A stretch of 64,000 bases of DNA. It comes from an uncultured Verrucomicrobiota bacterium (GTDB lineage Bacteria > Verrucomicrobiota > Kiritimatiellia > RFP12 > UBA3636). Below, in pieces: positions 1-64,000 of the stretch. The stretch covers positions 53,618-117,617 of the forward strand of contig CASEAR010000041.1 of assembly GCA_949285835.1 (NCBI GenBank). Direction: 5' to 3'. How positions within the stretch are numbered: position 1 is the first letter of the stretch; every line of letters begins with the position of its first letter. The translations under genes and the position numbers were made by a program. The notes under the pieces were generated by a model. The model ran no database searches. It saw nothing but the letters and a program-made list of their open reading frames with translations, and was not told the DNA's origin.

Positions 1-426
1 GACAAGATACGTACTCCGGAAATCAACAGACATGTGAGCCCCGTTTCTGCGGTTCCTGAGGTGCGTGAGATTGTAACAGGCTGGCTGCGCAATATGCGTA
101 ATCTCGGCGACCTTATTGTCGAAGGACGTGATATCGGTTCTGTCGTTTTTCCTGATTCCCCATTTCGCTTCTACTTGGACGCTGATCCGGAAGAACGGTC
201 TCGCAGGAGGTACACGGAGGAGGTAAAGAAGGGTATTTCAAACGACTTTTCGAAAGAAGAAGTTAAAAAATCGATTCTGAACAGAGATAAAATCGACAGC
301 ACGCGAAAGACTTCTCCGCTTAAGATTCCCGATGGCGCGGTTTTTATAGACACTACACCCATGTCTGCAGAAGAGGTCGCGAACGTAATTGTGCGCGAAG
401 TGCAGTTGCGCATGGCGCGGTGTTAA
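1..426 (+). CDS. cmk: Cytidylate kinase, C-terminal part. The frame is open from base 1, so the gene starts upstream of the window.
   Basis: The translation contains GRDIGSVVFPD...FYLDADPEERSRRR, typical of the Cmk lid/C-terminal region. There is no in-frame stop between position 1 and the GTG at 34. Confidence 0.75.
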   Translation, partial: DKIRTPEINRHVSPVSAVPEVREIVTGWLRNMRNLGDLIVEGRDIGSVVFPDSPFRFYLDADPEERSRRRYTEEVKKGISNDFSKEEVKKSILNRDKIDSTRKTSPLKIPDGAVFIDTTPMSAEEVANVIVREVQLRMARC

Positions 427-444
427 GCACGAAAAGAGGAAAAA

Positions 445-1653
445 ATGACAGAATTTAATTTTGATGAGGCAGTGGCTTCACTCAGGAAGCGGCATTCGGA
501 TTTGCTTTCCAGAAAAAATGTCCTTGACGAGTCTTTTAGCAATGGTATTTTCCGGCGGTATAAGTATCCGGTAGTTACTGGAGAGCATACTCCTCTTGAG
601 TGGCGTTATGACTTTAATCCGGCGACCAACCCATTTCTGGAAGAAAGAATGGGGATACATTCGGCGTTTAATTCAGGCGCAATTATTTATGATGGCAAGG
701 TGTGTCTGGCAGTCAGGCTGGAAGGAAATGACAGAAAGTCTTTTTTTGCCATAGCTGAATCAGATAATGGGGTTGACAATTTCAAATTCAGGAAGTTTCC
801 CATCGAGATGCCGGACAACGGCAATCCGGAAACGAATGTGTATGACATGCGTCTGACACGCCATGAAGACGGGTGGATATACGGAGTGTTTTGTTCTGAG
901 CGCAAAGATCCTACGGCAGCTCCGGGAGACTTGTCCTCAGCTGTTGCGCAGTGTGGAATTGCAAGAACTAAAGACTTGGACCTTTGGGAGCGTCTGCCTG
1001 ATATTGTTTCTGAATCCCCGCAGCAGCGAAATGTTGTGTTGCATCCGGAATTTGTAAATGGCAAGTATGCGTTCTATACGCGGCCGCAAGATGGCTTTAT
1101 TGACGCGGGAAGCGGAGGTGGAATAGGGTTTGCTTTGTGCGACGATATAACCCGGCCGGTACTGGGCCGCGAACTCATAATAGACAGACGGGAATATCAT
1201 ACCGTTAAAGAAGTTAAAAACGGCGCCGGTGCCACACCGATCAAAACGCCGAAGGGATGGCTTCATATAGCGCATGGTGTGCGCGGATGCGCCAGCGGGT
1301 TGAGGTACGTCCTTTACGCATTTATGACTGCGCTTGATGATCCCTCGCAAAAGATAGCTTCACCCGGGGGGTTCTTTCTCGCGCCCCACGGTACGGAATA
1401 TGTCGGCGATACAATGAATTGTGTTTTCTGCAATGGCGCTGTCGCTCTCGACGACGGCAGACTTCTCGTATACTACGGTGCGTCAGATACAAATCTGTGC
1501 GTGGCAGAAACAACTGTAGGCCGTATGGTGGATTACTGCCTGCATACTCCTGAGGACGGGCTCTATACGTCGCGGTGCCTTGCCGCACGTATGGATCTCA
1601 TTCGTGCCAACTATGCGCTGCCGGACGTTCGTAAACATAATCTGGAAATGTGA
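445..1653 (+). CDS. Putative GH130-like beta-propeller glycoside phosphorylase/hydrolase (DUF377-like)
   Basis: 402 aa with no signal peptide. The blade-like motif NVYDMRLTRHEDGWIYGVF resembles the GH130 (E/Y)DPR...DG.YY blade. Size fits GH130 enzymes. Assigned from recalled motifs only. Confidence 0.45.
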   Translation: MTEFNFDEAVASLRKRHSDLLSRKNVLDESFSNGIFRRYKYPVVTGEHTPLEWRYDFNPATNPFLEERMGIHSAFNSGAIIYDGKVCLAVRLEGNDRKSFFAIAESDNGVDNFKFRKFPIEMPDNGNPETNVYDMRLTRHEDGWIYGVFCSERKDPTAAPGDLSSAVAQCGIARTKDLDLWERLPDIVSESPQQRNVVLHPEFVNGKYAFYTRPQDGFIDAGSGGGIGFALCDDITRPVLGRELIIDRREYHTVKEVKNGAGATPIKTPKGWLHIAHGVRGCASGLRYVLYAFMTALDDPSQKIASPGGFFLAPHGTEYVGDTMNCVFCNGAVALDDGRLLVYYGASDTNLCVAETTVGRMVDYCLHTPEDGLYTSRCLAARMDLIRANYALPDVRKHNLEM

Positions 1654-1745
1654 TGCTCAGTTGTATGTAGTCGTAGTGCTGTTGTCGTTGTCTGTCCCTT
1701 TTTCAAATTTTACGACGCGTTTTTTGAAAAATTTCTTTCAGCTAC

Positions 1746-1773
1746 TTGATTTATACTTTTTTTATTGTAGAAT
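1746..1773 (+). promoter_or_regulatory. Candidate sigma70-type promoter for the etfBA operon (TTGATT-N16-TAGAAT)
   Basis: TTGATT at 1746-1751 and TAGAAT at 1768-1773, about 38 nt upstream of the etfB ATG at 1812. A GGAG ribosome-binding site sits at 1797-1800. Confidence 0.3.
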
Positions 1774-1811
1774 AGTCCGAATTTAAAAAGCACAAACCGG
1801 AGAAATACCAG

Positions 1812-2594
1812 ATGAAAATAGCTGTCTGCATAAAGCAGGTACCGGACTCCGACAAGGTTACGATCGACAGGGAGACAAATCGTTTGAATCGTACAGGTGT
1901 TCCGAGCATAATAAACCCGTTTGACGAAAATGCATTGGAAATGGCTCTACAGCTGCGTGATCTTTACGGCGGTACTGTAACTGTGATTTCCATGGGGCCT
2001 CCGCAAGCGGAAGAGGCTCTAAGAACCGCCTTGGCACATGGCGCGGATGAGGCAGTGCTTCTTTCCGACCGAAAATTCGGTGGTGCCGACACTTGGGCGA
2101 CGTCGTACACAATTTCTCTTGCGATACGCAAGCTCGGCGATTTCGATGCAGTTTTCTTCGGGAAACAAGCTATCGACGGCGACACTGCGCAAGTTGGTCC
2201 TGGAGTGGCAAATTTCCTTGATATGCCAGTCGTGACGTATGCGAAGAGCGTTGTTGTAGAGGGAGATCACTTTAAAGTTGAAAAGGTAACAGAAGACGGG
2301 TTTGAAATCTGGGAAGTTGCCAAGCCGGCGGCTTTCACCGTAGTGAAAGAGGCTAATGAGCTTAGAATGCAATCGCTCAGGCGTAAGATGGCTGCTAAAA
2401 AAGCCGTGATCACCGTCTGGGGTTTTGATGATTTGGGCGCCGATGTCGGACTCGTGGGGTTATCGGGATCGCCTACAAAAGTAAGCAAGGTTTTTGCGCC
2501 GCCTGTGAAAACAAACAAAGCGACAATTACGGGCACGCCTGCTGAAATGGCATCGGAACTTATCAAGAAGCTTAAGGAGCGTAACGTGTTATGA
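1812..2594 (+). CDS. etfB: Electron transfer flavoprotein beta subunit
   Basis: Begins MKIAVCIKQVPDSDKV, the classic EtfB N-terminus. 260 aa. Confidence 0.9.
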   Translation: MKIAVCIKQVPDSDKVTIDRETNRLNRTGVPSIINPFDENALEMALQLRDLYGGTVTVISMGPPQAEEALRTALAHGADEAVLLSDRKFGGADTWATSYTISLAIRKLGDFDAVFFGKQAIDGDTAQVGPGVANFLDMPVVTYAKSVVVEGDHFKVEKVTEDGFEIWEVAKPAAFTVVKEANELRMQSLRRKMAAKKAVITVWGFDDLGADVGLVGLSGSPTKVSKVFAPPVKTNKATITGTPAEMASELIKKLKERNVL

Positions 2595-3583
2595 GCAAAG
2601 AGATTTGGGTCTTCGCAGAACAGAGAGACGGTGTTCTGGCTGGTGTTGTTAAGGAACTCTTGTCCAAGGGACGTGAGTTGTCCGAAAAGTCTGGTTTTGA
2701 GCTTTGTGCGGTTGTTCTTTCAGAGGATGGCGGCGTTTTTTGCGATGAACTCTACAAATTCGGAGCAAAGAAGGTTTATACTCTGGACAACGCCAAGTTT
2801 TCGTATTACCAGAATGACTATTATTCCCGCAGCATAGCGGATTTAATAAAAAAATATGTCCCTGAGATTGTTCTTTATGGGGCAACTTCCATCGGAAGAA
2901 GTTTGGCACCGACGATTGCGGCTATGCTTCACGTAGGGTTGACCGCAGACTGCACGCAACTTGATTTTGACGTTGAAAACGGCAACTTGCTCCAGACGCG
3001 TCCGGCGTTTGGCGGCAACATTATGGCGACGATTGTCAGCCCGAATCATCGTCCTCAGATGGCCACTGTGCGCTCTAATGTATTTAAAAAAGAACCGGTT
3101 GACAATCCGTCCGGCGAACGTATCGTATGCGAGACGAACCTTGATGGCATCCCTGAGCGTATGCGCAGAGTTGAAGTTATTAAAGAGAGCGACGCCAATA
3201 CGATTGATCTTAATGCAGCTCAGTATATTGTTTCCGGCGGCCGTGGTCTTGGCGCTCCTGAGAATTTTAAGCTTGTTTACGACCTTGCTGCGGAATTGGG
3301 CGCTGCTGTTGGAGCTTCTCGTGCGACGGTTGACGCTGGCTGGATATCACACCATCATCAAGTAGGACAGACAGGAAAGACCGTATGCCCCGTGGTATAC
3401 ATCGCCTGCGGCATTTCCGGTGCGATACAGCATCTTGCCGGGATGCAAAGCTCCGATGTTATCGTGGCCATAAACAAGGATCCTTCTGCTCCAATTTTTG
3501 ACGTGGCGGATATCGGTCTCATTGGCGACCTGCACGAGGTTGTTCCGGAATTGATACGACAGCTTGCTGCAGCAAAAGGCTGA
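2591..3583 (+). CDS. etfA: Electron transfer flavoprotein alpha subunit
   Basis: The C-terminal FAD-binding region SGGRGLG...[12 protein letters not shown]...[29 protein letters not shown] is characteristic. Its start overlaps the etfB stop (ATGA), indicating translational coupling. Confidence 0.9.
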
Positions 3584-3587
3584 ATAA

Positions 3588-4187
3588 GTGCATTTTACCG
3601 AGGATTTCCTGAGGGAATATGAACGCAGACGTTCCGGTGCGTCCGGGACGTCTGTTTCATTTCATTCTGGAAGCCGGTATTCAAATGGCGGATTGATCCG
3701 TGTTCTCGGTGTGGACACGTCGTTACGCAGCACCGGCATCGGCGTAGTCGAATGTGTGGGGAATGATTTTGTCCTTGTAAAGTGCGGCACAATTAGATGC
3801 CAGAGATATATGACATTGTCGGAATGCCTGAAGAAACTCGCCGGCGGAATAAACGATGTTGTCGATGAATGCCGTCCGGATGAAGTGGCTGTCGAAGGAA
3901 TATTCTGCTGCCGAAACCCTAAGACGGCAATTATACTAGGGCATGCTCGCGGCGTTGTTCTTCAGGTTTGTGCTTCCCGTGGTTTACCTGTTTACGAGTA
4001 CACGCCGCGTCGTGTCAAACTTGCTGTCACAGGTGTCGGTACGGCTGTGAAAGTCCAGATGCAGCGCATGGTGGCTTCTTCTTTGCGTATGGACGAAATT
4101 CCGCAAAATGATGCGGCAGATGCGTTGGCTATTGCCATTACGCATGTTCATGCACGAACCGGTCCCGGACTGGGTACAAGGATATAA
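3588..4187 (+). CDS. ruvC: Holliday junction resolvase RuvC. The true start is probably internal, near residue 35 of this ORF.
   Basis: [17 protein letters not shown] corresponds to the first catalytic Asp region. [12 protein letters not shown] is the C-terminal catalytic motif. The ORF is about 35 aa longer than typical RuvC. Confidence 0.8.
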
Positions 4188-4233
4188 GAAGGCTTTGTGT
4201 ACTTTTTTCTCAGTTGTTTCAAATAAAAGAACA

Positions 4234-4282
4234 CGGGAAGGAAAACACCAAGCGGCAGCCGGTTCCTTCCCGCGGTTTTGTT
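4234..4282. terminator. Stem-loop terminator between the convergent ruvC and GH16 genes
   Basis: CGGGAAGGA (4234-4242) pairs with TCCTTCCCG (4264-4272), followed by CGGTTTTGTT. The same hairpin on the other strand is followed by a T-rich tract. Confidence 0.4.
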
Positions 4283-4305
4283 CACAACATTTTTGAACTG
4301 AATAT

Positions 4306-6489
4306 TCAGCGCGGAATAATCTGCAAACCCGCTATTCCTGTCCACCAATCAGTAGACTTTAACGAAATCTTTATGCTTTTCGCTTTGTTCCCCTCAAAAC
4401 GGATTACATTCGAATTGTCTGGTTTGTCATTTGTTGTTGTCTTGGAAACGGTATGCTTTCCGGCTAACCATCCGTGTGCAAAATAAAAAACAGGATTCGC
4501 AGCAACAGCTCCGCTATTCTCATCGGTTGATATTGTTACATTCCCGGCACTGCTGTTGAACCCCGCGGAGAGATAGACGATAACATCATAGTTGTCGAAA
4601 TCCAGTCCTTTTATGACAATTTCCGGATTCGGTTGTACGCATCCGCGCTTAAGCTTTAAAGTTTCCAGCGAAAACCCCCACGGTTCGCCAATCTGTGGTT
4701 TCGCGTCGCCTTCGATAGAAACTGATATTCCGGTAGGTACGCCCTGCGAGTCGAGGAAAAAATCCGGTCCGCTTGTTCCTATTACAAACTCATTCCAATA
4801 AGCTTGTTTAACATCGTCCAAACCTACAGCATCGTTTACTCTGAGATGCTGAGATGATGATGATTCCGTTACAAAATTTATTGCTATGCTTCCAGAAATT
4901 CCGGGAGCTTCTTCTATGGGTCTCGCTGAGGTTGGGCTTGGCACCAAACCCTCGCAAAACGCTTTTGCTTTTACCGTTGATGGTGATGTAATTTCCAACG
5001 GCCCATCATACCGCGGAGATTCTTCATCCGGCTCAGTGCCGTCTGTCGTATATCGAATGACGGCTCCATCAGTACCGCAAGAAGCAGACACACGTGCCGG
5101 CGTTTTCCCCGCGAAACCCGTAACTTTGATTTCAGGAGCCATGACGCGGCCTGAATATACACGTACAAAGTCAACCCACATATCTGTTTTGTTGTTGTAC
5201 CTGTCCATGTCTATCTGCCATCCGCTTATGCCTCCTATGGCGTAGTTTATGAGGAACCAGGCAGCTTGTGATTTTGAAACATCTCCGGTGGGGTGCCTTC
5301 CTACTTCGATATTGTCAAAGTAATATACGGTATCCGTCTCAGTGATGGCCAATCCATACGTATGCGGGGACCATGACCATGATGAGCGGTTACCAAGTTT
5401 GAGCGTATCAGTTCGGAAACTTGTGGGTTTATAGTCTGGATTCGGAGTACCGTCGTCCAGTTTCTCTTTTGCCCATCCGGGTTTTTCCTGACCCCAGAAA
5501 TGAGACACCTGACAGTATACGCCGCCTGAATTTGGATTTTTCGGGCCGTATCCGCCATACGCTTCGATAATGTCAAGTTCATCCGTACCGTTTTCCGTCC
5601 GTGTCGGATCAGACTCTGATTTGCCAATGTTTCCTTTGGTGAGAGTCCAAAATGCAGGCCACGAACCGGGTGCTGAATGCGCAATAAACCTGCATTCGAA
5701 ATACGACGGTACATATGCGTATACTCCGGTCCCGTCCGGACGAATGGATGAAAGTATGCCGGACATGCCTTTAGTTCCGTACGGCTTGGATGCGTGTATG
5801 CGCAGAAAAGTCCCCCTCTGCCCGAATGGAAGATTTTCTCCAACCGGATCTGAGAACTGCCATCCGCTGAAATCACCTCCGCCCGTCTTATGCGCTGCAT
5901 ATGTTGCATCCGAACCGTCGGGGGAAATGGAAAGCGGACCATCAAAATCATCTTGAAAAACGAGTTTCATTCCTTCTGCACCCGGCGGAGTTTCTTCAGG
6001 AATTCCCTGGTTCCATATCACCCCGCCCAAATTGTAGAGTTGGAGTTCACAAATGTCTTGTTTGTTTGTATCGTTTTTGGCTTGGATTCGTATCGTGATC
6101 GGACCGTTGGGAAATTCATCCGCATGAAATACGAAACTATGTTCTTTCCCGTCAATAAGGGACATCTCTGAAATGACGGCGTCGTGTCCTCCCGAAGCGG
6201 GATTTTCGTCGGTTGGCTGCTGCCAGCACAAAACCCTCGCAGTTGTCATTCCCGGTGCAGAAAAAACAACTGTCGTGTCTCCTTTTATGAAAGAGCAGTA
6301 TTCAGGTGTTACAACGGATATCGACTTGACAAAGTCGATTCCTTTATCGGAGTTCTCTGCTCCATTGTAAAAATCTGGGTACTCCTCTGCATCGACAGCA
6401 GCTGATGACTGATACACGGGAATGGTCGACACCACACCGGAAAGCAGCAGACCGAACATCGGAAGTGAAATTTTATTTTTTAGACTCAT
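4306..6489 (-). CDS. Secreted GH16-family glycoside hydrolase (laminarinase/beta-glucanase-like) with a C-terminal chitobiase/hexosaminidase-C-like beta-sandwich
   Basis: N-terminal signal peptide (MSLKNKISLPMFGLLLSGVVS). GTDELDIIEAYGG contains the GH16 catalytic motif ExDxxE. IRYTTDGTEPDEESPRYDGPLEI matches the CHB_HEX_C-like motif. Confidence 0.7.
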   Translation of the reverse strand: MSLKNKISLPMFGLLLSGVVSTIPVYQSSAAVDAEEYPDFYNGAENSDKGIDFVKSISVVTPEYCSFIKGDTTVVFSAPGMTTARVLCWQQPTDENPASGGHDAVISEMSLIDGKEHSFVFHADEFPNGPITIRIQAKNDTNKQDICELQLYNLGGVIWNQGIPEETPPGAEGMKLVFQDDFDGPLSISPDGSDATYAAHKTGGGDFSGWQFSDPVGENLPFGQRGTFLRIHASKPYGTKGMSGILSSIRPDGTGVYAYVPSYFECRFIAHSAPGSWPAFWTLTKGNIGKSESDPTRTENGTDELDIIEAYGGYGPKNPNSGGVYCQVSHFWGQEKPGWAKEKLDDGTPNPDYKPTSFRTDTLKLGNRSSWSWSPHTYGLAITETDTVYYFDNIEVGRHPTGDVSKSQAAWFLINYAIGGISGWQIDMDRYNNKTDMWVDFVRVYSGRVMAPEIKVTGFAGKTPARVSASCGTDGAVIRYTTDGTEPDEESPRYDGPLEITSPSTVKAKAFCEGLVPSPTSARPIEEAPGISGSIAINFVTESSSSQHLRVNDAVGLDDVKQAYWNEFVIGTSGPDFFLDSQGVPTGISVSIEGDAKPQIGEPWGFSLETLKLKRGCVQPNPEIVIKGLDFDNYDVIVYLSAGFNSSAGNVTISTDENSGAVAANPVFYFAHGWLAGKHTVSKTTTNDKPDNSNVIRFEGNKAKSIKISLKSTDWWTGIAGLQIIPR

Positions 6490-6651
6490 AGCACCGTCCT
6501 ATCGTATTTTCATACGATACACAGCTGTAGCGTATCGTACTGCGGGAAACTTGAAATCATTCTACGTGTATGCTACCCTAAAGGAGATGTGTGTGTCAAT
6601 CTTTGTACGAAATTGGTCAAGAATTACATATTGCAGCATTTTGGGGGAAAC

Positions 6652-7713
6652 ATGCCGTCTGTTGCTTCAGTAGTAGAAATTATCAGAAATCGGATAAAAA
6701 AAGGGGATTACCGCGTAAATTCTTTTCCGGCGAACAGAAGGCTTGCTGACGAGTTGGGGGTGAGCCGTCAAACAGTGCGCAAGGCTATAGACGTCTTGAT
6801 TACAGAAGGGGTTCTCAAGATGTCGCCAACAGGCAGGGTGGAGACGACTGTCTGTACGGAGGGCATCACAAAGCATCTGGCTCTGCTTGCGCCGGCGTAT
6901 CCTTCGCCGATTCTGATTTGTTTGTATGACGCCATTGAGAGTATAGCGGCGGAATATTCCTGGGATGTGAAAACCTTTCACTATACACATTGGCACGACC
7001 CGACCATCCCGAGCGTACTCAAGGGTATGGACGGGACATTTTTTCTTCCGTTTGCTAACGATATGCCGCGCGAAGTAATAAGGTTTCTCCTTGAGGCGCC
7101 GAAAGTTGTTGTTGCGGGGAGGGATATGTCGGCAAGCGGTCTTCCATCGCTGCAGATTTTTCCTCCAAGATTTGTTGGGAAATTACTTGACGACGCGGGA
7201 TGTGCGGCAAATGGACTTGTCGCCTGTCTCAACACGCAGCCGATGGACATACAAATGCAGGGACGAATAGATTACTGGGCTCAATGGGTCGCCTTGAATT
7301 CTGTCAAAGGACCGCTTATAAATGAGCCTGTCAGGCCAGCGTTTTCCGCTGCTTTTCAAGCTCGGGATGTTATGAGCAGACTTCTTGCAAATGAACGCAA
7401 TGGTATATTGTCTGATGTTCATACTATTTTTTGTACAACGTCGGCCGCTGCGCTTGGGGCAATGCGTGCAATGGCGGATTTTGGTTTGAAGCCAGGTGTG
7501 GATTTAATGGTCTGCGCCGCAGACAGCGCTTTTGGGGAATCAAAACTCTATATTCCTTCGCTGACGTGTCTTGATGCACCGGATCTTGATCCGTTTGTGC
7601 GTTTCATCCTCGAATGGATGAGCGATGATGATGCACAGTGGCCGGGAGCATTACTGATTGAGGCATCGGAACCGAATATTTTTGTTGGTGAAAGTACAGG
7701 CATAGAGAAATGA
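6652..7713 (+). CDS. GntR-family regulator of the AraR type (N-terminal GntR helix-turn-helix, C-terminal LacI/periplasmic-binding-protein-like sugar-binding domain)
   Basis: LADELGVSRQTVRKAIDVLITEGVL is a GntR helix-turn-helix. The remaining ~280 aa have a LacI-type effector-domain layout. ATG at 6652 is preceded by GGGGGAAA. It is a paralog of the 30590-31711 gene. Confidence 0.7.
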   Translation: MPSVASVVEIIRNRIKKGDYRVNSFPANRRLADELGVSRQTVRKAIDVLITEGVLKMSPTGRVETTVCTEGITKHLALLAPAYPSPILICLYDAIESIAAEYSWDVKTFHYTHWHDPTIPSVLKGMDGTFFLPFANDMPREVIRFLLEAPKVVVAGRDMSASGLPSLQIFPPRFVGKLLDDAGCAANGLVACLNTQPMDIQMQGRIDYWAQWVALNSVKGPLINEPVRPAFSAAFQARDVMSRLLANERNGILSDVHTIFCTTSAAALGAMRAMADFGLKPGVDLMVCAADSAFGESKLYIPSLTCLDAPDLDPFVRFILEWMSDDDAQWPGALLIEASEPNIFVGESTGIEK

Positions 7714-7768
7714 CAAATGCTATGTTTTGCGCCTTCTGCTGGTTGGTTCTGGATAAGGAGATTTATCG

Positions 7769-9970
7769 ATGAAAACGTATAGCAGATTTTGTTTATTTGT
7801 TGCTTTAACGGTCGTATCCGTGTATGCCGGTGCGCAATCTGCTGAGTGGACAGGAAACGGGAGCGGATCATTTTGGAGCGAGTCATCGAATTGGGCCGGT
7901 TTAAGATCACCTGAGAGTTCAAACAGTCTTGAAATTGTTTTCTCAGGAATGGGGGGACCTTCCGTGAACGACATTTCCAATCCTTTTGAAGTTGGTACAC
8001 TGCGTTTCGGTTCTTCTGCCGGTGCATTCGATATTGCCGGCGAGCCGCTTGAACTTTACAGCGGCATAGTTAATGTGTCCGCGAATGAACAGCATTTCTC
8101 TTCAAAATTGATTTTTGCTGCACCATCGAAAATTTCGGCCGGTGTCGGGATTGATGCGGCAGGCGGCATTACAAGCACGGACGAAGACTCCGTAATCACA
8201 ATCTCCGGTCAAAAACTGATTCTGAGCGGACAGAATTACCTTATGCTCGGAGAGCACGCACTTGGCGCTGATATAGATGTTGCCGTTAATGGCGGAAATA
8301 CCGAAAATATGGGCGCGGCGAATTTTTTCACAGCAAACGGGAACGCTTCGCTTACAATTAAAGACGGCGCTTTTTTCTGCTCTCCGGCAGGAATTGTTTA
8401 CGACAATGGAAGCAATTCCATTACTGTGAGCGGCGAAGAAACTGTTCTCAGTACGGATGGCGCCAATTTGTACCTGAACACCGGGTCTTCGCTTTTGGTG
8501 GACAGCGGGGCTGTCGTGACAAATGTTTCAGATCTGAGACTTGGAGACAATTCAAAATCGGATATCAGCCTGAATATCCTGAATGGAGGAAAAGTTTACG
8601 CAAATAAATTGACATACCGCGGCACCAGACGTGCAAATGTGAGAATAGCATCTCTTGGAAAAGACGGGACGCCGTCAAGACTTACTCTGGGATCTTTTGA
8701 ACCTGTCAATTATTCAGTATTTGATTGCGATGTTACTGTAGATGCGGGCGGAGAAATGATAGTATCCAATGCCATGAAGATCGGATATTCGTGGAGCTCC
8801 CCATGCGGCAGTAATTGCTGCGTCAGGATAATTAATGGTGGAATGGCGTTTTTTGGTGGTGAGATAACGTTAGGAAACAGCTCATCTTGCTCAAATCTCA
8901 TTCAGGTGGGTTCGTCAGATTCACAGAATGGTACTGAATCAATTTTGCGTCTGAACGCGGACAGTTTGTTCCGTATTGGCTGGGCCTCTGGTTTTGGGAA
9001 TCAATTTCTTATTGACAGTGGCGGGGTAGCAACTAACGGCAACGTGATTGTCGGTGATGAGCGCTCCGGAGAAGCTGTTGACAAGTATCTCGGATCTTCC
9101 ATGGTAGTAACAAACGGAGGACGATTTTTTGGACGTGTCCGCGTAGGGCTGCGCACAAATGGAGGAAAACTCATTTTGTCTGGAAAGGATTCTCTTATTG
9201 ACGCATGCGGATTGAATCTGGAGTCTGGCTCCGGCCGGGATAATCTGATAATAATTAACGATGGGGCCACGGCCGCTGGCATCAATGAAATAAGGGTTGG
9301 ATATGTTCAGCGGTCTCTGGCATATGCATACGGGAATGGTCTTGAGATCTCAGGCGGTGCAAAAGTATTTTCCTCCGGAGCGTGCTGTGTTGGCAGAACG
9401 GAATCTTACGAAAAAAGAATAAGCGGTAATAACTACGTAACCATGATTGGAAATGGAACGTCGTGGGATATGCAGGGAGGAAATTTACGTATAGGATATG
9501 CTAATTTTGCCAATACATACGCGACAAACAATTTTGCAACAGTGGGCGAGGGGGCCTCTCTGACAAATGTCAACGCACTGACCGTAGGATATAAAGTTGC
9601 CGTTGGAGCAGAAAAGAAGCCCGCCGTTTCGGAAGACAACAGGCTTATCGTTGCGGGTGGAAACATTTATTCTTCTTCAATGACTGTTGCATCAGGAAAT
9701 GTTTTTTCAATAGTTTTTTCCCGTGAATATGAATCCAAACCGGTAGAGGTTTCCGGTCGCGTTGTTCTTGAAGAGGGAAGTATAATTCAGCCTCTGGTAG
9801 ATGGTTCTGCAAATGACGGTGTTTACACGATATTGAAGTCTGGAGAACTAGTGGACAACGGGGTTATATTTGATCCGGGTAATTCTCCGTATGTGTACAA
9901 TTTCTTTATACGTGACAACTGTGCCTATATCAAGCTTTCAAATCCCGGAACTGTGGCAGTAATAAAATAG
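7769..9970 (+). CDS. Secreted beta-strand-repeat protein (autotransporter-associated beta strand repeat / pectin-lyase-like fold), function unknown
   Basis: Signal peptide (MKTYSRFCLFVALTVVSVYAGAQS), then the W.G.....W....NW opening motif, then long Gly/Asn/Thr-rich repeat modules. Confidence 0.5.
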   Translation: MKTYSRFCLFVALTVVSVYAGAQSAEWTGNGSGSFWSESSNWAGLRSPESSNSLEIVFSGMGGPSVNDISNPFEVGTLRFGSSAGAFDIAGEPLELYSGIVNVSANEQHFSSKLIFAAPSKISAGVGIDAAGGITSTDEDSVITISGQKLILSGQNYLMLGEHALGADIDVAVNGGNTENMGAANFFTANGNASLTIKDGAFFCSPAGIVYDNGSNSITVSGEETVLSTDGANLYLNTGSSLLVDSGAVVTNVSDLRLGDNSKSDISLNILNGGKVYANKLTYRGTRRANVRIASLGKDGTPSRLTLGSFEPVNYSVFDCDVTVDAGGEMIVSNAMKIGYSWSSPCGSNCCVRIINGGMAFFGGEITLGNSSSCSNLIQVGSSDSQNGTESILRLNADSLFRIGWASGFGNQFLIDSGGVATNGNVIVGDERSGEAVDKYLGSSMVVTNGGRFFGRVRVGLRTNGGKLILSGKDSLIDACGLNLESGSGRDNLIIINDGATAAGINEIRVGYVQRSLAYAYGNGLEISGGAKVFSSGACCVGRTESYEKRISGNNYVTMIGNGTSWDMQGGNLRIGYANFANTYATNNFATVGEGASLTNVNALTVGYKVAVGAEKKPAVSEDNRLIVAGGNIYSSSMTVASGNVFSIVFSREYESKPVEVSGRVVLEEGSIIQPLVDGSANDGVYTILKSGELVDNGVIFDPGNSPYVYNFFIRDNCAYIKLSNPGTVAVIK

Positions 9971-10020
9971 CTGTTGTCAGAAAGTAAGGCTGGGTTACAC
10001 TGGTGGAACGCGATAATATG

Positions 10021-10065
10021 TTCCCGCCATGTGATTCTCACATGGCGGGAATGTGGAATTTATTC
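10021..10065 (+). terminator. Rho-independent terminator candidate after the 7769-9970 gene
   Basis: A perfect 14-bp inverted repeat, TTCCCGCCATGTGA-ttc-TCACATGGCGGGAA (10021-10051), is followed by a T-rich tract. Confidence 0.45.
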
Positions 10066-10555
10066 AGCGATTAAGTTATGCTTGAGACGTAAGGTTTTCA
10101 AGACTCGAGATAGCAACAACTGGTTGCGCGGCAACGGATTTCGCGCCTGTTGTGGGCGGGGCTATTTGCCTCATTCTGCAATGGTTACTGCATGCCTGAG
10201 AATTTTCCTGACCGATCCGTTGTTATATAAAATTAAGAGTAGGGGCTTGCGGTGTTTTTCAATTTGTTCAACTGAAATGTAAATGTTGCTGTAATTCCAG
10301 GAAAGTTTCTTCATGAAGCCAGAAGGCAACGTCTCTTCCTATTGCAACGTGTTTTGTCTTCGTCCTAAAGTGAATTCGGAAACAAAGCTCCGCAAACTAA
10401 TCTCCCCCGTGTTTGAGCGTGCAGCCATTGTTGCGAAAACTCCTGATGCTATCGAGCGTTTGTTATGTAACGCAAAATAACCCAATTCCGGGACTCGGAT
10501 GTCAAAGTCACATACACGTACAGCCAGTTTGTGTATATGATTTCCGGTACCCGGT

Positions 10556-13213
10556 TCAGTCGTGTGCAAACATAGCGTAAACGCCCTGCATACCGCATGC
10601 ATACGAGTTTATGATGGAACGCGCCGTTTCAGACGCCGGATCACATGCAAAGAGTGCCTTTGCAAGATACAATTCCTTGAGCTGAGAATTTCTGTATGAA
10701 TTATCATTCCAGTCTGAATTGTTGGATGCAATTGATTGTGCATACGTACGAATAGCATATCCCTGCATACCTTTTTGGGCAAGGATCGACTCGAAGATTT
10801 CAGACATCGCATGGTCCGGATTTTTCATATAGAACAAGGCGACGGCGCGGATATGAGAAAACTCTGATTCCGGAGAAAGTTTTCTTGTCAGCGTGTCAAC
10901 ATATTCTATACCTTTGTGCAATGGGGCAAGGGCAAGTATCGCGGTATCGACACGGCTGGCGGAGAATCCAAACTGATGCATTCCCCTGTAGTTCCAGCCC
11001 TCGTCCCATTCTCCTTTCTCAAGGAGTTTCAAGAGAGCAGACACCCCCTTTTCGGATTTAAGAAATGTAAGAGTAAGTGCGGCTTCCAAGTCTTCTGGGT
11101 TTGACATAAGCCTTGATTCCATTTCTGGAATACCCTTGTCAGGAACCGAAAAGGCATATGATATTGTGTTATAGTCGTCATCTTCGTTGCGATTAAACTG
11201 TACATCGGTCTGCGTAATAACGGCTTCTTCGAGAATGCCCTCCTTTACGAGACGCCTCTGAAGTTCTTTAACGTCAATGTCCCTTATTGACTTACCTGAT
11301 TTCACAGACAAAGCTGCGGCGATTCCTGCGGCATAGCCCTGATTCTGGACATCGGGCTGCATTCTTATGAGAGGCATGCAATCGCGGTGTGCGCTTACTC
11401 CGAGTCCGGTAGCCGCAATTCCGTTGTATCCACGCGGCAAAAGAGCCCTGAGCGGCACGTCTGCATAATACCCTTCGTGTGCAGGCGGTTTGATCATGAA
11501 AATCGGATTTACAACGAATCCGTGGGTATCAAAGTTGCTTCTGGCCCGCACGATTGTGTCCGAGTATGTCCGCCCGGCAAAAAAGTCCCATGGCTGCAGG
11601 AAAATGTCGCCGATTATCTGACGGCGCTCCCGGGTGTTCAGTATTGTTGTAACATCGAAAAATTCAGTGAATTTATCGTGCGCTGATACAAATGCACGGG
11701 TCGTGTCCACAACATCTGTATCAAGTACGAATGTGAAATCAGTATTCGAGTAGTTCGAACCGAGTTCCACCGGCGAAAGACCTGCTCCCTGCACAACAGC
11801 TTCATCATGCATCTCACAGAATGTTTCAGCGCCGGCAGAGGCAGCAAAATCAGCGTTGCCTGTTGCGTCTATTACGAATGAGGATTTGATAACTCCAACG
11901 CCAAACGATCCAGCAACGACAGCTCCGCGCGCCTCATGTCCGCACATAACTGCTGCGATCGTCATTGTGTCGAAAAGCATGGAACATCCGGCTTTATCCG
12001 CTTGTTCAATGAACCATTCACTTTTCCAGGGAATATTCATATCTGGCGAATCAAGCGGAATATTGTTCTGTTCCGACATCGCACGCCACCCGGTGTCGAC
12101 CCTGCGAGTAAACCCGACAATGTTTCCCCAGCAGTATTTGCCTATCCGCCCGACAAGCATCACTCCACCTGGAGAACACTGATTTTCTGCGAGAATCACC
12201 GAGGCGCCGCTTTCTGACGCACCTATTGCAGCCGGCATGCCGCCGGTTCCGCCGCCAGCCACGAAGACATCGCAGGATCCGATTTCATCAAAACAATTCA
12301 GTTCAAAGTCAACCGTCCTGCAGTCGTTAAATCTGAACGAAACATCCTTTTTCACGATATCGATGCCTGTCCCGTAATCTACCTTTTTTTCGCCAAACCC
12401 TACAGGCTGCGTTCTGCTCGCAGATGATGTAAAGTGAGATATTTCGGAGCAGTCAGCTTTTATGAAGACAGGGATTTTTCGTGTAGGCGCCCAATTGGAC
12501 TGCAGATTGTCACCGCGTTCAATCTGTACGATGCTTGATGACGCAACACAGTCCGGTGACCACACCGCTTTGCGCAGCCCGGCGATGGCTCGGGCCTCGC
12601 AGAACGGATCCGGCGACGAAAGTTCCAGTTGTGCAGATATTTCATAAACCGCATATTTTCTGTTTTTCTCGATGACATCTGACGGGAGGCGCTTGACAGA
12701 AACGTTTCCGGACGAAGTACTAGCTCCGCCAATTGCAAACATTGTTGCTTTCTTCCGTCCAGGACAAAATTCCTCGTAAGGTACGCCTGACATCCTTGCA
12801 AAGGTGCCTCGTAGTGTTGCATCAACGATCACCTTAGCAGATACCGCGTGAAACCCAGATCTGTCTGCAAACAATGCTCCGCATATATTCCCGTCACAAT
12901 CAAACATTGGCCGAACGGGCCGTATATGAAACAAGAATTCGATTCCAGCGTCAATGATCAATTTATCTAGTTTACGTTTAATGTCGGATGGACGCAGAAC
13001 ACTCTCTGTCTTGAAGAGTGATACATATGATGAAGTTTTCGGAGACTGCAAATCAAGTGTTGCGCAGAGGTCTTCTCCAAAGTAAGAGAACTGTGTGGCA
13101 ATAAAAACTGAAAATCCATTTTTCTTCAGCTTTAATGCAGTATCTACGGCATCGGTTGTCCCGCCAATAATAAGAACATCTGTTTCAGCAATAACCGGGA
13201 CTTTAATTTTCAT
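10556..13213 (-). CDS. Large FAD-dependent oxidoreductase-family protein with two dinucleotide-binding modules
   Basis: N-terminal VLIIGGTTDAVDTALKLKKNGFSV and a second Rossmann motif, VFVAGGGTGGMPAAIGASESGASVILAE, in mid-protein. 885 aa, about twice a single FAD_oxidored unit. Confidence 0.55.
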   Translation of the reverse strand: MKIKVPVIAETDVLIIGGTTDAVDTALKLKKNGFSVFIATQFSYFGEDLCATLDLQSPKTSSYVSLFKTESVLRPSDIKRKLDKLIIDAGIEFLFHIRPVRPMFDCDGNICGALFADRSGFHAVSAKVIVDATLRGTFARMSGVPYEEFCPGRKKATMFAIGGASTSSGNVSVKRLPSDVIEKNRKYAVYEISAQLELSSPDPFCEARAIAGLRKAVWSPDCVASSSIVQIERGDNLQSNWAPTRKIPVFIKADCSEISHFTSSASRTQPVGFGEKKVDYGTGIDIVKKDVSFRFNDCRTVDFELNCFDEIGSCDVFVAGGGTGGMPAAIGASESGASVILAENQCSPGGVMLVGRIGKYCWGNIVGFTRRVDTGWRAMSEQNNIPLDSPDMNIPWKSEWFIEQADKAGCSMLFDTMTIAAVMCGHEARGAVVAGSFGVGVIKSSFVIDATGNADFAASAGAETFCEMHDEAVVQGAGLSPVELGSNYSNTDFTFVLDTDVVDTTRAFVSAHDKFTEFFDVTTILNTRERRQIIGDIFLQPWDFFAGRTYSDTIVRARSNFDTHGFVVNPIFMIKPPAHEGYYADVPLRALLPRGYNGIAATGLGVSAHRDCMPLIRMQPDVQNQGYAAGIAAALSVKSGKSIRDIDVKELQRRLVKEGILEEAVITQTDVQFNRNEDDDYNTISYAFSVPDKGIPEMESRLMSNPEDLEAALTLTFLKSEKGVSALLKLLEKGEWDEGWNYRGMHQFGFSASRVDTAILALAPLHKGIEYVDTLTRKLSPESEFSHIRAVALFYMKNPDHAMSEIFESILAQKGMQGYAIRTYAQSIASNNSDWNDNSYRNSQLKELYLAKALFACDPASETARSIINSYACGMQGVYAMFAHD

Positions 13214-13339
13214 ACGTAAATGCCTCCATCAAAGACTAGAATGCCACTCAATAACCTAGAAATTTTATATCATACCAATCAGGAGCGCCAGATAAATCGT
13301 CTATCGCCTGTTTTTGCCGTCCAGTCTGCTTAATTTTCA

Positions 13340-14095
13340 TTATCGGGCGCTTACAAATGCACGGAAAAACAAATCAAACGGCCCTGCCATTTTGCCAAAA
13401 CGTACAGTATTCCCACTAGCTAGAACAGCCATGATTTGTTCCGTCAGAGGTTTCTGCGTATCTAATTTGCCATTCCAGAATTCTGCATATTGTCCGACAC
13501 GCATAGCTTCATCAGAGCCTGGCAGGGGATCAGATCCAGCGACAATTTTGTACTTTGCGGCCGCTGCCTTTTTCATAATCGCCGGTGCGGGCAGAAAAGA
13601 CGGTCGAAGTGAAGTATCGCCAATAACAATCTGGTCTGGAGAAAACTCATCAAGGATTTTTCGAACAATTCTACTTCTCTTAAACATCCATTTACCGAGT
13701 CCCCATGCCAGAACTGGCAGGCAGTTTACGCATAAAGCCTCGCGTACTGCTTCTGATACCGGGATTCCGTTTTCAAAAATATGGGTTGTACCCAGAGCAA
13801 GTATCTCAACTCGTTCCCGACATTCAATTTGGCGTCCAGACACCACTACAACATCTGGAGCACCTTTATTTTTCAGAAGTATTGACGTCTCATCGGAAAC
13901 AACTACATCCGTTCCCGGCGGTAAATTTTTACCGAGTGTCCATGTCTCAAACATATTTGTGCCGCTCCGCTCTGTCAACATCATGACTCCGCAAGACGAT
14001 TTTGAACGTATTACGTTATCCCTGAAGGCGTTGAAGACAAGCGACGGATCATATTCCGGATATATGTGTACGTGAGTATCAATAAGTGCAGGCAT
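13340..14095 (-). CDS. Metal-dependent hydrolase (amidohydrolase/TIM-barrel-like)
   Basis: MPALIDTHVHIY carries the N-terminal metal-ligand motif. 251 aa. Its start is 3 nt downstream of the CPBP gene stop. Confidence 0.45.
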   Translation of the reverse strand: MPALIDTHVHIYPEYDPSLVFNAFRDNVIRSKSSCGVMMLTERSGTNMFETWTLGKNLPPGTDVVVSDETSILLKNKGAPDVVVVSGRQIECRERVEILALGTTHIFENGIPVSEAVREALCVNCLPVLAWGLGKWMFKRSRIVRKILDEFSPDQIVIGDTSLRPSFLPAPAIMKKAAAAKYKIVAGSDPLPGSDEAMRVGQYAEFWNGKLDTQKPLTEQIMAVLASGNTVRFGKMAGPFDLFFRAFVSAR

Positions 14096-14098
14096 CTT

Positions 14099-14785
14099 TC
14101 ATGTTTCCAAAAATCGAATCGTCCCACTGTAGAAAAACTGTCCCCATCCAATAGTGAAAATCAGGTTGCCGTACATTGCATGCTCAATGGCCGAGGCGGC
14201 AAAAGATTGTGTTTTCCTGTATGTGGACAGGAACAAAAGCCCTCCTAAGAAGGTGAATACAAGCGCATACATATTGACGAATACAATATGTGCAAACGAA
14301 AAAGCTGCGGCGCCTGCAAACAGCGAGACTTTACTTGAGAAGAGTTCTGCATAGCGATACTCGTAGAGGACTCGATAAAGTATTGTCTGCGGGATAACAG
14401 AAAGAATCGGGTAACAAAACACTACCAGAAGCCATAACTTCGGGTTTTGGGTTGGAAATGAAAACAGCAAGGTTTTGTCTAATTTAAGAAGAAGAAATAT
14501 CAGGAGCAGCGCTGCAAACATAAATCGGGGAAAGATCGTGTGCCAAAAAAAACAAATGTCAAAACCTCTGAGAAATATTTTTTTGTCAAATCCTGACGAT
14601 GTCAGCAAGTACACTAATGCGCATCCTCCAAATGTGATCAGTATAGATATAACACCGATCTTAATGCGAATACCAAACCTGCTGAATGCCGGGGGTAAAA
14701 TGGACACGCACAGGGGGAGAACCGCATACAGTAAAATAAACTCAAAGTATCTTAGGCTTCGCTTCATTCTCGAAAAATACGGCAT
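14099..14785 (-). CDS. CPBP-family intramembrane metalloprotease (CAAX protease/Abi-like)
   Basis: Multi-pass membrane protein. Motifs YEYRYAE (EExxxR-like), FSFAH (FxxxH) and HAMYGN (HxxxN) are in the expected order. Confidence 0.5.
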   Translation of the reverse strand: MPYFSRMKRSLRYFEFILLYAVLPLCVSILPPAFSRFGIRIKIGVISILITFGGCALVYLLTSSGFDKKIFLRGFDICFFWHTIFPRFMFAALLLIFLLLKLDKTLLFSFPTQNPKLWLLVVFCYPILSVIPQTILYRVLYEYRYAELFSSKVSLFAGAAAFSFAHIVFVNMYALVFTFLGGLLFLSTYRKTQSFAASAIEHAMYGNLIFTIGWGQFFYSGTIRFLET

Positions 14786-15825
14786 TATTCTTCCACAGAT
14801 TCAATGTCACCGTCAGAAGGAAGCTCGATGTCAGAAGATACAGAGACATTCTCCTGAGTTACAATGTGTTCTGAATGTACAACGGAGGAAACGTTTGTTT
14901 CTTTGTTTCCGCCAAAAGCTCTGCCGATAAATGAAAATCCGTCAGCAACCGCGCCACCGACAGCTTTTGCGCCGGATGCGACTCCTCCAACAACGGTTTC
15001 GCCGGCGTCGTAAACAAACGTCCCGGTTTTCACTGCAGCATTCCCAACAGCTTTTGCCCCGGAAGCAACGGCGCCTCCCGTGCTTTTGACTCCGTCAATC
15101 GCAAATCTTCCAACGTCCCCAACCGCATCCGAAGCGCCCTTTAACAGGTTTCCTCCGGCATCTATTATTCCGTTGCCAGCGTTTCCAACGTGTTTAACAA
15201 TTTCACCCACAATAGAGCCGGAGATAAGTGCAATTGCTTTAAAAGCGGTTATCCCTCCGCCCGTTTCTCCGATGTTGGTCAGAGTAATCTGCGGAATGGT
15301 TACGACAACACCGCGGCCGCCGAAGAATGATGCGGCAACTTTTACCTTTGAATCCGTGAGTGAGAGTAATTTGACAACAACAGTTTTTCCTTTTGTGTCA
15401 CCATCATCTGGTTCCGGCTTCGTCTCAGAATCATCAGAAAAACGCGATAGTAGGACAGACAAGTTGCTATCTTTCCCAGAAATTTCATAAGTTATCTCCG
15501 GCGCGTTGACAACAATCTTGTTTATCACTATTTTATCAGAAAGCAAGGAACGCACGGAGCAATTTACATGTGCGTCTTCGATGTAAACCATGTTATTTTT
15601 GAAATTTTCGGCGGGGGGGCCGATCTTAAGTCCGCTTATAAAAATATCACCAGAAATCAGGTTAACGGATACCTTTTCAACAGAAACATCGGCTCCCAGC
15701 ATTTTTGAGCCGTACGTTTCAGCTATCTGCTTGATATGTGAGCCAAGATGAAAAGCCGCATAGAAAAAAGCCGCGGTTAGGAGGAGTAACAAAACCGCGA
15801 CAACTGCTGCTATTTTTTTTAACAT
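14785..15825 (-). CDS. Membrane-anchored protein with an AsmA-like N-terminal domain and a Gly/Ala-rich repeat C-terminus
   Basis: ATG at 15825 (verified; MLKKIAAVVAVLLLLL is a TM or signal sequence). LGADVSVEKVSVNLISGDIFISGLKIGPP...KIVINKIVVNAPEITYE resembles the AsmA N-terminal domain. GGAVASGAKAVGNAAVKTG-type repeats follow. Its stop overlaps the CPBP start. Confidence 0.45.
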   Translation of the reverse strand: MLKKIAAVVAVLLLLLTAAFFYAAFHLGSHIKQIAETYGSKMLGADVSVEKVSVNLISGDIFISGLKIGPPAENFKNNMVYIEDAHVNCSVRSLLSDKIVINKIVVNAPEITYEISGKDSNLSVLLSRFSDDSETKPEPDDGDTKGKTVVVKLLSLTDSKVKVAASFFGGRGVVVTIPQITLTNIGETGGGITAFKAIALISGSIVGEIVKHVGNAGNGIIDAGGNLLKGASDAVGDVGRFAIDGVKSTGGAVASGAKAVGNAAVKTGTFVYDAGETVVGGVASGAKAVGGAVADGFSFIGRAFGGNKETNVSSVVHSEHIVTQENVSVSSDIELPSDGDIESVEE

Positions 15826-15969
15826 TTTTCGCTCCAGATAAATGAATTCACACCACGCAACGAAAAACAACCCAACTTCCGAGATGGTAACGCAATGCAT
15901 TGTGTTTGTCACGTACAATAGCATGCTGACAGTTGTCGGCAAAGTTGCAGAATGTAACGTCCATACCCA

Positions 15970-16165
15970 AAGGAAGGATTACAGACATGAAAAGAAACGC
16001 CCAAAAGAGGTGCATCCGCATTGCCGTCATGCGCGCGGATCATTCTTGGAAAACAGTGATGTTTCGCTTTCTGCTAAAATGGAAGTTGAAACAATATCCA
16101 CGCAGAAAGGAAACATCATGGCGGGGTATAGCAAATATTCTCATCCCCGCACACATCTTAAATTT
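15970..16165 (+). repeat. Conserved intergenic element, copy B (about 75-80% identical to the reverse complement of 32087-32290)
   Basis: Direct nucleotide comparison of the two loci. Shared blocks include CGCCCAAAAGAGG, ATGCG.GC.GATCATT, CGCTTTCTGCT.AAATGGA, CGCAGAAAGGAAACATCAT and ATATTCTCATCC...CATCTTAAATTT. Contains an 8-bp stem, CTTTCTGC/GCAGAAAG. Confidence 0.6.
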
Positions 16166-16229
16166 GGAAACCGCGAACGAACACATATTTCCTTGCCAGA
16201 GGACGAACACAAAGATATCATCTCACCAA

Positions 16230-16832
16230 ATGTTTCGCTATCCGTACAAAATTCTAAAGATATGTTCCCTTCATGCGGCAACTGCATTCTGGACAGCGTA
16301 TACGCGTCTTGTTTTGCGACTGAACGGGGTTCAGTTCGGGAAAAAACTTAAAGCCGTAGGGCGTCCGATCGTTAACGTCTCTATTGGCGGAAAGGCGTTC
16401 TTCGGACGAAATTTGTACATCCGCACAGGCGTTCGGTATACTGAAGTCGGGGCCGCCGGCAGCCGCATACTCGTCGGTCCTCAGGGCACGTTGACAATCG
16501 GTGACAATGTAGGCATGTCAAATGCCACGATCGTTGCGGACCAGTCAGTATCCATTGGCAGCCACGTTCTTATCGGAGGAGGAGTACAGATATTCGACAC
16601 CAATTTTCATTCCACTGATACATCGGTCCGCACGGGAGGGAATGAGACAAGAAAAGACGCAAGAAAAGCTCCGGTAGTCATCGAAGACAACGTTTTTATA
16701 GGAACGAACGCCATAATTTGCAAGGGCGTGACAATCGGACGCAATTCAATCGTGGCGGCAGGATCTGTCGTCGTAAAAACCATACCCCCAAATGAAATCT
16801 GGGGCGGCAATCCAGCACAAAAACTTTCGTAG
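16230..16832 (+). CDS. Hexapeptide-repeat (left-handed beta-helix) sugar O-acetyltransferase
   Basis: [40 protein letters not shown]...[31 protein letters not shown] are hexapeptide repeats. ATG at 16230 (verified) gives 200 aa. The ORF stays open upstream through the repeat element. Confidence 0.7.
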
Positions 16833-16954
16833 CCTGCGTCTCCTTGTTTTCTCCCAGAGCTTCGTCCCTGCCCACGATTGGAAGGCTACGGCTTGCGTAT
16901 ACTTGTGTTATCTCTTATAATCGGAGACCAATGTAAACGCAGACCAGAACAGTT

Positions 16955-17269
16955 ATGACAGACAGTTCCAACGAAAAAAACAACAGTGGGAAAGAAGTCG
17001 GTATAACGACTTTTTTCTGCGCCCTCAGCTTTGGTGCGGTGCTTCAATCAACGGCACTGGTCAAAGTGGTACGTTCCTTCGGACACGATGCCAAAATACT
17101 GAACTTACAGCCAAAGAGGCGCTTATTTTCCGAAAAAATTTCACTTTTACATTTGGTGAGGAATTTTCTTTATTTGCTTCATATACGATCATACAAACGG
17201 AAGGTTAACAGATTCGACGAGTTTATCCGAACAAATCAAGTACTCACGCGCCGTTATTTTTCTCCTTAA
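16955..17269 (+). pseudogene. Possible N-terminal fragment of a pyruvyl-transferase-like protein, separated from the downstream ORF by a single in-frame TAA
   Basis: GITTFFCALSFGAVLQSTAL resembles the N-terminus of polysaccharide pyruvyl transferase family proteins. Same frame as 17291-18484, with one stop at 17267-17269. Confidence 0.25.
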
Positions 17270-17290
17270 CGTCCATCCAATGGAAAATGT

Positions 17291-18484
17291 ATGAGATGGT
17301 ACACCTGCACACCTGTTGCTTATAAAGGGAACAATTCCTTTTTCAACAGAGATTCCGGCTTATTCTGCCGCGCATTTCAAGAAATCGGCATCGACAGCCG
17401 GGCCGTTATGCCATTACCCGTTCAAGAAGGAGACGAACCGGACTTAATCCGAACAGAGTACAATAATCTGAAGTCTTCCGAATGGTGGAAAGCACAGCAA
17501 ATTGATGGAGTTCTGCTTTATGCATGGACCAAGACTTGCTATACGCCAATAGCCAAGGCAATCCATGAAAGCGGTGCAAAGCTTATTCTGTATTTTGACA
17601 CTGGTTCCTGCATCTATCCATGGCAGAACTGGAGATGGGGAACATATCTGACGTTCCGCAAATGGAAATTTTCACATCCGAGGTTGTACATTATACTTGG
17701 ATGTCTGGATGTGCTGCGTGCCAATTTTCTGACACCGTTAAACTATATACGTCGAAGGCAGCACATTGAATATGGAGACTTGATTGGCATACCCTTTCCT
17801 GCGGCGATCGAAGTTTATAAAAAAATTCCGATCCTGATGAGCCACAAAAGCAAATCTCGCATTCAGCTCACCCCTGCGCCGATCGCTTCTCATTTTGTGT
17901 ACGATGCCTCTGTAGGAAAAGAAAATCGTGTCATAGCCGTCGGACGCTGGGATGACGAAGAACCCAAAAGACCACGTTACATGATGTCGGCATTGAAACA
18001 GTTCACTCAGCGAGTTTCCGATGTACAGGTTGATATTTTTGGGAAAATACCGGAATTTATGAGTCTTTGGCACAGACAATTGCCTGAAAAAATACGAGGC
18101 AGAATCACTCTGCACGGCGTTATCCCTAATCCGAAGCTGCAAGAATACTACCAGAAAGCAAAGATTTGTCTTTGCCCATCCATACACGAGAGTACGCACC
18201 TTGTCTCCGCAGAGGCAATATGCTGTGGTTGTTCCGTCGTCGTCGCCCCATGCCCTTCGCTGTCATGCATACATTGGTATACCTCTGCAAGGTCCGGAAC
18301 TATCGCAAATGCCGACACCTCGGAATGTTTCGCAAACGCTATAGAAAACGAGTACGTGTTCTGGGAGCGAGGAGAAAGGAATCCTTTCGAAATCTCCGCC
18401 TTTTGGACTCAACAACTTCACGCAGTGAACACTCTGCGCCGAATACTGCCTTATGTCTCCAATTCATGCGGATCCGGCACATAA
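17291..18484 (+). CDS. Glycosyltransferase group 1 (GT4-like)
   Basis: C-terminal ESTHLVSAEAICCGCSVVVAP resembles the GT1 E-x7-E/EAxxxGxPVV motif. Confidence 0.45.
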   Translation: MRWYTCTPVAYKGNNSFFNRDSGLFCRAFQEIGIDSRAVMPLPVQEGDEPDLIRTEYNNLKSSEWWKAQQIDGVLLYAWTKTCYTPIAKAIHESGAKLILYFDTGSCIYPWQNWRWGTYLTFRKWKFSHPRLYIILGCLDVLRANFLTPLNYIRRRQHIEYGDLIGIPFPAAIEVYKKIPILMSHKSKSRIQLTPAPIASHFVYDASVGKENRVIAVGRWDDEEPKRPRYMMSALKQFTQRVSDVQVDIFGKIPEFMSLWHRQLPEKIRGRITLHGVIPNPKLQEYYQKAKICLCPSIHESTHLVSAEAICCGCSVVVAPCPSLSCIHWYTSARSGTIANADTSECFANAIENEYVFWERGERNPFEISAFWTQQLHAVNTLRRILPYVSNSCGSGT

Positions 18485-18527
18485 GAGTTCTCACAATTCT
18501 CAAACCTCTAAATGAGAATGCCGAATA

Positions 18528-19751
18528 ATGAAAATCCTCTGGTTTACGAATACACCTTCAAATTACAGTTTAGACTCTTCAGGATACGGAGAAGGAGGAT
18601 GGATTAGCTCTCTTGAGACAGAGATGCGCAAGCACAAGGAAATTCAACTTGCAGTCGCTTTTTTCCATAGAGACACATGTTTCAAAAAGTCCTGTGAAGG
18701 CGTTGTCTATTACCCAATGCATAAAGCCAGCTCTTTGATTTCAAAGACAGATCGTTTCTTTCGAATTTCTGCACAGGACGAAAAAGAAATAAGTCTCTGC
18801 ATGAAAGTGATTGAAGACTTCAAACCTGATGTGATACATATATTCGGGACAGAATCGTGCTTCGGGCTGCTCTGCAAGAGAACAAACATCCCAACGGTTC
18901 TACATCTTCAAGGTTTGATGGCGCCTTGCATAAATGCCTGGGTTCCTCCTTTTTATTCGCTGACAGACTATTTTTTTGCAGAAGGTTTTTCTCCTTCCAG
19001 GGTAGTGCTGAGAATTCGCGGATGGGCATTTAACCGTCATGCCGCAGAACGAGAAAAAGAAATAATGCGGTCCTGCAGGAATTTTATCGGACGTACGGAC
19101 TGGGATAAGTCATATGTTTCGATTTCTGCTCCTCACGCCAGGTATTTTCACTGCGATGAAATCCTCCGCCCAGCGTTTTATGTGCCCGGCACACGAAAAA
19201 AAGCGTCGCGTCCTACATTTGTATCCACATTGTCCAGTCCGCTCTACAAAGGTCATGACATGGTATTGAAGACAGCAAAAATATTCAAGGATACATGTGT
19301 TTCTGATTTCGAATGGCACATTTACGGTATTTCATCTATTCGGTTAGCTGAAAAAAAAACAGGCATTCGCGCTACTGATGTAAACGTCGTCTGCAAAGGC
19401 ACTGCATCTGCAGAAAAGCTCAGAGAAGCACTTTTGTCATGTGACGCATATATCCACCCCTCATATATAGATAACAGCCCAAACAGCCTCTGCGAAGCAC
19501 AAATTCTGGGAGTTCCTGTTCTCGCGACCCATGTTGGCGGCGTCGGAACAATGATGGGAGAAGACGCCATTGACAGCATTGTTCCCGCCAACGATCCGTA
19601 CCAAATGTGTTTCAAAATGGTCCAGATAATACAAAACAATAAAGAGTTCGACACATCAAAATCCAAAATGACAGCTGCAGCACGCCATTCGCCTGAAAAA
19701 ATCACACAGACACTTTTTTCCATCTATGAAGCAGTTTCCCGAGAAGCCTGA
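18528..19751 (+). CDS. Glycosyltransferase group 1 (GT4-like)
   Basis: IDNSPNSLCEAQILGVPVLATHVGGVGTMM is a GT1 C-terminal nucleotide-sugar-binding motif. 407 aa. Confidence 0.6.
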   Translation: MKILWFTNTPSNYSLDSSGYGEGGWISSLETEMRKHKEIQLAVAFFHRDTCFKKSCEGVVYYPMHKASSLISKTDRFFRISAQDEKEISLCMKVIEDFKPDVIHIFGTESCFGLLCKRTNIPTVLHLQGLMAPCINAWVPPFYSLTDYFFAEGFSPSRVVLRIRGWAFNRHAAEREKEIMRSCRNFIGRTDWDKSYVSISAPHARYFHCDEILRPAFYVPGTRKKASRPTFVSTLSSPLYKGHDMVLKTAKIFKDTCVSDFEWHIYGISSIRLAEKKTGIRATDVNVVCKGTASAEKLREALLSCDAYIHPSYIDNSPNSLCEAQILGVPVLATHVGGVGTMMGEDAIDSIVPANDPYQMCFKMVQIIQNNKEFDTSKSKMTAAARHSPEKITQTLFSIYEAVSREA

Positions 19752-19754
19752 ACA

Positions 19755-21302
19755 ATGACTCCAAAAACAAGGATCGCGCTGAATATCTGCGCAACATATT
19801 CTCAGTCTCTAGTATCAGTCGGCCTGGGGCTTTTTACAAGCCGATGGGTTCTTCATGCGCTTGGTGAAACCGATTTTGGAATTTTCAGCCTGATCGGCGT
19901 CTTGATTACATTTGTCGTTTTGATCAGCAACGTCATGGGAACAAGTGTAACCCGACACCTTGCTTATGCGATCGGTCAATCTGAACATTTGCCATACATC
20001 AAACAAAAAAATTATATCTCTGAATGGTTTAATGTCGCCATATTTACGCACTTGTTTCTTGCCGGAATACTCTCCTTGACAGGGCTATTTATCGGACATT
20101 GGTACATTTACAACCACTTGAACATTCCTCCGGAAAAAATACCTGCGTGTATCTGGGCTTTTCGATTTGCTTTGGCAAGCGCGTTCGTGTCTATAGCTTG
20201 CTCCCCTTTTAATGCAATGTATACCGCAAGGCAATACATTTTCGTCCGCAACTTCTTTTATATTTTTTTGTCCGTTTTTTTGGCCATAGAAGCCTTCTTG
20301 CTTTCACTGTTCCAGTCAGACCGCCTTTTCTGGCACGCACTTATCGTCTCGTCCATCAACACTGCCGCTCCCATTGGACTGGGTTGTCTCGCCGTCCTAC
20401 AGTTTCCTGAATGCAGAATTCACATAACCAAAATATTTGACCGTTCTAAATTTTTTGAACTCTTTTCATTCGGAGCTTTTTCACTTTTCGGTCTCGTCGG
20501 GAATATGATGCGTAATCAGGGAGTGTCCATAACACTTAACAAAATCTCCGGCCCGACCGCAAATGCGGCTTTCGGCATAGCCAATCAGGTGTCACATACG
20601 ACAATGACTCTTTCAAACGGAATAACATCCGCAATACAGCCGGAAATCACGAGACTTATTGCCAACGGGAATCATGAAAACGCACAGTATCTCGCACTCC
20701 GGGCAAGTTTCTTTTCATGTGCTGCCATTTTGCTTATTTTCTTTCCTATTTGTCTGAATATTCATTTTTTACTGTCACTTTGGCTGGAATCCTACCCTGC
20801 ACTGTCCCCAGCATTCTGCGTAACTTTCTTATGTCTTTCTTTAATGGAAGCCACTACGGTAGGTCAGGGAATGCTGATAAACTCAAGCGGCAGAATTGCA
20901 TTTTACCAGACGTCATGCGGCATTGTCCTTATGACATCTGTTATGCTGGTGGTCGCGGCATCACGAGCAGGATTCTCAACAGCTTCTTCTGTTGCAATCG
21001 GAATTCTGGCAACGGATGTCATCGTCGCATCCGTGCGCCTGTTTATTGCACATAGACTTATGCTTTGCAATCCGATTTTATGGCTGCGTCAGGTTATAGT
21101 TCCCATGCTATTACTGTCCGTCTTTTCTTTTTTCATTGTATATGCCATCAAATCCATTTGCAAACCCAGCCTTTTTATCATCTTCATTGAATCTGCTTTA
21201 AATGCATTGGGGCTGATATGCTTTTCATTATTTTTCTTAACCTCAAAAGAACGGACGTTTATCAGAAGTCATATACAGGGTCTTATAAAATTTAGAAAAT
21301 AA
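19755..21302 (+). CDS. Polysaccharide biosynthesis protein / Wzx-type oligosaccharide flippase
   Basis: 515-aa polytopic membrane protein with a polysaccharide-export-type N-terminus (MTPKTRIALNICATYSQSLVSVGLGLF) and about 12-14 hydrophobic segments. Confidence 0.6.
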   Translation: MTPKTRIALNICATYSQSLVSVGLGLFTSRWVLHALGETDFGIFSLIGVLITFVVLISNVMGTSVTRHLAYAIGQSEHLPYIKQKNYISEWFNVAIFTHLFLAGILSLTGLFIGHWYIYNHLNIPPEKIPACIWAFRFALASAFVSIACSPFNAMYTARQYIFVRNFFYIFLSVFLAIEAFLLSLFQSDRLFWHALIVSSINTAAPIGLGCLAVLQFPECRIHITKIFDRSKFFELFSFGAFSLFGLVGNMMRNQGVSITLNKISGPTANAAFGIANQVSHTTMTLSNGITSAIQPEITRLIANGNHENAQYLALRASFFSCAAILLIFFPICLNIHFLLSLWLESYPALSPAFCVTFLCLSLMEATTVGQGMLINSSGRIAFYQTSCGIVLMTSVMLVVAASRAGFSTASSVAIGILATDVIVASVRLFIAHRLMLCNPILWLRQVIVPMLLLSVFSFFIVYAIKSICKPSLFIIFIESALNALGLICFSLFFLTSKERTFIRSHIQGLIKFRK

Positions 21303-21337
21303 CGAAGTCTATTTGGGGTCTGCTGAACTGGAAGGGA

Positions 21338-22690
21338 TCATGCTGCATTTTGCCAAAACGGCAGGATGAGCGGTTCCAGCGCTATGAAAAATAGCGGCCG
21401 GAATCGGAAGGGCAAAAAAGTTTCAGTGTTCCACCTCCATCGGATCAAGTTCGCCGCAAGGAATGTCATGGCGATAGCAGTTTCAGAACAATCTCTGCGC
21501 CAAGCCATAACCCGTCCCTGCCCAAAGCGTCGTTTACACTGCCCAAATTTTCCCTCAATGGCATTGCGAGCAGAATTGTCGGTGAGCTGCTGCTTGAGAA
21601 TTTCCGGATTCACGATTTTTGCAGGCCGCCCGAAACGCGGCCCGGAAAGCCTGATCCCATGTTCTGCGCAATATCGCAGATTTTCTCTGGTGCGCAACAA
21701 CTTGTCTGCCGGAACAGCTTCCGGATAATGCCCCGTTCGGGCACTATAGCGTTCACAAATCATTTGCAGATCGCAGCCTTCATTGTATGCGTCCCATGAC
21801 AGTCGTCTATTCTTGCATACCCATTATCCAAACTGGCGGTTAGTTTTGCTCCGAATTCGGTTTCATGTCCGGCCTTGCCGCGCACGATCGGACGAACATG
21901 CGGCTGATGCAAACTGACAATTCGCTCATCAATGCGCCTCGAATGAGTCTCCAGCATAGTTCACTGTTGCTCGTAAACGGTTCGGATCACGATCAGCTGT
22001 TCTGAAATGATTTGCAGGATATCCCCGCAACGATCACGCAGCTTTGCTATGAACCCCAGATTCCGGCGGATGGCGTTGAGCAGAAAATGCAAAGCTACGC
22101 GACGTTTTGATACGCTTCACTTCGGATGTTTGATGTTCTCGTGATAACGCTTGCGGCAGATTTCCCGTTTCGTCCGGGCCGGGGATCCCTGTCGCCGCAT
22201 TGTTCACGCAATTTGTCGATAACTGCCTCTGTGAGTTCCTGCGCTTCGTGACCAGATTCAAATCCGTCGGATACTTGATGTCTGCCGGCGCACAAGTCGC
22301 ATCCATCAGAATTGTTCCGGAATTTTCTGCCTCACCTGCACTTGCATTCTCTGGCGGGACACCGCCTCTGTCCCTAGGAGGGTTCTCTTCCGGACTGTTG
22401 GATTTTTTCGACAACTCGATTATCTTGTCATTCAACGACATCACAACTTCTCTGGGCAGGCGTTTGCGAAAATGCGTCAGCAGCGCGGCGCTGAACGGGG
22501 CCTTCGTCTGGAAGCTCTTGAAGCCGAGAAAATATTGAAGATACGGATTTTCAATCACGCTTTCCACTGCTTCACGATCGCTCAGACCAAGTATTTCCTT
22601 GATCAGCAAGGCGCCAAGTGCAATACGCACATTCAAAGCAACATCGCCTCGTCCATGGCTTTTGAAGTGTCTGGCATATTCTGCCTCCAT
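21338..22690 (-). mobile_element. Degraded IS5/IS1182-type transposase gene, split into three minus-strand ORFs
   Basis: N-terminal DUF772-like LLIKEILGLSDREAVESVIENPYLQYFLGF. DDE region LMDATCAPADIKYPTD. C-terminal NAIEGKFGQCKRRFGQGRVMA...AANLIRW. The three ORFs (22034-22690, 21760-21957, 21338-21763) together span about 450 codons. Confidence 0.65.
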
Positions 22691-23029
22691 CTCTTCCTAG
22701 GGAACAAGACCGGCCATTTTTACCCAGCGGTTTTCCGGATTCAGACGTCCTGAAAAATACAGACCAATCTCCGGTAATTCCTGATTCCGGCACGTTTTTC
22801 GAAACATCTCTCTTTCCTTACTGCCCTTTTTCAGGAATATGATACTGCATAATCAGATCTTTTCTGCCGCATTCAGCAGACCATAGCTATACAAAAAAAT
22901 GACATCAGGAAGAGCCATGCTACGTACAAAGTTCACATGAGACACAGCGAGACTCACCAATTTTAGATCGCGCAGAGATGGCATTACCCCAAACACGCAG
23001 AATACATGGAACTGGAATAAGAAAAACGC

Positions 23030-24112
23030 TCACTTAGTTTCTTCGAAAAATTCTCGTAAATGACCGTAATAATCTCTTTTGAAAATTTGAGGAAGAGACG
23101 GCATCCGTTCAGAATCAGAAAGGATTTTCTGGACCATCCCTTTTGCTTCTCCCAAATTCTTTGCGTAATAAACGTACTTGGAAAAAGATTCCGGATACCA
23201 TTTGACGCCGCTCGACAACTTATGATCTATAGAATCTATCACAACAACCGGTGTGCCCGCCGACAGCGCAAAGATTGTACCATGATACCTATCAGTCAAT
23301 ACAACCTTGAATGACGACATAGATGAGATAAAAGAATCTATTAAGGACCGTCTGTTCCTGCACATTTCTTCTGCAGACACGTTAACGTTTGTATCAGCTT
23401 GCTCAACACGAATTCCGTCAAAATTACGCATTAAGTCCGCTATTTCTTCCTTGGAATATTTTGCCTCTCCATCGTTTCGTAAACAAAACAAAATTCCGTC
23501 TCTTGGTTTATCTGCGTAAGACTTTTCCCCAATCTTTGTCGTGACAATATCCGGAAACGGACGCAGCCGGCAAGACTTAAAAGAGCGTTTCGCTTTCTCA
23601 TACGAGACAAAATCACGACACAGCATCGTAACACGGCCGTGTCGGTTAAGAACACTCGAACAACTCATTTCAATCCAAGGATTAAGGAAATTCACTGTTA
23701 CCGGCATAATCAAAATAGGAGTTCGCTCGCAATAATATGCAGCGCGTGCAAAAATCAACCAACAAGCACTGTGATCTATAAAGTGATAGCCGCTGTTCCC
23801 TATAATGATGTCTCCGCGTCTTTGCGAAAAACGCATTACGTTAAAAAGAAGACCTGCCATAAGCGATCTAGTGACGAAACCATGGACTTGCGCGACACAA
23901 GTAGACGCAGTATTCACGGGAATAAGAATGAGCCTATGTCTGGGATAATTCTCTTTTATCCATTCTGCGATGCACAATAGCTGCGCATTATCTCCCAAGT
24001 TCGTGTTATCTGTAGCCCCTAGAAAATAGGCCTTGGGACGAACGGAAAATAGTATTCGGAAAATCACCGAAAAATAATTGCACAGGGCACCGCATATACG
24101 CCTCAATCGCAT
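23030..24112 (-). CDS. Polysaccharide pyruvyl transferase family protein (CsaB/WcaK-like)
   Basis: YFLGATDNTNLGDNAQL is the N-terminal G..N.GD motif. 360 aa. Confidence 0.5.
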   Translation of the reverse strand: MRLRRICGALCNYFSVIFRILFSVRPKAYFLGATDNTNLGDNAQLLCIAEWIKENYPRHRLILIPVNTASTCVAQVHGFVTRSLMAGLLFNVMRFSQRRGDIIIGNSGYHFIDHSACWLIFARAAYYCERTPILIMPVTVNFLNPWIEMSCSSVLNRHGRVTMLCRDFVSYEKAKRSFKSCRLRPFPDIVTTKIGEKSYADKPRDGILFCLRNDGEAKYSKEEIADLMRNFDGIRVEQADTNVNVSAEEMCRNRRSLIDSFISSMSSFKVVLTDRYHGTIFALSAGTPVVVIDSIDHKLSSGVKWYPESFSKYVYYAKNLGEAKGMVQKILSDSERMPSLPQIFKRDYYGHLREFFEETK

Positions 24113-24134
24113 TTTTTCTCCTTGCGTTCATTCA

Positions 24135-25571
24135 TTACGTACGCCTAATTTGTACTTCATCAGTTCCTTTGGACAACACAAGCACAAATGCAAAATCTGT
24201 CCACCGCAAAAGAGGAGTCAACGCACTATGACCAAAAGCAAAGACCAAGTCGTAAAAGAGATACAGCGAATAGTACAAAAACAATGTCCACTTATATCCT
24301 GAGCATGGAATCTTTGACCTGACTTTTATCACGTAACATACAGCTGAAATCGAAAAGAAATACCAGAAAAGCGTCGCTGGGATACCAAAATCCGCAGCCA
24401 TACCGTATCCTTTATTGTGCCAATTTCCGACAACTTCATGCCCTGAATACGAATTATCTCCTCTCGCCTCTGAATTAATCCAAACGATTTCACTACGATC
24501 AATTGTATATCCGCGATGTCCAAACCACGGATTCTCTTTGATGACCTCTTTGGCACGCCGGTGCATGTCCTCCCGAAAAAGATCCTTGAATCCGTAATTT
24601 TCCAACGAAGAATCCCATTCCCCAGGCAAAAAACTCAGAGACCTCTGCACTGAGAACGGGAGCTCATATAAATGTCCATGTCCCATTACGAGAACCGTGA
24701 GAAAAAACGCCCCGCAAATGCCCAGTGCCATCAAGAGCATACGTTCTTTACGCCGCATAAACGTCAGAAGGAACGGAGCCAGGAAAACCTGTCCAACAGA
24801 AGTTCGCTTCCCGGAATATACCACAGCACCCGCAAGAAAGGACGCCACGAAGAAACGCCAAGACAAGGATACCATTTGTGACAACGAATACCTGCTGAGG
24901 AGTAGGAGAAGCAACGGTGCCGCGGTAGTTAGGAAATAGCGTACTTTCGATTCACCTGAGTCTACCTCCATAAATCCTGTCAGACTTATAAGAAACTGGA
25001 CAAAAAGCGCCACTATGAGTCCATAAAACCATATTTTTGCATCTTTCTCTGAAATTCGAAGTTTCGAGAAAAATAAAAGAGTAAAAAAACCAAGCGCAAT
25101 CTGAAAATAAAACCTCCCGCCTATAGTCTCACTTCCAAATATTGCAAACCCACTTGGATTGAAACAGAAGATAAGCAACACCCATACAAAATACGGCGCA
25201 GCAAATAACACCTCCCGAACAAAACCACGGCCGGATTCACGCTGCAGAGCAGACCTCAGAAAAAACATACTCAGGAAAAACAATCTGCCCAGTTCTCCAG
25301 AATTGAACGGAAGCCCGGGAATAGAGACAGGCAAAAAGGTCAAGAGCGGACAAAAAATCCAATAATACTTGTCCACAGCAAGTATTATAGCGATGGCAAT
25401 AGTCCCAACGGCCAAAAAACTAACATTCGTCGATGCACCGAATACCATGGCCCTGACAGCCAGAATTGCCGCAAAAAAAAGCAGTCCGCCAAATACAATC
25501 TGATGAATTTTAACAGAATTAAGATCAATTCCTGAACCACGCATGTACCCCTCCCATCGGACTATACGCAA
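24135..25571 (-). CDS. Polytopic membrane protein, O-antigen polymerase/ligase (Wzy)-like
   Basis: About 12 TM segments and a large loop. It sits in the glycan cluster next to the flippase and transferases. Start codon uncertain. Confidence 0.45.
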   Translation of the reverse strand: MRIVRWEGYMRGSGIDLNSVKIHQIVFGGLLFFAAILAVRAMVFGASTNVSFLAVGTIAIAIILAVDKYYWIFCPLLTFLPVSIPGLPFNSGELGRLFFLSMFFLRSALQRESGRGFVREVLFAAPYFVWVLLIFCFNPSGFAIFGSETIGGRFYFQIALGFFTLLFFSKLRISEKDAKIWFYGLIVALFVQFLISLTGFMEVDSGESKVRYFLTTAAPLLLLLLSRYSLSQMVSLSWRFFVASFLAGAVVYSGKRTSVGQVFLAPFLLTFMRRKERMLLMALGICGAFFLTVLVMGHGHLYELPFSVQRSLSFLPGEWDSSLENYGFKDLFREDMHRRAKEVIKENPWFGHRGYTIDRSEIVWINSEARGDNSYSGHEVVGNWHNKGYGMAADFGIPATLFWYFFSISAVCYVIKVRSKIPCSGYKWTLFLYYSLYLFYDLVFAFGHSALTPLLRWTDFAFVLVLSKGTDEVQIRRT

Positions 25572-26255
25572 CTGCGGTTAGATAAAACGTACGTATAATC
25601 TGTCGGATCTGTCGCCCCAAATCTGCAATCTGCGTAAACACGACTCTTTCCTCCGGGCGCCTCCGCTGCCGTACAAACAGGAAAGAACCCCGGACACCTG
25701 CGGCAGCAAATACATCTCTATAACTCAATGTTACTATAGCTACACTTCGATCAAGCGTCATAAACGAAACCAATCCAAGTTTTGACATGCGGCCCAAACC
25801 TAACCCGACAACTCCTTTTTTCCAGAAATTTAGTCTTCAGAAAAGAGGGACGTCAACAGTGCAATAGACAAAACCAAATGCCCATGGTCTGCAAATCTGC
25901 ACCTCCCGATAAACAAAACTGTACCTCACGCATTTTACGACACAGCATTTCTCGCTGGGACACGGAATTTCGGAACATCAAACAATATGCGCGTCCAAGA
26001 CACGAAGATAGTTTCTTACTGCCGGTTTTACAACACTGAGGAAGCTCCGCATTCCTCAAAATACCACACCCCTCCGAGGAGCGCCCATTATATACGAAAT
26101 CAAATCCATTTTGCAATGGTTCGCATCCCGACGCGCGCTTTCCGCTGCAGGGGACTGCAAGCAGCGTGCGCCGTTCCGAAACGAGGTCTGCCGCAAGAGG
26201 CAGTTATCCGCGCTGATTTCCTTCCGCAGGGGACTGCCGGAGCCGTTGTCCGGGT

Positions 26256-29200
26256 TTATTCCGACATCTTCCGAAGAGCGGGAAATGCTCCGGTGTTTTT
26301 TGCCTCTCCCAATCCTTCCGCTATGCGCACGAAACACTTGCGAAAATAGCCGTCGTTGTCGTTGACGATCATGTTGAATAAAAAACCTCCCTCAAGCACC
26401 TCCTTATCCAACCCGAAAGCACTGCACGGCAGCGAAATGTCGTACACCATGCCGCAATCAGTCTTTTCAGCTGCCGCAGAAAAACCGTCCGCAGGCACTT
26501 GGAAACCGTCAGGAGAGGCCCAGACGTACTGAAGTATTTCTCCGGAATCATTCAGTGCGGCGCCTATTTCAAACGGTTTTTCGTCGCAAAACCGTTTGAC
26601 GGCGATTTGTACGCTGTCTCCGCGCCACATATACTGAGGTGTCTCATTCTGACAGTGCCGGTCGTCGCGGACTTCGGCGCGTATTCTGAGAGAACCGCCC
26701 TCCTCCGTCCATACCCATATCTTTGCGCTCAAGTCGTTCCCGTCCCGCCATCCATGCCCGGCCAGATTCGGATCCGCCAGACAGAAATCATGGACGCTGC
26801 CGGAAGCGTCGAGGATCCAGTCCGGAGGCCGTTGTTCCGGAGATATTTCCGTAACCGGCACAACGACGGGGATGTTTTTGCGCAAAACGCCGGAAAGCGG
26901 AAAATCTAAAGAATCAAACCGAAGTTTCATCGAATACCGCGGCGAACCCGCGTCCGGAGGCGAAAATTCCACATCGGCGAATTTCTTTTCCCCGGACTTA
27001 AGGCCGATGGAGAGAACATCCTCCTTTCCGTCTTTCCCTGCATATATCAAACGCAGAGTCAAATCGTCCGGAGTCGGATTGAAGCATCTCAGGCGGGCAG
27101 GAACCGGAGCGCCGCAAACCGCGGTATCTGGAGCCTCCAGCTTTAGTATTTCCGCCGGCGGATCCGGCAAACGGACGCCGTGGCCCAAATTCCAGAAAAC
27201 CGGTTCATCCTCCGCCTTCAGCTGCACGAACCCCCTGCTGACTCCGGCTTTTGATGAGGCACCCGTTATCTCCGTCTTCACAACGCACGGCAGGTCATGA
27301 ACCCGCAGAAGCCAGACAGACTCCGCATTCGCGGGGTTTTCGTTCCAGACTGCCGCAATACGCCCCCGGGGCGTATTTATCACAGGAGCAAAGATGTCCC
27401 TCCCCATATCCAGCACCCCCATCTTCATGCCTCCGTTCAGTTGTCTCACGCATTCCATGAAGGCAACAAACACCGCCTTGGGGGAGAAATCCCGGTTGAG
27501 CAGTCCGTAATTGTGCTCCATATTCATAGGATCGTCTCCGTCGTTGCGCAGATCGTACCACGTGTACCCCACCGCTCCCTCAGACATCGCGAAGACGAGT
27601 TTCTTTACGAGTACCGAAGCCTGCTGCATTTCTCCGATGTATGAGGAACTTACAGCCGTTTCGTTAAAGTAGAGCGGTCTGGGATTTTTCATTTTGCTCC
27701 GTATGCGGCGCAATTCGCCGGTCACGGCGTTGTGGAATTCTCCGAAAAGTCCGTGCTGGTGAAATGCGTGTATGTCAAAAGCGTCAGACGCTTCAGCAAG
27801 CACCCGTTCCTGCAAATCCGGATTGGCCGCCCTGCCTGCGTGTTCAAGGACAGTCGCAAAACCTCCCGTCATAAGCGCCGCCTCCGGATCGGTCTGCCGG
27901 ATTTCTTCCGATGCGGCCCGCAGCATCGCTATGTACTGCCCGGTATCTCCTTTCCAGAAGCCCAGATCCGGTTCATTCCATACTTCGTAGAACCTTATTT
28001 TACCACGATATCTTGATGTAATCATACGGACATATCTGCGCCACGGTTCCTCCTCCGGAGGGCTGAACAGGCATATTTTCCACGGATCAGGCTCTTTGTT
28101 TCTGTACGCCTCCTCCTGTCTCTGCCGGATCTGCGGATACGCCGCATGCACAGGACAGAATCCGAGAATAGCCTGCAGCTCCAGCCCGTGCTCCCGTGCG
28201 GCGGCGACCAGTTCGTCCTGAAGATCCCAGCGCCACTGCCCCGGGGAGGGTTCCAGATCCGTCCAATATGCCCCCGCCCGCAAGACCGAAGCTCCGGCCG
28301 CAGCCGCCGCTGCTATTTCGTTTGTTCTGTCCGGCGGCGAATAGCGCTCCGTGTGGCTGCATATGCCGAAAAGAAACCCGTCACGCGCGCTTCCCCTTTC
28401 AACAGGATCGCACACGGCAAATGAAGTATCGGCCCGAAAGCGCACCCCATTCATTTCGACGCCGCACTTCATGCGGCGGAGTCCCGGAGTCCTGTCGGCA
28501 AGAGCTATCGGGATCACGCCGCTCCCGAACGGAGGAATCACCGCTTCGGACGAAAACCCCAACGTCTTTCCCCGGGAATCGGTTATGCTTCCGGACGCGG
28601 CGGCGCGGACGGTCTCAGCACAAGGATTTGTCACCGACAGCCCAAACCTGTAGTCTCCTGATGCGTTTACCAGATTAGGAAATCTGTCCGAGACCAGCCC
28701 CGCAACAGACGGCACCTTGGCGATTCTGACGTTCGATATCTTTACGCATCCGGCCGGAACGCGGCTGTTCGAAAAGACAAATGCATACCCCCCGAGACGC
28801 AGCGGGAAACGGACGTAGCCGTCATTGTCGCCGCCCCAGTGACCATCCGAAGCCTTGGCGTCAATTGGGAAAAACACCGTGACACGGCCGTTTTCCCCGC
28901 ATGGAGGAACTTCTGCCTGCCACTGAAACATCTCGTGCCCCGCATCGATCATGCGGACGGCCGCCCGCGCGATGCCATTTGACGGCGAGACGCACAGATC
29001 CATTGCGACGGCATACGGAGCGGGGATGCTTCCTCCGGGAATTTCCGGCGGCCTGCGGTACGCGCATTCCGTCCACGCTCCATGATCGTCCGTCCAAGAC
29101 ACCATCAGACTGGCGGCGCCGGAATCTTCCAATATTTTCACCTCCGCTCCGCGCGCCGGAATCATGTCAGGATCCGTACGCCTGAAGTCGTCAAGAACAA

Positions 29201-29273
29201 TACCGGAGAAGCAAACCGGCTGAAAACAGAAAAAAGTGAAACACAATGCAGGAATTGCGCGCACAGCCGTCAT
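26256..29273 (-). CDS. Secreted clan GH-A TIM-barrel glycoside hydrolase (GH42/GH35/GH5-like) with a C-terminal CBM9-like carbohydrate-binding module
   Basis: Signal-peptide-like N-terminus. AGAYWTDLEPSPGQWRWDLQDELVAAAREHGLELQAIL and YEVWNEPDLGFW (acid/base NEP motif). The C-terminal DDRHCQNETPQYMWRGDSVQIA...FNMIVNDNDGYF is CBM9-like. Confidence 0.55.
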   Translation of the reverse strand: MTAVRAIPALCFTFFCFQPVCFSGIVLDDFRRTDPDMIPARGAEVKILEDSGAASLMVSWTDDHGAWTECAYRRPPEIPGGSIPAPYAVAMDLCVSPSNGIARAAVRMIDAGHEMFQWQAEVPPCGENGRVTVFFPIDAKASDGHWGGDNDGYVRFPLRLGGYAFVFSNSRVPAGCVKISNVRIAKVPSVAGLVSDRFPNLVNASGDYRFGLSVTNPCAETVRAAASGSITDSRGKTLGFSSEAVIPPFGSGVIPIALADRTPGLRRMKCGVEMNGVRFRADTSFAVCDPVERGSARDGFLFGICSHTERYSPPDRTNEIAAAAAAGASVLRAGAYWTDLEPSPGQWRWDLQDELVAAAREHGLELQAILGFCPVHAAYPQIRQRQEEAYRNKEPDPWKICLFSPPEEEPWRRYVRMITSRYRGKIRFYEVWNEPDLGFWKGDTGQYIAMLRAASEEIRQTDPEAALMTGGFATVLEHAGRAANPDLQERVLAEASDAFDIHAFHQHGLFGEFHNAVTGELRRIRSKMKNPRPLYFNETAVSSSYIGEMQQASVLVKKLVFAMSEGAVGYTWYDLRNDGDDPMNMEHNYGLLNRDFSPKAVFVAFMECVRQLNGGMKMGVLDMGRDIFAPVINTPRGRIAAVWNENPANAESVWLLRVHDLPCVVKTEITGASSKAGVSRGFVQLKAEDEPVFWNLGHGVRLPDPPAEILKLEAPDTAVCGAPVPARLRCFNPTPDDLTLRLIYAGKDGKEDVLSIGLKSGEKKFADVEFSPPDAGSPRYSMKLRFDSLDFPLSGVLRKNIPVVVPVTEISPEQRPPDWILDASGSVHDFCLADPNLAGHGWRDGNDLSAKIWVWTEEGGSLRIRAEVRDDRHCQNETPQYMWRGDSVQIAVKRFCDEKPFEIGAALNDSGEILQYVWASPDGFQVPADGFSAAAEKTDCGMVYDISLPCSAFGLDKEVLEGGFLFNMIVNDNDGYFRKCFVRIAEGLGEAKNTGAFPALRKMSE

Positions 29274-29285
29274 ATCTGCACCTCC

Positions 29286-30509
29286 TCAGCGAAAAACAAT
29301 CACTGTGGACAGGAGCGCCTTCTCAAGGATGCCGGTCTGCGGATCCAGCGTCCATTCAGCACAGCTGTACGTCCCGTCCTCCGCACAGCGGAACACACGT
29401 CCATCGGTAAACACTGCAGCAAATGTCTCCGCATCGAACGATGCATCGAGAGAATCCGCATCAAAGAGCTTCCACATGCCGGATCCGGCGGCCCGGGCCG
29501 CATCTATCACGAAGCTTCCTCCGAAAACTGCGCACCCCTCTCCGCAAATCCAGTTCGAAACCCCAGCTCCGTCGCGAAGAGTGAAAAGAATTTCGCTCCC
29601 GTCCGCGAACCGGACGGTGCCTTTCTCAATCACCGTCGGCCCCGTGTATGTGTTTTTGCCCATGAGAACCAGCGTCCCGTCACCTAGCTTCCTCAAGCCT
29701 CCGTCGACTTCATTTTCACCATCCCCCGTGCAATGCTCGAGACCGCACTGAAAATAGGCAGAAAAACCGGACGCTGCCACATCTACCACCGCGCCGCCCG
29801 AACAGACCCGTGCCGGATTTGCATTAAAAGCGTAATTCGCCATGCTGTTCGTGCTGTAGGGCCAGCTGCCCGCAGCCCTGAGTACGCCGCCGTTGAAATT
29901 GAACACATTCACGCCGTTGCCCATAGGCGTCGGCTGCTGCACCTGCATGACGCCGCCGTTGAGATTCACGGTCACCACCGCGCCTCTGTTTCCCCCTCGC
30001 ATAGAATAGCGGAAAAAGTCTATCTGCCCTCCGTTCACCGTCAGTTCGCACGGGAGCTCTCCATTTTCGCTGACGTAGAGCGTATCCCACAAGGCAAAAA
30101 CCATGCGCCCCCCGTTCACGGTGAGTTTGCCGCCGCTATTGTAATTTCCGACAGAGGAAACGGTTCTGGCCGTATTGGTCAGAACCATAACGCCGCCGTT
30201 GAAAATGAACTCTCCGTTCTGAACAACAAATCTGTCAACCCAGGCCGTTTCCTCCGCTCCTGCGAAAATCAGCGGATAACCATCCCCGTTCGCGACAACC
30301 AGACCGTTTGTATATCCGTGTTCACCATCAAGGACTGGAACCGCGGAATCTTCCCAGTTATTCGGATTGTCCCACTGCGAGTCCTCCGTGCCGCGCCATG
30401 TAAAGTCCCTGCCGTACGACACCACTGATCCGCAGAAAAGCAATTGGAACATGATACATGCAGACAAACAGCCGGACGGCACTCCGATTTTTCTTGTGAT
30501 GATTCTCAT
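29286..30509 (-). CDS. Secreted protein with an autotransporter-associated beta strand repeat (PATR)
   Basis: ATG at 30509 (verified), followed by signal peptide MRIITRKIGVPSGCLSACIMFQLLFCGSVVSYG. W.G.....W....NW opening motif. GGLRKLGDGTLVLMGKNTYTGPTVIEKGTVR matches the PATR consensus. Confidence 0.6.
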   Translation of the reverse strand: MRIITRKIGVPSGCLSACIMFQLLFCGSVVSYGRDFTWRGTEDSQWDNPNNWEDSAVPVLDGEHGYTNGLVVANGDGYPLIFAGAEETAWVDRFVVQNGEFIFNGGVMVLTNTARTVSSVGNYNSGGKLTVNGGRMVFALWDTLYVSENGELPCELTVNGGQIDFFRYSMRGGNRGAVVTVNLNGGVMQVQQPTPMGNGVNVFNFNGGVLRAAGSWPYSTNSMANYAFNANPARVCSGGAVVDVAASGFSAYFQCGLEHCTGDGENEVDGGLRKLGDGTLVLMGKNTYTGPTVIEKGTVRFADGSEILFTLRDGAGVSNWICGEGCAVFGGSFVIDAARAAGSGMWKLFDADSLDASFDAETFAAVFTDGRVFRCAEDGTYSCAEWTLDPQTGILEKALLSTVIVFR

Positions 30510-30589
30510 GAAACGTCTCCTTTGTCCAGATTTCAGCCTCCCGCAATAACAAAATTCGCCGGCATTCCTGATTTGCCCAAACGGATGCT

Positions 30590-31711
30590 TCATACTCCGG
30601 CTCCACGCCGGCCGCGCCGGCCTCCAGCGGAACAAACCGGCGCTTCCGCTGCTGAGTTCGCACAGGTGGATTCCCTTACCGCCACAGGGGCTTCGTCCGG
30701 CTGAAGAAGCAGCGGCCCGGGCCATTCACCGGAGCCGCGGATCCACTCCAGACACAAAGCGAAGTACGGCGACGGATCCGTTGCTTCAAGCGCCGTAAGA
30801 GATGGAACAAGCATTCCGCCTATGCCCTCGCTGTCAACCGCGCACACTGACACATCGCGACCGGGCCTGATGCCGCATTCGTAAAAAGCCCTCATGGCCC
30901 CCACCGCCGCCGGCATAGTCGTGCACAGCAGTGCCGTTGCATCAAACCTGCCTCCCGAAACGGCACGCTTCATCGCACGGTAAGCGTTGCAGTACGGCTC
31001 CCGGTGGCATTCCTGCCCGGACTGCAGCAGCCTGCCCGTACAGTTGTGCGCCTTCAGCCATACCGCCCACTGGCCGACCCGCTCCTTAAGCGCCGCGTCC
31101 GCCTCCGGCGGATCTGCGCATATGGCAAGGCAATCTATCCGGCGGTGGCCGAGACCCCACAAATAATCCAGAAGCCTCTGCACAAACACAGGAGGAAAAA
31201 CACGCACCGACGGGATGCCAGCATAGCTGAAATCCTGATCCACAATCACCGCCTTCCTGCAGGAACGAATCCTCTCCAGAAGCTCTGGAGACGGAAGTTC
31301 GGGTACGGGAATGATGAAGATGCCATCAAACGTCTCCAGCGCATCCATCACAATCGGATCGTCCCAGTGCATGTACAGAATCGTCTTCACAATGCCGCCG
31401 CATTTTTCAGCAGCCGTGTCAAGACCGACCCTCCATCTCTCAACAACCTGAGAACACACCGTCGGAACCAGGAACGCCAAATGCAGGCCCCTTCCGCTGC
31501 CATGCACCCGTCTGCCCGGGACAGTCCTTCCATTTTCCTTACGGACAAGCACGCCCTCGTCGACAAGTGTCCTGACCGCACGACGTACCGTCATGTAACT
31601 GGCGCCGACTTCAGCCGACAATTGACGTTCCGCAGGAATTTCCCGGAGGAGATAATCGCCGCGAAAAACTCTGTTCTTCAACAGCTCAGCAATTTTAAGA
31701 TACTTTTTCAT
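30590..31711 (-). CDS. GntR-family regulator of the AraR type (helix-turn-helix plus LacI-like sugar-binding domain)
   Basis: LSAEVGASYMTVRRAVRTLVDEGVL is a helix-turn-helix. C-terminal periplasmic-binding-protein-like domain. Paralog of 6652-7713. Confidence 0.7.
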   Translation of the reverse strand: MKKYLKIAELLKNRVFRGDYLLREIPAERQLSAEVGASYMTVRRAVRTLVDEGVLVRKENGRTVPGRRVHGSGRGLHLAFLVPTVCSQVVERWRVGLDTAAEKCGGIVKTILYMHWDDPIVMDALETFDGIFIIPVPELPSPELLERIRSCRKAVIVDQDFSYAGIPSVRVFPPVFVQRLLDYLWGLGHRRIDCLAICADPPEADAALKERVGQWAVWLKAHNCTGRLLQSGQECHREPYCNAYRAMKRAVSGGRFDATALLCTTMPAAVGAMRAFYECGIRPGRDVSVCAVDSEGIGGMLVPSLTALEATDPSPYFALCLEWIRGSGEWPGPLLLQPDEAPVAVRESTCANSAAEAPVCSAGGRRGRRGAGV

Positions 31712-32086
31712 ATCAACACAGAACGCTATCGTATATGCATAAATTATGGCAAAATGCTATAACAAATTCAACATTAACCTACGGGGAGTTCCACTCATCC
31801 GAGCCCACTTCGATTTTTCAAGGGATAGACGCGGTGCGCTCCCACCTCGCTAATACCCGAAAACATAAGTTCCATTTTGCCAATGCGGCACCGTAAAAAT
31901 TATATGCTGCGTGCCCATGAGCCGACAAAAGGACGCCCCATCTCCGGATTTACGTTCCATTGCGGCGGCGCCACTGCAGGCACGAACGCTGAATTCTGCG
32001 GCCCTTCCGTCATTCCGCATCCGTCTGGCGTTCCATCGCATACTGAACAGTTCCCGGCTTTTAGTCTGCGATCCTTCACAGTGCTT

Positions 32087-32290
32087 AAATTTAAGATGAG
32101 CACGTGGATGAGAATATTGAGAATATATGGTATGTTTTCCAATGATGTTTCCTTTCTGCGCGAATTGTGTTGAGGGCTCCATTTCAGCAGAAAGCGGAAG
32201 ATCACCGTTTCCCGGAAATGATCTGCCCGCATGGCGGCAGCGGGGATCTCCTCTTTTGGGCGTTTTTTTCATGGCGCATGCCTTCCCTTC
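32087..32290 (-). repeat. Conserved intergenic element, copy A (inverted relative to copy B at 15970-16165)
   Basis: The reverse complement aligns with 15970-16165, with one 9-nt indel. The stem CCTTTCTGCG...CAGCAGAAAGCGG is retained. Confidence 0.6.
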
Positions 32291-32407
32291 GGGTATGGAC
32301 GCTGCATTCTGCACTTTTCACGGCTTTAACCACACACCGCCATTGCTTGCAACCCCATTGCAATAATGCTAGAATCCGTGCTTGTTTGACGGAATCGAAC
32401 GGGGAAG

Positions 32408-33013
32408 ATGAAGGGGAATGTATTCGCAATGACGGCGACTCCATTTGAAGACATCGTAAAAGCGGCGGAGGAAGCCGTAGGTTCGCTGCGCAGCCTTGCA
32501 GACAAGTTTGAGGCCGCGGCGGAGCTGTTCACCGGCACCCTCCTGAACGGCGGTACAGTTCTCACAGCAGGCAACGGCGGCAGCGCGGCCGAAGCCATGC
32601 ACATGGCGGAAGAGCTGTCCGGCAGATACAAGGGGGAAAGGCGGCCGCTCCCCGGAATATCGCTCTGCTCGGACGGCACCGCCATGACATGCATATGCAA
32701 TGATTACGGCGCCGGAGCCGTTTTCTCCCGTCAGGTGGAGGCCATAGGCCGCAAAGGGGATCTTCTGGTCGTCTTCTCCACCAGCGGGAACTCCGGCAAC
32801 ATCATTGACGCCGTCGCGGCCGCAAAGAAAAAAGACATAAGAGTGATAGCGCTGCTCGGACGCGGAGGCGGCGCCATGAGAGGCGCCGCCGATGTGGAGA
32901 TCATCGTCAACGCCGCCGACTCCGCGCACATTCAGGAAGCGCATCAAGTCGTAATGCACGCACTGCTTGAGCGCATAGAGGAAGCTCTTGCACAGGAAAC
33001 CTGCGTCCCATGA
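32408..33013 (+). CDS. gmhA: SIS-domain phosphoheptose isomerase (D-sedoheptulose 7-phosphate isomerase)
   Basis: GNGGSAAEAMHMAEELSGRY and the later VFSTSGNSGN are GmhA/DiaA SIS motifs. About 200 aa. Confidence 0.75.
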   Translation: MKGNVFAMTATPFEDIVKAAEEAVGSLRSLADKFEAAAELFTGTLLNGGTVLTAGNGGSAAEAMHMAEELSGRYKGERRPLPGISLCSDGTAMTCICNDYGAGAVFSRQVEAIGRKGDLLVVFSTSGNSGNIIDAVAAAKKKDIRVIALLGRGGGAMRGAADVEIIVNAADSAHIQEAHQVVMHALLERIEEALAQETCVP

Positions 33014-33026
33014 CGGAGAATATAAG

Positions 33027-33956
33027 ATGACTTTCAGACATTTCGCCGCCGCGTTAATCGTCGCCGCTGCTTCAGCATCTGCTGCGGCAGAACAGGCTCC
33101 CGTGTCCATACGGCTTGAAATGGAACACTCCGAGTTCGTGTCCGGCGAGCCGCTTCGCACCGCTGTCCTCATAACCAACATGGGCGTTTCTCCGTACATA
33201 GCGGACGACTACGGCGTTTACACAAACAACACCGTCAGCGTGTACCTCAAAACAAGAAGCGGCAGAATGCTCTTCCCGGACGGCAGCGTTCCGGAACTTA
33301 AGGAATTCATGATTCCCGCGAACGCAACGAAGAAAATAATCTTCGACCTGAGAAAGCTTTTCCCCGGCATCAGCGAAGGACAATACATGGTTCAGGCGGC
33401 TGCAAATTCGTCCGAAGGGACTTCCGTTTCACAGGTGAAATCGTTCTCCGTCGTTCCCGGACTCGAAATCCTCTCCGCTGTAAGAGCTCGGGAGGGCATC
33501 GGCAGGAGCGAATTTCTCAAATACTCTCTGCTTTCGTGGAACCGGGACGGAAGCGACACCCTTTTTCTGCGTGTGGACAACGTTACCGACGGACGCCTTT
33601 TCGCGTTCGCCAAAATCGGAACCTTCGTAACCATGTCCAAGCCGGTGCTGACGTTCCAAGGGAACCGCGAGGCAAAAATAGTTCATCAGACTTCCCGGGA
33701 CGATTTCATCATAACCCGCCTGTTTATAAATGACAACTCTTTGTCTCTTGTTTCACGCACCCCTGTTCGTAACCCAGCCTCCGTGATGGAAGAACTCGCG
33801 GTGCGCGAGGTCAGCGATGCAATAGACGCGAAGGAGGCGAAAGAAAAAGAGAAGAGGAAAGGGTTCTTCAAACGCGTCAACGTCTCCTCTGAGAGAATTC
33901 GCCCATCCCTCGATTCTCAGCAGTCGGAAGGAGACAAAAACGGCAGCGGGAAATAG
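33027..33956 (+). CDS. Secreted hypothetical protein
   Basis: ATG at 33027 (verified) gives signal peptide MTFRHFAAALIVAAASASAAA. No recognisable catalytic motif. Lys/Glu-rich C-terminus. Confidence 0.4.
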   Translation: MTFRHFAAALIVAAASASAAAEQAPVSIRLEMEHSEFVSGEPLRTAVLITNMGVSPYIADDYGVYTNNTVSVYLKTRSGRMLFPDGSVPELKEFMIPANATKKIIFDLRKLFPGISEGQYMVQAAANSSEGTSVSQVKSFSVVPGLEILSAVRAREGIGRSEFLKYSLLSWNRDGSDTLFLRVDNVTDGRLFAFAKIGTFVTMSKPVLTFQGNREAKIVHQTSRDDFIITRLFINDNSLSLVSRTPVRNPASVMEELAVREVSDAIDAKEAKEKEKRKGFFKRVNVSSERIRPSLDSQQSEGDKNGSGK

Positions 33957-34047
33957 CGCGGGCGGCGCGCAGTGCGTCATACACATTACTTTTTCAGCCG
34001 CCCCGGCAGCAAGTTGCCGGGGACTGTTTTGACGGAAGGTTTTTGAA

Positions 34048-35451
34048 ATGAACACAACAAACAGCGCGGGCGGAAGCTCGGAACAAACTGAAATCGGCAA
34101 AATAGACCGGGACGTACTCCTGTTCACCGTCGGCAAAGATCCGGTGCTTGATCTGGAGCTTGCGGAGTGGGACTGCTTCGGTACGGCAGCGCACGTTACC
34201 ATGCTTTCACGCATGTCATACTCCCCGAGAATTTTCTCCGTGGAAGAGCGCAACCGCGTTGTGTCCGTGCTGGCGGCGATCGCAGAATCGGCCAGAAAAC
34301 GGGAATTTAAAATCTCCGACGCGGATCAGGACTGCCACCTCGCGATAGAACGCATCGTTACGGAGCGGCTCGGAGAAATAGGCCGCCGCATTCATACCGG
34401 ACGCAGCCGCAACGATCAGTCGGCCACAGCAGTCAGGCTTTACGCGCGCAACGAACTTCTGGGATGCATCGGAGAGATGGCGCAACTGGCCTCCGTGCTC
34501 ACCGCGTTCGGACGCTGTCACCACAGCATTCCCATGGTGGGACGCACCCACCTCCAGCCCGCGATGCCTAGCAGCGTGGGCGTGTGGGCTACATGCTACG
34601 CCGAAGCCCTTCTCGACGACATTACTCTCGTCAAAGCCGCCTACGACGTCACCAACAGGTGCCCCCTCGGTTCGGCGGCGGGCTACGGCGTCCCGCTTCC
34701 CATCGACAGAGACCTGACATCCCGCCTTCTGGCTTTCAAAGAACCGGTTCACAACGTAATGTATGCCGGCAACTCCAGAGGGAAAACGGAATCTGCCGTC
34801 GTTTCCGCGCTCTGCCAGGTCATGCTCACACTCTCCAGACTCGCCGAAGACCTGGTGCTTTTTTCAATGCCTGAATTCGGATACTTCTCGATACCGAAGG
34901 AATTCTGCACAGGCAGCAGCATAATGCCGCAAAAATACAATCCCGATGTCTGCGAGCTCATCAGGGCGCGCGCCGCGCGGCTCATCGGGCTCAGCGCCGG
35001 AACCGCCGCCATCATCAAAGCCATGCCCGGCGGATACAACCGCGACCTTCAGGACACTAAAGAACTCCTGATCGAAGCCTTCAACGCCACCCGTTCGTCT
35101 CTGCGCATCATGACGCGCATTGCAGGCGGTCTCATGCCTGTGCCCGAAAAACTGCGCGCCGCTTTTGCCGAACCCGGAGTGTTCGCTACAGACCGCGCGC
35201 TTGAGCTCGTCGCCGGAGGCATGCCGTTCCGCGACGCATATCATCAGGTCAGGGATCATCTTGAAGACCTTAAAACCATGGATCCGGACAAAGCTGCCGC
35301 CGCCAAAACTCATACAGGAGCTCCTGCCGGACTGGATTTCGACATGTACGATGCGCGGACCGAGGCGGCGTCCGGCGACGCGTCCAAAGAACTTGCCCGG
35401 ATAACACAGTGCCTCGCAAACCTCATGAAACCAGTAAAGCAAACGTCCTGA
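34048..35451 (+). CDS. argH: Argininosuccinate lyase
   Basis: TGRSRNDQ and GSSIMPQKYNPDVCELIRA are fumarase/ASL family signatures. 467 aa. Confidence 0.9.
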   Translation: MNTTNSAGGSSEQTEIGKIDRDVLLFTVGKDPVLDLELAEWDCFGTAAHVTMLSRMSYSPRIFSVEERNRVVSVLAAIAESARKREFKISDADQDCHLAIERIVTERLGEIGRRIHTGRSRNDQSATAVRLYARNELLGCIGEMAQLASVLTAFGRCHHSIPMVGRTHLQPAMPSSVGVWATCYAEALLDDITLVKAAYDVTNRCPLGSAAGYGVPLPIDRDLTSRLLAFKEPVHNVMYAGNSRGKTESAVVSALCQVMLTLSRLAEDLVLFSMPEFGYFSIPKEFCTGSSIMPQKYNPDVCELIRARAARLIGLSAGTAAIIKAMPGGYNRDLQDTKELLIEAFNATRSSLRIMTRIAGGLMPVPEKLRAAFAEPGVFATDRALELVAGGMPFRDAYHQVRDHLEDLKTMDPDKAAAAKTHTGAPAGLDFDMYDARTEAASGDASKELARITQCLANLMKPVKQTS

Positions 35452-35452
35452 T

Positions 35453-36682
35453 ATGAAAGAGGAAACGTCCAGCTCATCCCGTGAAAGCGGCAGAACATCG
35501 CCGGAAACGCCCAAATACAGCGGCATAGTATTTACGGACTCCCAGAAAACCAACATCGCCAGGGCGATTTCCCTTTTTTCGTTCATCGCCATAGTGGCCA
35601 TGCTCTATCTGGTGTGCAGCTTGGCGGTAAAATTCTTTTCCGCTCACAGCACCGTTCTGATGCCCCCAGCCATCGCCATTGTGCTCGCAATGTTTCTTCA
35701 GCCGCTGTACAACTGGATTTACGAACACACCTTTCGAAAGCACTGGATAGCCCTAACGGTTATCGCCGCGATCGTACTCGTGCCGGCCGCGGCTTTCCTA
35801 TACATGTTCGGCAGCCTTGTACTTTCCCAGATTGACAACTTCATATCGTCTCTACCGGCAATTGCATCCGGGGTTAACGACTGGATATCCAAAAACATGC
35901 CGGACGTCATGGTGTTTCTCAAGAAGTACAAGATTCCCGAGATGGTCTCGCACCTGAATCCCGAGAACTTGATAAACGCCAGTGCCATAGCCGCCAAAAT
36001 CGGCACCACGGCAGCGTCCGTCGGTTCATTCCTCGTTTCTACAGTGTCCAACGCCCTCGGCTGGTTTGCGCTGCCGATATACACCGCACTGCTTCTCGTA
36101 TCTAAGCCGTTCTCAGGCAGCGATGTGAAAAAATTCCTTGTTTTCGCGTCTCCGCACACGCGCGACAATGCGGCGTTTCTCATAGACCAGTTCCTCAACA
36201 TCGTGGTCGCATTTTTCCGCGGACAGGTTCTTGTCGCGCTTATTCAGGGAATTCTGTTCGGACTGGGATTCCAGCTGATCGGGCTCAGCTACGGCATGCT
36301 GATCGGACTGACGCTCGGAATTCTCAACATAGTGCCGTATTTGGGCAACATGGTCGGACTGTCAGTCACGATTCCAATTGCGCTGTTCGGCCACAACGGA
36401 GGCGTCGAACTGCTTGCGCTCACACTGCTCGTATTCTGTGCCGTGCAGACTGTCGACGCATACTTCATCACGCCGAAAATCATGCAAAACAAAACCGGTC
36501 TTAACCCGTTTGCCGTGATTTTTTCCCTCTTTTTCTGGTCGTCGGTCATCGGCGGCGCGATAGGAATGCTCCTCGCCATACCGCTGAGCGCATTTATCAC
36601 GGTGTTTCTGCAGTGGCTGCGGAGAGAATACTTCCGGCAGTACATGGACGGCGAAAACTGTGAAACCGGAGAAAACACCTGA
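35453..36682 (+). CDS. AI-2E family transporter (PerM/UPF0118-like) membrane protein
   Basis: 409 aa, about 8 TM segments arranged 3+5 around a central loop. C-terminal LLAIPLSAFITVFLQ. Confidence 0.45.
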   Translation: MKEETSSSSRESGRTSPETPKYSGIVFTDSQKTNIARAISLFSFIAIVAMLYLVCSLAVKFFSAHSTVLMPPAIAIVLAMFLQPLYNWIYEHTFRKHWIALTVIAAIVLVPAAAFLYMFGSLVLSQIDNFISSLPAIASGVNDWISKNMPDVMVFLKKYKIPEMVSHLNPENLINASAIAAKIGTTAASVGSFLVSTVSNALGWFALPIYTALLLVSKPFSGSDVKKFLVFASPHTRDNAAFLIDQFLNIVVAFFRGQVLVALIQGILFGLGFQLIGLSYGMLIGLTLGILNIVPYLGNMVGLSVTIPIALFGHNGGVELLALTLLVFCAVQTVDAYFITPKIMQNKTGLNPFAVIFSLFFWSSVIGGAIGMLLAIPLSAFITVFLQWLRREYFRQYMDGENCETGENT

Positions 36683-37895
36683 CACGCTTAAGCTTCGCAT
36701 ACTCCATGTCGACATGGACGCGTTTTTCGCGTCCATAGAGCAGCGCGACAACCCATCCCTGCGCGGCAAACCCGTAGTCGTCGGCGCAGGGCCTGACGAG
36801 CGCGGCGTAGTGTCAACTGCGTCTTACGAGGCGCGTAAATTTGGAATTCATTCCGCAATGCCGTCACGTGAAGCGGGACGGCTTTGTCCGCACGCCGTTT
36901 TCATACGTCCGGATCATGCCAGATACAGCGCCGTCTCAAGACAAATATTCGAGATATTCAACCGTTACACGCCGTTTGTTGAAGGTCTGTCCTGCGACGA
37001 AGCATTTCTCGACGTGGGCGGCTCATTCAGACTGTTCGGCGAAGCGGCCGAAATTGCCGAAAAAATCCGTTGCGACATCAGGAGAGAGACCGGACTTACG
37101 GCTTCCGTAGGGGTCGCCGCAAACAAATTCCTTGCAAAACTTGCAAGCGACATGCACAAGCCGGACGGCTTAACGGTCGTCCCCGCCGATCCCGACAGCA
37201 TAAAGGCGTTCCTCGATCCCCTGCCGGTGCGCTCCGTATTCGGCGTAGGAAAAACGACGGCGGAGGCGCTCGCCTCCGCCGGCATACGGACAATATTCGA
37301 CGTGCGGAACGCTCCGCCGGGAGTTCTCCGCCGCCTGCTGGGCGCGGCGCGGGCCGGGATCCTCGCGGATCTGGCATCCGGCATCGACAACCGCCCCGTG
37401 CAAACCGAACGAGAGGAAAAAACCATCTCCGGAGAATACACGTTTCCGGAAGACGAGCCGGAACGGGAAACCGTAAGGGAACGGCTTCTGGAAATAGCGT
37501 CCAAAGTGGGGCGCCGCATACGCGAAGCCGGCAAACGCGCCGCAACCGGCAAAATAAAAATCCGGTGGGGAGACTTCTCCACAGCCACGCGTCAGAAACG
37601 GTTTCCGGAGCCAGTATGCGACGACATATCCTTCCGGCGTCTAGCGTCCGAACTTTTCGACTCTGTCTACACCGGAGCGCCGGTGCGCCTCATAGGATTC
37701 GGTGTGACCGATCTGGAATCCGGCCCCGGTGAAGCCACGCTTTTCGCATCGGAATCACTGAAACGCAGGGAAAGGCTCTGCGCCGCGGTCGATTGCGCCC
37801 GGCGCAATCTCGACGGAGGCAGCATATCCTTCGGGATACGCCGGACCACACCGACGCCCGGAAGCTCTTCGGAAGACGACTCGGACGAATGCTGA
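36660..37895 (+). CDS. dinB: DNA polymerase IV (Y-family)
   Basis: ILHVDMDAFFASIEQRDNPSLRGKPVVVG...SYEARKFGIHSAMP...LSCDEAFLDVGG. The start may lie slightly downstream of 36660, which overlaps the preceding gene. Confidence 0.85.
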   Translation: MKPEKTPDTLKLRILHVDMDAFFASIEQRDNPSLRGKPVVVGAGPDERGVVSTASYEARKFGIHSAMPSREAGRLCPHAVFIRPDHARYSAVSRQIFEIFNRYTPFVEGLSCDEAFLDVGGSFRLFGEAAEIAEKIRCDIRRETGLTASVGVAANKFLAKLASDMHKPDGLTVVPADPDSIKAFLDPLPVRSVFGVGKTTAEALASAGIRTIFDVRNAPPGVLRRLLGAARAGILADLASGIDNRPVQTEREEKTISGEYTFPEDEPERETVRERLLEIASKVGRRIREAGKRAATGKIKIRWGDFSTATRQKRFPEPVCDDISFRRLASELFDSVYTGAPVRLIGFGVTDLESGPGEATLFASESLKRRERLCAAVDCARRNLDGGSISFGIRRTTPTPGSSSEDDSDEC

Positions 37896-37902
37896 GCGCT
37901 GC

Positions 37903-39768
37903 TCAGCGTCCCCCCATGGAGAACGTCACCTTATGGCGCAGCTCTCCAGTTCCATCCGACTTGCGCTCGAACATAACAACCCGTACGCCCTCCAGCGGCG
38001 AATCCCACGGATTGAGCAGATCCCCCGCCTCGGCGACTTCCCACACCACATTCGGCGCATCCGCTTCAAGAGTCATCGTCAAGCCGTCCTGTGTCAGGGT
38101 GAGCACATTGCCGCGGACTTCCGCCGAAGCCCGCGTGACCATCTGCCATCGCACCACGTCCCCGGCTGCCAGCCCGCTCACATGGTCTTCCGTTACCAGT
38201 CGGCTTCTTCCCGGGAAATAGTAAACTCTCTGCGCATCGAACCCCAGCACGTCCCTCAAATCCACCTTTACGGACGGATCTGCTCCGTTGAATCCGGAGC
38301 ATTCAAGCGCCGCGCTCCCTTTTACTCTCTGGCGCATCCCGTTCACAACCATCTGGGAATGCCCGTTTACGCCGTAGCGGAAGACGTCCCACCTCGCGCC
38401 GTCCTGACTTCCGTTCCAGAGACTGAACCCCTTCTGTTCAAGTTTGTTGTAATCCTCCCCGCCCAGTTCCAGAGACCATCTCACACCTCCGGCCTCCAGC
38501 ACAAAAGACCCCGCATCCATATGCCCGTGCGATACTGACGGCGTGCCTCCCTTCACCGCCACGTACCATGCATCACGGTCTCCGCCGCTTCTCATCGCGG
38601 CGAACTCCGATTTGCCGCGCCCGTGGTAGTCGCGCATAAACTCCATACGCGGGCCGCCGCCCGCGGGGGACGCCTCCACAGGGGTGTCTCCGGCAGGAAG
38701 CAGCAGCAGCGCAGCAAGCCTGTCTGAAGCGAATCTGGCGGGATTTTCCTCAAGGGTTCGCCATTCGCAGCCGAAATAACCGGATCCTCTTCCTCCGAAC
38801 TTCTCCGGAAAGCGATCCGCGAACCACAGCAAGCCCGCCTCACACCTGCGCGAATCGTGGCTGTCCGCATAGTTGCAAAAACGCCCCCCGGGACCCGTGA
38901 CGGCCAGCATGTAGTCTGCAGAATCAGCGAAGCCCTCCATGCCGCTCAGACCGAAATCACTGCCGAACGCGGCCTCCAGCATCGAGATGAACACGATGTT
39001 GTACGTCGTTCCGTACGACCAGTACATCGGCCCCTCCGGATACACCCCGTCCGGCGCGTACCCCAGCATCGGCTTCCGTATATTGCTTATCGCGCGTTCA
39101 ATTACCTCGAACGCCTCTTCCGGATACTTATCCGCCAGGGCAATCGCCGCGGCAGAGACGCCGGTGTGGCAAACCTGCCCCCAGTTGTTGCCGGCCCGCA
39201 CCCACCATTGAGAGTCGTCTAGCGCGGTGGACAGCCCAAGTCGCCACAATGCCTCGGCGATTTTCTCCCGCGACTCCGGATCCAGATCGTTGTAAAGCCA
39301 GTCATAACCTACCGCCACGGCGAGCGACATCTCCGCAGTGTCCAGATAGTGCGATGGATTCCAGTCCGGGAAAGAACATACCGCAAGCAGCTCTGCCTTA
39401 GCTCTCTCGAGCGCTTCTGCATCCCCCCACACCAGCCACGCACCCGCAAGCGTCGTTATCCTGTGCAGCGCGCGCCTTGATACGGCAAGAATACGGCGCC
39501 CGATCTTCACCCGCTCCAGAACGGGTTCCTTCTGCAGCGCCGCGGCTTCCCTGCGCAGGGCTTCCGCGTAGGGAACAATATCGGCAGGAACGGTTATCCT
39601 GCCCGGTTCTGTCAGAATGATGCGCGGATGTCCGCTGCCAATGGAATCAAACGACTCTCGAAGACCCTTCGCATCCGGCACCGCCGCCGAAGCCCCGGCC
39701 GCCGTGCACGCCAGCCCGGCAGCGGCCATTCTCATCCCAGCACACCCGTGCATCGGCAAAACCCTCAA
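37903..39768 (-). CDS. Secreted heparinase II/III-like polysaccharide lyase (alginate-lyase-like alpha/alpha N-domain plus Hepar_II_III C-domain)
   Basis: Signal-like N-terminus. SVSHGHMDAGSFVLEAGGVRWSLELGGEDY matches the heparinase II/III H.H.D.gsf motif. 621 aa. Confidence 0.55.
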   Translation of the reverse strand: MRVLPMHGCAGMRMAAAGLACTAAGASAAVPDAKGLRESFDSIGSGHPRIILTEPGRITVPADIVPYAEALRREAAALQKEPVLERVKIGRRILAVSRRALHRITTLAGAWLVWGDAEALERAKAELLAVCSFPDWNPSHYLDTAEMSLAVAVGYDWLYNDLDPESREKIAEALWRLGLSTALDDSQWWVRAGNNWGQVCHTGVSAAAIALADKYPEEAFEVIERAISNIRKPMLGYAPDGVYPEGPMYWSYGTTYNIVFISMLEAAFGSDFGLSGMEGFADSADYMLAVTGPGGRFCNYADSHDSRRCEAGLLWFADRFPEKFGGRGSGYFGCEWRTLEENPARFASDRLAALLLLPAGDTPVEASPAGGGPRMEFMRDYHGRGKSEFAAMRSGGDRDAWYVAVKGGTPSVSHGHMDAGSFVLEAGGVRWSLELGGEDYNKLEQKGFSLWNGSQDGARWDVFRYGVNGHSQMVVNGMRQRVKGSAALECSGFNGADPSVKVDLRDVLGFDAQRVYYFPGRSRLVTEDHVSGLAAGDVVRWQMVTRASAEVRGNVLTLTQDGLTMTLEADAPNVVWEVAEAGDLLNPWDSPLEGVRVVMFERKSDGTGELRHKVTFSMGGR

Positions 39769-40412
39769 AGCGTTTTGATGACTATGGATTCCATCACGGC
39801 ATAACCGGCGTCATTTGGATGAACCCCGTCGCCGGAATACTTGCCCATTCCTCCGTTTTCGTTCGCAAGCGCCGAATAATAGTCCACATACGGAATCCCG
39901 TTATTTTCAGCATACTCTTTGATCAGGCCGTTAAGCCGTACTATGCGTTTTGACACGTCTTTTATTTCTTTGCGCCATGGGAACCCGTCGGAAGGCGTTA
40001 CGGAGCAGAGCCTCACGCCGATCCCGTTCGCCTTAGCCAATTCACACATTGAGATGATATTGTTCATTACAGCCTCGTGTGAGATAGGACCGCGGTTTTC
40101 CGCCATATCATTGATACCTGCGAGAATGACAACCGTTTCGGGTTTAAGATTTATGACGTCCTGCCTGAATCGGCAGAGCATCTCCGCAGTCGTCTGTCCG
40201 CTTATCCCGCGGCCGACGAACCCGTTTGTGTTGAAAAATGCCGACCTTCTGCCGGGCCATGCGTCAGTAATTGAATCGCCGTAAAAAACAACCGCACCCG
40301 GCTTGACATTTCCATTTGCCGCGGCATACCGCTGATTTCCAGCCCAGTCTGCAAAAACAATCGTACCGCACATGGCTGCCGCAAACAGCGCCGCCGTCTT
40401 TATCGTATTCAT
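39765..40412 (-). CDS. SGNH/GDSL-family hydrolase (carbohydrate esterase-like)
   Basis: ATG at 40412 (verified). Signal peptide MNTIKTAALFAAAMCGTIVFA. GDSIT block I, and GDGVHPN (DxxH block V). Its stop overlaps the start of the lyase gene. Confidence 0.7.
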   Translation of the reverse strand: MNTIKTAALFAAAMCGTIVFADWAGNQRYAAANGNVKPGAVVFYGDSITDAWPGRRSAFFNTNGFVGRGISGQTTAEMLCRFRQDVINLKPETVVILAGINDMAENRGPISHEAVMNNIISMCELAKANGIGVRLCSVTPSDGFPWRKEIKDVSKRIVRLNGLIKEYAENNGIPYVDYYSALANENGGMGKYSGDGVHPNDAGYAVMESIVIKTL

Positions 40413-40498
40413 AGTTTTATCCTCCAGCCGGTACTTTTTAATTCCAGAAAGACTGCCGTCCGGCAAACAGTCAAACCCGCGCTGAACAGGGCAAGAGC

Positions 40499-42106
40499 TC
40501 AGCTCTTCCCGCCGCCGCAGTCCGCGCTGAACAGAAACGCGGCGGAAATTATAAACGTAAGATTCCAAACAATCGCCGGAATTTGAAGACTGAAATCTCC
40601 GAGCGAATGCACCGCGAAAACAACAACGCACATAAGCGCCGCAAGCGGAGTAGACTTTGCAAGATGAGACGGCGGTTTCCCTGGCTCGTGCCTGTGGCGG
40701 CGGCGGCCATGCCGGTGACGGGCATGGCCGGATTGCCTCTCCGGGGGATCCGCGTCCGCCGCATTGGGCAAATCCGCCCTCGCGGGGACATCCGCACCGT
40801 CCCCTGAAACGCTCACACACACCGCCTGAGACCGGGAAAGTCCATACACGAGGACCGCCCCGAACGCCAAGAAAATCACGAAGCCCGCTGCGCCGTACTC
40901 CTCAAGCAGCTGCGTCCAGTCACTGTGCACTTCGTACAGATGATAGTAGTCGTTGCGCAGCCTCGGGAATACGAGCGGATCAAGCGACCCGTCGTCCGTC
41001 GGAGCAAATTCCGCCCACCTGTTGGAGTGCTGCCCCGGCCCTATGCCCCAAACGGGATTGCTTCTCCATGCTCTGAGCGCGGAAGCGATATACGTCCCGC
41101 GGTCGAACCTGTACCAGAACGTATCGCTCACGCGCTCCCACAGCCGCCCGTCGCCGGCCTTTGAAGCCGCCTCATACTCTGCGTAAAGAGGATGCTCCTT
41201 TATGCGCCTTGACAGACTGTTGTCCGTCAGAAACAGCGCCGCGCACGCCGCAAGCACCGCGCACGCCGAGATCACAGCGCACACCGCCCTCACGCGCGGA
41301 GGACGCCCCCTGTGCGCAAATGTCAACCATGCCGCAAGTATCCCCGAGAACAAAGATGCAAGCCCGCCCCGCGAAAGCGTAAGAAAAGCCGGCCAGAACA
41401 AAAATGCCGCCGCCAGCGCAGTCAGCGCCTTGCCTGTACGCCCTCCCCCGGGCGTGAATGCATTCGCCAGAAATACGGCAATGCCCGCATTCATGAACGC
41501 GCATAGATGATTCGGGCAGTAGAAGACGCCTATTGCCCTGCCCTTGTAGTGCATGGAAAGTTCCACCGGCGCCCAGAGGATGTACGAATCGCCGGTAATA
41601 TAGTGGTTCAGGAGCGCATATGCCGCCACCAGCACCACGTTTGCGCAGAAAGCCCGGAGAAGGAATTCCAGCCTCCCCCTCGTGCCGCAAACTGCAAGCG
41701 ACACCGAAAGAAGAAACGGCGTAAGAAACAGCAGAACATTCCTCTCCGCCTCCATCCGCACCATTTCCCTGCCGGGTGCGGACGGGAAAAGCACCCTCAC
41801 GCCCGCATACGCCAGAAACAGCGCCATGCACAGCAGCACGGCCGCCCCTGTGCGAGGCACGCGCAGATGCGGATAAATCGGAAACGCGGAACCAAGCGAA
41901 GACGCCCTCAGCGTCTCAGCAATGAGCCCCAGCCCCGAAAACAAAGCCGCGCCGAAAACCAGCACTGACATGGGCCAGAACCACCACATCTCCCACGACC
42001 CGAAAAACCATGGACTCACTATCACGTTCAACGATGCGCAGGCAAACCCCAGAACATACATCAAACGCGAAAACCCGAACTTCACATTCCCGGCATCTTC
42101 CGTCAT
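40499..42106 (-). CDS. O-antigen ligase/Wzy_C-family polytopic membrane protein with a His/Arg-rich insertion
   Basis: Many TM segments. TLSRGGLASLFSGILAAW and NPVWGIGPGQ resemble Wzy_C motifs. A low-complexity HARHRHGRRRHRHEP segment precedes the last TM helices. Its start overlaps the mutL stop. Confidence 0.45.
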   Translation of the reverse strand: MTEDAGNVKFGFSRLMYVLGFACASLNVIVSPWFFGSWEMWWFWPMSVLVFGAALFSGLGLIAETLRASSLGSAFPIYPHLRVPRTGAAVLLCMALFLAYAGVRVLFPSAPGREMVRMEAERNVLLFLTPFLLSVSLAVCGTRGRLEFLLRAFCANVVLVAAYALLNHYITGDSYILWAPVELSMHYKGRAIGVFYCPNHLCAFMNAGIAVFLANAFTPGGGRTGKALTALAAAFLFWPAFLTLSRGGLASLFSGILAAWLTFAHRGRPPRVRAVCAVISACAVLAACAALFLTDNSLSRRIKEHPLYAEYEAASKAGDGRLWERVSDTFWYRFDRGTYIASALRAWRSNPVWGIGPGQHSNRWAEFAPTDDGSLDPLVFPRLRNDYYHLYEVHSDWTQLLEEYGAAGFVIFLAFGAVLVYGLSRSQAVCVSVSGDGADVPARADLPNAADADPPERQSGHARHRHGRRRHRHEPGKPPSHLAKSTPLAALMCVVVFAVHSLGDFSLQIPAIVWNLTFIISAAFLFSADCGGGKS

Positions 42107-43947
42107 GTCTCCACCCGTCCTCCCGGCGCGCCCCCTCCGGAACGGCCGAACCTGCGATCCAAATCCCTGTTGGATGTAAAAATCATGGTAGGTCCTCCCG
42201 ATGGCCTGGCATACGGCATGTCACACCTCGCCAAAGCCTCCACAACCATGCGCAGCTCCCCGTCAGAAAGCCTGTAAGCGCCTCTGGAAGCAGCCTTCCC
42301 GGCCGCCATCGCCGCCGCGCGTTCCCGCCACAAATCCCTGTGGCGCGTCCCCGCATTTATCACAGCCGCCGCGGTCTCTGCAAGGATTTCGCGGCAGTCC
42401 GTCCCGCTTACGGCGTCCGGCACGGCATCCACGGAAAATACCCCGTTGCCGAACGGCTCAATCCCGAACCCCATCCCCTTCAGCTGCGGAAGGACTTTCA
42501 GCACCGCCGCCGCGTCCGCCGGTTTCAACTCCACGGTCTGAGGCATCAGGAGGCCCTGGGAATGCGGCTCTCCGCCTGCAGACTCCGCAAGCAGCCGCTC
42601 GTACACGACCCGCTCCCGGGCCGCCGCCGGATCCAGCACCGTGTACCCGCCGCTGGTCTCCATAAGCACATAACCGCTGGAAAGCCTGCCTATAATCCGG
42701 AACTCTGACCACGGAGCCGTCGCAGGGAGTCCGTCTCCCGCCACCGAGAACTTCGCTTCTTCCCCTCTCTCGCCGGCAGAGCCGCCTCCGGACAAGACGT
42801 CGCCGTACAAGACATCGCCGGACGGCAGCTCCGGCTGTGAAAAAACGACTGGCGGAGGCACCGGCGGCGGTGTGCCTGACGGCAGAACACATGCGCCTGC
42901 ACGCTCCGTGTTCCAATCAGTCACAGGCGGCGGCTCCGCTTCCCTCATCCCGACGGGGCCGCCCCGGAGCGCACCGCGTATTACCTCCGTTACCGCCTGA
43001 CGTATCTCAGAATTGTTCCGGAACCGCACTTCGCGCTTCGCGGGATGCACGTTCACATCCACAAAATCCGGCGGCGTTTCAATGTACAGGTAAATCTGGG
43101 GCCTGCGCCCCTCCCCCAGCCCCGGATAAGCCTCGTTAAGCGCCGCATACACAGACGGAGCAGCGGCCGGACGCCCGTTTACGAAAATGTACTGCCCGGC
43201 ACGGTCCGGACGCGTCCACCCGGGCTCTCCGGCAAACCCGTGCACGCGCACGCGCCCGCACGAGCCGTCAAACGGGATCATGTGTGCCAGATCTTCTTCG
43301 CCCGCCAGATCCCTGAGCCTGTCCGCTAGCGATTCCGCCGCCGGCAGTCTGTACGCCTCCTCCCCGTCGCATTTCAGCACAAATGCAATCCGGGGATACG
43401 CCGCGGCGTGTACGTACACCATATTCTTGATGTGAGCCTGTTCCGTCTGAAACGTCTTCAGAAAACTTCGTCTGGCGGGCACGTTGAAAAACAGGTCGCG
43501 CACCAGTATTTCCGTGCCCGGAGGGCATCCGCAGTCCCTCACATCGATAAGCCTGCCGCCGGAGATCTCCACCTCCGTGCCGGTTTCATCGTTTTTGGTG
43601 CGCGTCCTCAGGAAAAATCGTGACACTGAGGAAATCGACGCCAGCGCTTCGCCCCGGAAACCCAGAGTGCCCACCTTCTCTATGTCCTCAACTTCGCGTA
43701 TTTTGCTCGTGGCGTGCCTCTCCGGAGCCATCATCGCGTCGTCGCGATTCATACCGCATCCATTGTCAGACACCGCAATCAGCTTTCGCCCACCAGCCGT
43801 AACCGACACCTCAACCCGCGTCGCCCCGGCATCCACCGAATTCTCCATCAGCTCCTTGACGACGGCGGCCGGGCGCTCCACCACCTCGCCTGCGGCTATC
43901 TTATTGGCCACATTCGGTGAGAGCATCATGATTACAGAACCGGGCAT
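42103..43947 (-). CDS. mutL: DNA mismatch repair protein MutL
   Basis: The N-terminal ATPase motif NKIAAGEVVERPAAVVKELMENSVDAGAT is diagnostic. 614 aa. Confidence 0.9.
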   Translation of the reverse strand: MPGSVIMMLSPNVANKIAAGEVVERPAAVVKELMENSVDAGATRVEVSVTAGGRKLIAVSDNGCGMNRDDAMMAPERHATSKIREVEDIEKVGTLGFRGEALASISSVSRFFLRTRTKNDETGTEVEISGGRLIDVRDCGCPPGTEILVRDLFFNVPARRSFLKTFQTEQAHIKNMVYVHAAAYPRIAFVLKCDGEEAYRLPAAESLADRLRDLAGEEDLAHMIPFDGSCGRVRVHGFAGEPGWTRPDRAGQYIFVNGRPAAAPSVYAALNEAYPGLGEGRRPQIYLYIETPPDFVDVNVHPAKREVRFRNNSEIRQAVTEVIRGALRGGPVGMREAEPPPVTDWNTERAGACVLPSGTPPPVPPPVVFSQPELPSGDVLYGDVLSGGGSAGERGEEAKFSVAGDGLPATAPWSEFRIIGRLSSGYVLMETSGGYTVLDPAAARERVVYERLLAESAGGEPHSQGLLMPQTVELKPADAAAVLKVLPQLKGMGFGIEPFGNGVFSVDAVPDAVSGTDCREILAETAAAVINAGTRHRDLWRERAAAMAAGKAASRGAYRLSDGELRMVVEALARCDMPYARPSGGPTMIFTSNRDLDRRFGRSGGGAPGGRVET

Positions 43948-44021
43948 ATCCAGAAACTCCGCAGATTGTCAAATCCCGCGCCTTACAGCAGGCGCACACC
44001 CGGGATTTTCCTATACCGCGG

Positions 44022-45074
44022 TCATTTTTTCAACGACAAATTATCTGCGCCGCGCATTGAAGCGTTTCCATCGAAAAGAAATTTCGCTTCAGTGACCCAT
44101 TCCGCAGCGCCGCCCGGCTCCACCTCAATGTCGCAGAACATCTCCGGGCACACAACTCTCCCGTCCGCATACACCCTGAATTCCGACGGAGGCAGATTTG
44201 TGCTTATGCGGATTCCTGCGCCGGATTCCCGTTCAGTCACGATGAAGCTGTTGTGCTCCGGCACATCGCCGAAACCTTTGAAGCTGGCCCAGAACGTGCG
44301 CTTCAGCTTCCCGCCGGAAAAGCCCAGCGTTCCGCCTCGCAAAATCCCCGCTGCCGGAAGCACGGACGGCTTGTCGAGCGCCGGAACGAACGGCACCGAC
44401 ACCTCGTACCCGGAGCCGGCAGGCCGCCCGTCGATGCATATGAAATTATGCGAGTAATGTCTCGTTGATATGGGCCGGTTCCCCGTGTTCTCAAGCCGCC
44501 TCCATATCCTGAGCCCGCTCCCGTCGCCCGTCAGAGATATTTTTCGTTCAAGCCTGTACCCGAACGAACCGTCGGGCATTTTCAGCTCGTGTACAGCCTC
44601 CGCCTCCGCCGACCCCGTCTGCCTGAAGCTCCATACGCCCCTGTCGCGTACTTCATACCTGCGGTTGAAAAAATACTCCTTTTCATCCGGACGCACGAGT
44701 ATGCCGGCCCCGATCTTCATGAACAAACCGCCCGGCGCAGCCTCCCTGAATCCCGGAGGCTCGGTATCCAGGTCAAACTCCTCTGCCGGACCGGCGACGT
44801 TGTCGTTGCCGTACGGATCATGCATTCCCGGATGGTGCCTCGTGAAAAAAGAATGCCCGTGCGATTCGATGTTGTCGATGATGCCGGACAAGTCGAAGCG
44901 GGTCCCCCTGTAAAATCCGTTCTCCGGATCAGGCCGGTATACGGTGGCCGCCGCCCCGCCGCATGACAGGCGGACGCACGGCCACGCCGCCTCCTCTCCG
45001 GCAGAGCGCGCCTGAAACACAGCCGCGGACAGAAACAGCGCCGCCGCGGCCGCCAGCCTTCCAGCCGTTCTCAT
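44022..45074 (-). CDS. Secreted hypothetical protein (no recognised domain)
   Basis: Signal peptide MRTAGRLAAAAALFLSAAVFQA. 350 aa. Translationally coupled to the upstream 781-aa ORF. Confidence 0.4.
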   Translation of the reverse strand: MRTAGRLAAAAALFLSAAVFQARSAGEEAAWPCVRLSCGGAAATVYRPDPENGFYRGTRFDLSGIIDNIESHGHSFFTRHHPGMHDPYGNDNVAGPAEEFDLDTEPPGFREAAPGGLFMKIGAGILVRPDEKEYFFNRRYEVRDRGVWSFRQTGSAEAEAVHELKMPDGSFGYRLERKISLTGDGSGLRIWRRLENTGNRPISTRHYSHNFICIDGRPAGSGYEVSVPFVPALDKPSVLPAAGILRGGTLGFSGGKLKRTFWASFKGFGDVPEHNSFIVTERESGAGIRISTNLPPSEFRVYADGRVVCPEMFCDIEVEPGGAAEWVTEAKFLFDGNASMRGADNLSLKK

Positions 45075-47416
45075 TCGGCGCTCCGCCGCGGCATAAGCTC
45101 AAACACATCAAGCGGAACCGCGTAATCCACGGAGGACAGCGCGGGAACTCTGACGGTTGGCGCGCCTTCAAGCGGAGAGACGCCCAGAAAAACGCTCCTG
45201 CGGCGTTCCGGGCTCTCCGCCAGAACGACAGGCTCCGCGTCAAACGCAGTCGGGTTCGTGACCCGCAGAGTCACCCCCCCGCCAGACACGCCGGTCACCT
45301 GTGCAAACACATGGTCGAAAACCGTCACTTCCAGAGTTTCAGTATCCAGATATATCCCGGGCACCTCGGACACCGTATTCAGGAGAGCGGACTCCGCCCA
45401 GGTGGATCCGCCGAAAATCTCCCCTACTTTTATCTCCTCAAAAGGCAGTCCCCTGACCTCCCAGTCGCTCAAATTTACGCGCTCATTCACCCATCCCGGC
45501 GGCATCACAGGCCAGCGTTTACCCCTGCGTGTGTCGCATATCGGACGGTCCCGTCTTGAAACAAACTGCGGAAGGCTGTGCGCTATATCGCGTATCAGTT
45601 CAAGCCACTTCCGGTCGCCGGCCGCGCGCCACAGCTTGAAAAGCGAAGACCCCGAAAGAGAACATATTCCCGGAGCCGCGTGCTTGTTCTGAACATTGGC
45701 CCACACAGTGCCGCAGGAAAGCATGTCCATTCTGCCGAAGGTGCTTTCCGGAGGGAACCTGAAATCGTATGAAGTCACCCAGGTACAGAAATACGCGGCG
45801 GCCCTCGCCGCCGCATCCGTCCACTCCTGCGACCCGCCGGTCTCTTCCATGAGCACGACAAACGACTCCAGAAGCGCCGCGGAAGACTCGCTGTCCACAT
45901 TCTGGAATATGTCCCCCGGGCCGCCGTTGGTAACCCCTCTGGACAAAAAATTGTCCCTGTACCGCCGAGCGGCGGCGCACGCTGTGCGCATATACTCCTC
46001 TTCCCCGAAATACCGGGCGGCCAGGGCCAGCCCCGCCGGAGCGAGGGCGGCGGCGCAGCTGCCGCCGAGCACCACCCCGCCCGTCTCCGAATCAGCGTAA
46101 TGCGGCAGGTGCCCCGCCTCCTTCCAGCACTTCACGAATGCGCCGCACAATCCACGGGCCAGCCTTATCCACGAAGGAGACGGCTCCCTGTGCGGCGCCG
46201 CCGTCTTGAGGTACAGCAGCGTCTTCATCAGGAAATACAGCGTGTCTGCGCTGTAACGCATGTAGCAGCGTTTTCCATCTCCCTGCCACGCCCCGGCCGC
46301 CGAACTGAAACACCCGCGCACGAAGCCCGACGGCGTCACCGCCTTCTCCGCAATGAAATCCCAGACCCTGAGGGCCCGTGCCCGACTTGCTGCGCCGCCC
46401 CTCGTGAGCATGGGCCACGCCGTGTTCGGCCCGCCCACCCATCCGGTCTGCCAGTCCTGAGACGGGCATTCGCGCATCCCCACCGACCAGTACCCGTATT
46501 CCTCCACCCAGTTCTCGCGGTTGTGCTTGTCCTCAACAAGCTCAAACGCATAAGAAAACGGCAGGATTTCCTTTTCCCTTCTCCGCCCCAGCTCCTTGCG
46601 GGCCTGCGCAAACCGGGCGTAAAGATCCTCAGGAGTGTGCGCTTCGAACACGTGAACCGCCACGGGGAACGAAACCGTGTCGCCGCATTCCAGACGCGCC
46701 CCCCGGTCCGGCAAATCTCCCTGCCAGTTGTATTTGCCGCCTTCGCGCACGCCGGGGCACTTCACAAGAATACGCGCCCGCGTGCGCTGATCATTCTCTT
46801 CCACGCACAAACCTGTCTCTCCGGCTTCGCTCCTCTGCTCCGACATCACCAGCAGGCCCGCGGCATACTCCGGAAACAGCACTCCCGCGCACGGCGTGGA
46901 ACAGTCTCCGGCCAGCACCTGTATCCGGCTGCGCCCCTCCCCATACTCCAGATGCGGCGCACTGGTGATGGTGATCCAATTCTCCGGATCCGGCGCAGGG
47001 CTGTCATCGAAGCGCTTCTTCCTGTCGCGAACAGGAAACCTGTTGCCGCCGTACACGCACGCAGGCATGAAAACCCAGTCGTCCCTGCTCCAGCGCCCGA
47101 AGTCCAGAGCCACACCCACCGAAGCAAAATCCACGCTCCCGGAAACAGCCGTATACTTGAAATCTATCCGGACGCCGCCCGACGCGGTGCGCGAATACAA
47201 CGCCTCTGCCTCAAGCTCCGCCCCGCCGAGCTCCATCCGCGTGACGCCCCCCGCCGGCGAATACTCTTCCTCCGCCGGGACTTTGCCGGAATGCCTCACT
47301 GCGTATTTCATCATCCCCGCACACAGCTTTTCCAACTGCTCCCGGAGTTCCTCCCCAGCCTCCGGCCGCTTTATCCTGCACATGTCTGAAAACCCCCGTT
47401 GGTCACATCTTTTCAA
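45071..47416 (-). CDS. Large cytoplasmic hypothetical protein, possibly an (alpha/alpha)6-barrel glycosidase-like enzyme
   Basis: 781 aa with no signal peptide. Trp/aromatic-rich repeats (WVGGPNTAW, GAWQGDGKRCYMRY) suggest a six-hairpin glycosidase fold. Weak, inference only. Confidence 0.35.
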   Translation of the reverse strand: MKRCDQRGFSDMCRIKRPEAGEELREQLEKLCAGMMKYAVRHSGKVPAEEEYSPAGGVTRMELGGAELEAEALYSRTASGGVRIDFKYTAVSGSVDFASVGVALDFGRWSRDDWVFMPACVYGGNRFPVRDRKKRFDDSPAPDPENWITITSAPHLEYGEGRSRIQVLAGDCSTPCAGVLFPEYAAGLLVMSEQRSEAGETGLCVEENDQRTRARILVKCPGVREGGKYNWQGDLPDRGARLECGDTVSFPVAVHVFEAHTPEDLYARFAQARKELGRRREKEILPFSYAFELVEDKHNRENWVEEYGYWSVGMRECPSQDWQTGWVGGPNTAWPMLTRGGAASRARALRVWDFIAEKAVTPSGFVRGCFSSAAGAWQGDGKRCYMRYSADTLYFLMKTLLYLKTAAPHREPSPSWIRLARGLCGAFVKCWKEAGHLPHYADSETGGVVLGGSCAAALAPAGLALAARYFGEEEYMRTACAAARRYRDNFLSRGVTNGGPGDIFQNVDSESSAALLESFVVLMEETGGSQEWTDAAARAAAYFCTWVTSYDFRFPPESTFGRMDMLSCGTVWANVQNKHAAPGICSLSGSSLFKLWRAAGDRKWLELIRDIAHSLPQFVSRRDRPICDTRRGKRWPVMPPGWVNERVNLSDWEVRGLPFEEIKVGEIFGGSTWAESALLNTVSEVPGIYLDTETLEVTVFDHVFAQVTGVSGGGVTLRVTNPTAFDAEPVVLAESPERRRSVFLGVSPLEGAPTVRVPALSSVDYAVPLDVFELMPRRSAE

Positions 47417-48896
47417 ACTCGATCATGGCTATACCGGCGCACGGCATGTCAAAATCCACCGTCAGCACATCTCCGCTGCGCTTTTCGCAATATGAGCGCG
47501 TTTCGCGCAGTTCGTTCACGGCACGGAGCTCTTCGAGCAGTTCGCGGCGGACATACGCCGGAGAACCCGCCTGCCGCCAGTCGTGAAGAATGTTGTTTTC
47601 GCTGTCTGAGACCACCGTCATGCGCTTCACGCGCATATCCGAAGGCATCTCCACCCGCATACGCCCGGACGCCTGCAGGTCAGGCTCCGGGGAAGGATCA
47701 AAACTGTATGCCAGCAGACGCACGTCTCCGGGCGAGTCCGCCGTGCATACCGCGCCGGACATTCCATCCGCCGGACACCCTTCCACCGGGACTCTGCGCA
47801 TCCCCAGCCTGCCGAGAAGGCTGTGGGCATGATAACCCGGCTTCTTCAGTCCGTGAAGGCTCAGAAGACCGTAGTTGCCGCAGAACTCCGCGCCGCTGTA
47901 CCCCACCTGATCGTATATGTCGCTGAGGCACCAGTACGCGAACTTGTCTCCCAGCTGAGATACTTCGGACATTGTCTTGACGATAAACGCCGCCTCGTTG
48001 GCCGATTCCCTTATGCCGTCGCACGGCCACCATGTCCTTCCCCATTCGTTCCAGTGCATTTCCCCGCGGAACCCGGCGCTGTCCAGCACCTTGCGCACAC
48101 CGCGCACGACTCCGCGCGCAAAATGCGGAGAGCCGGGCTCCCTCTCGGAATCAGGCCCGTCGAACGGACAAACCGGCCGCCCGGAACAGTCCTCGTTGTA
48201 CACATGGGAGATCATGTAATCCGGCTCCAGGCCGCTGCGCCTCCCGAATTCCAGAAACTCTTCAATCCAGCCCGCCCGCGCGGTTGAAGGCCCTCCCACG
48301 CGAAGTTCCGGATCGACGTCCTTTATCGCCCCTGCGGTTTCCAGATAAAGCCGGAAGAAGTCTTCCTGCGTTCCTTCCAGGAAGCCGTTGCGCAGGTTCG
48401 GTTCATTCCAAATCTCGAAATACATGCCACGTACCGTCTCCGCCCCGAAATGATCCTCCAGATGGCGGACCAGCCCCCCTGCAAGCCTGCGCCACGCCGC
48501 CCAGTCCGACGGCAGGCTTATCCTCGCTTTCGTCTCGAACGTCGTCCTCTCTCCGGCCGCAAGCGCGCCCGGCATAAAGCACGTGGTTATCATGGGCAGG
48601 ACTCCAATGTCCGTCAGACGCTCCGTTATGTATGTGTCTATCTGCCAGTTGGGCACATCCCGCACATGTTCGCCGCTGCGCCATTTGACCGGATCCCGCG
48701 TGAGCACACGCATCTCGTCATCCAGCATTCCCACTGCTCTTACGTGGCGCGCGCCAAGTTCATCATGCGCAATTTTCAGCTGTTCAAGCATATCGGCGCG
48801 AACCATCCACCGGAATTGATCCACATTTACAAGCCCTTCCCACGTGTGCCGGAAAAGCTCCGGTTCAGCGCCCAAAACAGGTCTCAGCACTGTCAT
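47403..48896 (-). CDS. Glycoside hydrolase family 39-like (clan GH-A)
   Basis: GMYFEIWNEPNL is the GH39 acid/base motif. About 500 aa. No signal peptide recognised. Confidence 0.55.
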   Translation of the reverse strand: MTVLRPVLGAEPELFRHTWEGLVNVDQFRWMVRADMLEQLKIAHDELGARHVRAVGMLDDEMRVLTRDPVKWRSGEHVRDVPNWQIDTYITERLTDIGVLPMITTCFMPGALAAGERTTFETKARISLPSDWAAWRRLAGGLVRHLEDHFGAETVRGMYFEIWNEPNLRNGFLEGTQEDFFRLYLETAGAIKDVDPELRVGGPSTARAGWIEEFLEFGRRSGLEPDYMISHVYNEDCSGRPVCPFDGPDSEREPGSPHFARGVVRGVRKVLDSAGFRGEMHWNEWGRTWWPCDGIRESANEAAFIVKTMSEVSQLGDKFAYWCLSDIYDQVGYSGAEFCGNYGLLSLHGLKKPGYHAHSLLGRLGMRRVPVEGCPADGMSGAVCTADSPGDVRLLAYSFDPSPEPDLQASGRMRVEMPSDMRVKRMTVVSDSENNILHDWRQAGSPAYVRRELLEELRAVNELRETRSYCEKRSGDVLTVDFDMPCAGIAMIEFEKM

Positions 48897-48911
48897 ATAT
48901 TCAAACCTCCG

Positions 48912-51900
48912 TTAAAAATCCTGCCGCTCAAGCCTTACTACCCATACGGGTTCTCCGGACGAAATCTCGATAACCCCGTCTTTCCCCACTGTCCCCGACC
49001 GGATTTCCTTCATGTGCCAGTCAAGGAACGTGAAGCGCATCCCTGCCGCAGACGGCGCCCTTATCCGGCCGGAAACGCGCGCCGTGAGCACGGGCCATCC
49101 GCCGCGTACGGATTTGCCGTCATGGATGGACGCCCCTCCCCTGTCCAGATAGTGGACGAAACCGGAATTGAAACTCGTGCATACCAGGCTGAGCATCGCA
49201 GATCTCGTCTGAGAAAGCGGCATGCCGTCCTCCGACACCAGCCCGAACGCCAGATATCTGTCCCCCTCCAAATCTTCAGGATAAGGCATCTCTGCAGGTA
49301 CGCTGATGCTCACGTCCGAGAGCTCTACACCGGCTGACGGGAATTCCAGTGCGTCGCCAAAACGCGACATGAACCCCGTAAACGCCGCCCCGCCGGGCGC
49401 ATCGAAGCTCAGCCCGCCGCGGCGCGTGTCAAAGCAGATTTCCCCGGTCGGACGTATCACATCAGGCTTGGACTCGGCGTCGTAACGCACGACCGGCCCG
49501 GACACCTCGTCGTCTTCGCGCGCCGGGTCAATCACAAGCCGCACACCGTACCTGTAAGCCGTCGGGAGCATGTTCATGCCGGTCTTACCGTATGAACCCG
49601 CATAATCCATGCTGTCGGGATCGTAGAGGCTGCGCCTGCCGTAAATGAACGTCGTAGGCTCCGGCGCAGGCTTGTACAGCCCGCCTCGGAATGCGTATGC
49701 CGCGGCCCGCATCGCAGACGCCTGAACCTCGTCGTACGTGAAATGATACCCCTGCGGATGATTTCCCGTCGTGTAGTCCATCGGCTTGTCGAACGGACGC
49801 TCCGCCGTGGCAATGTCGCCCACCCCGCCCCAGTAGTGCCAGCACAAGGCGTCCCAGTCCTGTATGCAGGCTAGAGCCAGTATGCGCCACGGGAATTCGG
49901 CCCTGTATTTGGCCGGCTGCTGAATCTGCGTCTCGTATGCCATAAACGGCTTGCCCGGCATTTTGTTGTGCTCCAGCCACGGCACGTCATGGCAGATTCT
50001 GGGATACTCTTCCAGCCCCGACATCCACGGGTATCTGGCGTTGAACCTCGGATCGTTGTTGCGCGGGGATCCGTTTATGTACGCATCATGTACCGAAACG
50101 TCGGCATTCTGGTGCAGCCACGCGCTCTGTATCTCATACCCGATCCCCGTATCCAGCACAGTCGGAGCAAGCCGGCACGCCCTGCCCATCGTCTCAAGCG
50201 CCGCTTCCAGCCGCTTGTAGTGCGCCACATGAAGTGAGCAGAAAAACTCCAGCACATCCGCGCCGCGGTGAAAGTTGAAGTCGTCGCGCGAATAGCCGGA
50301 CTCTGCCGCGGAATCAGCCTCCTTGAGCTGTTTTTCCGCCTGTGCGTCCATCACTCCGAACACCGTCTTCTGCACCCCGCGCAAAGGCAGTATGCCCACG
50401 GAGCCCGTCTCCAGACTCTCGCCCGGCAGAAGCCCGCACCATTTGCGGGCAAGCTTTTCGTCCGTCCCGTATTTCCCTCTCAGATACTCCGTCCACTTCT
50501 CCTGAAGAGTACGCTGGAAATAATCCGGCAGTTTCCTGAACATGCCGCCTGTCATCTTGCTCATCCACCAGTCTTCGTTCGTGAGCTCGAACGCCGCATA
50601 CAGCGGATCATCCCCCACGCGGAACCCGGTATAATGATTGTAGTGATCCGCTATTTCACGCATTCCGCGGATCATCACGGCTTCCGTTCTCGGATCCCAC
50701 TTCGCAACAACCCGTGCCAGATTGTCCTTGTTGCCCTCCATCTGCGACATCGCCTCCGCCCACTCGCCGGCGGAATCCGGTTCGTCTATGATCCCCACGT
50801 CCGAAGCGTAAGGGTAATTCTGCGCCATCCCCGGAAGCCATATGCGGAAGCTCCTTTTTTTCAGCTGCCACAGAAAATAATCCTTGAGGTCGTCGGAGCT
50901 TCCGTCTCCGGGAACGTAGTCCCTGCGCGCAGGCCGCCAGAAACGCACCAGGTTGAACCCCAGCCCGTCCAGCCTTTCCGCAATAAGTTCGTTCTCGCGG
51001 CGTCCCTGCGCTATGCGGCGCGAGCGCTCTTCCTCCGTCTCCTCTCGTCCTTTCGGAGCAGACGGCACATTCGGAAAGGACTCGATCACGCCCCAGAACC
51101 TTACCCGCTTCCCTCCGGTTTGAAGATGCCCTTCACCGGACACCGTCACATACTCGGATTCCGGAACCGCTTCCGGATCCTTCGGCTCCGGAAGCCCGGA
51201 ACCGAAGGATACACCCGAAATAAACGCGCACGCCGCCGCCGTCCACGCCGACTGCTCCTGCCAGCCGGTACCGCCGTTCAGAACGGCATCCGCCGCCGGT
51301 GTGCCGTTTGTCACGCCATGATAAACAAACTGCTCGCTCACAAGCAGCTCGCCGCCTGGAGGCGGCCCCCCGGACGTGATAAACCAGTCGGAAAGCGAAG
51401 CGCCGGACACTGATATCCCGTTAAGCGACGTTACTCTGTACCTGTAAACGGAAGCTTCCGAGACATCAGCGTCTTCGTAAAACGTGTCTTTCAGACCCGT
51501 AGCAATCATGTTGAAAATGCCGTCCTTGCCATCCTGACGTTCGATTATGTAGGCTTCCGCGTCCGTTCCTACCGTCCACCGGATGCGCAGCGCCCCCGAC
51601 GCCGTCTCCGACACCGAGACATCGGACGGCTCGCCTGGAATCACCGACTCCGGCAGGACAATCTCTCCGAATACGTCCTGAAGGGAAGAACAGATGCGGA
51701 TCTCGTCAAAACCCGCAGCCTCGCTTCCGGAAACCTCCATGCTCATCGTTCCCGAGGATATCGACACGCTCTCCGGCGAAGTCACCGACACCCTCTGCAG
51801 CGCGTTGCTCTCCAGCAGCTCCATCGAAATCCCAGCGGCAGAAAAAAACATATTCGAACAGCCCGCCTGATCCAGCACCCAGAGCACCGCCTCAGTCGGA

Positions 51901-52463
51901 GTCTCCTCGTTCCCGACGCCGTGATTTGAAAGCCGCGTCACATACAGCAGCGGGAACGTATCCCCGTCTGCGCGCATCTGTGCGGTCATTTCGCTCCCGG
52001 CGCCATTCAAAAACACCTGCGCCCTTCCCCTGTCCCTGCCGTACGTATCCGCCACTATTTCCAGAGGTCCTACCGCCAGCCAGGACTTGTTGTTGTATCC
52101 ATTCGGATAATTCCTCCAGTGTACGAAACTGATCCACACATCCGCGCCGTCCGGGATCCCGGCAGACAGCGCATAGCCGCGCTCCTCCACTGTGTTATTC
52201 GAAACAAGCGCGCCGCCGCCGAGACCTACAGCGTCCGTGTATCCGTACAGAATTTTCGGAGATACTACGTCCAGGGCAGGCTCCCACGAAACTCCGTCCG
52301 GTTCCCATATCCCGAAAGCGGCATATGACAGCTCCCCCTCCGGATAGTCGAACGGCTCATACAGATACACCTCCGCCCGGCACAAAACCGATGGAACAAG
52401 AAGAAGAAGAGACAATAAAACGCGAACTACATCGTATTTTCCGCAGCTGGCCGATCTGCTCAT
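48912..52463 (-). CDS. Large secreted multidomain carbohydrate-active protein (N-terminal domain, fibronectin-III-like domain, clan GH-A catalytic TIM barrel)
   Basis: ATG at 52463 (verified), then signal peptide MSRSASCGKYDVVRVLLSLLLLVPSVLC. Fibronectin-III-like PSDVSVSETASGALRIRWTVGTDAEAYIIERQ. AFELTNEDWW (NE acid/base-like) and FMAYETQ (nucleophile-like). Confidence 0.5.
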   Translation of the reverse strand: MSRSASCGKYDVVRVLLSLLLLVPSVLCRAEVYLYEPFDYPEGELSYAAFGIWEPDGVSWEPALDVVSPKILYGYTDAVGLGGGALVSNNTVEERGYALSAGIPDGADVWISFVHWRNYPNGYNNKSWLAVGPLEIVADTYGRDRGRAQVFLNGAGSEMTAQMRADGDTFPLLYVTRLSNHGVGNEETPTEAVLWVLDQAGCSNMFFSAAGISMELLESNALQRVSVTSPESVSISSGTMSMEVSGSEAAGFDEIRICSSLQDVFGEIVLPESVIPGEPSDVSVSETASGALRIRWTVGTDAEAYIIERQDGKDGIFNMIATGLKDTFYEDADVSEASVYRYRVTSLNGISVSGASLSDWFITSGGPPPGGELLVSEQFVYHGVTNGTPAADAVLNGGTGWQEQSAWTAAACAFISGVSFGSGLPEPKDPEAVPESEYVTVSGEGHLQTGGKRVRFWGVIESFPNVPSAPKGREETEEERSRRIAQGRRENELIAERLDGLGFNLVRFWRPARRDYVPGDGSSDDLKDYFLWQLKKRSFRIWLPGMAQNYPYASDVGIIDEPDSAGEWAEAMSQMEGNKDNLARVVAKWDPRTEAVMIRGMREIADHYNHYTGFRVGDDPLYAAFELTNEDWWMSKMTGGMFRKLPDYFQRTLQEKWTEYLRGKYGTDEKLARKWCGLLPGESLETGSVGILPLRGVQKTVFGVMDAQAEKQLKEADSAAESGYSRDDFNFHRGADVLEFFCSLHVAHYKRLEAALETMGRACRLAPTVLDTGIGYEIQSAWLHQNADVSVHDAYINGSPRNNDPRFNARYPWMSGLEEYPRICHDVPWLEHNKMPGKPFMAYETQIQQPAKYRAEFPWRILALACIQDWDALCWHYWGGVGDIATAERPFDKPMDYTTGNHPQGYHFTYDEVQASAMRAAAYAFRGGLYKPAPEPTTFIYGRRSLYDPDSMDYAGSYGKTGMNMLPTAYRYGVRLVIDPAREDDEVSGPVVRYDAESKPDVIRPTGEICFDTRRGGLSFDAPGGAAFTGFMSRFGDALEFPSAGVELSDVSISVPAEMPYPEDLEGDRYLAFGLVSEDGMPLSQTRSAMLSLVCTSFNSGFVHYLDRGGASIHDGKSVRGGWPVLTARVSGRIRAPSAAGMRFTFLDWHMKEIRSGTVGKDGVIEISSGEPVWVVRLERQDF

Positions 52464-52547
52464 ACCGAAAAGCCCCCCGGTCAAGAACCCTACATTCACA
52501 TGGAGCCGTACGCCGGCCCCCAGACTGACTGCACGGATGATATATTT

Positions 52548-52588
52548 AACTTTTCGATAAGTCAATAAAAAAACTTTTCGATAAGTCA
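52548..52588. promoter_or_regulatory. Two perfect 17-nt direct repeats (AACTTTTCGATAAGTCA) between the LacI-family gene and the 1225-aa hydrolase; candidate operator/promoter element
   Basis: Seen directly at 52548-52564 and 52572-52588, spaced 24 nt. Half of each resembles a LacI half-site (CGATAAGTCA / TGACTTATCG). Confidence 0.35.
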
Positions 52589-52607
52589 TTACGCCCGAAC
52601 GCCGCCC

Positions 52608-53669
52608 TCAGCGTGCTTTCCCGGTGTTCGGCTTCGCGGCGGCCTTCTTCTTTTCGTGAGCCGGCCCAAGCGTGTCGCCTTCGATAAAATCGCATGGAAG
52701 CACACGTGACGGCAGCTCGCGGGAAGGATCTTCCACCAGCGCCGTTATCCCCTCCGCGGCGGCAGTTCCCATCTCGTATTCGGGCAGAAGCATTGTCGCC
52801 ATCGTGTGAGTGATGTCGTCCGCAGTGACGTCGCTGAATACGGCTATTGAAAAGTCGCCCGGCACATTCAGGCCGGCGGATTCGGCCGCCCTCAGATACA
52901 CGCGTCCGACGTCGCCGGTGTATCCCAGAACGGCGGTGGGCGCATCCGCGCGCCTGAGCTCCTTCGACAGCACCGCGCAGATTTCCCTGTGCGGCATATC
53001 CTCGTATCGCGCAAGCCTGGGTTCAAGACCGGCCTCCTTCATCGCATCCGAATACCCGCCGAATCTGTCGTATGTACTGAAATGAAGGAAATCGTGGAAC
53101 ATCGAAAACACGATTCTGCGGTGCCCGAGTGAAATCAGGCGGCGAGTAATCCAGACGGCGGAGTCGTGTTCATTCGGATATACGCAGTTGTTGCCGTGTT
53201 TCGAGTTTATCCAGTAGGCCGGTATTTTGTGCTGCCGGATAAGCTCCTCAAACCGCTCCGGAATTTCCGCCTGATAGTTGATGATGAACCCGTCGCACAC
53301 AAGCTCCCGCAGCAGATACGGCGCGCTTGCGGGATCCGACAGTTTTTCATCCGGCAGTTTGCTTATCATCAGGTGTATGCCGCGGCGCGCCAGACCGTCG
53401 TGCACGCCGTCGAGAACCGCCTCCGGCATCAGGCTTCTAAACCTCACCGTACTTTGTATAAGCGTCACGGAGTTAAACCTGCCCGTAACCGTGGCTCTGG
53501 CGGCGGCGTTCGGGATATACCCCATGTCAAACGCCGCCTGCCGGATAACCGCCGCTTTCAAAGGGTTCACCCGGGTATTGCCTCCAGTGCCGCTTATTGC
53601 GGCTGCAACCGTCGCCCTCGAGACTCCGAGCCGCTTGGCCAAAACTGCCAGTGTCATTCCATTGCCCAT
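52608..53669 (-). CDS. LacI-family transcriptional regulator
   Basis: N-terminal TLAVLAKRLGVSRATVAAAISG helix-turn-helix and IRQAAFDMGYIPNAAARA (LacI hinge), then a periplasmic-binding-protein-like domain. Confidence 0.75.
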   Translation of the reverse strand: MGNGMTLAVLAKRLGVSRATVAAAISGTGGNTRVNPLKAAVIRQAAFDMGYIPNAAARATVTGRFNSVTLIQSTVRFRSLMPEAVLDGVHDGLARRGIHLMISKLPDEKLSDPASAPYLLRELVCDGFIINYQAEIPERFEELIRQHKIPAYWINSKHGNNCVYPNEHDSAVWITRRLISLGHRRIVFSMFHDFLHFSTYDRFGGYSDAMKEAGLEPRLARYEDMPHREICAVLSKELRRADAPTAVLGYTGDVGRVYLRAAESAGLNVPGDFSIAVFSDVTADDITHTMATMLLPEYEMGTAAAEGITALVEDPSRELPSRVLPCDFIEGDTLGPAHEKKKAAAKPNTGKAR

Positions 53670-53817
53670 ACAATGCGTCCGTATTGTTTGTTAAACTTCC
53701 GGCCATGCCGGAAATGCTGAAAACCGCGCACGGGAGAAGAGAACCCGCAGCACAGCGCCGCATCCACCGCCCCGTCCGCTCCGGATATGGTACCACACAA
53801 TATGACTGCAAGGAAGT

Positions 53818-55695
53818 CTATTGACCCATCCGCCAGCATACCGGCGCAGTCCCGCCCTCCCCCGTGTTCCAGTAGACATTCCGCTCGAGTTCAAAACTCT
53901 GCAGCGGAGTCCCGTCCGGAGCCGCGCCCCGTTCTGCCCCGTCCCAATTCTTGCCAAACAAATACCCGCCCGCGTTCCAGTAGACAATATTGCGCCTGAA
54001 GAAAAACGAGATGTGAGGCTCCCTTCTGATTCGCTGGATCTGGTCCGTCTGTGAGTTTGCAAAAATATTGTTTTCGACGGTATTCTCCCTGCCGTAATGC
54101 TGATGAAAGCCCCCGGTTTTCACATTGTAGACCAGATTGTGCGTTATCTCTATGCCGGAAGAACCCTCGTCCGTGTAGATTCCCCACCCGCCGTAGTCGA
54201 AAGCATAAATGTCGTGTATCAAATTACGCCGGACAACTGTGCCCGGGGAAACCCCGAGCGTATAAACCCCGCCCATGTCAGAAAGCAGCCTTTTGCCGAT
54301 GTCATGTATGTGGTTGTATGCTATCTCATTGTGATGAGCAAGCGAAGGTTCGGCATATCCCCATGTCCACCCCGCCGAGACCGCAGTGTAGTACAGGCTG
54401 TAAATTTCGTTGTGCACGATCCTGTTGTGCGATGAATGCCCGATCCATATGCCAAGTCCGGCAGGATTTATGAGTCCGCCGTGCATGATCCGGCAGTTGC
54501 GTATGGTATTTCCGCCGCAGGATGCCGCCACACCGTCCGGGCCGGCCGCGTCTGACCCGTCGCCGAACGACAACCCCATATACGGATGGCCTATCTTTAC
54601 GCCGCCGCAGCCCATGTCCGCCATAACGCAGGATTCCAGCGCACATCCGCGCGCCCCGGGACCGAACTGCACGGCATACCCAGCCGGACGCACAAAAACA
54701 CACCCTCGGAAACACACCCCGCTTGCATATGATATCTCCGCCATGGCCGCCATATTTATTCCGCCCTGCGGCGTGAAGTCCCCCTCCGGCGGTGTATTGA
54801 ATCCTGTCGTATCAAAGACAATATCACGGAACTCCGTATTTGTTGCCGGGCGGCCGTCTCTCCCCTTCACTATAATCAGGCGCTCGCATACCGGAGCCTC
54901 CGCACGGCAGGTCTCCGGCGTCTCCCCCGGCAGCGGCGCGTATGCAATCGTCCCGGAAGCGCGATCCAGATACCAGCTGCCCGGCCGTCCAAATGCTTCC
55001 TTGACGTTTTCCGCGTAATACCTTCGGTTCTTGAAATCACACCAGAATGTGTTGCCTCGCCTCGGCTCCGCAAACTTGACAGCCCTGATTGCGCCATCTA
55101 TGCAGCGGCAGCGCATACGCGAAGAAGACCATATGTGCAGGACGTGGAACTCCACGTCCGCCGCATTCGTCCACTCCGGGTTAATATCGCCCTCCCTGTA
55201 CGTAAAGCCTTCGATGCTGTTTTCGCCCTCCCCCCAGTTTCCTTCCGCAGTAAAGAAACCCGTCTCAGGCACACGCGGACGATAACGGCGCTGCCCGTTC
55301 ACAAACAACTGCGAGAAATACCAGCTGCCGGACGCCGCTTCCGGCAGAATAGTGCGCCATATCCCGTCATCGCCGTCCTCCCAGCCGCGAATCTCTCTAG
55401 CTCCCGAGAAAATCGCCGGATCATGCGCAAATTCCGACCTGAACACAACGGAGCCTCCCTCCCCTCCGCTGCATTCCTCACTGAAAACCAGCGGAGAATC
55501 GAACCGATAAACGCCGGGAGCAAACACCGCCTCCACGTTGACCGCTGTGCGCCCATCCCTCCGCAGTTCCGATACCGCACGGCATACCCTCGCAGCCGTA
55601 GCAAACGGATTCCCGCGGCTCCCGGACGCATCGTCGCATCCTGATGGAGAAACAAAAAATCTGACGACACCGGAGCATTCCGCCTCTGTATTCAT
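53818..55695 (-). CDS. Right-handed parallel beta-helix repeat protein (pectin-lyase fold; putative polysaccharide lyase/hydrolase), apparently cytoplasmic
   Basis: Repeated PbH1-like turns such as NCRIMHGGLINPAGLGIWIGHSSHNRIVHNEIY. No signal peptide. 625 aa. Confidence 0.5.
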   Translation of the reverse strand: MNTEAECSGVVRFFVSPSGCDDASGSRGNPFATAARVCRAVSELRRDGRTAVNVEAVFAPGVYRFDSPLVFSEECSGGEGGSVVFRSEFAHDPAIFSGAREIRGWEDGDDGIWRTILPEAASGSWYFSQLFVNGQRRYRPRVPETGFFTAEGNWGEGENSIEGFTYREGDINPEWTNAADVEFHVLHIWSSSRMRCRCIDGAIRAVKFAEPRRGNTFWCDFKNRRYYAENVKEAFGRPGSWYLDRASGTIAYAPLPGETPETCRAEAPVCERLIIVKGRDGRPATNTEFRDIVFDTTGFNTPPEGDFTPQGGINMAAMAEISYASGVCFRGCVFVRPAGYAVQFGPGARGCALESCVMADMGCGGVKIGHPYMGLSFGDGSDAAGPDGVAASCGGNTIRNCRIMHGGLINPAGLGIWIGHSSHNRIVHNEIYSLYYTAVSAGWTWGYAEPSLAHHNEIAYNHIHDIGKRLLSDMGGVYTLGVSPGTVVRRNLIHDIYAFDYGGWGIYTDEGSSGIEITHNLVYNVKTGGFHQHYGRENTVENNIFANSQTDQIQRIRREPHISFFFRRNIVYWNAGGYLFGKNWDGAERGAAPDGTPLQSFELERNVYWNTGEGGTAPVCWRMGQ

Positions 55696-55862
55696 CTCAT
55701 CCCGCCTTCGTGCTCATTGTATTTATCCTGTACCGCAATGCTCCGGTATGTTACGATATGACTTAACGAGTAATCAACAAAAAGCTTTTCCACGGCGCTC
55801 CCGCTGCGCATGCCCGCTGGACAGTGCGCAGGTCAGGCGAACGCCACGGCAGACGAGATTTT

Positions 55863-57311
55863 ATGCAAAACGAATACCGCACGGCAGCCACATACTGCAA
55901 TCCGCTCCCGCTTCCGGATTATCCCAGAGGCAGAGCCTCGAGAAACAAGCGCCACGGAGCTTCCGGTTTCCTTCAGGACCCGCCCGCCGACTTCAGGGAA
56001 ACCGCGGATCCGTCCGTAATCTGGCACGACGGCAAGTGGTACCTGTATCCCTCGTGCGCCATGGCGTACGTAAGCGACGACTTCGTAAACTGGCGCCGCG
56101 TCCGTATCGAACCTGAGGACTGCGGCTACGCGCCCACCGTTGTCGAACACAATGGCCGCTTCCTGCTGACAGCGTGCGGCGCGCCCTTGATGGAAGCAGA
56201 CAACCCGTTGGGGCCATTTAAAAAAATCGGCCCCCTCCTTAAGCCGGACGGCGCTCCCGTAGCCGGATTCAACGACCCTATGCTCTTTGCAGACGACGAC
56301 GGGCGGCTCTACGCCTACTGGGGACTCGGAGGACCCGGCATCTTCGGCGCAGAAATGAACCCGAACCGCCCGGATCAGCTCATCACCGAGCCGCGCATCC
56401 TTTTCTCATTCAATCCCGAGCACGTCTGGGAACGTTACGGCCCCTCCAACGAAGACACGTCGAAGAGCTTCGTTGAGGGTCCGTGGATGGTTAAGGCCGC
56501 AGGCAGATACTTCCTGACATATGCCGCCCCGGGCACCGAATGGAGGACGTACGGAATGGGCGCATACGTGTCCGACGACGGCCCTCTTGGGAACTTCCGC
56601 TGCCAGACGCGCAATCCCATATCCAGTCAAACCTCCGGCCTCGTGCGCGGCCCAGGCCACGGATGCATAGTACGCGGCCCAGGCGGCACGCTGTGGGCTT
56701 TCTACACCTGCACGGTATGCTACGAACACATCTTCGAGAGAAGAATCGGCATGGATCCCGCAGGCATTGATGCCGGCGGCAACTTGTTCGTGCTGCCCGC
56801 ATCAGACACCCCGCAGTACGCCCCGGGCGTAAAAAAACATCCGGAACTCGGCAACTGGGCGGGGCTGTACTGTGTCAGCCTGAACCGCAAGTGCATATCC
56901 GGCAGTTTCGCCCCCGGAAGGAATCCCATATATGCCGCCGATGACTCCATGCTTACATGGTGGCAGCCGGACCGCAACGACCCCACGCCGTACATTGAAA
57001 TAGATTTTTCCGGAAGTTTTGACGTATCGGCATACCGCATCGTGTGGAAAGACGTCGGCCTCGATTACGACGCCGGAGTCCTCCCCGGACCAATAAAATA
57101 CAGACTGTTTTTAAAAACCGCCGCCGGAAATGCACAAAATGAGGGCTGGGAACTCGCAGTGGACGCATCCGGAAACACCGCGGACATGCTGATAGACTAC
57201 GGGACTTTTACGCCAAGACATGCCTCGGGAGCGCGGCTGGAAATCACCGGAACCCCGCGAGGAATAACACCGGGAGTAGTGAATTTCGCCGTTTTCGGAA
57301 AATCCCGCTGA
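55863..57311 (+). CDS. Glycoside hydrolase family 43 (five-bladed beta-propeller) with a C-terminal F5/8-type-C/CBM32-like domain
   Basis: ATG at 55863. ADPSVIWHDGKWYLY is the GH43 catalytic-base motif. The C-terminal IEIDFSGSFDVSAYRIVWKD is discoidin-like. Confidence 0.65.
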   Translation: MQNEYRTAATYCNPLPLPDYPRGRASRNKRHGASGFLQDPPADFRETADPSVIWHDGKWYLYPSCAMAYVSDDFVNWRRVRIEPEDCGYAPTVVEHNGRFLLTACGAPLMEADNPLGPFKKIGPLLKPDGAPVAGFNDPMLFADDDGRLYAYWGLGGPGIFGAEMNPNRPDQLITEPRILFSFNPEHVWERYGPSNEDTSKSFVEGPWMVKAAGRYFLTYAAPGTEWRTYGMGAYVSDDGPLGNFRCQTRNPISSQTSGLVRGPGHGCIVRGPGGTLWAFYTCTVCYEHIFERRIGMDPAGIDAGGNLFVLPASDTPQYAPGVKKHPELGNWAGLYCVSLNRKCISGSFAPGRNPIYAADDSMLTWWQPDRNDPTPYIEIDFSGSFDVSAYRIVWKDVGLDYDAGVLPGPIKYRLFLKTAAGNAQNEGWELAVDASGNTADMLIDYGTFTPRHASGARLEITGTPRGITPGVVNFAVFGKSR

Positions 57312-57395
57312 CAGCCCGCCGCCCGTCAGCCCTCCCAGCGATTGCGCACGAGAGCGCTCAAACGCCGCAGCCCGCGAAAGGCATATGCGCCGCAG

Positions 57396-59813
57396 CTAGA
57401 AGCTCAGCAGAGCATCATGCATAGTCTTTTCCATAAGCGGGAGCATGGAGCCCTTCGCGTCGGTTACCGGTTCGCAGTCCCCGACGGTGCTCCACGGGAT
57501 AAGCATCTTCTCAATCGGAAGTTCCAAAACATAGCCGCCGACAGGAACGCTCAGCGGATCAGCCTTACGCGCAGCGCCGAAAATGCTGCGAATGCCGTCC
57601 TGCAAAGCATCGCCGCCGGAATCTTGCTGCGGCCCGGAAGCAGATGCGCTCCCCAATTCGGCGCCTGTATCTCCGCTGCGCCTCGAAAAGAATACCCATG
57701 TCGTCTCCTGCAGATACCGCTGCGCGTCCATTGGAGCAATCGTCGCCGCTGCATCCAGCCCCAGCCTGCTCATCTGCCGTTTCATAACCGGCAGAAGATC
57801 AAACTGCCAGTTGCTTATGTGAACCGCCAGAATTCCATCCGGGGCCAGCCGTCTTAAAAAAAGTTCAAATGCCTCGTCCGAAATCAGCTGCAGCGGTATG
57901 GCGTCGCCGGAGAACGCATCGACCTCAATTATATCCCACTTAGGGGCCCCGGAACGCTCCTCCGCTTCCATAAGCTTGCGCCCGTCGCCCTCCAGTATCT
58001 CCACCCTGCCGCGGCACCCTGAGATAAATGTGAACATCTCCGGATCGCACGCCAAGCCGATGTCCGCCGGTGATATCTCGAAAAATGCAAACAAATCCCC
58101 CGGCTCCGCCCACGCGGCCATAGTGCCCGCGCCGAGACCTATGGAGACAAAACGCATATTCCGGCCGGGATGCCGCTCCCGCCATGCTTTCACTGCCATT
58201 CCGCCCCCTGTTTCCCCGTAATACGTCGTGGGCTTGAGCATATCAATCTCCGGAGAACGCACCTGATACCCGTGGTGCGTGCGTCCGTTTAGAAGTATAC
58301 GGCCCTCCGATTTGCCGAATTTCTGCCCGTCGATTACCGCAAGAGATCCGTAGAAATCACGTACGCGGCAGACCACGCCGGGGTAATCCGCCCTGAACAT
58401 ATCCGGTATCACTCCGGCAAAACATAACACCAGCGCCGCAGCCAGCACCGGAAGGACAGGTATGGACTTTTTGTCCGCACCCGACAAAAGCCCCCTGATG
58501 TAAGGCAGCAGGGAAACCGCAGCCCAGATCAGAATCATCACAGCACAGGCCGACACCGCCACCGGGAATTCCGTTATTTTCGTGAAAACCTGCGGAGCCG
58601 CAATGCCGGCCAGCAGGCCGCCCGCGGACCCGCCCAGCGCATTGAAAAAATAATACCGCCCGAGCCGGTCCCTGCCCGGCCTAAGCGAAAAAAGCCATGT
58701 GTGTAGGAAAACAAGCACCACCGCGAACGAGAACAGCCCATACCTCTTGACTTTTCCGAGAAGATCCAGCGTTTTATACTTGAACTCGTAGGCATCCAGA
58801 GAAAGCGACGCCAGAAGAAACAACGACAGCGCTGCTGCCGCCGCCAGCAGGGGAAGCGCTTTCTCGGCAAGAGAATTAAATCCGATAGTGTAGGAAAGAA
58901 GGAATATTGCCAGAAACATGACCCACAACAGCGGAAGCGGAGAAACGTCGGAACAAATAAACGCCGTCGCAGACGTAAGAAGCGCACACGACACTGCTGG
59001 AATCACAAGCCAAGCGGCCTGTCTCAAAATCAACGGTACAAAACTTACGCCGCAGGACACCCCCTCACACCGCCTCTGCACGGCCTCCCGCCCGGCCTCC
59101 GCACCGCCGCCGACCGTACGCTCCGCCCTCGCGGAATCGCACGTCCCCGGCGCGCAAAATACGAGTATCGAAACGAGAGCCGTGTAAACCGCAAGCCCGC
59201 CCGCAAACAGGAACATCTGCCCCGTCACCGATATATTCGGCTCCAGAAATACCGGGAAAACCAGTAATCCGCAGAAAGATCCCAGATTCGATATCCCGTA
59301 CAGCCAGAAGGCCCCCTTCCCGAAAGGCGCCTTCGACTGCACAAGCGTCGCGTTAGCGGACAAAAGCACGTACGGCACAGCTATGCAGGCGGACACCGTA
59401 AGCAGAACCCCGGCCCATGAATTGGAGGCCGCAACTACAACCGGCCCCCGCAGAGCCAGAACAACGAACCAGACCGCCGACAGCAGCAGCAGCCCCGCAT
59501 GCAGCGCGCCCGCCGTGCGGCAGGCGCCCCCGGGTCTCGAAAAAAGAATTCCGTAACCATAACCTGCCACGAGAAACAATTCATACGCAGCAAGACATGT
59601 CACCCACACCGCGGCAGAACTGCCGAATTCCGGCAAAAGCATCCTCGCGAACATCGGCTGCACAAGGAACAACAGGAAAGAGCCTGTGAAAATCGTCAGT
59701 ATCGCCAGAAACATTCGCAGTACACGCGGCGAAACCCTCTTCGGAACCGCGTGTCTCTCTTCATCTGTACACAAAACGGAACTTTTCATACAATGCAAAA
59801 TCCTCCGAGGCAC
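57396..59813 (-). CDS. Membrane-fused spermidine-synthase-like protein (N-terminal polytopic membrane domain plus C-terminal SpeE-like methyltransferase fold)
   Basis: About 14 hydrophobic helices, then VSIGLGAGTMAAW...WDIIEVDAFSGDAIPLQLISDEAFELFLRRLAPDGILAV, a spermidine synthase-like motif. Confidence 0.55.
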   Translation of the reverse strand: MPRRILHCMKSSVLCTDEERHAVPKRVSPRVLRMFLAILTIFTGSFLLFLVQPMFARMLLPEFGSSAAVWVTCLAAYELFLVAGYGYGILFSRPGGACRTAGALHAGLLLLSAVWFVVLALRGPVVVAASNSWAGVLLTVSACIAVPYVLLSANATLVQSKAPFGKGAFWLYGISNLGSFCGLLVFPVFLEPNISVTGQMFLFAGGLAVYTALVSILVFCAPGTCDSARAERTVGGGAEAGREAVQRRCEGVSCGVSFVPLILRQAAWLVIPAVSCALLTSATAFICSDVSPLPLLWVMFLAIFLLSYTIGFNSLAEKALPLLAAAAALSLFLLASLSLDAYEFKYKTLDLLGKVKRYGLFSFAVVLVFLHTWLFSLRPGRDRLGRYYFFNALGGSAGGLLAGIAAPQVFTKITEFPVAVSACAVMILIWAAVSLLPYIRGLLSGADKKSIPVLPVLAAALVLCFAGVIPDMFRADYPGVVCRVRDFYGSLAVIDGQKFGKSEGRILLNGRTHHGYQVRSPEIDMLKPTTYYGETGGGMAVKAWRERHPGRNMRFVSIGLGAGTMAAWAEPGDLFAFFEISPADIGLACDPEMFTFISGCRGRVEILEGDGRKLMEAEERSGAPKWDIIEVDAFSGDAIPLQLISDEAFELFLRRLAPDGILAVHISNWQFDLLPVMKRQMSRLGLDAAATIAPMDAQRYLQETTWVFFSRRSGDTGAELGSASASGPQQDSGGDALQDGIRSIFGAARKADPLSVPVGGYVLELPIEKMLIPWSTVGDCEPVTDAKGSMLPLMEKTMHDALLSF

Positions 59814-61004
59814 GCATCAGAACGGCAAACATCCGCACACGAACGGCTCCGTCCCGCTGCGCCGCACGAAACCGGCGTCCGTTTCTCCGCTGCGAAACCT
59901 CTCCATTATCATGCCGTCATTTTTTCCCGCGGGCCGCGGCCATGCCCCTTCCTCCCCGGAAGCACTCCCGCTTTCCCCGAACATCTGCGCCGCGGAACGC
60001 CCAAACAGCGATCGTATCACTGCGGAGCCATCATCCCGATCTCCGGCCCTTTCCGCGCATTATAAAGGAAACCCATAACAAAATAAACATCGGTCACACA
60101 CTCCCCGGACGCGCGAGGCAATTATTTGCACCCCCCGCCTTGAAGGATGAAGAGCAGATAAATTGATGCGGCATGCAAATAAAACTAATGGCGGCATTCC
60201 GAGAGAAAAATTGCGGCAAAGCTTGCGCGTATAAAGCGGGGAATAAATGAGTATCGAAATGTGTCGGATGAATGGGCAGAACCCGGCGCTCTGCGCCGCC
60301 CATTCGAGAACGGCCAGCTTTTTCACCCGACACATCCCAAAACCGTTGCCGGTAGTGTTAAGTATTTGGCGCAACGCCCCAGAGATTCACCCTCCAAACA
60401 AAACCCTCCGCTGTCTTTCTATTTGACACAACGCAACGCTGAACGACGCACCCGTACAGGCAGTGACCGGACACACCGCAGGAAATTTTACGCGGCATCG
60501 TTCAGCAAGGCTCCTGCCGCGGCGAACTCGCACATATCAAAATAACCGCGCCATACAATGCTGCACCGAAAACCGCCAACGGCATATAAAAGACATGCCT
60601 CATGTCCGATTTTCGACGGAAAAACCCGCCTTGCCTGACGCGTAAACTCCCGTTTACAAAGCGTATTTTGAACAGACCGCAATATTCTTCCGCAAAGCCT
60701 GACGACTGATGGAAAATTCATCCAAAATGCCGCCATAACGCAGCCGGTGCCGGACATTTACACGCTCGGATTCCGCGTATCTTTTCTGCGAAAATCGTTT
60801 CAGGGCCTTTCCCGTGTCATTCCGCAGCCGCCCTCATATTCGCCGCCATGCGACTCTTGACGGCAAAACACAGAGTCTGGAAAGACCAGAGAGATGAAGC
60901 CACGAAAAAGGAACACTTTTCACTGAAAAGACTTTATTTCACGCTTTGGCACAGTCTCCCGCCGTATGATCAACAACCGGACGGCGCCGAAGCGTTCCAC
61001 CAAA

Positions 61005-61457
61005 TCAGAAGGACAGATCTCCGTATATCTTCATCACCGCACCGTCTTTGGCGACAGATATGTCCCGGCCCGGGAACTCACGCGTCAGCGCTTCCGACAA
61101 TTTTTCCATGGCCTCTTTTTCTATCATGGACGAGACGCTCTCCGGAACGTCCGCAAGCGTCACAATGCCGATGCGGAAAACGTAACCCGGCCCAAGATTT
61201 GACCCAAATCCAGCGCTGTACGAAGCCGTGAGCCGGAACAACCCGTCATATTGCGGATTCGCAGCCGTCCCCTTCTTCGGACGGGAAGGATGAAGCGGAA
61301 ACATCCCTCCGTATTTGCGCTCAAGATACTCATCAAGAGACCTGAGTATCCCGTAAAGCCTGTCTTCCCACTCTTCAAGCCGCTGCCCCATTCCCGCCTC
61401 CATAATATCTCTTTGCACAACGCAAAGGATGGATAATAACACAAAAAGATAATGCAC
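61005..61457 (-). CDS. Hypothetical small protein (uncertain)
   Basis: 150-aa ORF in an otherwise ORF-poor 1.7-kb region. Alternative ATG at 61403. No motif recognised. Confidence 0.2.
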   Translation of the reverse strand: MHYLFVLLSILCVVQRDIMEAGMGQRLEEWEDRLYGILRSLDEYLERKYGGMFPLHPSRPKKGTAANPQYDGLFRLTASYSAGFGSNLGPGYVFRIGIVTLADVPESVSSMIEKEAMEKLSEALTREFPGRDISVAKDGAVMKIYGDLSF

Positions 61458-61518
61458 AAAACCATATCGCCTGGCGCGGCGGAAATTCCGGACATGCAGC
61501 AGAACACCCGACGGAATA

Positions 61519-61557
61519 TAAAAAACGGCACGGTTGATTTACCGTGCCGTTTTTTTT
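61519..61557. terminator. Strong bidirectional rho-independent terminator
   Basis: AAAAAACGGCACGGT-tgattt-ACCGTGCCGTTTTTTTT. Perfect 10-bp GC-rich stem flanked by an A-run and a T-run. It lies immediately 3' of the minus-strand gene ending at 61574. Confidence 0.65.
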
Positions 61558-61573
61558 GCCGTTCAACCGTCTG

Positions 61574-64000
61574 TCACAAGGTCGGGACAGCCTTTATTCT
61601 GTAGAACTCTCCCGCTGCCTCCGGCGAGGCGAACTCTACGCTGACCGTATATTCTGACGGCGTTCCGTCGGAAGATGCAGTTATATCTTCCGTTATCGGA
61701 ATCTCCTGCTCTTCCGCGAACCCGATGCTTGACGAGGCGCACACCGACCACGTCCAGCCCGAATTCGGCCCAAGTTCCACCCCGTTCGTGGACGTCACGG
61801 CAAACGTCACATCCGCGCCTTTCTCCGTCATTTTGATTCCGGTGATCCGAACCTCAATGGACGGAGTGTCGGAAGGCTCAACAGGATCAAGCGGACTGAC
61901 TGGGTCCAGCCACGAAATCTGTCCGTAGTTGAACATGCCGGGAGTGTAGTCCGGATCCGTGTTCCATCCATACCCGGCGCCGTCGCCGTCTTCCGTCAAT
62001 GCAAACACCCTGCGTCTGCCGGTAGCGGAAGTAGGACGCGTGACGCCTATGTCCATGAAACCGAACGGATCAAACCTGTAAGCGTATGATCCCCACGAAA
62101 TACGGTCCACATAGGCCCCCATGCTGCGTTTCAGGTTCATGGCGCCGGCCGAACCGGAGCTGCCGCCGTCGAGGTAGTAATCCTCGTCTTCAGGGAACAG
62201 CTCTTCGTCTATCCGAACGTCAGACGCCAAGTCTGAAGTCTCTGAACGCCCGAGGACGTAGAAGCCCCAGCCCTTATCGTCTTCACCTTCATTATCGCCG
62301 CCAGGCTGATAACTCTTGTCGGCGGAGAAAGCGGCTCCCTGCTTCAGCTTGTTTACATAGAACGGTATTACGGAGTCCGCGCCGATATCCGCGTAACGGA
62401 AGTGCTCAAGTGTCCACCCGCTTATATTCCCATTGCGCGGTCCCATCAGTTCCACATACTCCTGCAGTGTTTGAGGCGTGTCATACGAGGGATAAAACTC
62501 GTTGATGAACACAACATTTGTAGGAACGGTAAACACGAAGAAATATGCAGACCTATCCCCGGTTTCGCTGCCGTAGAGTTCATTGAGATCCACCGGCTCG
62601 TACCATTCTGGATTGACAAACTGCTCGCCGTAATGCACCGGAGCCGGGAACGTTCCGGAATAATTCACCTCTACATTGTACTGTACGACACTGTCTGCCG
62701 GAAGCTGCGGTATGACATTGTCCGCGGTGTAAAGGAGTTCGTCGTCAGGATCCTGTGCAAGCTGTACGCGCCTGCGCCCTGCCACACCATCTTGATCCCA
62801 ATTCTCATACCCCCACACATTGGTGGACGTGGTATAGTCGAAGAACGTCACAATATCGCGGGGATTCATCCTCGGATTCTTCAGCCGCACCCGGACGCCA
62901 ACCGGACCGGTGTACAGAGGAATGTCCGGAACGAACGACACCTCGCCAATTTCAATTGACGTACGAACCGGTTCAGTGATCAGCACGTTGTCAACCATGG
63001 GGCGCGACGCATCCTCGACATCGCTGTATAGCCGCAGGACTCCGTTGTCCGTATCGTATATTTCAATACTGAAATACACCCATTGCTCATTTGTTATGCA
63101 ATTCAGAGATTCCAGCGCCGCAACCTGTTCCTCGTACAGTTCCGACTCCTTATTGAGATCTTCCTTGGTAAGAGTCTTCCACTCAGAAGACGGAGTGGAG
63201 GACGACGGAGCCACCTTGAGCTCGATCTTCGCTGGATTCCTCGACCTCGGAGTGTACGAACGGTACCAGAAGCTCACTTCACCGACGCCCGTGTTAATGA
63301 GCGGCGTCTGAATGTACGGCTTATCCTCATCGTACATTATCCCCGACGGAGTACCCTCATTGTACGAATTGTTGAGCACAGCGCTCTTGTAATCAACGTT
63401 GTATGCACCGTCGAACTTCTTGTCGGATTCGTTGGGGAGACTGGATATCAGGACGTTGTACCCAGCCCAGGAACCATCGCCCACCACGGGGTAGTCTGTA
63501 ACGCGAATATTATCGAGCCACAGCGTTCCCTGCGGAGAACTGTTCTCCCGGTCGATCACAATGCGCACACGGCCGACCATGTTCGTCAGGCACGCCGTAT
63601 ACATGCGCTGCTGCGAAGCCGTGGGCTGGACGTTGGTGTATGCCACCTCCATCCACGAGTCAAACACTCCGTCGTAAGTGTTGCGCTCCACACGGAATGC
63701 AACATTTCCGCCGGTCACTTCATAATTGAAGATTATATCTCCAATACCGTCTTCCATCAACGGAGAGACTATCATCTGCTGCGCATCAGGATCAGCCCTG
63801 CTTAGCGTGAATTCATACATCACGCTGTCGCCGCGCTTCGTACGAACGTCATATTCGGCGCGCCAGACCGTCTCGGCATCCGGATCCGATTCCGGCAGAG
63901 CCGGATCGTAGTCCGGAGAAAGTCCACGCCACCCCTCGACAAACAAGTCGTCCAGAACGAGGTAGCCGTCGCTTCCCGTCGGCGATATCTTTATGAAAAC
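61574..64000 (-). CDS. Large protein containing a lamin-tail domain (LTD); 5' partial, continues beyond the window end
   Basis: VVFINEFYPSYDTPQTLQEYVELMGPRNGNISGWTL matches the LTD consensus (INE...E.vEL.N....v.l.gW.l). The frame is open to position 64000. Confidence 0.5.
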   Translation of the reverse strand, partial: VFIKISPTGSDGYLVLDDLFVEGWRGLSPDYDPALPESDPDAETVWRAEYDVRTKRGDSVMYEFTLSRADPDAQQMIVSPLMEDGIGDIIFNYEVTGGNVAFRVERNTYDGVFDSWMEVAYTNVQPTASQQRMYTACLTNMVGRVRIVIDRENSSPQGTLWLDNIRVTDYPVVGDGSWAGYNVLISSLPNESDKKFDGAYNVDYKSAVLNNSYNEGTPSGIMYDEDKPYIQTPLINTGVGEVSFWYRSYTPRSRNPAKIELKVAPSSSTPSSEWKTLTKEDLNKESELYEEQVAALESLNCITNEQWVYFSIEIYDTDNGVLRLYSDVEDASRPMVDNVLITEPVRTSIEIGEVSFVPDIPLYTGPVGVRVRLKNPRMNPRDIVTFFDYTTSTNVWGYENWDQDGVAGRRRVQLAQDPDDELLYTADNVIPQLPADSVVQYNVEVNYSGTFPAPVHYGEQFVNPEWYEPVDLNELYGSETGDRSAYFFVFTVPTNVVFINEFYPSYDTPQTLQEYVELMGPRNGNISGWTLEHFRYADIGADSVIPFYVNKLKQGAAFSADKSYQPGGDNEGEDDKGWGFYVLGRSETSDLASDVRIDEELFPEDEDYYLDGGSSGSAGAMNLKRSMGAYVDRISWGSYAYRFDPFGFMDIGVTRPTSATGRRRVFALTEDGDGAGYGWNTDPDYTPGMFNYGQISWLDPVSPLDPVEPSDTPSIEVRITGIKMTEKGADVTFAVTSTNGVELGPNSGWTWSVCASSSIGFAEEQEIPITEDITASSDGTPSEYTVSVEFASPEAAGEFYRIKAVPTL

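Follow-up and report, generated by a model that had tools for sequence, protein, structure and literature searches.

Competent CAAX proteases of the CPBP fold require three motifs, EExxxR, FxxxH and HxxxD/N, and homologs in which these motifs are degenerate act non-catalytically on envelope enzymes (PMC12260438, PMC11980579). The active CPBP endopeptidases, MrtX/MrtJ and Rce1, are sometimes encoded next to their substrates (PMC11980579). The non-proteolytic homologs SpdC/LyrA, LnsB and SpbR of Staphylococcus aureus are polytopic CPBP-fold proteins in which EExxxR and HxxxD/N are not intact, and they pair with the envelope enzymes SagB, LnsA (lipoprotein N-acylation) and SpsB (PMC12260438).

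In the AsmA-like lipid transfer proteins of the repeating beta-groove type (YhdP, TamB and AsmA), a membrane anchor at the N-terminus precedes a beta-rich lipid scoop that extends into a periplasm-spanning bridge of 600–2,000 residues; eukaryotic Vps13 and Atg2 have chorein-N domains of the same kind. The PHP superfamily is defined by conserved His ligands in addition to those of the HxH site, including a C-terminal D-x-H; one of its structurally characterized members, PsfC, carries out an oxidative decarboxylation in fosfomycin synthesis with a dinuclear iron site. In some two-step pathways, a GT4 synthase is followed by a phosphatase, as in the sucrose-phosphate synthase/phosphatase pair or in the action of MshA and then a phosphatase; the phosphatase in these known pathways is a HAD-type rather than a PHP enzyme.

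The three-gene locus

In the stretch of 64,000 nucleotides that was analysed (hereafter, the window), three consecutive genes on the minus strand, g1 (15825–14785), g2 (14785–14099) and g3 (14095–13340), encode homologs of these protein families:

14785–15825, minus strand: g1, small bitopic membrane protein of the DUF748/AsmA-like kind (346 aa) with a tail of Gly/Ala repeats (ORF, Pfam)
14783–14787, minus strand: TAATG junction of g1 and g2; g1 TAA at 14787–14785 and g2 ATG at 14785–14783 have one base in common (sequence)
14099–14785, minus strand: g2, predicted polytopic membrane protein (228 aa) with the CPBP/Rce1-like fold, variant-motif subfamily (Pfam PF02517, hhalign)
14096–14101, minus strand: g2 stop codon TGA (14101–14099) and 3-nt spacer to the g3 ATG (14095–14093) (sequence)
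13340–14095, minus strand: g3, 251-aa predicted cytoplasmic PHP-fold metal-dependent enzyme of an unnamed family (AF2, Foldseek)

A GGAG sequence (15835–15832) precedes the ATG of g1. As a correction, the longest g1 ORF starts from a TTG at 15942 (385 aa); the 346-aa product of the ATG is the exact form recorded in a public protein collection. The N-terminus of g3 is MPALIDTHVHIY. Homologs with strong E-values are numerous, with 269 matches for g3 (E-values down to 1e-74), 50 for g2 and 25 for g1, and therefore all three are real genes rather than chance ORFs. Promoter and terminator scans of the locus gave counts close to the shuffled expectation and are given no weight.

The first-pass annotation had described a tightly coupled module of an anchored AsmA-like protein with a repeat tail, a CPBP-family protein and a barrel-type metal-dependent hydrolase. 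Most of this description stands: the TAATG overlap and the 3-nt gap are present, and the gene order is conserved in a clade, in several flanking contexts; DUF748 is detected above cut-off in g1 and the repeats are evident in its sequence; the Rce1-like Pfam family is detected above cut-off in g2; and g3 is assigned specifically to the PHP fold by AF2 and Foldseek. The annotation had also not recognized the gene combination as a described system, in agreement with our literature search, which found no description of these three genes together.

Conservation of the operon within one clade

Gene neighborhoods were surveyed for the best 80 of 353 genome matches to g3, obtained by iterated HMM searches, and for the best 80 of 496 metagenome matches to the CPBP protein. 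The order g1-g2-g3 recurs in 11 further genome loci, including L003–L009, L011, L015 and L023, and on one metagenome contig (L147), the hosts being related MAGs of gut, rumen and digester origin; in L010, g2 and g3 are present and the contig end cuts the locus. The gaps between g2 and g3 in the trio loci are 1–4 nt or 35–40 nt (the apparent g2-g3 overlap in L015 results from an uncertain g3 start), and stop/start overlaps or 1–4 nt gaps are preserved in several lineages. The encoded proteins are ~30–50% identical to those of the window, and the trio is followed by at least 5 different downstream neighbors, namely, an M20 peptidase, ORFs of 913 and 560 aa, an opposite-strand ORF and an FAD oxidoreductase.

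Beyond the trio clade, each of the three families occurs without the other two. A CPBP or g1 neighbor is absent in 69 of the 80 g3 loci (best 80 of 353), both partners are absent in 79 of the 80 CPBP loci (best 80 of 496 metagenome matches), and the g1 relatives lack the partners in 4 of 4 informative cases, two further contigs (L174 and L088) being uninformative because they stop right after g1. None of the distant g2 or g1 relatives (P0131, P0165, P0181, P0191, P0182, P0176, P0180 and P0193) is accompanied by the partners, and g2-type CPBPs are also encoded, without g1, on Gluconobacter and Pseudoalteromonas replicons. Read as a claim of conserved co-occurrence, the previously proposed module thus holds in the 11 genome loci and the metagenome contig and fails in most of the surveyed loci. 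A 227-aa gene near a g1 relative (L176) was considered as a hidden CPBP and rejected, its product being a secreted soluble protein. Among the best 80 g3 loci and the best 80 CPBP loci, the trio is found in the nearest relatives only, and a wider conserved system is accordingly rejected.

These distributions bear on one alternative, namely, that three unrelated envelope or metabolic housekeeping genes were packed into a single transcription unit in an ancestor of the clade and that their order was merely inherited, with no joint function. The independent occurrence of each family and the confinement of the trio to related gut, rumen and digester MAGs fit this explanation. So does the neighbor-joining tree, where the linkage is limited to a paraphyletic portion of a single g3 subclade, next to a sister group (12 g3 genes) that has lost these neighbors; some of the conservation could therefore reflect shared descent. 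We nevertheless consider it rather unlikely, given that order and tight spacing persist down to ~30–50% protein identity despite the changing flanks and that the overlap or the 1–4 nt gaps are maintained in several lineages. The trio forms a genuine operon confined to one Kiritimatiellia/Lentisphaerae-type clade. As matters stand, it is an unremarkable unit of uncharacterised envelope genes, specific to this clade, rather than a new kind of system.

g1: a membrane anchor, a small lipid scoop and a repeat tail

The product of g1 can be divided into four parts:

15757–15813, minus strand: N-terminal TM anchor, ~aa 5–23 after Lys-Lys; hydropathy peak 2.66
15256–15693, minus strand: beta-rich N-domain, ~aa 45–190, predicted chorein-N/AsmA-like lipid-scoop fold (AF2, Foldseek)
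14917–15246, minus strand: Gly/Ala/Val-rich repeat tail, ~aa 194–303, with the family motif IGRAFGG at its end (sequence)
14788–14916, minus strand: polar/acidic C-terminal end, aa 304–346, with no Cys, TM segment or basic cluster (sequence)

The DUF748 profile of Pfam matches residues 2–164 with 57.3 bits (cut-off 50), aligning them to profile positions 14–167 of 1037; the YhdP and AsmA profiles match more weakly, below their cut-offs, and all Pfam matches fall within residues 2–164. The NCBIfam model TIGR03545 likewise matches the N-terminus only (50 bits vs a cut-off of 173). In the AF2 model, a helix spans residues 2–43 (pLDDT ~90), followed by strands at 51–185 (pLDDT ~84–95). The top PDB matches of the N-domain in Foldseek are the N-terminal fragment of Vps13 (6cbc) and the N-domain of Atg2 (6a9j/6a9e, the former bound to PE), with E-values from 1.4e-4 to 5.5e-4 and TM-scores that are low (0.2–0.3) because only part of the model is aligned. 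On these models, g1 is an inner-membrane protein anchored via one N-terminal helix that exposes a single chorein-N/AsmA-like lipid-scoop domain.

The order of anchor and beta-rich scoop is thus shared with the AsmA-like proteins, and the scoop with Vps13 and Atg2, but the groove of g1 is much smaller: the predicted beta structure covers only ~150 residues, the first ~15% of the 1037-position DUF748 profile, and no long periplasm-spanning groove was found, the other 150 residues being low-complexity repeats modelled with pLDDT below 50. Unlike AsmA-like proteins, g1 also lacks a C-terminal DUF490-type domain, and its tail, of variable length, is built on an 11-residue unit. The Gly/Ala-rich repeats are of the GGAVASGAKAVG type, with periodicities of 11 and 29 residues (11 and 22 in homologs), and AF2 predicts helix for them, again with pLDDT below 50; in the near-identical strain L002, the tail region contains a 120-bp tandem array. 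In every g1 relative, a G-[LIMA]-[FL]-G-G-type motif closes the tail and is followed by a variable polar end.

Elsewhere, g1 relatives adjoin genes of the envelope (lspA, a TP_0789-like gene, a Mur ligase gene and LpxC). The possibility raised in the first-pass annotation that g1 is a generic AsmA paralog unrelated to the protease largely applies outside the clade: the small DUF748 proteins with a repeat tail, among which g1 falls, are widespread and occur elsewhere without a CPBP. In the literature, we found no function assigned to small DUF748 proteins and no link between AsmA-like proteins and CPBPs.

g2: a CPBP fold with conserved but altered motifs

The membership of g2 in the CPBP superfamily is supported by Pfam PF02517 (28.9 bits, cut-off 22.4; residues 117–205 vs profile positions 3–90 of 93) and by hhalign against three canonical CPBPs (probability 96.1%, E 3.6e-9); a search of PDB sequences with the g2 profile gave no match. 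The canonical CPBPs are plasmid genes that were retrieved with an artificial consensus-like query, the fetched loci containing none for motif alignment. A hydropathy scan indicates five to six hydrophobic segments (16–34, 43–61, 84–102, 117–135 and 167–185), with Q133 and H166 at segment edges. The three motif regions are as follows:

14372–14389, minus strand: motif 1, Q133-T-I-L-Y-R138, replacing E-E-x-x-x-R; PQTILYR pairs with YEEIFYR (hhalign)
14288–14302, minus strand: motif 2, F162-S-F-A-H166, the canonical FxxxH kept; Phe in 118 and His in 119 of 119 members
14168–14185, minus strand: motif 3, E201-H202-A-M-Y-G206, replacing HxxxN/D; EHAMYG pairs with IHGLTN (hhalign)

In the profile-profile alignment, the general-base Glu of EExxxR is absent from g2, its place being taken by Gln133-Thr134, and the column of the oxyanion Asn/Asp of HxxxN/D is Gly206. 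These replacements hold across the subfamily members compared: Q133, R138, H202 and G206 are found in 119 of 119 members and E201 before the His in 116, and the residue after G206 is C, D or N; the position after Q133, Thr in g2, is mostly Gly (92/119) or Glu (17/119). The replacement residues are strictly conserved rather than decayed, which, judging from the alignments, argues for a retained chemistry that could still be proteolysis.

Compared with MrtX/MrtJ and Rce1, g2 shares the Pfam family PF02517, the fold, FxxxH, the Arg of motif 1 and the His of motif 3 but has neither the catalytic Glu nor the oxyanion Asn, and the Mrt models of NCBIfam score far below their cut-offs (Mrt_core 18.9 bits vs 100; MrtJ 19.4 bits vs 75). 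These scores, together with a g1 C-terminus that has no Cys and no hydrophobic segment, led us to reject a myxosortase-like sorting-signal model. The degenerate CPBPs of Staphylococcus aureus resemble g2 in that EExxxR and HxxxD/N are not intact. In that set, however, the motifs are variable (in SpbR, HELYMR, FIYLD and QIVAI), whereas Q133, G206 and E201 of g2 are strictly conserved across a large, phylogenetically wide subfamily; furthermore, the hosts of the trio are diderm PVC bacteria.

The first-pass annotation had proposed the repeat protein as a candidate substrate of the CPBP protease. With the catalytic Glu and the oxyanion Asn/Asp missing across the 119 members, this cleavage mechanism loses its support. 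It could be rescued if g2 were an active intramembrane hydrolase with a re-wired site, the Gln133 amide standing in for the oxyanion Asn and Glu201, by His202, for the general-base Glu, and if it shortened or freed the C-terminal repeats of g1. The adjacency and translational coupling of g1 and g2, in an order kept in the clade, would be in line with such an arrangement, especially as the genes of CPBP proteases often adjoin those of their substrates, e.g., the myxosortase MrtX (PMC11980579). The conservation of Q133, H166, H202, G206 and E201 is typical of a functional site and not of decay, and in every g1 relative the conserved end motif is followed by a variable polar end. We still regard this explanation as a long shot: g2 lacks both residues that are essential in characterised CPBP proteases; the G-x-F-G-G motif and the repeats are common to g1 relatives without a CPBP neighbor; the g2 subfamily occurs without g1 in 79 of the 80 metagenome loci and on the Gluconobacter and Pseudoalteromonas replicons; g1 lacks the tripartite C-terminal signal (Cys motif, TM helix and basic cluster) of the CPBP 'sortases'; and g3 is left unexplained.

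g3: an unnamed family of the PHP fold

The AF2 model of g3 (pLDDT 95.2, pTM 0.92) is a distorted (beta/alpha)7 PHP barrel, a fold that is predicted with high confidence. All 12 Foldseek matches with E-values of 1e-3 or lower are PHP-domain structures, namely, PsfC (7rty, E 1e-7) and TM0559 (2anu), which are the closest, EndoQ chains (5zb8) and the PHP domain of RNase AM (7ug9); for these relatives, TM-scores are 0.5–0.65 and E-values range from 1e-7 to 1e-4. The sequence similarity is far weaker: PsfC is the best PDB sequence match at E 1.4, Pfam detects no family at E 1 or lower in the 42 family members examined, and NCBIfam gives no family for g3 except for one weak sub-threshold match that we take as chance. 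The family comprises ~2,500 clusters and has no Pfam model. The key motif is located at the N-terminus:

14066–14080, minus strand: D6-T-H8-V-H10 motif at the end of strand 1, PHP/amidohydrolase-type HxH metal site

D6, H8 and H10 are invariant in the 42 sequences and align with VVDTHVH of PsfC, with which g3 also shares the T-E motif that follows. H8 and H10 are, however, the only invariant His residues, and the further His ligands of the PHP superfamily, including the C-terminal D-x-H, were not found in these 42 sequences. The other invariant polar residues are E42, Q89, E97, K135, D160, R164 and D189, the last within a conserved C-terminal motif G-S-D189-P-L-P. Unlike those of the PHP enzymes, the likely ligands are carboxylates (E42, E97, D160 and D189), accompanied by K135 and several Arg. 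Hydropathy analysis detects no hydrophobic or TM segment. On the model, g3 is a soluble PHP-fold enzyme with a putative HxH-plus-carboxylate site and many conserved basic residues.

In its wider family, g3 is linked to glycan genes. A GT4 glycosyltransferase gene is an immediate or near neighbor in 29 of the 80 g3 loci, and in P0205, GT4 and g3 are fused, with g3 at the C-terminal side and a GT4 part that weakly matches MshA (38.6 bits). In L077, g3 continues in frame into an SDR epimerase. This GT4 association is reminiscent of the pathways of a GT4 synthase and a phosphatase; in the trio clade, by contrast, the GT4 partner is not adjacent to g3, and no c1-type GT4 is present within ~7 kb of the trio loci.

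Glycan genes also lie near the trio in the window:

15933–25571, opposite strand to the trio: divergent polysaccharide locus with an acetyltransferase, two GT4s, a flippase-like protein and a pyruvyl transferase

Alternatively, g3 might serve this divergent locus, perhaps as a phosphatase, either a CpsB-like PHP enzyme or one acting on sugar phosphates, with g1 and g2 as bystanders. Relatives of g3 elsewhere accompany GT4, PS_pyruv_trans, SDR epimerase and hexapeptide acetyltransferase genes, and genes of the same kinds are located 2–10 kb away in the window. A BLAST comparison (E-value of 1e-3 or lower) of the GT4 and pyruvyl-transferase genes of the window with the partner clusters of the g3 family gave no match, nor did the GT4, pyruvyl-transferase and flippase proteins match other g3 neighbors, a weak acetyltransferase similarity being the sole exception. 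Such glycan genes are absent near the other trio loci, and the top 50 Foldseek matches of g3 include no CpsB/YwqE-type structure. Given these negative results, we find a role of g3 in the polysaccharide locus improbable.

A candidate envelope lipid module

The reading that we prefer, tentatively and at less than even chances, is that the operon encodes a module for envelope lipids or glycolipids that is specific to this clade, and that g2 does not act on g1 as a classical protease. In such a module, g3 would dephosphorylate an intermediate (a sugar, glyco or lipid compound) on the cytoplasmic side. Its membrane-embedded partner would be g2, as a non-proteolytic scaffold or regulator comparable to SpdC, LnsB and SpbR among the degenerate CAAX-like proteins, or else as an enzyme of altered chemistry. 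The lipid product might then be taken up or positioned at the periplasmic face by g1.

The closest solved relative of g3, PsfC, is an oxidative diiron enzyme and not a phosphatase, an observation in tension with a phosphatase role. Oxidative chemistry of the PsfC type is itself unlikely in these anaerobes.

A bolder version, which appears quite unlikely, would make the g2 subfamily a widespread, unrecognised branch of the CPBPs whose catalytic carboxylate and oxyanion amide have traded helices (Glu to Gln in TM4, Asn to Gly in TM7 and a new Glu before the TM7 His). This branch would be a still active Gln/Glu/His/His intramembrane hydrolase, which in the Kiritimatiellia clade would join a miniature AsmA-like lipid scoop and a novel PHP phosphoesterase in an undescribed module for the processing and export of envelope lipids or glycolipids.

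Implications

Whatever the trio does, the GT4 association of the g3 family is a clear Rosetta-stone link to glycosyltransferases and provides a lead on its function. The large g2-type subfamily is automatically annotated as 'glutamic endopeptidase' and yet lacks the defining Glu, a caveat for annotation; its invariant alternative set of residues offers a testable case of active-site re-wiring. If the trio acts as one unit, it would join small single-unit AsmA/chorein-like proteins, non-classical CPBPs and an unnamed PHP family of ~2,500 clusters, all poorly understood, in a single envelope process in Kiritimatiellia, little-studied and largely uncultured bacteria of gut and sediment.

Gene layout and genomic setting

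The three genes under study, g1-g2-g3 (the trio), all lie on the minus strand of the window:

15825-14785 (-): g1, DUF748/AsmA-like protein with a repeat tail, 346 aa; GGAG ahead of the ATG
14785-14099 (-): g2, CPBP-fold membrane protein, 228 aa; one base of its ATG is common with the g1 stop (TAATG)
14095-13340 (-): g3, PHP-fold enzyme, 251 aa; N-terminus MPALIDTHVHIY; start 3 nt past the g2 stop

The ORF table, the minus-strand sequence and the recorded proteins agree on this layout and confirm the three-gene arrangement reported in the first-pass annotation. The proteins on record from one 122.7-kb NCBI/ENA contig include g1 (in the 346-aa form), g2 and g3, and two ENA metagenome contigs carry identical g2 and g3 proteins. 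The surrounding genes are:

10556-13213 (-): 885-aa FAD oxidoreductase with two Rossmann/FAD_oxidored regions, on the same strand as g3 and starting 126 nt downstream of it
15933-25571: polysaccharide-type locus, divergent from the trio, with the following six features
15933-16832: hexapeptide acetyltransferase
17291-18484: first glycosyltransferase family 4 (GT4) gene
18528-19751: second GT4 gene
19755-21302: flippase-like ORF, 515 aa, multi-TM
22034-22690 (-): DUF772 transposase fragment
23030-24112 (-): PS_pyruv_trans gene

Two further proteins are probable surface proteins: a secreted-looking protein of 733 aa without a Pfam family (7769-9970, plus strand) and a 479-aa protein with a passenger-associated transport repeat (PATR; 29286-30725, minus strand). 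Mean G+C is ~0.46 in the first 26 kb and ~0.58 in the remainder (26000-64000), and near 26 kb it rises from ~0.44 to ~0.55 within roughly 1 kb (25400-27000), a step that could mark an island gained by transfer or a join made in assembly. The trio lies in the low-GC part together with the neighbouring glycan genes, as do the ETF and RuvC genes; no tRNA genes were found in the whole 64-kb window.

Phyletic spread of the trio

Relatives of g3 occupy 353 genome loci, the best 80 of which were analysed, with g1 and g2 homologues detected by iterated HMM searches. A g2 homologue lies directly upstream of g3 in 11 of these best 80 loci (L003-L011, L015 and L023), and a g1 homologue lies upstream of g2 in 10 of the 11, L010 ending at a contig edge. 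The order is invariably g1-g2-g3. Six loci have 1-4 nt between g2 and g3, and another four have 35-40 nt; for L015 the gap is uninformative, since the longest ORF for g3 shares 50 nt with g2. The proteins of the trio loci are ~44-53% (g3), 41-47% (g2) and ~30-34% (g1) identical to those of the window. Downstream of the trio, four loci encode an M20 peptidase and a CxxCxxCC protein, and others encode different ORFs. In a neighbour-joining tree of g3, the trio-linked genes form two groups, and a 12-member sister subclade is devoid of g1 and g2, often with RNase Y upstream instead.

The g2 relatives P0131 and P0165 (<=41% identity) have unrelated neighbours and, among the best 80 of 496 metagenome loci of the g2 subfamily, only L147 has both g1 and g3; the two are absent even beside the closest g2 relatives (L093, L096 and L097, 42-52% identity). 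The Gluconobacter and Pseudoalteromonas copies, both plasmid and chromosome-like, are solitary, without g1 or g3. No CPBP gene was found beside g1 relatives in the informative contexts (Oceanibacterium L089, L090/L091, L175 and L176). Where interpretable, the context of g1 relatives is envelope-related: L174 has lspA and DUF4340, and L176 has a TP_0789-like gene, a Mur ligase and LpxC. In L093 (3658-4593, minus strand), a methyltransferase gene adjoins the close g2 relative, with no g1 or g3 there; the C-terminus of its product resembles cluster c10, a neighbour of g3 in several non-trio loci, which hints at a looser neighbourhood network.

The view of the three genes as one coupled module thus holds within a narrow clade, where synteny is conserved, but the partners are absent from most g2 and g1 relatives. 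There, the arrangement of the trio is real and under selection. It is somewhat doubtful that the gene order is simply inherited, with no joint function of the trio; the invariant order has to be weighed here against the missing partners elsewhere.

A CPBP fold with replaced active-site residues

Pfam searches bear out both the AsmA-type N-domain of g1 (DUF748 over residues 2-164, 57.3 bits against a cut-off of 50, with weaker YhdP and AsmA matches) and the CPBP family of g2 (Rce1-like/CPBP, 28.9 bits against 22.4); g3 falls in no Pfam family, and NCBIfam gave nothing above its cut-offs for g1, g2 or g3. In an alignment of 26 g2 relatives, Q133, R138, F162, H166, H202 and G206 are invariant and E201 nearly so. 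Profile-profile comparison with canonical CPBP proteins, represented by three annotated genes from Bacillus and Paraclostridium plasmids, gave a probability of 96% (E 3.6e-9) and the following aligned columns:

Motif 1: g2 PQTILYR; canonical CPBP YEEIFYR
Motif 2: g2 FSFAH; canonical CPBP FTIIH
Motif 3: g2 EHAMYG; canonical CPBP IHGLTN

In g2, therefore, the general-base Glu is replaced by Gln, the second Glu by Thr and the oxyanion Asn by Gly. We counted residues in 119 subfamily sequences; a metagenome scan supplied 80 of these, and the C-terminal pattern used as its seed excluded the counted columns. Gln133, Arg138, His166, His202 and Gly206 are each present in 119/119 and Glu201 in 116/119; the second motif-1 position is Gly in 92/119 and Glu in 17/119.

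Proteolytically competent CAAX-type proteases carry the signature EExxxR, FxxxH and HxxxD/N, and the broken-motif homologues SpdC, LnsB and SpbR exert their effect non-catalytically, through partnership with envelope enzymes (PMC12260438); the catalytic set comprises the first Glu, the His of motif 2 and the H/N pair (PMC11980579). Given the changes of Glu to Gln and of Asn to Gly, g2 lacks two of the features that define the protease family, although the fold is clear. The strict conservation of the replacements, with a carboxylate beside the second His and an amide in the former carboxylate place, nevertheless leaves room for a site that may be re-wired yet active.

The variant subfamily is widespread, occurring on Gluconobacter and Caballeronia plasmids, in Pseudoalteromonas and on many peat and soil metagenome contigs (for example, L172 3737-4354, L173 3707-4348 and L092-L171).

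A mini AsmA-like protein

Homologues of g1 (256-471 aa) have one common architecture: a basic N-terminus and a single TM helix; a conserved domain of ~170 residues with the C-terminal limit I-G-x-x-x-G-G-x-T, followed by a helix; a Gly/Ala/Val-rich array with units of the (D/G)GAKAVGGAAV type; and a final G-[LIMA]-[FL]-G-G-type motif with a short polar tail. By autocorrelation, most sampled homologues repeat with periods of 11 and 22 residues, and the g1 of the window with periods of 29 and 11. In the AlphaFold2 model, with an input alignment of 23 sequences, residues 1-210 are confidently placed (pLDDT ~84-95), with a long helix at the N-terminus and a domain rich in beta structure; the repeat tail is predicted to be helical, but with pLDDT <50. 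The sole significant Foldseek matches in the PDB are a Vps13 N-terminal fragment and the PE-bound Atg2 N-domain (E 1.4e-4 to 5.5e-4), which have the chorein-N lipid-scoop fold related to AsmA-like proteins. The DUF748 match and the scoop-fold model therefore identify g1 as a 'mini' AsmA-like protein, predicted to consist of one scoop unit and a spacer-like tail, unlike the periplasm-spanning bridge of large AsmA-like proteins.

The tail varies in length within one species, as judged from a near-identical strain in a second sample (L002), in which the g2 and g3 proteins are identical to those of the window. Positions 1-259 of L002 (window ~14950-15080), within the 3' part of its g1, hold a 120-bp unit repeated in tandem at least 2.2 times (94% matches); the window has a single unit there and no tandem array.

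An unnamed PHP family linked to GT4 enzymes

Profile searching against 1.84 billion cluster representatives puts the g3 family at 2,509 members, with E<=1e-30 for 2,007, and none of the 42 members tested has a Pfam match at E<=1. Invariant in these 42 sequences are D6, H8, H10, Y12, E42, Q89, E97, K135, W136, D160, R164 and D189, among others. All significant Foldseek matches of the AlphaFold2 model (pLDDT 95.2, pTM 0.92) are PHP-superfamily structures, namely PsfC (7RTY; E 1e-7, TM 0.63-0.65), TM0559 (2ANU), EndoQ and RNase AM. The best sequence match, below significance, is again PsfC, which shares with g3 the DTHVH motif followed by T-E. Typical PHP enzymes have further conserved His, whereas g3 has none invariant beyond HxH; its other candidate metal ligands are carboxylates. 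Several Lys and Arg are invariant as well, which suggests that the substrate may be anionic. The protein lacks a hydrophobic segment and hence is cytoplasmic.

In non-trio loci, recurrent neighbours of g3 are GT4 genes, which number 37 across 29 loci and mostly occupy position -1 or +1, and an HpnA-like SDR epimerase (20 loci); others are a CsaB/WcaK-like pyruvyl transferase, a GT2 glycosyltransferase, a methyltransferase, a G3P-dehydrogenase-like flavoprotein, and MurC/B and Ddl. P0205 (694 aa) is a fusion of GT4 with a C-terminal g3, and in a Desulfobacteraceae MAG (L077 1969-3498), g3 continues in frame into an HpnA-like epimerase; this could reflect a true fusion or an error in sequencing. 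The adjacency and the P0205 fusion thus indicate that the g3 family has a GT4 enzyme as its primary functional partner. This association would fit a phosphatase with a glycosylated phospho-intermediate as its substrate, on the model of GT4 synthase/phosphatase pairs. A distant relative of the 885-aa protein (26% identity, 468 aa) follows the g3 homologue in non-trio L078.

Possible function of the trio

The first-pass annotation put forward the g1 repeat protein as a candidate substrate of g2 as a protease. This proposal is weakened on three counts: catalytic residues are missing in g2, the repeat tail and end motif are common to the whole g1 family, with or without CPBP, and g3 has no role in such a model. 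A protease-substrate pair in which g2 acts on g1 through a re-wired site is improbable.

Tentatively, we prefer to see the trio as a possible module for lipids or glycolipids of the envelope. In such a module, g3 would be a cytoplasmic PHP phosphoesterase from a family that works with GT4 enzymes, g2 a CPBP-fold membrane partner, non-proteolytic or with altered chemistry, and g1 a lipid scoop facing the periplasm, with a flexible tail. Observed are the protein folds, the motifs, hints of topology and the linkage of the genes; the substrate, the direction and the physical interaction are inferred.

A literature search yielded no description of the trio combination and no function for small DUF748 proteins. 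All three proteins fall in known superfamilies; what is distinctive is a CPBP active site in an invariant Gln/Gly/Glu version, together with a GT4-linked PHP family that has no name. Members of the g2 subfamily are automatically named 'CPBP family intramembrane glutamic endopeptidase' by PGAP, despite missing the defining Glu.

Follow-up and report, generated by a model that had tools for sequence, protein, structure and literature searches.

Two inverted intergenic repeats in a Verrucomicrobiota genome are probably decayed left ends of an IS30-family insertion sequence

The window analyzed here is a stretch of 64,000 nucleotides from an uncultured Verrucomicrobiota bacterium. Its gene content gives a loose impression of a PVC-group organism. 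Between a divergent AsmA-like gene and an acetyltransferase gene, it carries a block of sequence that recurs in inverted orientation at about 32 kb. Initially, a reading of the sequence alone had proposed that the repeated block is a host element, i.e., a leader RNA, a small RNA, or a cis-regulatory module. The question raised by this locus is what the block is and whether it serves the genes beside it. We conclude, with a probability of roughly 0.8, that the two copies (A and B) derive from the left end of a single IS30-family insertion sequence (IS) that was once active in this lineage, and that both are now decayed and truncated.

Two copies in the window and their relatives in metagenomes

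The homology of the two copies is not in doubt. With blastn, A and B aligned at 75.3% identity over 235 nt (E = 4.6e-38), and the mean column identity in a MAFFT alignment was 78% over the aligned core. The similarity had been reported as 75 to 80% between 15970-16165 and the reverse complement of 32087-32290. Those blocks exist, but they are slightly too small, since the true extents are 15941-16184 (+) for A and 32322-32066 (−) for B. Using short and long family profiles, nhmmer aligned copy A from 15937/15938 to 16180/16193. Apart from the A/B pair, a repeat search of the 64 kb found no long repeat. The 22-nt left-end motif matched the window only at A and B, compared to 0.01 matches expected by chance. 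The features of the repeated unit, which we call the module, are as follows.

15941..16184, + strand: copy A, the whole module, a probable truncated IS30-family left end (nhmmer; the DNA to its left is unrelated between copies)
15941..15970, + strand: putative left terminal repeat (IRL) region AAAGTTGCAGAATGTAACGTCCATACCCAA, placed by an abrupt rise in information content; conservation here is among the strongest in the family
Left-terminus motif of the module: GAAAGCTGCAGAATGTAACGTCC
15972..15989, + strand: purine-rich, Shine-Dalgarno (SD)-like tract and ATG1 (15987-15989), conserved in all copies, with the ATG invariant in 10/10
16056..16074, + strand: hairpin 5' arm GTGATGTTTCGCTTTCTGC (RNAalifold consensus; also in single-sequence folds)
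16072..16080, + strand: TGCTAAAAT, extended −10-like, at the start of the hairpin loop; candidate transposase promoter read from sequence
16102..16119, + strand: hairpin 3' arm GCAGAAAGGAAACATCAT, with SD-like AAGGAA and, at its end, the AT of the transposase ATG
16118..16183, + strand: remnant of transposase codons 1 to ~22 in frame +2 of copy A, homologous to the transposase start in the long copies
32066..32322, − strand: copy B, a second probable truncated IS30-family left end, inverted with respect to A
32205-32187 and 32159-32142, − strand: hairpin arms of copy B
32143-32141, − strand: transposase start codon of copy B, mutated to ATT

Besides the 9-nt indel that had already been noticed, two 1-nt indels close to the 5' end distinguish A from B. 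All codon positions have substitutions, as had also been stated, with counts of 10, 12, and 19 in the best frame. The 9-nt indel is accounted for by slippage after the transposase start. Tandem slippage duplications that differ by copy lie just 3' of this start, being ~25 nt long in contigs L013 (3895-3945) and L015 (6000-6050) and 9 nt long (ATATTCTCA) in copy B (window 32142-32110, −).

Our route to further copies was through the spurious open reading frames (ORFs) predicted by gene callers across the element. With the peptide read in the ATG1 frame of A as the query, a protein search led to one protein (P0001), and HMMER against 1.84 billion representative proteins added six further relatives. 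A follow-up profile search gave ten proteins, and their contigs hold exactly one module copy each. A BLASTN or nhmmer search for additional copies had been suggested, and such copies do exist: counting A, B, and a variant 5' half in contig L001, there are at least 11 distinct copies, one per locus. All were found in ENA or Logan metagenome assemblies, and their source looks like one lineage. The 11 copies are dispersed in different gene contexts with unrelated flanks. Exact-pattern scans gave no copy in GTDB species genomes or in IMG/VR viral contigs, and the four matches in JGI metagenomes were all due to chance. Thus, the family is known only from ENA/Logan assemblies. Many of the repeat-bearing contigs are short or end in or near the module, as is usual for repeats in assemblies.

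All copies begin at a common sharp left boundary, (T/G)GAAAG(C/T)TGCAGAATGTAACGTCCATACCC, upstream of which the DNA is unrelated from copy to copy. When the 11 copies were anchored on the left-end motif, the information content jumped at this boundary, and no conserved motif rose above noise upstream of it. We also considered a sigma-54 or sigma-70 promoter as the explanation for the conserved boundary TGCAGAATG and rejected it, as there is no consistent −35 element or spacing across copies. Similarly, purifying selection on the module was considered from the comparison of contigs L013 and L020, in which the module is 100% identical compared to 89% downstream. This was rejected because L013 and L020 show no difference up to L013 position 4078 and simply diverge from there on.

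The module could in principle encode a small basic protein starting at ATG1 (MKRNAQKR...). ATG1 and the purine tract upstream of it are invariant, and gene callers predict ORFs of 59 to 182 aa from this codon. The reading frame itself is not conserved, as indels of 1, 2, 4, 6, 9, 12, and 25 nt are tolerated across copies. Different frames of A encode the peptide FRFLLKW and a 13-residue peptide, whereas both are part of the same ORF in P0003, P0005, and P0008. In addition, the substitutions given above are nearly uniform over codon positions, Pfam detected nothing on any ORF called over the relics, and the 1.84 billion representative proteins include no homologues outside the repeat family. 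The frame switching and the indels that are not multiples of three imply that conservation is at the nucleotide level. The sequence-only reading had also preferred a nucleotide element to a small protein, and on this point we agree; we give the small-protein explanation almost no chance of being correct.

Connection of the module to a probable IS30-family transposase

At three independent loci, the module continues unbroken into 520 to 870 nt of shared sequence, which is a decayed transposase gene. The contexts of these long forms are the neighborhood of a VTC gene and dnaA (L013/L020), the interval between dnaN and gidA (L015), and the neighborhood of a radical-SAM gene (L017/L018). Two of the relics, L015:5476-8401 and L013:3646-4323, are in replication-origin neighborhoods. 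The former is within a stretch of ~2.9 kb between dnaN and gidA that is partly AT-rich and has no convincing genes, while the latter is just downstream of the 3' end of dnaA.

We assigned the gene tentatively to the IS30 family by three comparisons. A stitched translation of the L018 remnant matched the NCBIfam profile transpos_IS30 (NF033563) over profile positions 27-159 of 267 with an E value of 6.7e-15 and a score of 55.5 bits. This score falls short of the curated cutoff of 80, as the remnant consists of only the decayed N-terminal half, up to the motif GHLEMDTV. A tblastn search against plasmids returned 279 records; among the listed matches with annotation, all are IS30-family transposases, and the best cover 95% of the query. 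By BLASTP, the remnant matched ARC34870.1, an IS30-family transposase from a Streptococcus equinus plasmid (CP020439.2), with an E value of 4e-14.

In the last alignment, query residue 12 (AHLKFEDRER) is paired with residue 4 of ARC34870.1. This places the transposase start (ATG 16118-16120 in A) inside the module. It follows that transposase codons 1 to ~21, which we take to belong to the first helix of a helix-turn-helix (HTH), make up the last ~65 nt of the module. An N-terminal HTH was undetected by the Pfam and NCBIfam HMMs on their own. Further along, the motif GH.E.DTV (GHLEMDTV in the remnant) presumably contains the first catalytic Asp.

Judged by its sequence, the module is probably the left end of an IS30-family IS, made up of a putative terminal repeat, a leader of ~170 to 175 nt, and the first ~21 transposase codons. 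The AAAGTTGCAGAATGTAACGTCCATACCCAA region would be the transposase-binding end (IRL). A leader of ~170 to 175 nt between terminus and start codon is much longer than is typical for the IS30 family, which speaks against the assignment. Elements of this family have terminal inverted repeats of ~20 to 30 bp at both ends and create a target-site duplication of 2 to 3 bp. Multiple dispersed copies with unrelated flanks, as the family would lead one to expect, were found (11 copies). A full-length copy, a right terminal repeat, and a target-site duplication were not recovered among these copies, and no contig reaches the right end, so the boundaries of the IS are only half defined. The left boundary is placed to within ~3 nt, and at this precision a 2- to 3-bp repeat beside it is uninformative. 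An inverted left-end motif was not found near any copy, even with 5 mismatches allowed. The transposase remnants contain stops and frameshifts, and no copy among those recovered is intact. The IS30-family element is apparently new and uncatalogued.

A hairpin over the transposase start

RNAalifold predicts a hairpin of 15 consensus pairs in the module, with 18 pairs in copy A. An 8-bp stem, CTTTCTGC...GCAGAAAG, had been described as retained in both copies, and it proved to be the inner part of this longer hairpin in each of them. Across 10 copies, 96% of cells are paired compared to 40 to 60% when the 3' partners are slid by 1 to 3 columns. Covariation, proposed earlier as a check on the structure, is slight in these 10 copies and consists of compensatory changes at two pairs in L021; in L018 and L008, pairing is kept as G-U after several A-to-G changes. 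The observed values only modestly exceed the shuffle controls, with 5 to 19 of 500 shuffles reaching them. Compared to its shuffles, copy A has the better fold (z = −3.7). Copy B folds no better than its shuffles (z = −0.6) and has two uncompensated mismatches in the outer stem.

The position of the hairpin suggests what it may have done. Its 3' arm GCAGAAAGGAAACATCAT includes the SD-like AAGGAA and ends in the AU of the transposase ATG, with the G as the next base. The stem covers the SD sequence and start codon of the transposase, and this arrangement is conserved among copies, as in leader hairpins that sequester a ribosome-binding site. Directly after the 5' arm is TGCTAAAAT, which is partly conserved across copies and was not called by our consensus promoter scan.

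From this arrangement, we propose the following for an intact element. Transcripts that enter from outside or from upstream would contain both arms, and their folding would hide the ribosome-binding site, so that translation of the transposase may have been kept low. A transcript starting from a putative promoter between the arms, with TGCTAAAAT as its −10 element just past the 5' arm, would lack the 5' arm and could be translated. Transcripts with both arms that hide the ribosome-binding site are a classical arrangement for self-repression in ISs, and fold-back inhibition is known for IS10 and IS50. Both copies in the window are dead, with no transposase body in either and with the start codon of B lost (ATT). 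The conserved blocks of A and B would then reflect constraints from the active IS and not a present function in the host.

The hairpin is also an argument for the original idea of a host cis-regulatory RNA, here common to several operons. The IS30 transposase would then be just one of the downstream genes, or the IS would target the element. The conserved stem, its slight covariation, the favorable z score of copy A, and the location of copies in 5' regions of unrelated genes are all consistent with such an RNA. The transposase N terminus, though, begins inside the module, which makes the module and the transposase gene one unit, and the junction between them is identical in three independent loci. 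Some copies have no downstream gene, and the z score of copy B is that of shuffled sequence. A search of Rfam, which had been suggested as a check, gave no match at the gathering score in the window, and at E values up to 10 there were only chance-level matches (A, B, L008, and L015). Since the reading frame is continuous into the transposase, the host-RNA explanation is largely refuted, and we regard it as very unlikely. The block that had been taken for a host leader RNA, small RNA, or cis-regulatory module is, at three independent loci, the probable 5' end of a decayed IS30-family IS.

Neighboring genes, short copies, and known systems

The genes around the two relics are as follows.

14785..15828, − strand: DUF748/AsmA-like gene, divergent, ~112 nt from the left end of A (Pfam DUF748, E = 8e-16)
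16231..16832, + strand: hexapeptide-repeat acetyltransferase that heads the + strand glycan operon, 46 nt past A (Pfam Hexapep)
32429..33013, + strand: SIS-domain (GmhA-like) gene, divergent, ~107 nt from the left end of B (Pfam SIS_2, E = 5.5e-26); called as 194 aa in contigs L005 and L006
30590..31711, − strand: GntR plus Peripla_BP_3 (AraR-like) regulator, on the strand of B and ~355 nt past its end (Pfam)

Each copy had been described as lying directly 5' of a different gene. This is true of A and the acetyltransferase, which heads a run of GT4 glycosyltransferase genes on the + strand, but the regulator does not begin until ~355 nt after B. One copy is in frame with the acetyltransferase ORF, as had been said; it is the copy at 15.9 kb, which is named A here and had been named B. 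A gene caller ran the acetyltransferase ORF back across the IS relic (P0010, 15987-16832, +), which added 81 residues and gave a product of 281 aa compared to ~200 aa from the ATG at 16231.

A promoter scan identified a sigma-70-like promoter, TTGCCA-17-TATCAT, at window 16193-16221 (+), with 10/12 consensus matches. This predicted promoter is outside the repeat, between A and the acetyltransferase, and it ends 10 nt before the ATG at 16231. A transcript from it would be nearly leaderless. Because the promoter is outside the repeat, the acetyltransferase operon need not depend on relic A. The two copies probably have no specific role in the window.

Contig L001 shows the acetyltransferase-GT operon of the window behind a different upstream region, in which a LacI-type regulator takes the place of the DUF748 gene and a Pel9A-like gene is also present. 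Comparison of L001:5318-5425 with window 15941-16048 gave 15 mismatches (within 15944-16048), followed by 1 mismatch in the next 4170 nt. At the L001 junction, either two relic copies have recombined within the module or the assembly is chimeric, and the relics may be substrates for recombination.

This junction bears on the possibility that A and B are the outward-facing ends of a composite transposon carrying a 16.4-kb glycan-synthesis segment. The geometry fits, with A and B inverted, their terminal repeats outward, and two convergent operons between them, and in L001 the acetyltransferase operon has a different left-hand context with its junction inside the module. On the other hand, the mismatch pattern in L001 points to homologous recombination or assembly chimerism and not to transposition of a segment. 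A and B are only 75% identical and have no transposase genes, and the B-side flanks are the same in all contigs seen. The G+C content, ~45% at 8-26 kb and 55-60% at 26-40 kb, shifts at ~26 kb and not at A or B. We find a composite transposon highly improbable.

Among the genes in the low-GC part at 8-26 kb are glycosyltransferase, pyruvyl-transferase, and flippase-like genes, and this part may have been acquired horizontally as an island. Another transposase remnant (Pfam DUF772), unrelated to the IS30-type one, is present at window 22034-22690 (−) and ~21.3-21.8 kb, between the two convergent glycan operons. In contigs L002 and L003, a DDE_Tnp_1_2 ORF was called there.

The lengths and orientations of the relics are less easily explained by decay. 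Seven short copies (A, B, L008, L016, L014, L019, and L021) stop at positions 274-286 (± ~20 nt) of the 843-position long profile, and their ends are within ~12 to 30 nt of each other. Longer relics stop at long-profile position 565 (L013) or 841 (L015) or run off their contigs. In a neighbor-joining tree, which is weak because it was built on ~250 nt, the short copies do not form one clade. In all 10 of the 10 informative contexts, the left end of the module faces the start of a divergent gene 46 to 340 nt away, which would occur about 1 time in 1000 under a 50:50 expectation. Random truncation fails to explain the common end of the short copies, and random insertion fails to explain the 10/10 polarity. 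A target preference for promoter-proximal DNA or survivorship is a possible source of the polarity.

We considered whether the short form of ~245 nt is a discrete IS-derived unit that persists or spreads as a portable promoter and leader. Putative mobile promoters, that is, homologous 5' intergenic sequences before non-homologous genes in one genome, have been described, and IS termini and scars of autonomous elements are listed as sources of them (Matus-Garcia et al. 2012, PMC3488235). The shared end point of seven copies that are not one clade and the constant facing of a divergent gene start agree with this idea. Likewise, the genes that follow A, B, and L008 are unrelated to one another (acetyltransferase, GntR-type regulator, and AraC-type regulator, respectively), and the module contains promoter-like and SD-like motifs. 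Against it, L013, L016, and L014 have no nearby co-directional gene, copy A is separated from the acetyltransferase by the sigma-70-like promoter outside the repeat, and the tree on which the clade argument depends is weak. There is also no inverted left end at the right boundary and hence no known transposition route for the short form. Overall, we think that such a unit is unlikely. A stronger version is slightly less likely again: that the short form is a one-ended IS30 left-end derivative, produced or retained by a specific mechanism with a fixed breakpoint at about codon 21 and no right repeat, positioned beside gene starts in a fixed polarity, and serving as a portable promoter and leader for neighbors that include both convergent glycan operons. 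If the constant length and the polarity are in fact mechanistic, they would indicate domestication of an IS end or an unusual non-autonomous element.

Taken together, our data favor the reading of A and B as decayed left ends of an IS30-family element, and they are then ordinary mobile-element debris. This removes a false lead, namely that the glycan cluster has a new regulatory RNA. It also corrects the annotation, in which gene callers fused or invented ORFs over the relics (e.g., P0010), and the hypothetical proteins of 59 to 182 aa in public sets are spurious. Only two features of the short copies, their constant length and their fixed polarity, are perhaps worth a further look.

Among known systems, miniature inverted-repeat transposable elements (MITEs) resemble the module in being short (here ~245 nt), non-coding, multicopy IS derivatives of fairly constant length. 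Unlike MITEs, the module has no terminal inverted repeat at its right boundary; we rejected this class after a local alignment of the left end with the reverse-complemented right boundary gave a score that 1204/2000 shuffles reached or exceeded. Compared to putative mobile promoters, A and B likewise are homologous 5' intergenic sequences upstream of non-homologous genes. However, they are 75% identical overall, which is below the threshold of that survey (≥80% identity over 50 to 100 nt; PMC3488235), and the promoter activity of A and B is putative.

The IS200 tnpA leader contains a stem-loop that sequesters the SD sequence, for which there is experimental support (PMC4513863). The module has no sequence similarity to IS200 or to IS10/IS50 and belongs to a different IS family, and its leader role is predicted from sequence. 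As in the tnpA 5' untranslated region, the 3' arm of the conserved left-end hairpin of the module covers the SD sequence and start codon of the transposase.

Relative to the IS30 family, as represented by ARC34870.1, protein identity is only ~28%, and every copy of the module that we have seen is dead or runs off its contig. Nevertheless, the remnant aligns over ~215 residues that include the HTH (HL..ER...SR..RELxR), a SPEQI-like motif, TIY, and GH.E.DTV. Like members of that family, the module is multicopy and dispersed, has a sharp terminus, and is decaying into pseudogenes.

Follow-up and report, generated by a model that had tools for sequence, protein, structure and literature searches.

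Eight minus-strand open reading frames (ORFs) run from position 52463 down to 37903 of the 64-kb window, that is, the whole stretch of DNA analysed, and this 14.5-kb chain probably consists of three adjacent, transcription-compatible units lying head to tail rather than a single glycan-degradation operon that includes mutL. We consider it likely that an operon for sugar degradation, a housekeeping pair of long standing and a small esterase/lyase pair have come to stand side by side, in which case mutL would have no part in glycan breakdown. Its position seems to reflect the usual close packing of genes rather than a novel connection of DNA repair with the breakdown of sugars, and the arrangement is ordinary overall. 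A preliminary description of this DNA had given the order, sizes, strand and coordinates of the eight ORFs correctly, and most of its annotations (GH39, MutL, Wzy_C-like, SGNH and heparinase-like) were upheld, with the heparinase-like lyase now placed more precisely in PL35.

Junction lengths were computed from the likeliest start codons. From the secreted FN3/GH-A-like gene (stop 48912) to the GH39 gene (start 48896) the gap is 15 nt, and from the GH39 stop (47403) to the ATG of the 770-aa protein gene (47383) it is 19 nt; a 781-aa form starting from TTG 47416 would overlap GH39 by 14 nt, but the 770-aa form is the one that agrees with a database entry (P0001). The stop of the 770-aa gene (45071) and the start of the 350-aa gene (45074) share a 4-nt ATGA overlap, as do the mutL stop (42103) and the Wzy-like start (42106). 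Gaps of 74 nt (350-aa stop 44022 to mutL start 43947), 86 nt (Wzy-like stop 40499 to SGNH start 40412) and 11 nt (SGNH stop 39765 to lyase start 39753) complete the series, which bears out the earlier statement that nearly every junction is an overlap or a gap below 90 nt. The only in-chain junctions longer than 20 nt, those of 74 and 86 nt, flank the mutL/Wzy-like dyad exactly. One base past the 350-aa stop codon, the 74-nt gap holds a minus-strand stem-loop (43959..44021); the RNA fold of this gap reaches -31.3 kcal/mol (z -2.9), equalled by 1 of 200 shuffles. The hairpin may act as a terminator; no clear U-tract follows it, nor did a search of the chain reveal a convincing intrinsic terminator that has one.

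The same-strand run does not exceed expectation: about 17 of the 22 genes between 26 and 64 kb lie on the minus strand and GC skew is negative throughout this region, a sign that fits the minus strand probably being the leading strand. Other genes of the same window were taken as a control: the two junctions among argH, an AI-2E transporter gene and dinB measure 1 nt and a 23-nt overlap, and ruvC begins within about 110 nt of the ETF-alpha gene that precedes it. Since unrelated genes are packed equally tightly elsewhere in the window, short junctions are no proof of functional linkage in this genome. The mutL (0.71), Wzy-like (0.69) and CAZyme genes (0.70-0.74) have a uniform third-position GC content (GC3), whereas the SGNH esterase gene stands at 0.57 against about 0.70 in its neighbours.

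Synteny divides the chain at the same borders. In three relatives with MutL about 50% identical to that of the window (L001, L005 and L007), a Wzy-like homologue directly follows mutL (L001: MutL 51%, Wzy-like 42% identical), and in the available DNA the flanks of this pair hold rpoN, htpX, surA, rsmA, galU, an amidohydrolase gene and a HAD-like gene. The one exception lies some 3 kb downstream in L001, a 761-aa ORF that is putatively glycosidase-like. Judged by these three relatives, mutL and the Wzy-like gene are a conserved dyad, and the synteny check that had been proposed for mutL inside the cluster returned mainly housekeeping genes beside it. The CAZyme genes, in turn, occur elsewhere with no mutL nearby: L052 carries the GH-A-like (76%), 770-aa (71%) and 350-aa (55%) proteins in a row, L055 the 770-aa/350-aa pair, L053 the 770-aa gene amid GH2, GH43, fucosidase and GH39 genes, and L058 a LacI gene, an RHGA-like gene and the 770-aa gene. 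Pairing of the 770-aa and 350-aa genes is kept in L052, L055 and L056 and, on opposite strands, in L058. Homologues bear the source labels Opitutales, Puniceicoccaceae, Terrimicrobiaceae, Lentisphaerae, Planctomycetota and Kiritimatiellaeota. As the dyad is kept beside housekeeping genes and the CAZyme core is found elsewhere without mutL, the chain splits into three modules.

Module A, from 52.6 to 44.0 kb, probably represents a CAZyme operon under LacI repression that would close in the strong hairpin described above. The gene at its head encodes a LacI-family regulator (52608..53669, minus strand; Peripla_BP_3 1e-17, Peripla_BP_1 4e-7, weak LacI HTH 8e-4), the likely repressor of the module, and a LacI-type gene heads the module in L056 and L058 too. 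A minus-strand segment at 52537..52586 combines a promoter-like site (TTGACT, 17 nt, TATCAT at 52565-52537) with two 14-bp near-palindromes that overlap it, ACTTATCGAAAAGT, at 52549-52562 and 52573-52586. The site is the region's best sigma-70-like match (10 of 12 positions, with a consensus that is uncertain for this phylum). Promoter-like sites show no excess over shuffled sequence (7 found, 6.3 expected), nor does the total palindrome match count; the CG-centred 14-bp palindrome has only two copies in 64 kb, both in the interval that separates the LacI gene from the first CAZyme gene. By their sequence, the palindromes ACTTATCGAAAAGT are candidate LacI-type operators, and the promoter-like site would drive all four enzyme-like genes.

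Two of these genes would encode secreted products, an FN3/GH-A-like enzyme and a mutarotase-fold protein, and the other two cytoplasmic ones, GH39 and an (alpha/alpha)6 enzyme. The FN3/GH-A-like enzyme (48912..52463, minus strand) has 1183 aa when read from ATG 52463 and 1225 aa as a maximal ORF, and has no match in Pfam or NCBIfam. Its earlier FN3/clan GH-A label rests on weak matches: FN3-like ones at residues 273-373 (E 4e-4 to 2e-3) and, for the profile of the family to which its C-terminal 775 aa belong, a single short one (E 0.002) to GH5 mannanases that spans the WELxNE strand. That family, whose members are about 780 aa long and all called hypothetical where named, numbers at least 253 proteins and possibly falls in clan GH-A. 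GH39 (47403..48896, minus strand; PF01229 7e-62) has no signal peptide, matches bacterial GH39 beta-xylosidases at E 1.5e-58 and shows an EIWNEPN motif in its translation. The 770-aa protein (45071..47383, minus strand) folds in its AF2 model (pLDDT 91.5, pTM 0.94) into a beta-sandwich, an (alpha/alpha)6 barrel and a second beta-sandwich. Among its structural matches, Foldseek ranks the PL27 lyase 5no8 highest (E 2e-12), with GH94, GH95, GH88, GH127 and GH76 next; no sequence match was found in Pfam or PDB. The modelled fold suggests an uncharacterised CAZyme-like family, which numbers 534 clusters (50% identity) at E<=1e-30. The 350-aa secreted protein (44022..45074, minus strand; AF2 pLDDT 90.3) adopts a galactose-mutarotase-like fold; in Foldseek it matches 3k25 and 3nre (YphB), with E values between 5e-12 and 5e-11, but it does not match the Pfam Aldose_epim model. 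His209 and Glu311 are invariant in its family. Both proteins that had been left as unknowns are thus predicted to have carbohydrate-enzyme folds, in keeping with the carbohydrate-active role first supposed for them.

Module C (40.4 to 37.9 kb) would pair a secreted SGNH esterase with a PL35 uronate lyase. The SGNH/GDSL esterase (39765..40412, minus strand; PF13472 6e-26) is weakly similar to the acetylxylan esterase AxeA1, and GDSITD and DGVHPN blocks are visible in its translation. The heparinase II/III-like lyase (37903..39753, minus strand; Hepar_II_III_C PF07940 2e-8) matches 8khv (GAGase II) at E 1.5e-112, 8khw at 3e-97 and the PL35 chondroitinase 9o3q at 3e-65. Published catalytic residues of PL35 are Asn192, Tyr246 and His401 (PMC12088678); they lie in the NNW, Tyr-rich and HxH motifs, all three of which the lyase alignment keeps (as NNW, YWxYG and HxHMD). 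By sequence, the lyase is a true member of the PL35 uronate lyase family. The enzyme set had earlier been taken to act on an acetylated, uronic-acid-containing glycan. PL35 membership, the esterase and the carbohydrate-enzyme folds fit a uronic-acid-containing, possibly acetylated substrate, with no specific glycan nameable. Two genes counted in that set, a beta-helix protein (53818-55695) and a plus-strand GH43 (55824-57311), lie outside the chain. No SusC/D-type gene was found among the ORFs scanned, as previously noted.

The strongest competing explanation, which we regard as rather improbable, builds on the co-transcription first proposed: a single co-regulated operon in which transcription would start at a promoter under LacI control and run on past mutL and the Wzy-like gene as far as the esterase and lyase, so that mismatch-repair capacity or envelope glycan assembly would be tuned to glycan availability. 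Every junction is at most 86 nt, 4-nt overlaps are among them, no convincing U-tract terminator was found, a second strain (L056) has the identical arrangement, and the flanking CAZymes (PL35 and esterase on one side, PL27-like fold and GH39 on the other) could share a substrate. However, the dyad's neighbours are wholly different in relatives and module A is found elsewhere with no mutL, the module borders are where the longer gaps and the hairpin fall, and close spacing of unrelated genes is a general trait of the window. Some read-through over the borders may occur, as in the E. coli amiB-mutL-miaA-hfq superoperon, and need not mean shared function. The three-module reading would instead have the CAZyme genes accreting on either side of the dyad in the host lineage, where the adjacency of mutL and the Wzy-like gene would be far older than their arrival.

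Module B (43.9 to 40.5 kb) would accordingly be an old housekeeping pair of mutL and a Wzy_C-like membrane protein acting on envelope glycans. MutL (42103..43947, minus strand) matches TIGR00585 at 3e-140, along with PF01119, PF08676 and PF13589. Its endonuclease zinc site is degenerate relative to B. subtilis 3gab (DQHA to DPAA, SCK to AGK, CPHGRP to RPSGGP). The Wzy_C/O-antigen-ligase-like polytopic membrane protein (40499..42106, minus strand; PF04932 5e-11, 43 bits against a cutoff of 31.7) belongs to a family of glycan assembly, not degradation. A quite unlikely alternative holds that the two proteins are functional partners in something other than canonical mismatch repair, the CAZyme context being incidental. 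Their genes are adjacent in four divergent genomes and overlap stop to start here, MutL in all four dyad genomes is missing the zinc ligands His, Cys, Cys and His, and a loop rich in His and Arg is conserved in the Wzy-like protein. Against this, MutL reaches a full equivalog score (469 bits, cutoff 180) with its ATPase, DNA_mis_repair and dimerisation domains intact, and no defence-system signal was seen. Moreover, L030 and L032 carry Wzy-like relatives of similar identity without mutL, and the more distant MutL of L002 (39% identity) has no Wzy-like gene adjoining. E. coli MutL also has no endonuclease activity yet functions in mismatch repair, and unrelated housekeeping genes often keep a conserved adjacency.

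A 1.3-kb strain-variable segment (51241..52554, minus strand) encodes the N-terminal module of the FN3/GH-A-like protein. The 1225-aa ORF is a strain-specific fusion of this module (signal peptide, a domain without assignment, FN3) to the ~780-aa family. In its place, the sister-strain contigs L056 and L057 carry 5.3 kb with a second LacI gene and genes for three further proteins, of 361 aa, 139 aa and 842 aa, the last of them a Pect-lyase_RHGA_epim protein, between flanks that are 99.4-99.6% identical. The in-frame join, the native-like GC3 (0.68) and a breakpoint within a repeated operator-like sequence fit real recombination. An assembly artefact in this metagenome-assembled contig is a very improbable source of all or part of the arrangement: although the segment is found only here and composition changes sharply at about 26 kb (GC3 0.38-0.53 to the left, 0.62-0.74 to the right), that break lies 12 kb outside the chain, L056 matches the chain at 99.6% from 51240 to 38912, where its retrieved stretch stops within the lyase gene, and L057 matches down to 46340, its contig ending at the 770-aa gene.

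Several known systems resemble parts of the chain. The lyase aligns with the PL35 enzymes GAGase II (8KHV, over 571 residues) and GAGase VII (8KHW); the characterised PL35 enzymes named in PMC12088678 come from Spirosoma and Bacteroides, whereas the window lyase comes from another source. With the PL27 L-rhamnose-alpha-1,4-D-glucuronate lyase BACCELL_00875 (5NO8; PMC8377490), the 770-aa protein shares an N-terminal beta-sandwich and an (alpha/alpha)6 barrel. We rejected PL27 membership, as the two are fold relatives only (11% identity, TM-score ~0.4, no sequence-level match) and the scores for the folds of GH94, GH95, GH88, GH127 and GH76 are almost as good. The 350-aa protein shares the beta-sandwich fold of galactose mutarotase/aldose 1-epimerase-like proteins (Slr1438, 3K25; E. 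coli YphB, 3NRE; TM 0.55-0.65) but carries a signal peptide, and its catalysis is putative. PVC-group CAZyme clusters without SusC/D (Verrucomicrobiota, Planctomycetota and Kiritimatiellota; LacI/GntR regulators) likewise combine clustered secreted and cytoplasmic enzymes with a LacI neighbour; three families of the window (the ~780-aa GH-A-like, 770-aa and 350-aa proteins) differ in having no Pfam or NCBIfam model.

For mutL, the apt comparison is the E. coli chain nnr-tsaE-amiB-mutL-miaA-hfq-hflX-hflK-hflC, in which transcription starts at several internal promoters and reads through between genes. In both, mutL stands amid functionally unrelated same-strand genes, in E. coli including that of the envelope enzyme AmiB. 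The partners differ, being CAZyme and Wzy-like genes in the window and amiB, miaA and hfq in E. coli. The K-12 junctions of -29, 18, 9, -8, 85, 75, 85 and 2 nt are again overlaps or gaps below 90 nt, so that mutL in a mixed chain, thought unusual at first, has a close counterpart in E. coli.

The gene chain running from 52463 to 37903 is an ordinary mosaic, made up of a LacI-fronted module of carbohydrate-active enzyme (CAZyme) genes, a conserved dyad of mutL and a Wzy-like gene, and an SGNH esterase gene paired with a PL35 lyase gene. Eight consecutive minus-strand ORFs, with the sizes given in the preliminary description, were confirmed in the sequence, and Pfam and NCBIfam searches supported the GH39, MutL, Wzy_C, GDSL/SGNH and Hepar_II_III_C annotations. 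Computing junction lengths with the most likely start codons, we found 15 nt between the FN3/GH-A-like and GH39 genes and 19 nt between the GH39 gene and the gene of a 770-aa protein, the latter measured from an ATG at 47383 that is also used as the start by database entry P0001. The 770-aa gene overlaps the gene of a 350-aa protein by 4 nt (ATGA), followed by 74 nt to mutL, another 4-nt overlap (ATGA) of mutL with the Wzy-like gene, 86 nt to the esterase gene and 11 nt to the lyase gene, all on the minus strand. Only two junctions within the chain exceed 20 nt, and both lie exactly at the borders of the mutL/Wzy-like dyad. The DNA just beyond this range encodes a LacI-family regulator, a GH43 protein and a beta-helix protein that weakly matches the GH141 insertion domain.

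The gaps on either side of the dyad differ in structure. In the 74-nt gap, a stem-loop (−31.3 kcal/mol, z −2.9) starts one base past the stop codon of the 350-aa gene and has no clear U-tract; the 86-nt gap is unstructured. The best sigma-70-like site of the region (TTGACT, 17 nt, TATCAT) lies after the LacI gene and ahead of the first CAZyme gene. Two identical copies, 24 bp apart, of a 14-bp CG-centred near-palindrome, ACTTATCGAAAAGT (52549–52562 and 52573–52586), overlap this site shortly after the end of the LacI-family gene, and these are the only copies in the window. From this layout we infer a LacI-type repressed promoter, with the two repeats as candidate operators. Two possible sigma-70 promoters specific to mutL were rejected: TTGACA at 43972–43967 is without an acceptable −10 element, and TTGAAA/GAAAAT at 44033–44005 is a chance-level match. 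Promoter-like sites occur overall at chance frequency; together with the gap sizes and the hairpin, this bears indirectly on whether all eight genes would be co-transcribed, as had been proposed.

The conserved unit around mutL became apparent from synteny. Among genome representatives, the nearest MutL relative (51% identity) is encoded at L001, a locus labelled uncultured Verrucomicrobia, where mutL is followed after 18 nt by the gene of a 569-aa protein 42% identical to the Wzy-like protein of the window. The next genes there are rpoN, an amidohydrolase gene, a glycosidase-like ORF, htpX and a Mur-ligase-like gene. The likeness includes a highly charged His/Arg-rich loop, HARHRHGRRRHRHE, at residues ~455–475 of the Wzy-like protein (40499–42106), for which the L001 counterpart (L001 2324–4033) has a loop of like nature, HHHHTHKHHRKHRK. 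Scanning metagenomes with an alignment of the Wzy-like protein yielded 47 loci. In the closest of these with upstream DNA, L005 and L007, mutL again lies directly upstream of the Wzy-like gene, and the other neighbours are HAD-like, surA-like, rsmA-like and galU-like genes. Wzy-like relatives at L030 and L032 have no mutL and are accompanied by valS and a sugar kinase gene, and relatives at ~30% identity adjoin genes for a metallophosphoesterase, a UDP-glucose dehydrogenase or an epimerase. The synteny of the dyad and that of the CAZyme core, described below, indicate that mutL and the Wzy-like gene are an old lineage-specific dyad and that the CAZyme genes beside it are later arrivals.

We then compared both dyad proteins with their families. 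MutL matched TIGR00585 with 469 bits (cutoff 180), PF13589 (1e-11) and PF01119 (2e-29), showing the GHKL ATPase and DNA_mis_repair domains, and its C-terminal dimerisation domain was recovered by PF08676 (1e-22) and by the B. subtilis MutL C-terminal domain (3gab, E 3e-14). Endonuclease-type MutL proteins carry the zinc-binding motifs DQHAx2Ex4E, ACR/SCK and CPHGRP (PMC10366529), but the window protein has DPAAARERVVYE, AGK and RPSGGP at the three sites. Aligned with the C-terminal domains from B. subtilis and N. gonorrhoeae, the corresponding region (42103–42750) reads DPAAARE for DQHAxxE, AGK for SCK and RPSGGP for CPHGRP, so that the protein has lost the zinc-site His, both Cys, the second His and the catalytic Arg. 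The zinc-site losses are alike in L001, L005 and L007, relatives that share the dyad. Loss of the endonuclease metal site predicts a non-nicking MutL, which, judging from its domains, is otherwise complete and resembles the non-nicking type of E. coli. This degenerate site raises the question of which enzyme nicks in this lineage; a search of the literature brought up nothing specific on Verrucomicrobia with a MutL that lacks the endonuclease motif. The Wzy-like protein is polytopic, with hydrophobic segments visible in its translation, and matched PF04932 over residues 232–413 (43 bits versus a cutoff of 31.7). This places it in the O-antigen ligase-like family; any action on undecaprenyl-linked glycans as a polymerase or ligase is putative, with context from some distant relatives whose genes adjoin those for UDP-glucose dehydrogenase or an epimerase. 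Its gene contains an 18-nt tandem repeat (2.9 copies, 41235–41287).

Because the MutL site is lost in this PVC-group clade and the two genes are kept adjacent, one could suppose that MutL and the Wzy-like protein act together. Variants of such a joint role are, as a possibility, a membrane-associated MutL that does something other than canonical nick-directed mismatch repair, or a lineage-specific repair pathway with another nicking partner. We consider joint action very improbable. PADLOC linked none of MutL, the Wzy-like protein, the esterase and the 350-aa protein to a defence system.

On the CAZyme side, the protein initially described as a heparinase II/III-like lyase was sharpened to a PL35 member. 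It matched the PL35 enzymes GAGase II (8khv, E 1.5e-112), GAGase VII (8khw, 3e-97) and a chondroitinase (9o3q, 3e-65), and the alignment conserves the NNW, Tyr-rich YWxYG and HxHMD motifs, which hold the catalytic Asn, Tyr and His residues defined in PMC12088678. The GH39 protein (PF01229, 210 bits) contains the NEP acid/base motif as EIWNEPN and is closest to bacterial beta-xylosidases (2bs9 and 1w91, E 1.5e-58). Similarly, the SGNH esterase (PF13472, 6e-26) shows GDSITD of block I and DGVHPN, the DxxH of block V. Together, these enzymes fit a glycan that contains uronic acid and is possibly acetylated, as had been suggested, but they point to no particular substrate. Absence of SusC/D-type transporters was also confirmed: the ORFs scanned across the window contained no match to a TonB-dependent receptor or SusD, and in this the locus differs from a Bacteroidota-type polysaccharide utilisation locus, which is defined by the SusC/SusD pair.

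The 770-aa protein had no relative in Pfam (to E ≤ 10), NCBIfam or, by sequence and profile searches, the PDB, and its family comprises 534 clusters (50% identity) at E ≤ 1e-30. Its AlphaFold2 (AF2) model (pLDDT 91.5, pTM 0.94) places an (alpha/alpha)6 barrel between two beta-sandwiches. In Foldseek, the closest PDB structure was BACCELL_00875 (5no8, E 2e-12), a PL27 L-Rha-alpha-1,4-GlcA lyase (PMC8377490), followed by GH94, GH95, GH88, GH127 and GH76 structures. As modelled, the protein shares with PL27 the fold of the N-terminal beta-sandwich and the (alpha/alpha)6 barrel, but it falls outside that family at the sequence level, with no phmmer or profile match to 5no8 or any PDB chain and 11% identity in the structural alignment. 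Likewise, the 350-aa protein gave no Pfam match even at E ≤ 10, Aldose_epim included, and its NCBIfam and PDB sequence and profile searches were empty. Its AF2 model (pLDDT 90.3) is a galactose-mutarotase-like beta-sandwich with strong fold matches to 3k25 and 3nre (E about 1e-11). His209 and Glu311 are invariant in its family; a catalytic His/Glu is characteristic of galactose mutarotases. We checked the possibility that the unknown proteins are not carbohydrate-active; since these confident models match carbohydrate-enzyme structures, both proteins are predicted to be carbohydrate-active by fold.

The third of the uncharacterised families is represented by the C-terminal ~780 aa of the 1225-aa ORF, a GH-A-like part that belongs to a widespread family of at least 253 matches, whose source-named members are all called hypothetical. 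Clan GH-A enzymes fold as a (beta/alpha)8 barrel in which strand 4 bears the acid/base Glu, within an NE motif, and strand 7 the nucleophile Glu. N230-E231 and E445 are invariant in the family, and its profile matched GH5 mannanases weakly (E 0.002) and only across the strand ending in WELxNE. Comparison with the window's own GH39 by hhalign gave no signal, so the assignment to clan GH-A is plausible but stays weak. Neither this part nor the N-terminal module of the ORF matched Pfam (E ≤ 10) or NCBIfam, and by all-against-all BLASTP the unknown proteins had no paralogues within the window.

These families recur together elsewhere. At several related loci (L052, L053, L055 and L058), members of the 770-aa family lie among CAZyme genes, and mutL is absent. 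L052 encodes an RHGA-like beta-helix protein followed by GH-A-like (76%), 770-aa (71%) and 350-aa (55%) homologues, and L055 has the 770-aa and 350-aa pair. At L053, the 770-aa gene is found among GH2, GH43, RHGA-like, fucosidase and GH39 (57%) genes; at L058, it follows a LacI gene, a small ORF and an RHGA-like gene, with the 350-aa gene on the opposite strand. The conserved trio may represent up to three yet-unclassified CAZyme families.

Two independent assemblies of sister strains, L056 (ENA ERZ16268265) and L057 (a Logan run), are 99.4–99.6% identical to the window. Because the chain recurs in both, starting at the GH-A-like gene and running into the lyase gene at the end of the retrieved stretch in L056 and as far as the 770-aa gene in L057, the gene order is no assembly accident. 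The 1225-aa protein itself is a strain-specific fusion, since the other assemblies carry 5.3 kb in place of a 1.3-kb segment (51241–52554) that adds a signal peptide, an unknown domain and FN3 in frame to the GH-A-like protein. In L056, the replacing stretch (4706–10002) comprises a second LacI gene and genes for a 361-aa protein, a 139-aa protein and an RHGA-like protein of 842 aa. The variable segment has its left breakpoint inside the second operator-like repeat, and the fusion point appears to lie within the ancestral signal peptide of the GH-A-like protein. A local chimera is the less likely account of the 1225-aa protein; by tblastn, the N-terminal module had no relatives in any fetched locus.

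Beyond the chain, composition changes sharply along the window, with GC 0.42–0.51 and GC3 0.38–0.53 over 1–26255, and GC 0.55–0.63 and GC3 0.62–0.74 over 26256–64000. A 680-nt non-coding stretch (25572–26255) forms the boundary, and the left 26 kb includes the core genes for ETF alpha and beta and ruvC. This break could stem from chimerism of the MAG contig or from a large block of foreign DNA. Within 13300–25600, a low-GC cluster for surface-polysaccharide biosynthesis encodes a hexapeptide acyltransferase, two GT4 glycosyltransferases, a polysaccharide pyruvyl transferase and a MatE-like flippase candidate; 22034–22690 contains a fragment of a DUF772 transposase. On the minus strand, 57396–59813 encodes an 805-aa polytopic membrane protein without a Pfam match, whose C-terminal part, read from the translation, looks like a spermidine-synthase-type methyltransferase fold. 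The whole window contained no tRNA gene and no Rfam family.

Taken together, the locus annotation is improved (a PL35 lyase, a PL27-like fold for the 770-aa protein and a mutarotase fold for the 350-aa protein), and the main leads are three uncharacterised CAZyme-like families, which form a conserved module and are candidates for biochemistry, and a clade of MutL without the endonuclease metal site. The original interpretation was partly right in its enzymology but, given synteny and the following controls, mistaken about what the presence of mutL signifies.

That mutL or the CAZyme genes are of foreign origin was rejected on composition, since GC3 is uniform (0.69–0.74) over both genes of the dyad and the CAZyme genes. 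The esterase gene (39765–40412) alone is lower, its GC3 of 0.57 being clearly under all neighbours, which hints that it may be more recently acquired. Tight junctions in the window join unrelated genes, two other DNA-repair genes included: the run of argH, an AI-2E transporter gene and dinB (34048–37895) has one junction of 1 nt and one 23-nt overlap, ruvC comes immediately after the ETF-alpha gene, at most about 110 nt away (2591–4187), and only 7 nt separate the stop codons of the convergent dinB and PL35 lyase genes. GC skew is negative over 26–64 kb, where the minus strand carries about 17 of 22 genes, so that long runs on one strand are to be expected. Where a genome is compact and its strand bias strong, neighbouring genes cannot be taken to cooperate just because they share a strand and have short junctions, and mutL is a classic case of a gene in mixed chains. 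In E. coli K-12 it is part of nnr-tsaE-amiB-mutL-miaA-hfq-hflX-hflK-hflC, whose junctions measure −29, 18, 9, −8, 85, 75, 85 and 2 nt. Packing, strand bias, composition and this E. coli chain argue against the claim that the embedding of mutL is unusual: the two chains have nearly the same junction pattern, and both include an envelope enzyme.
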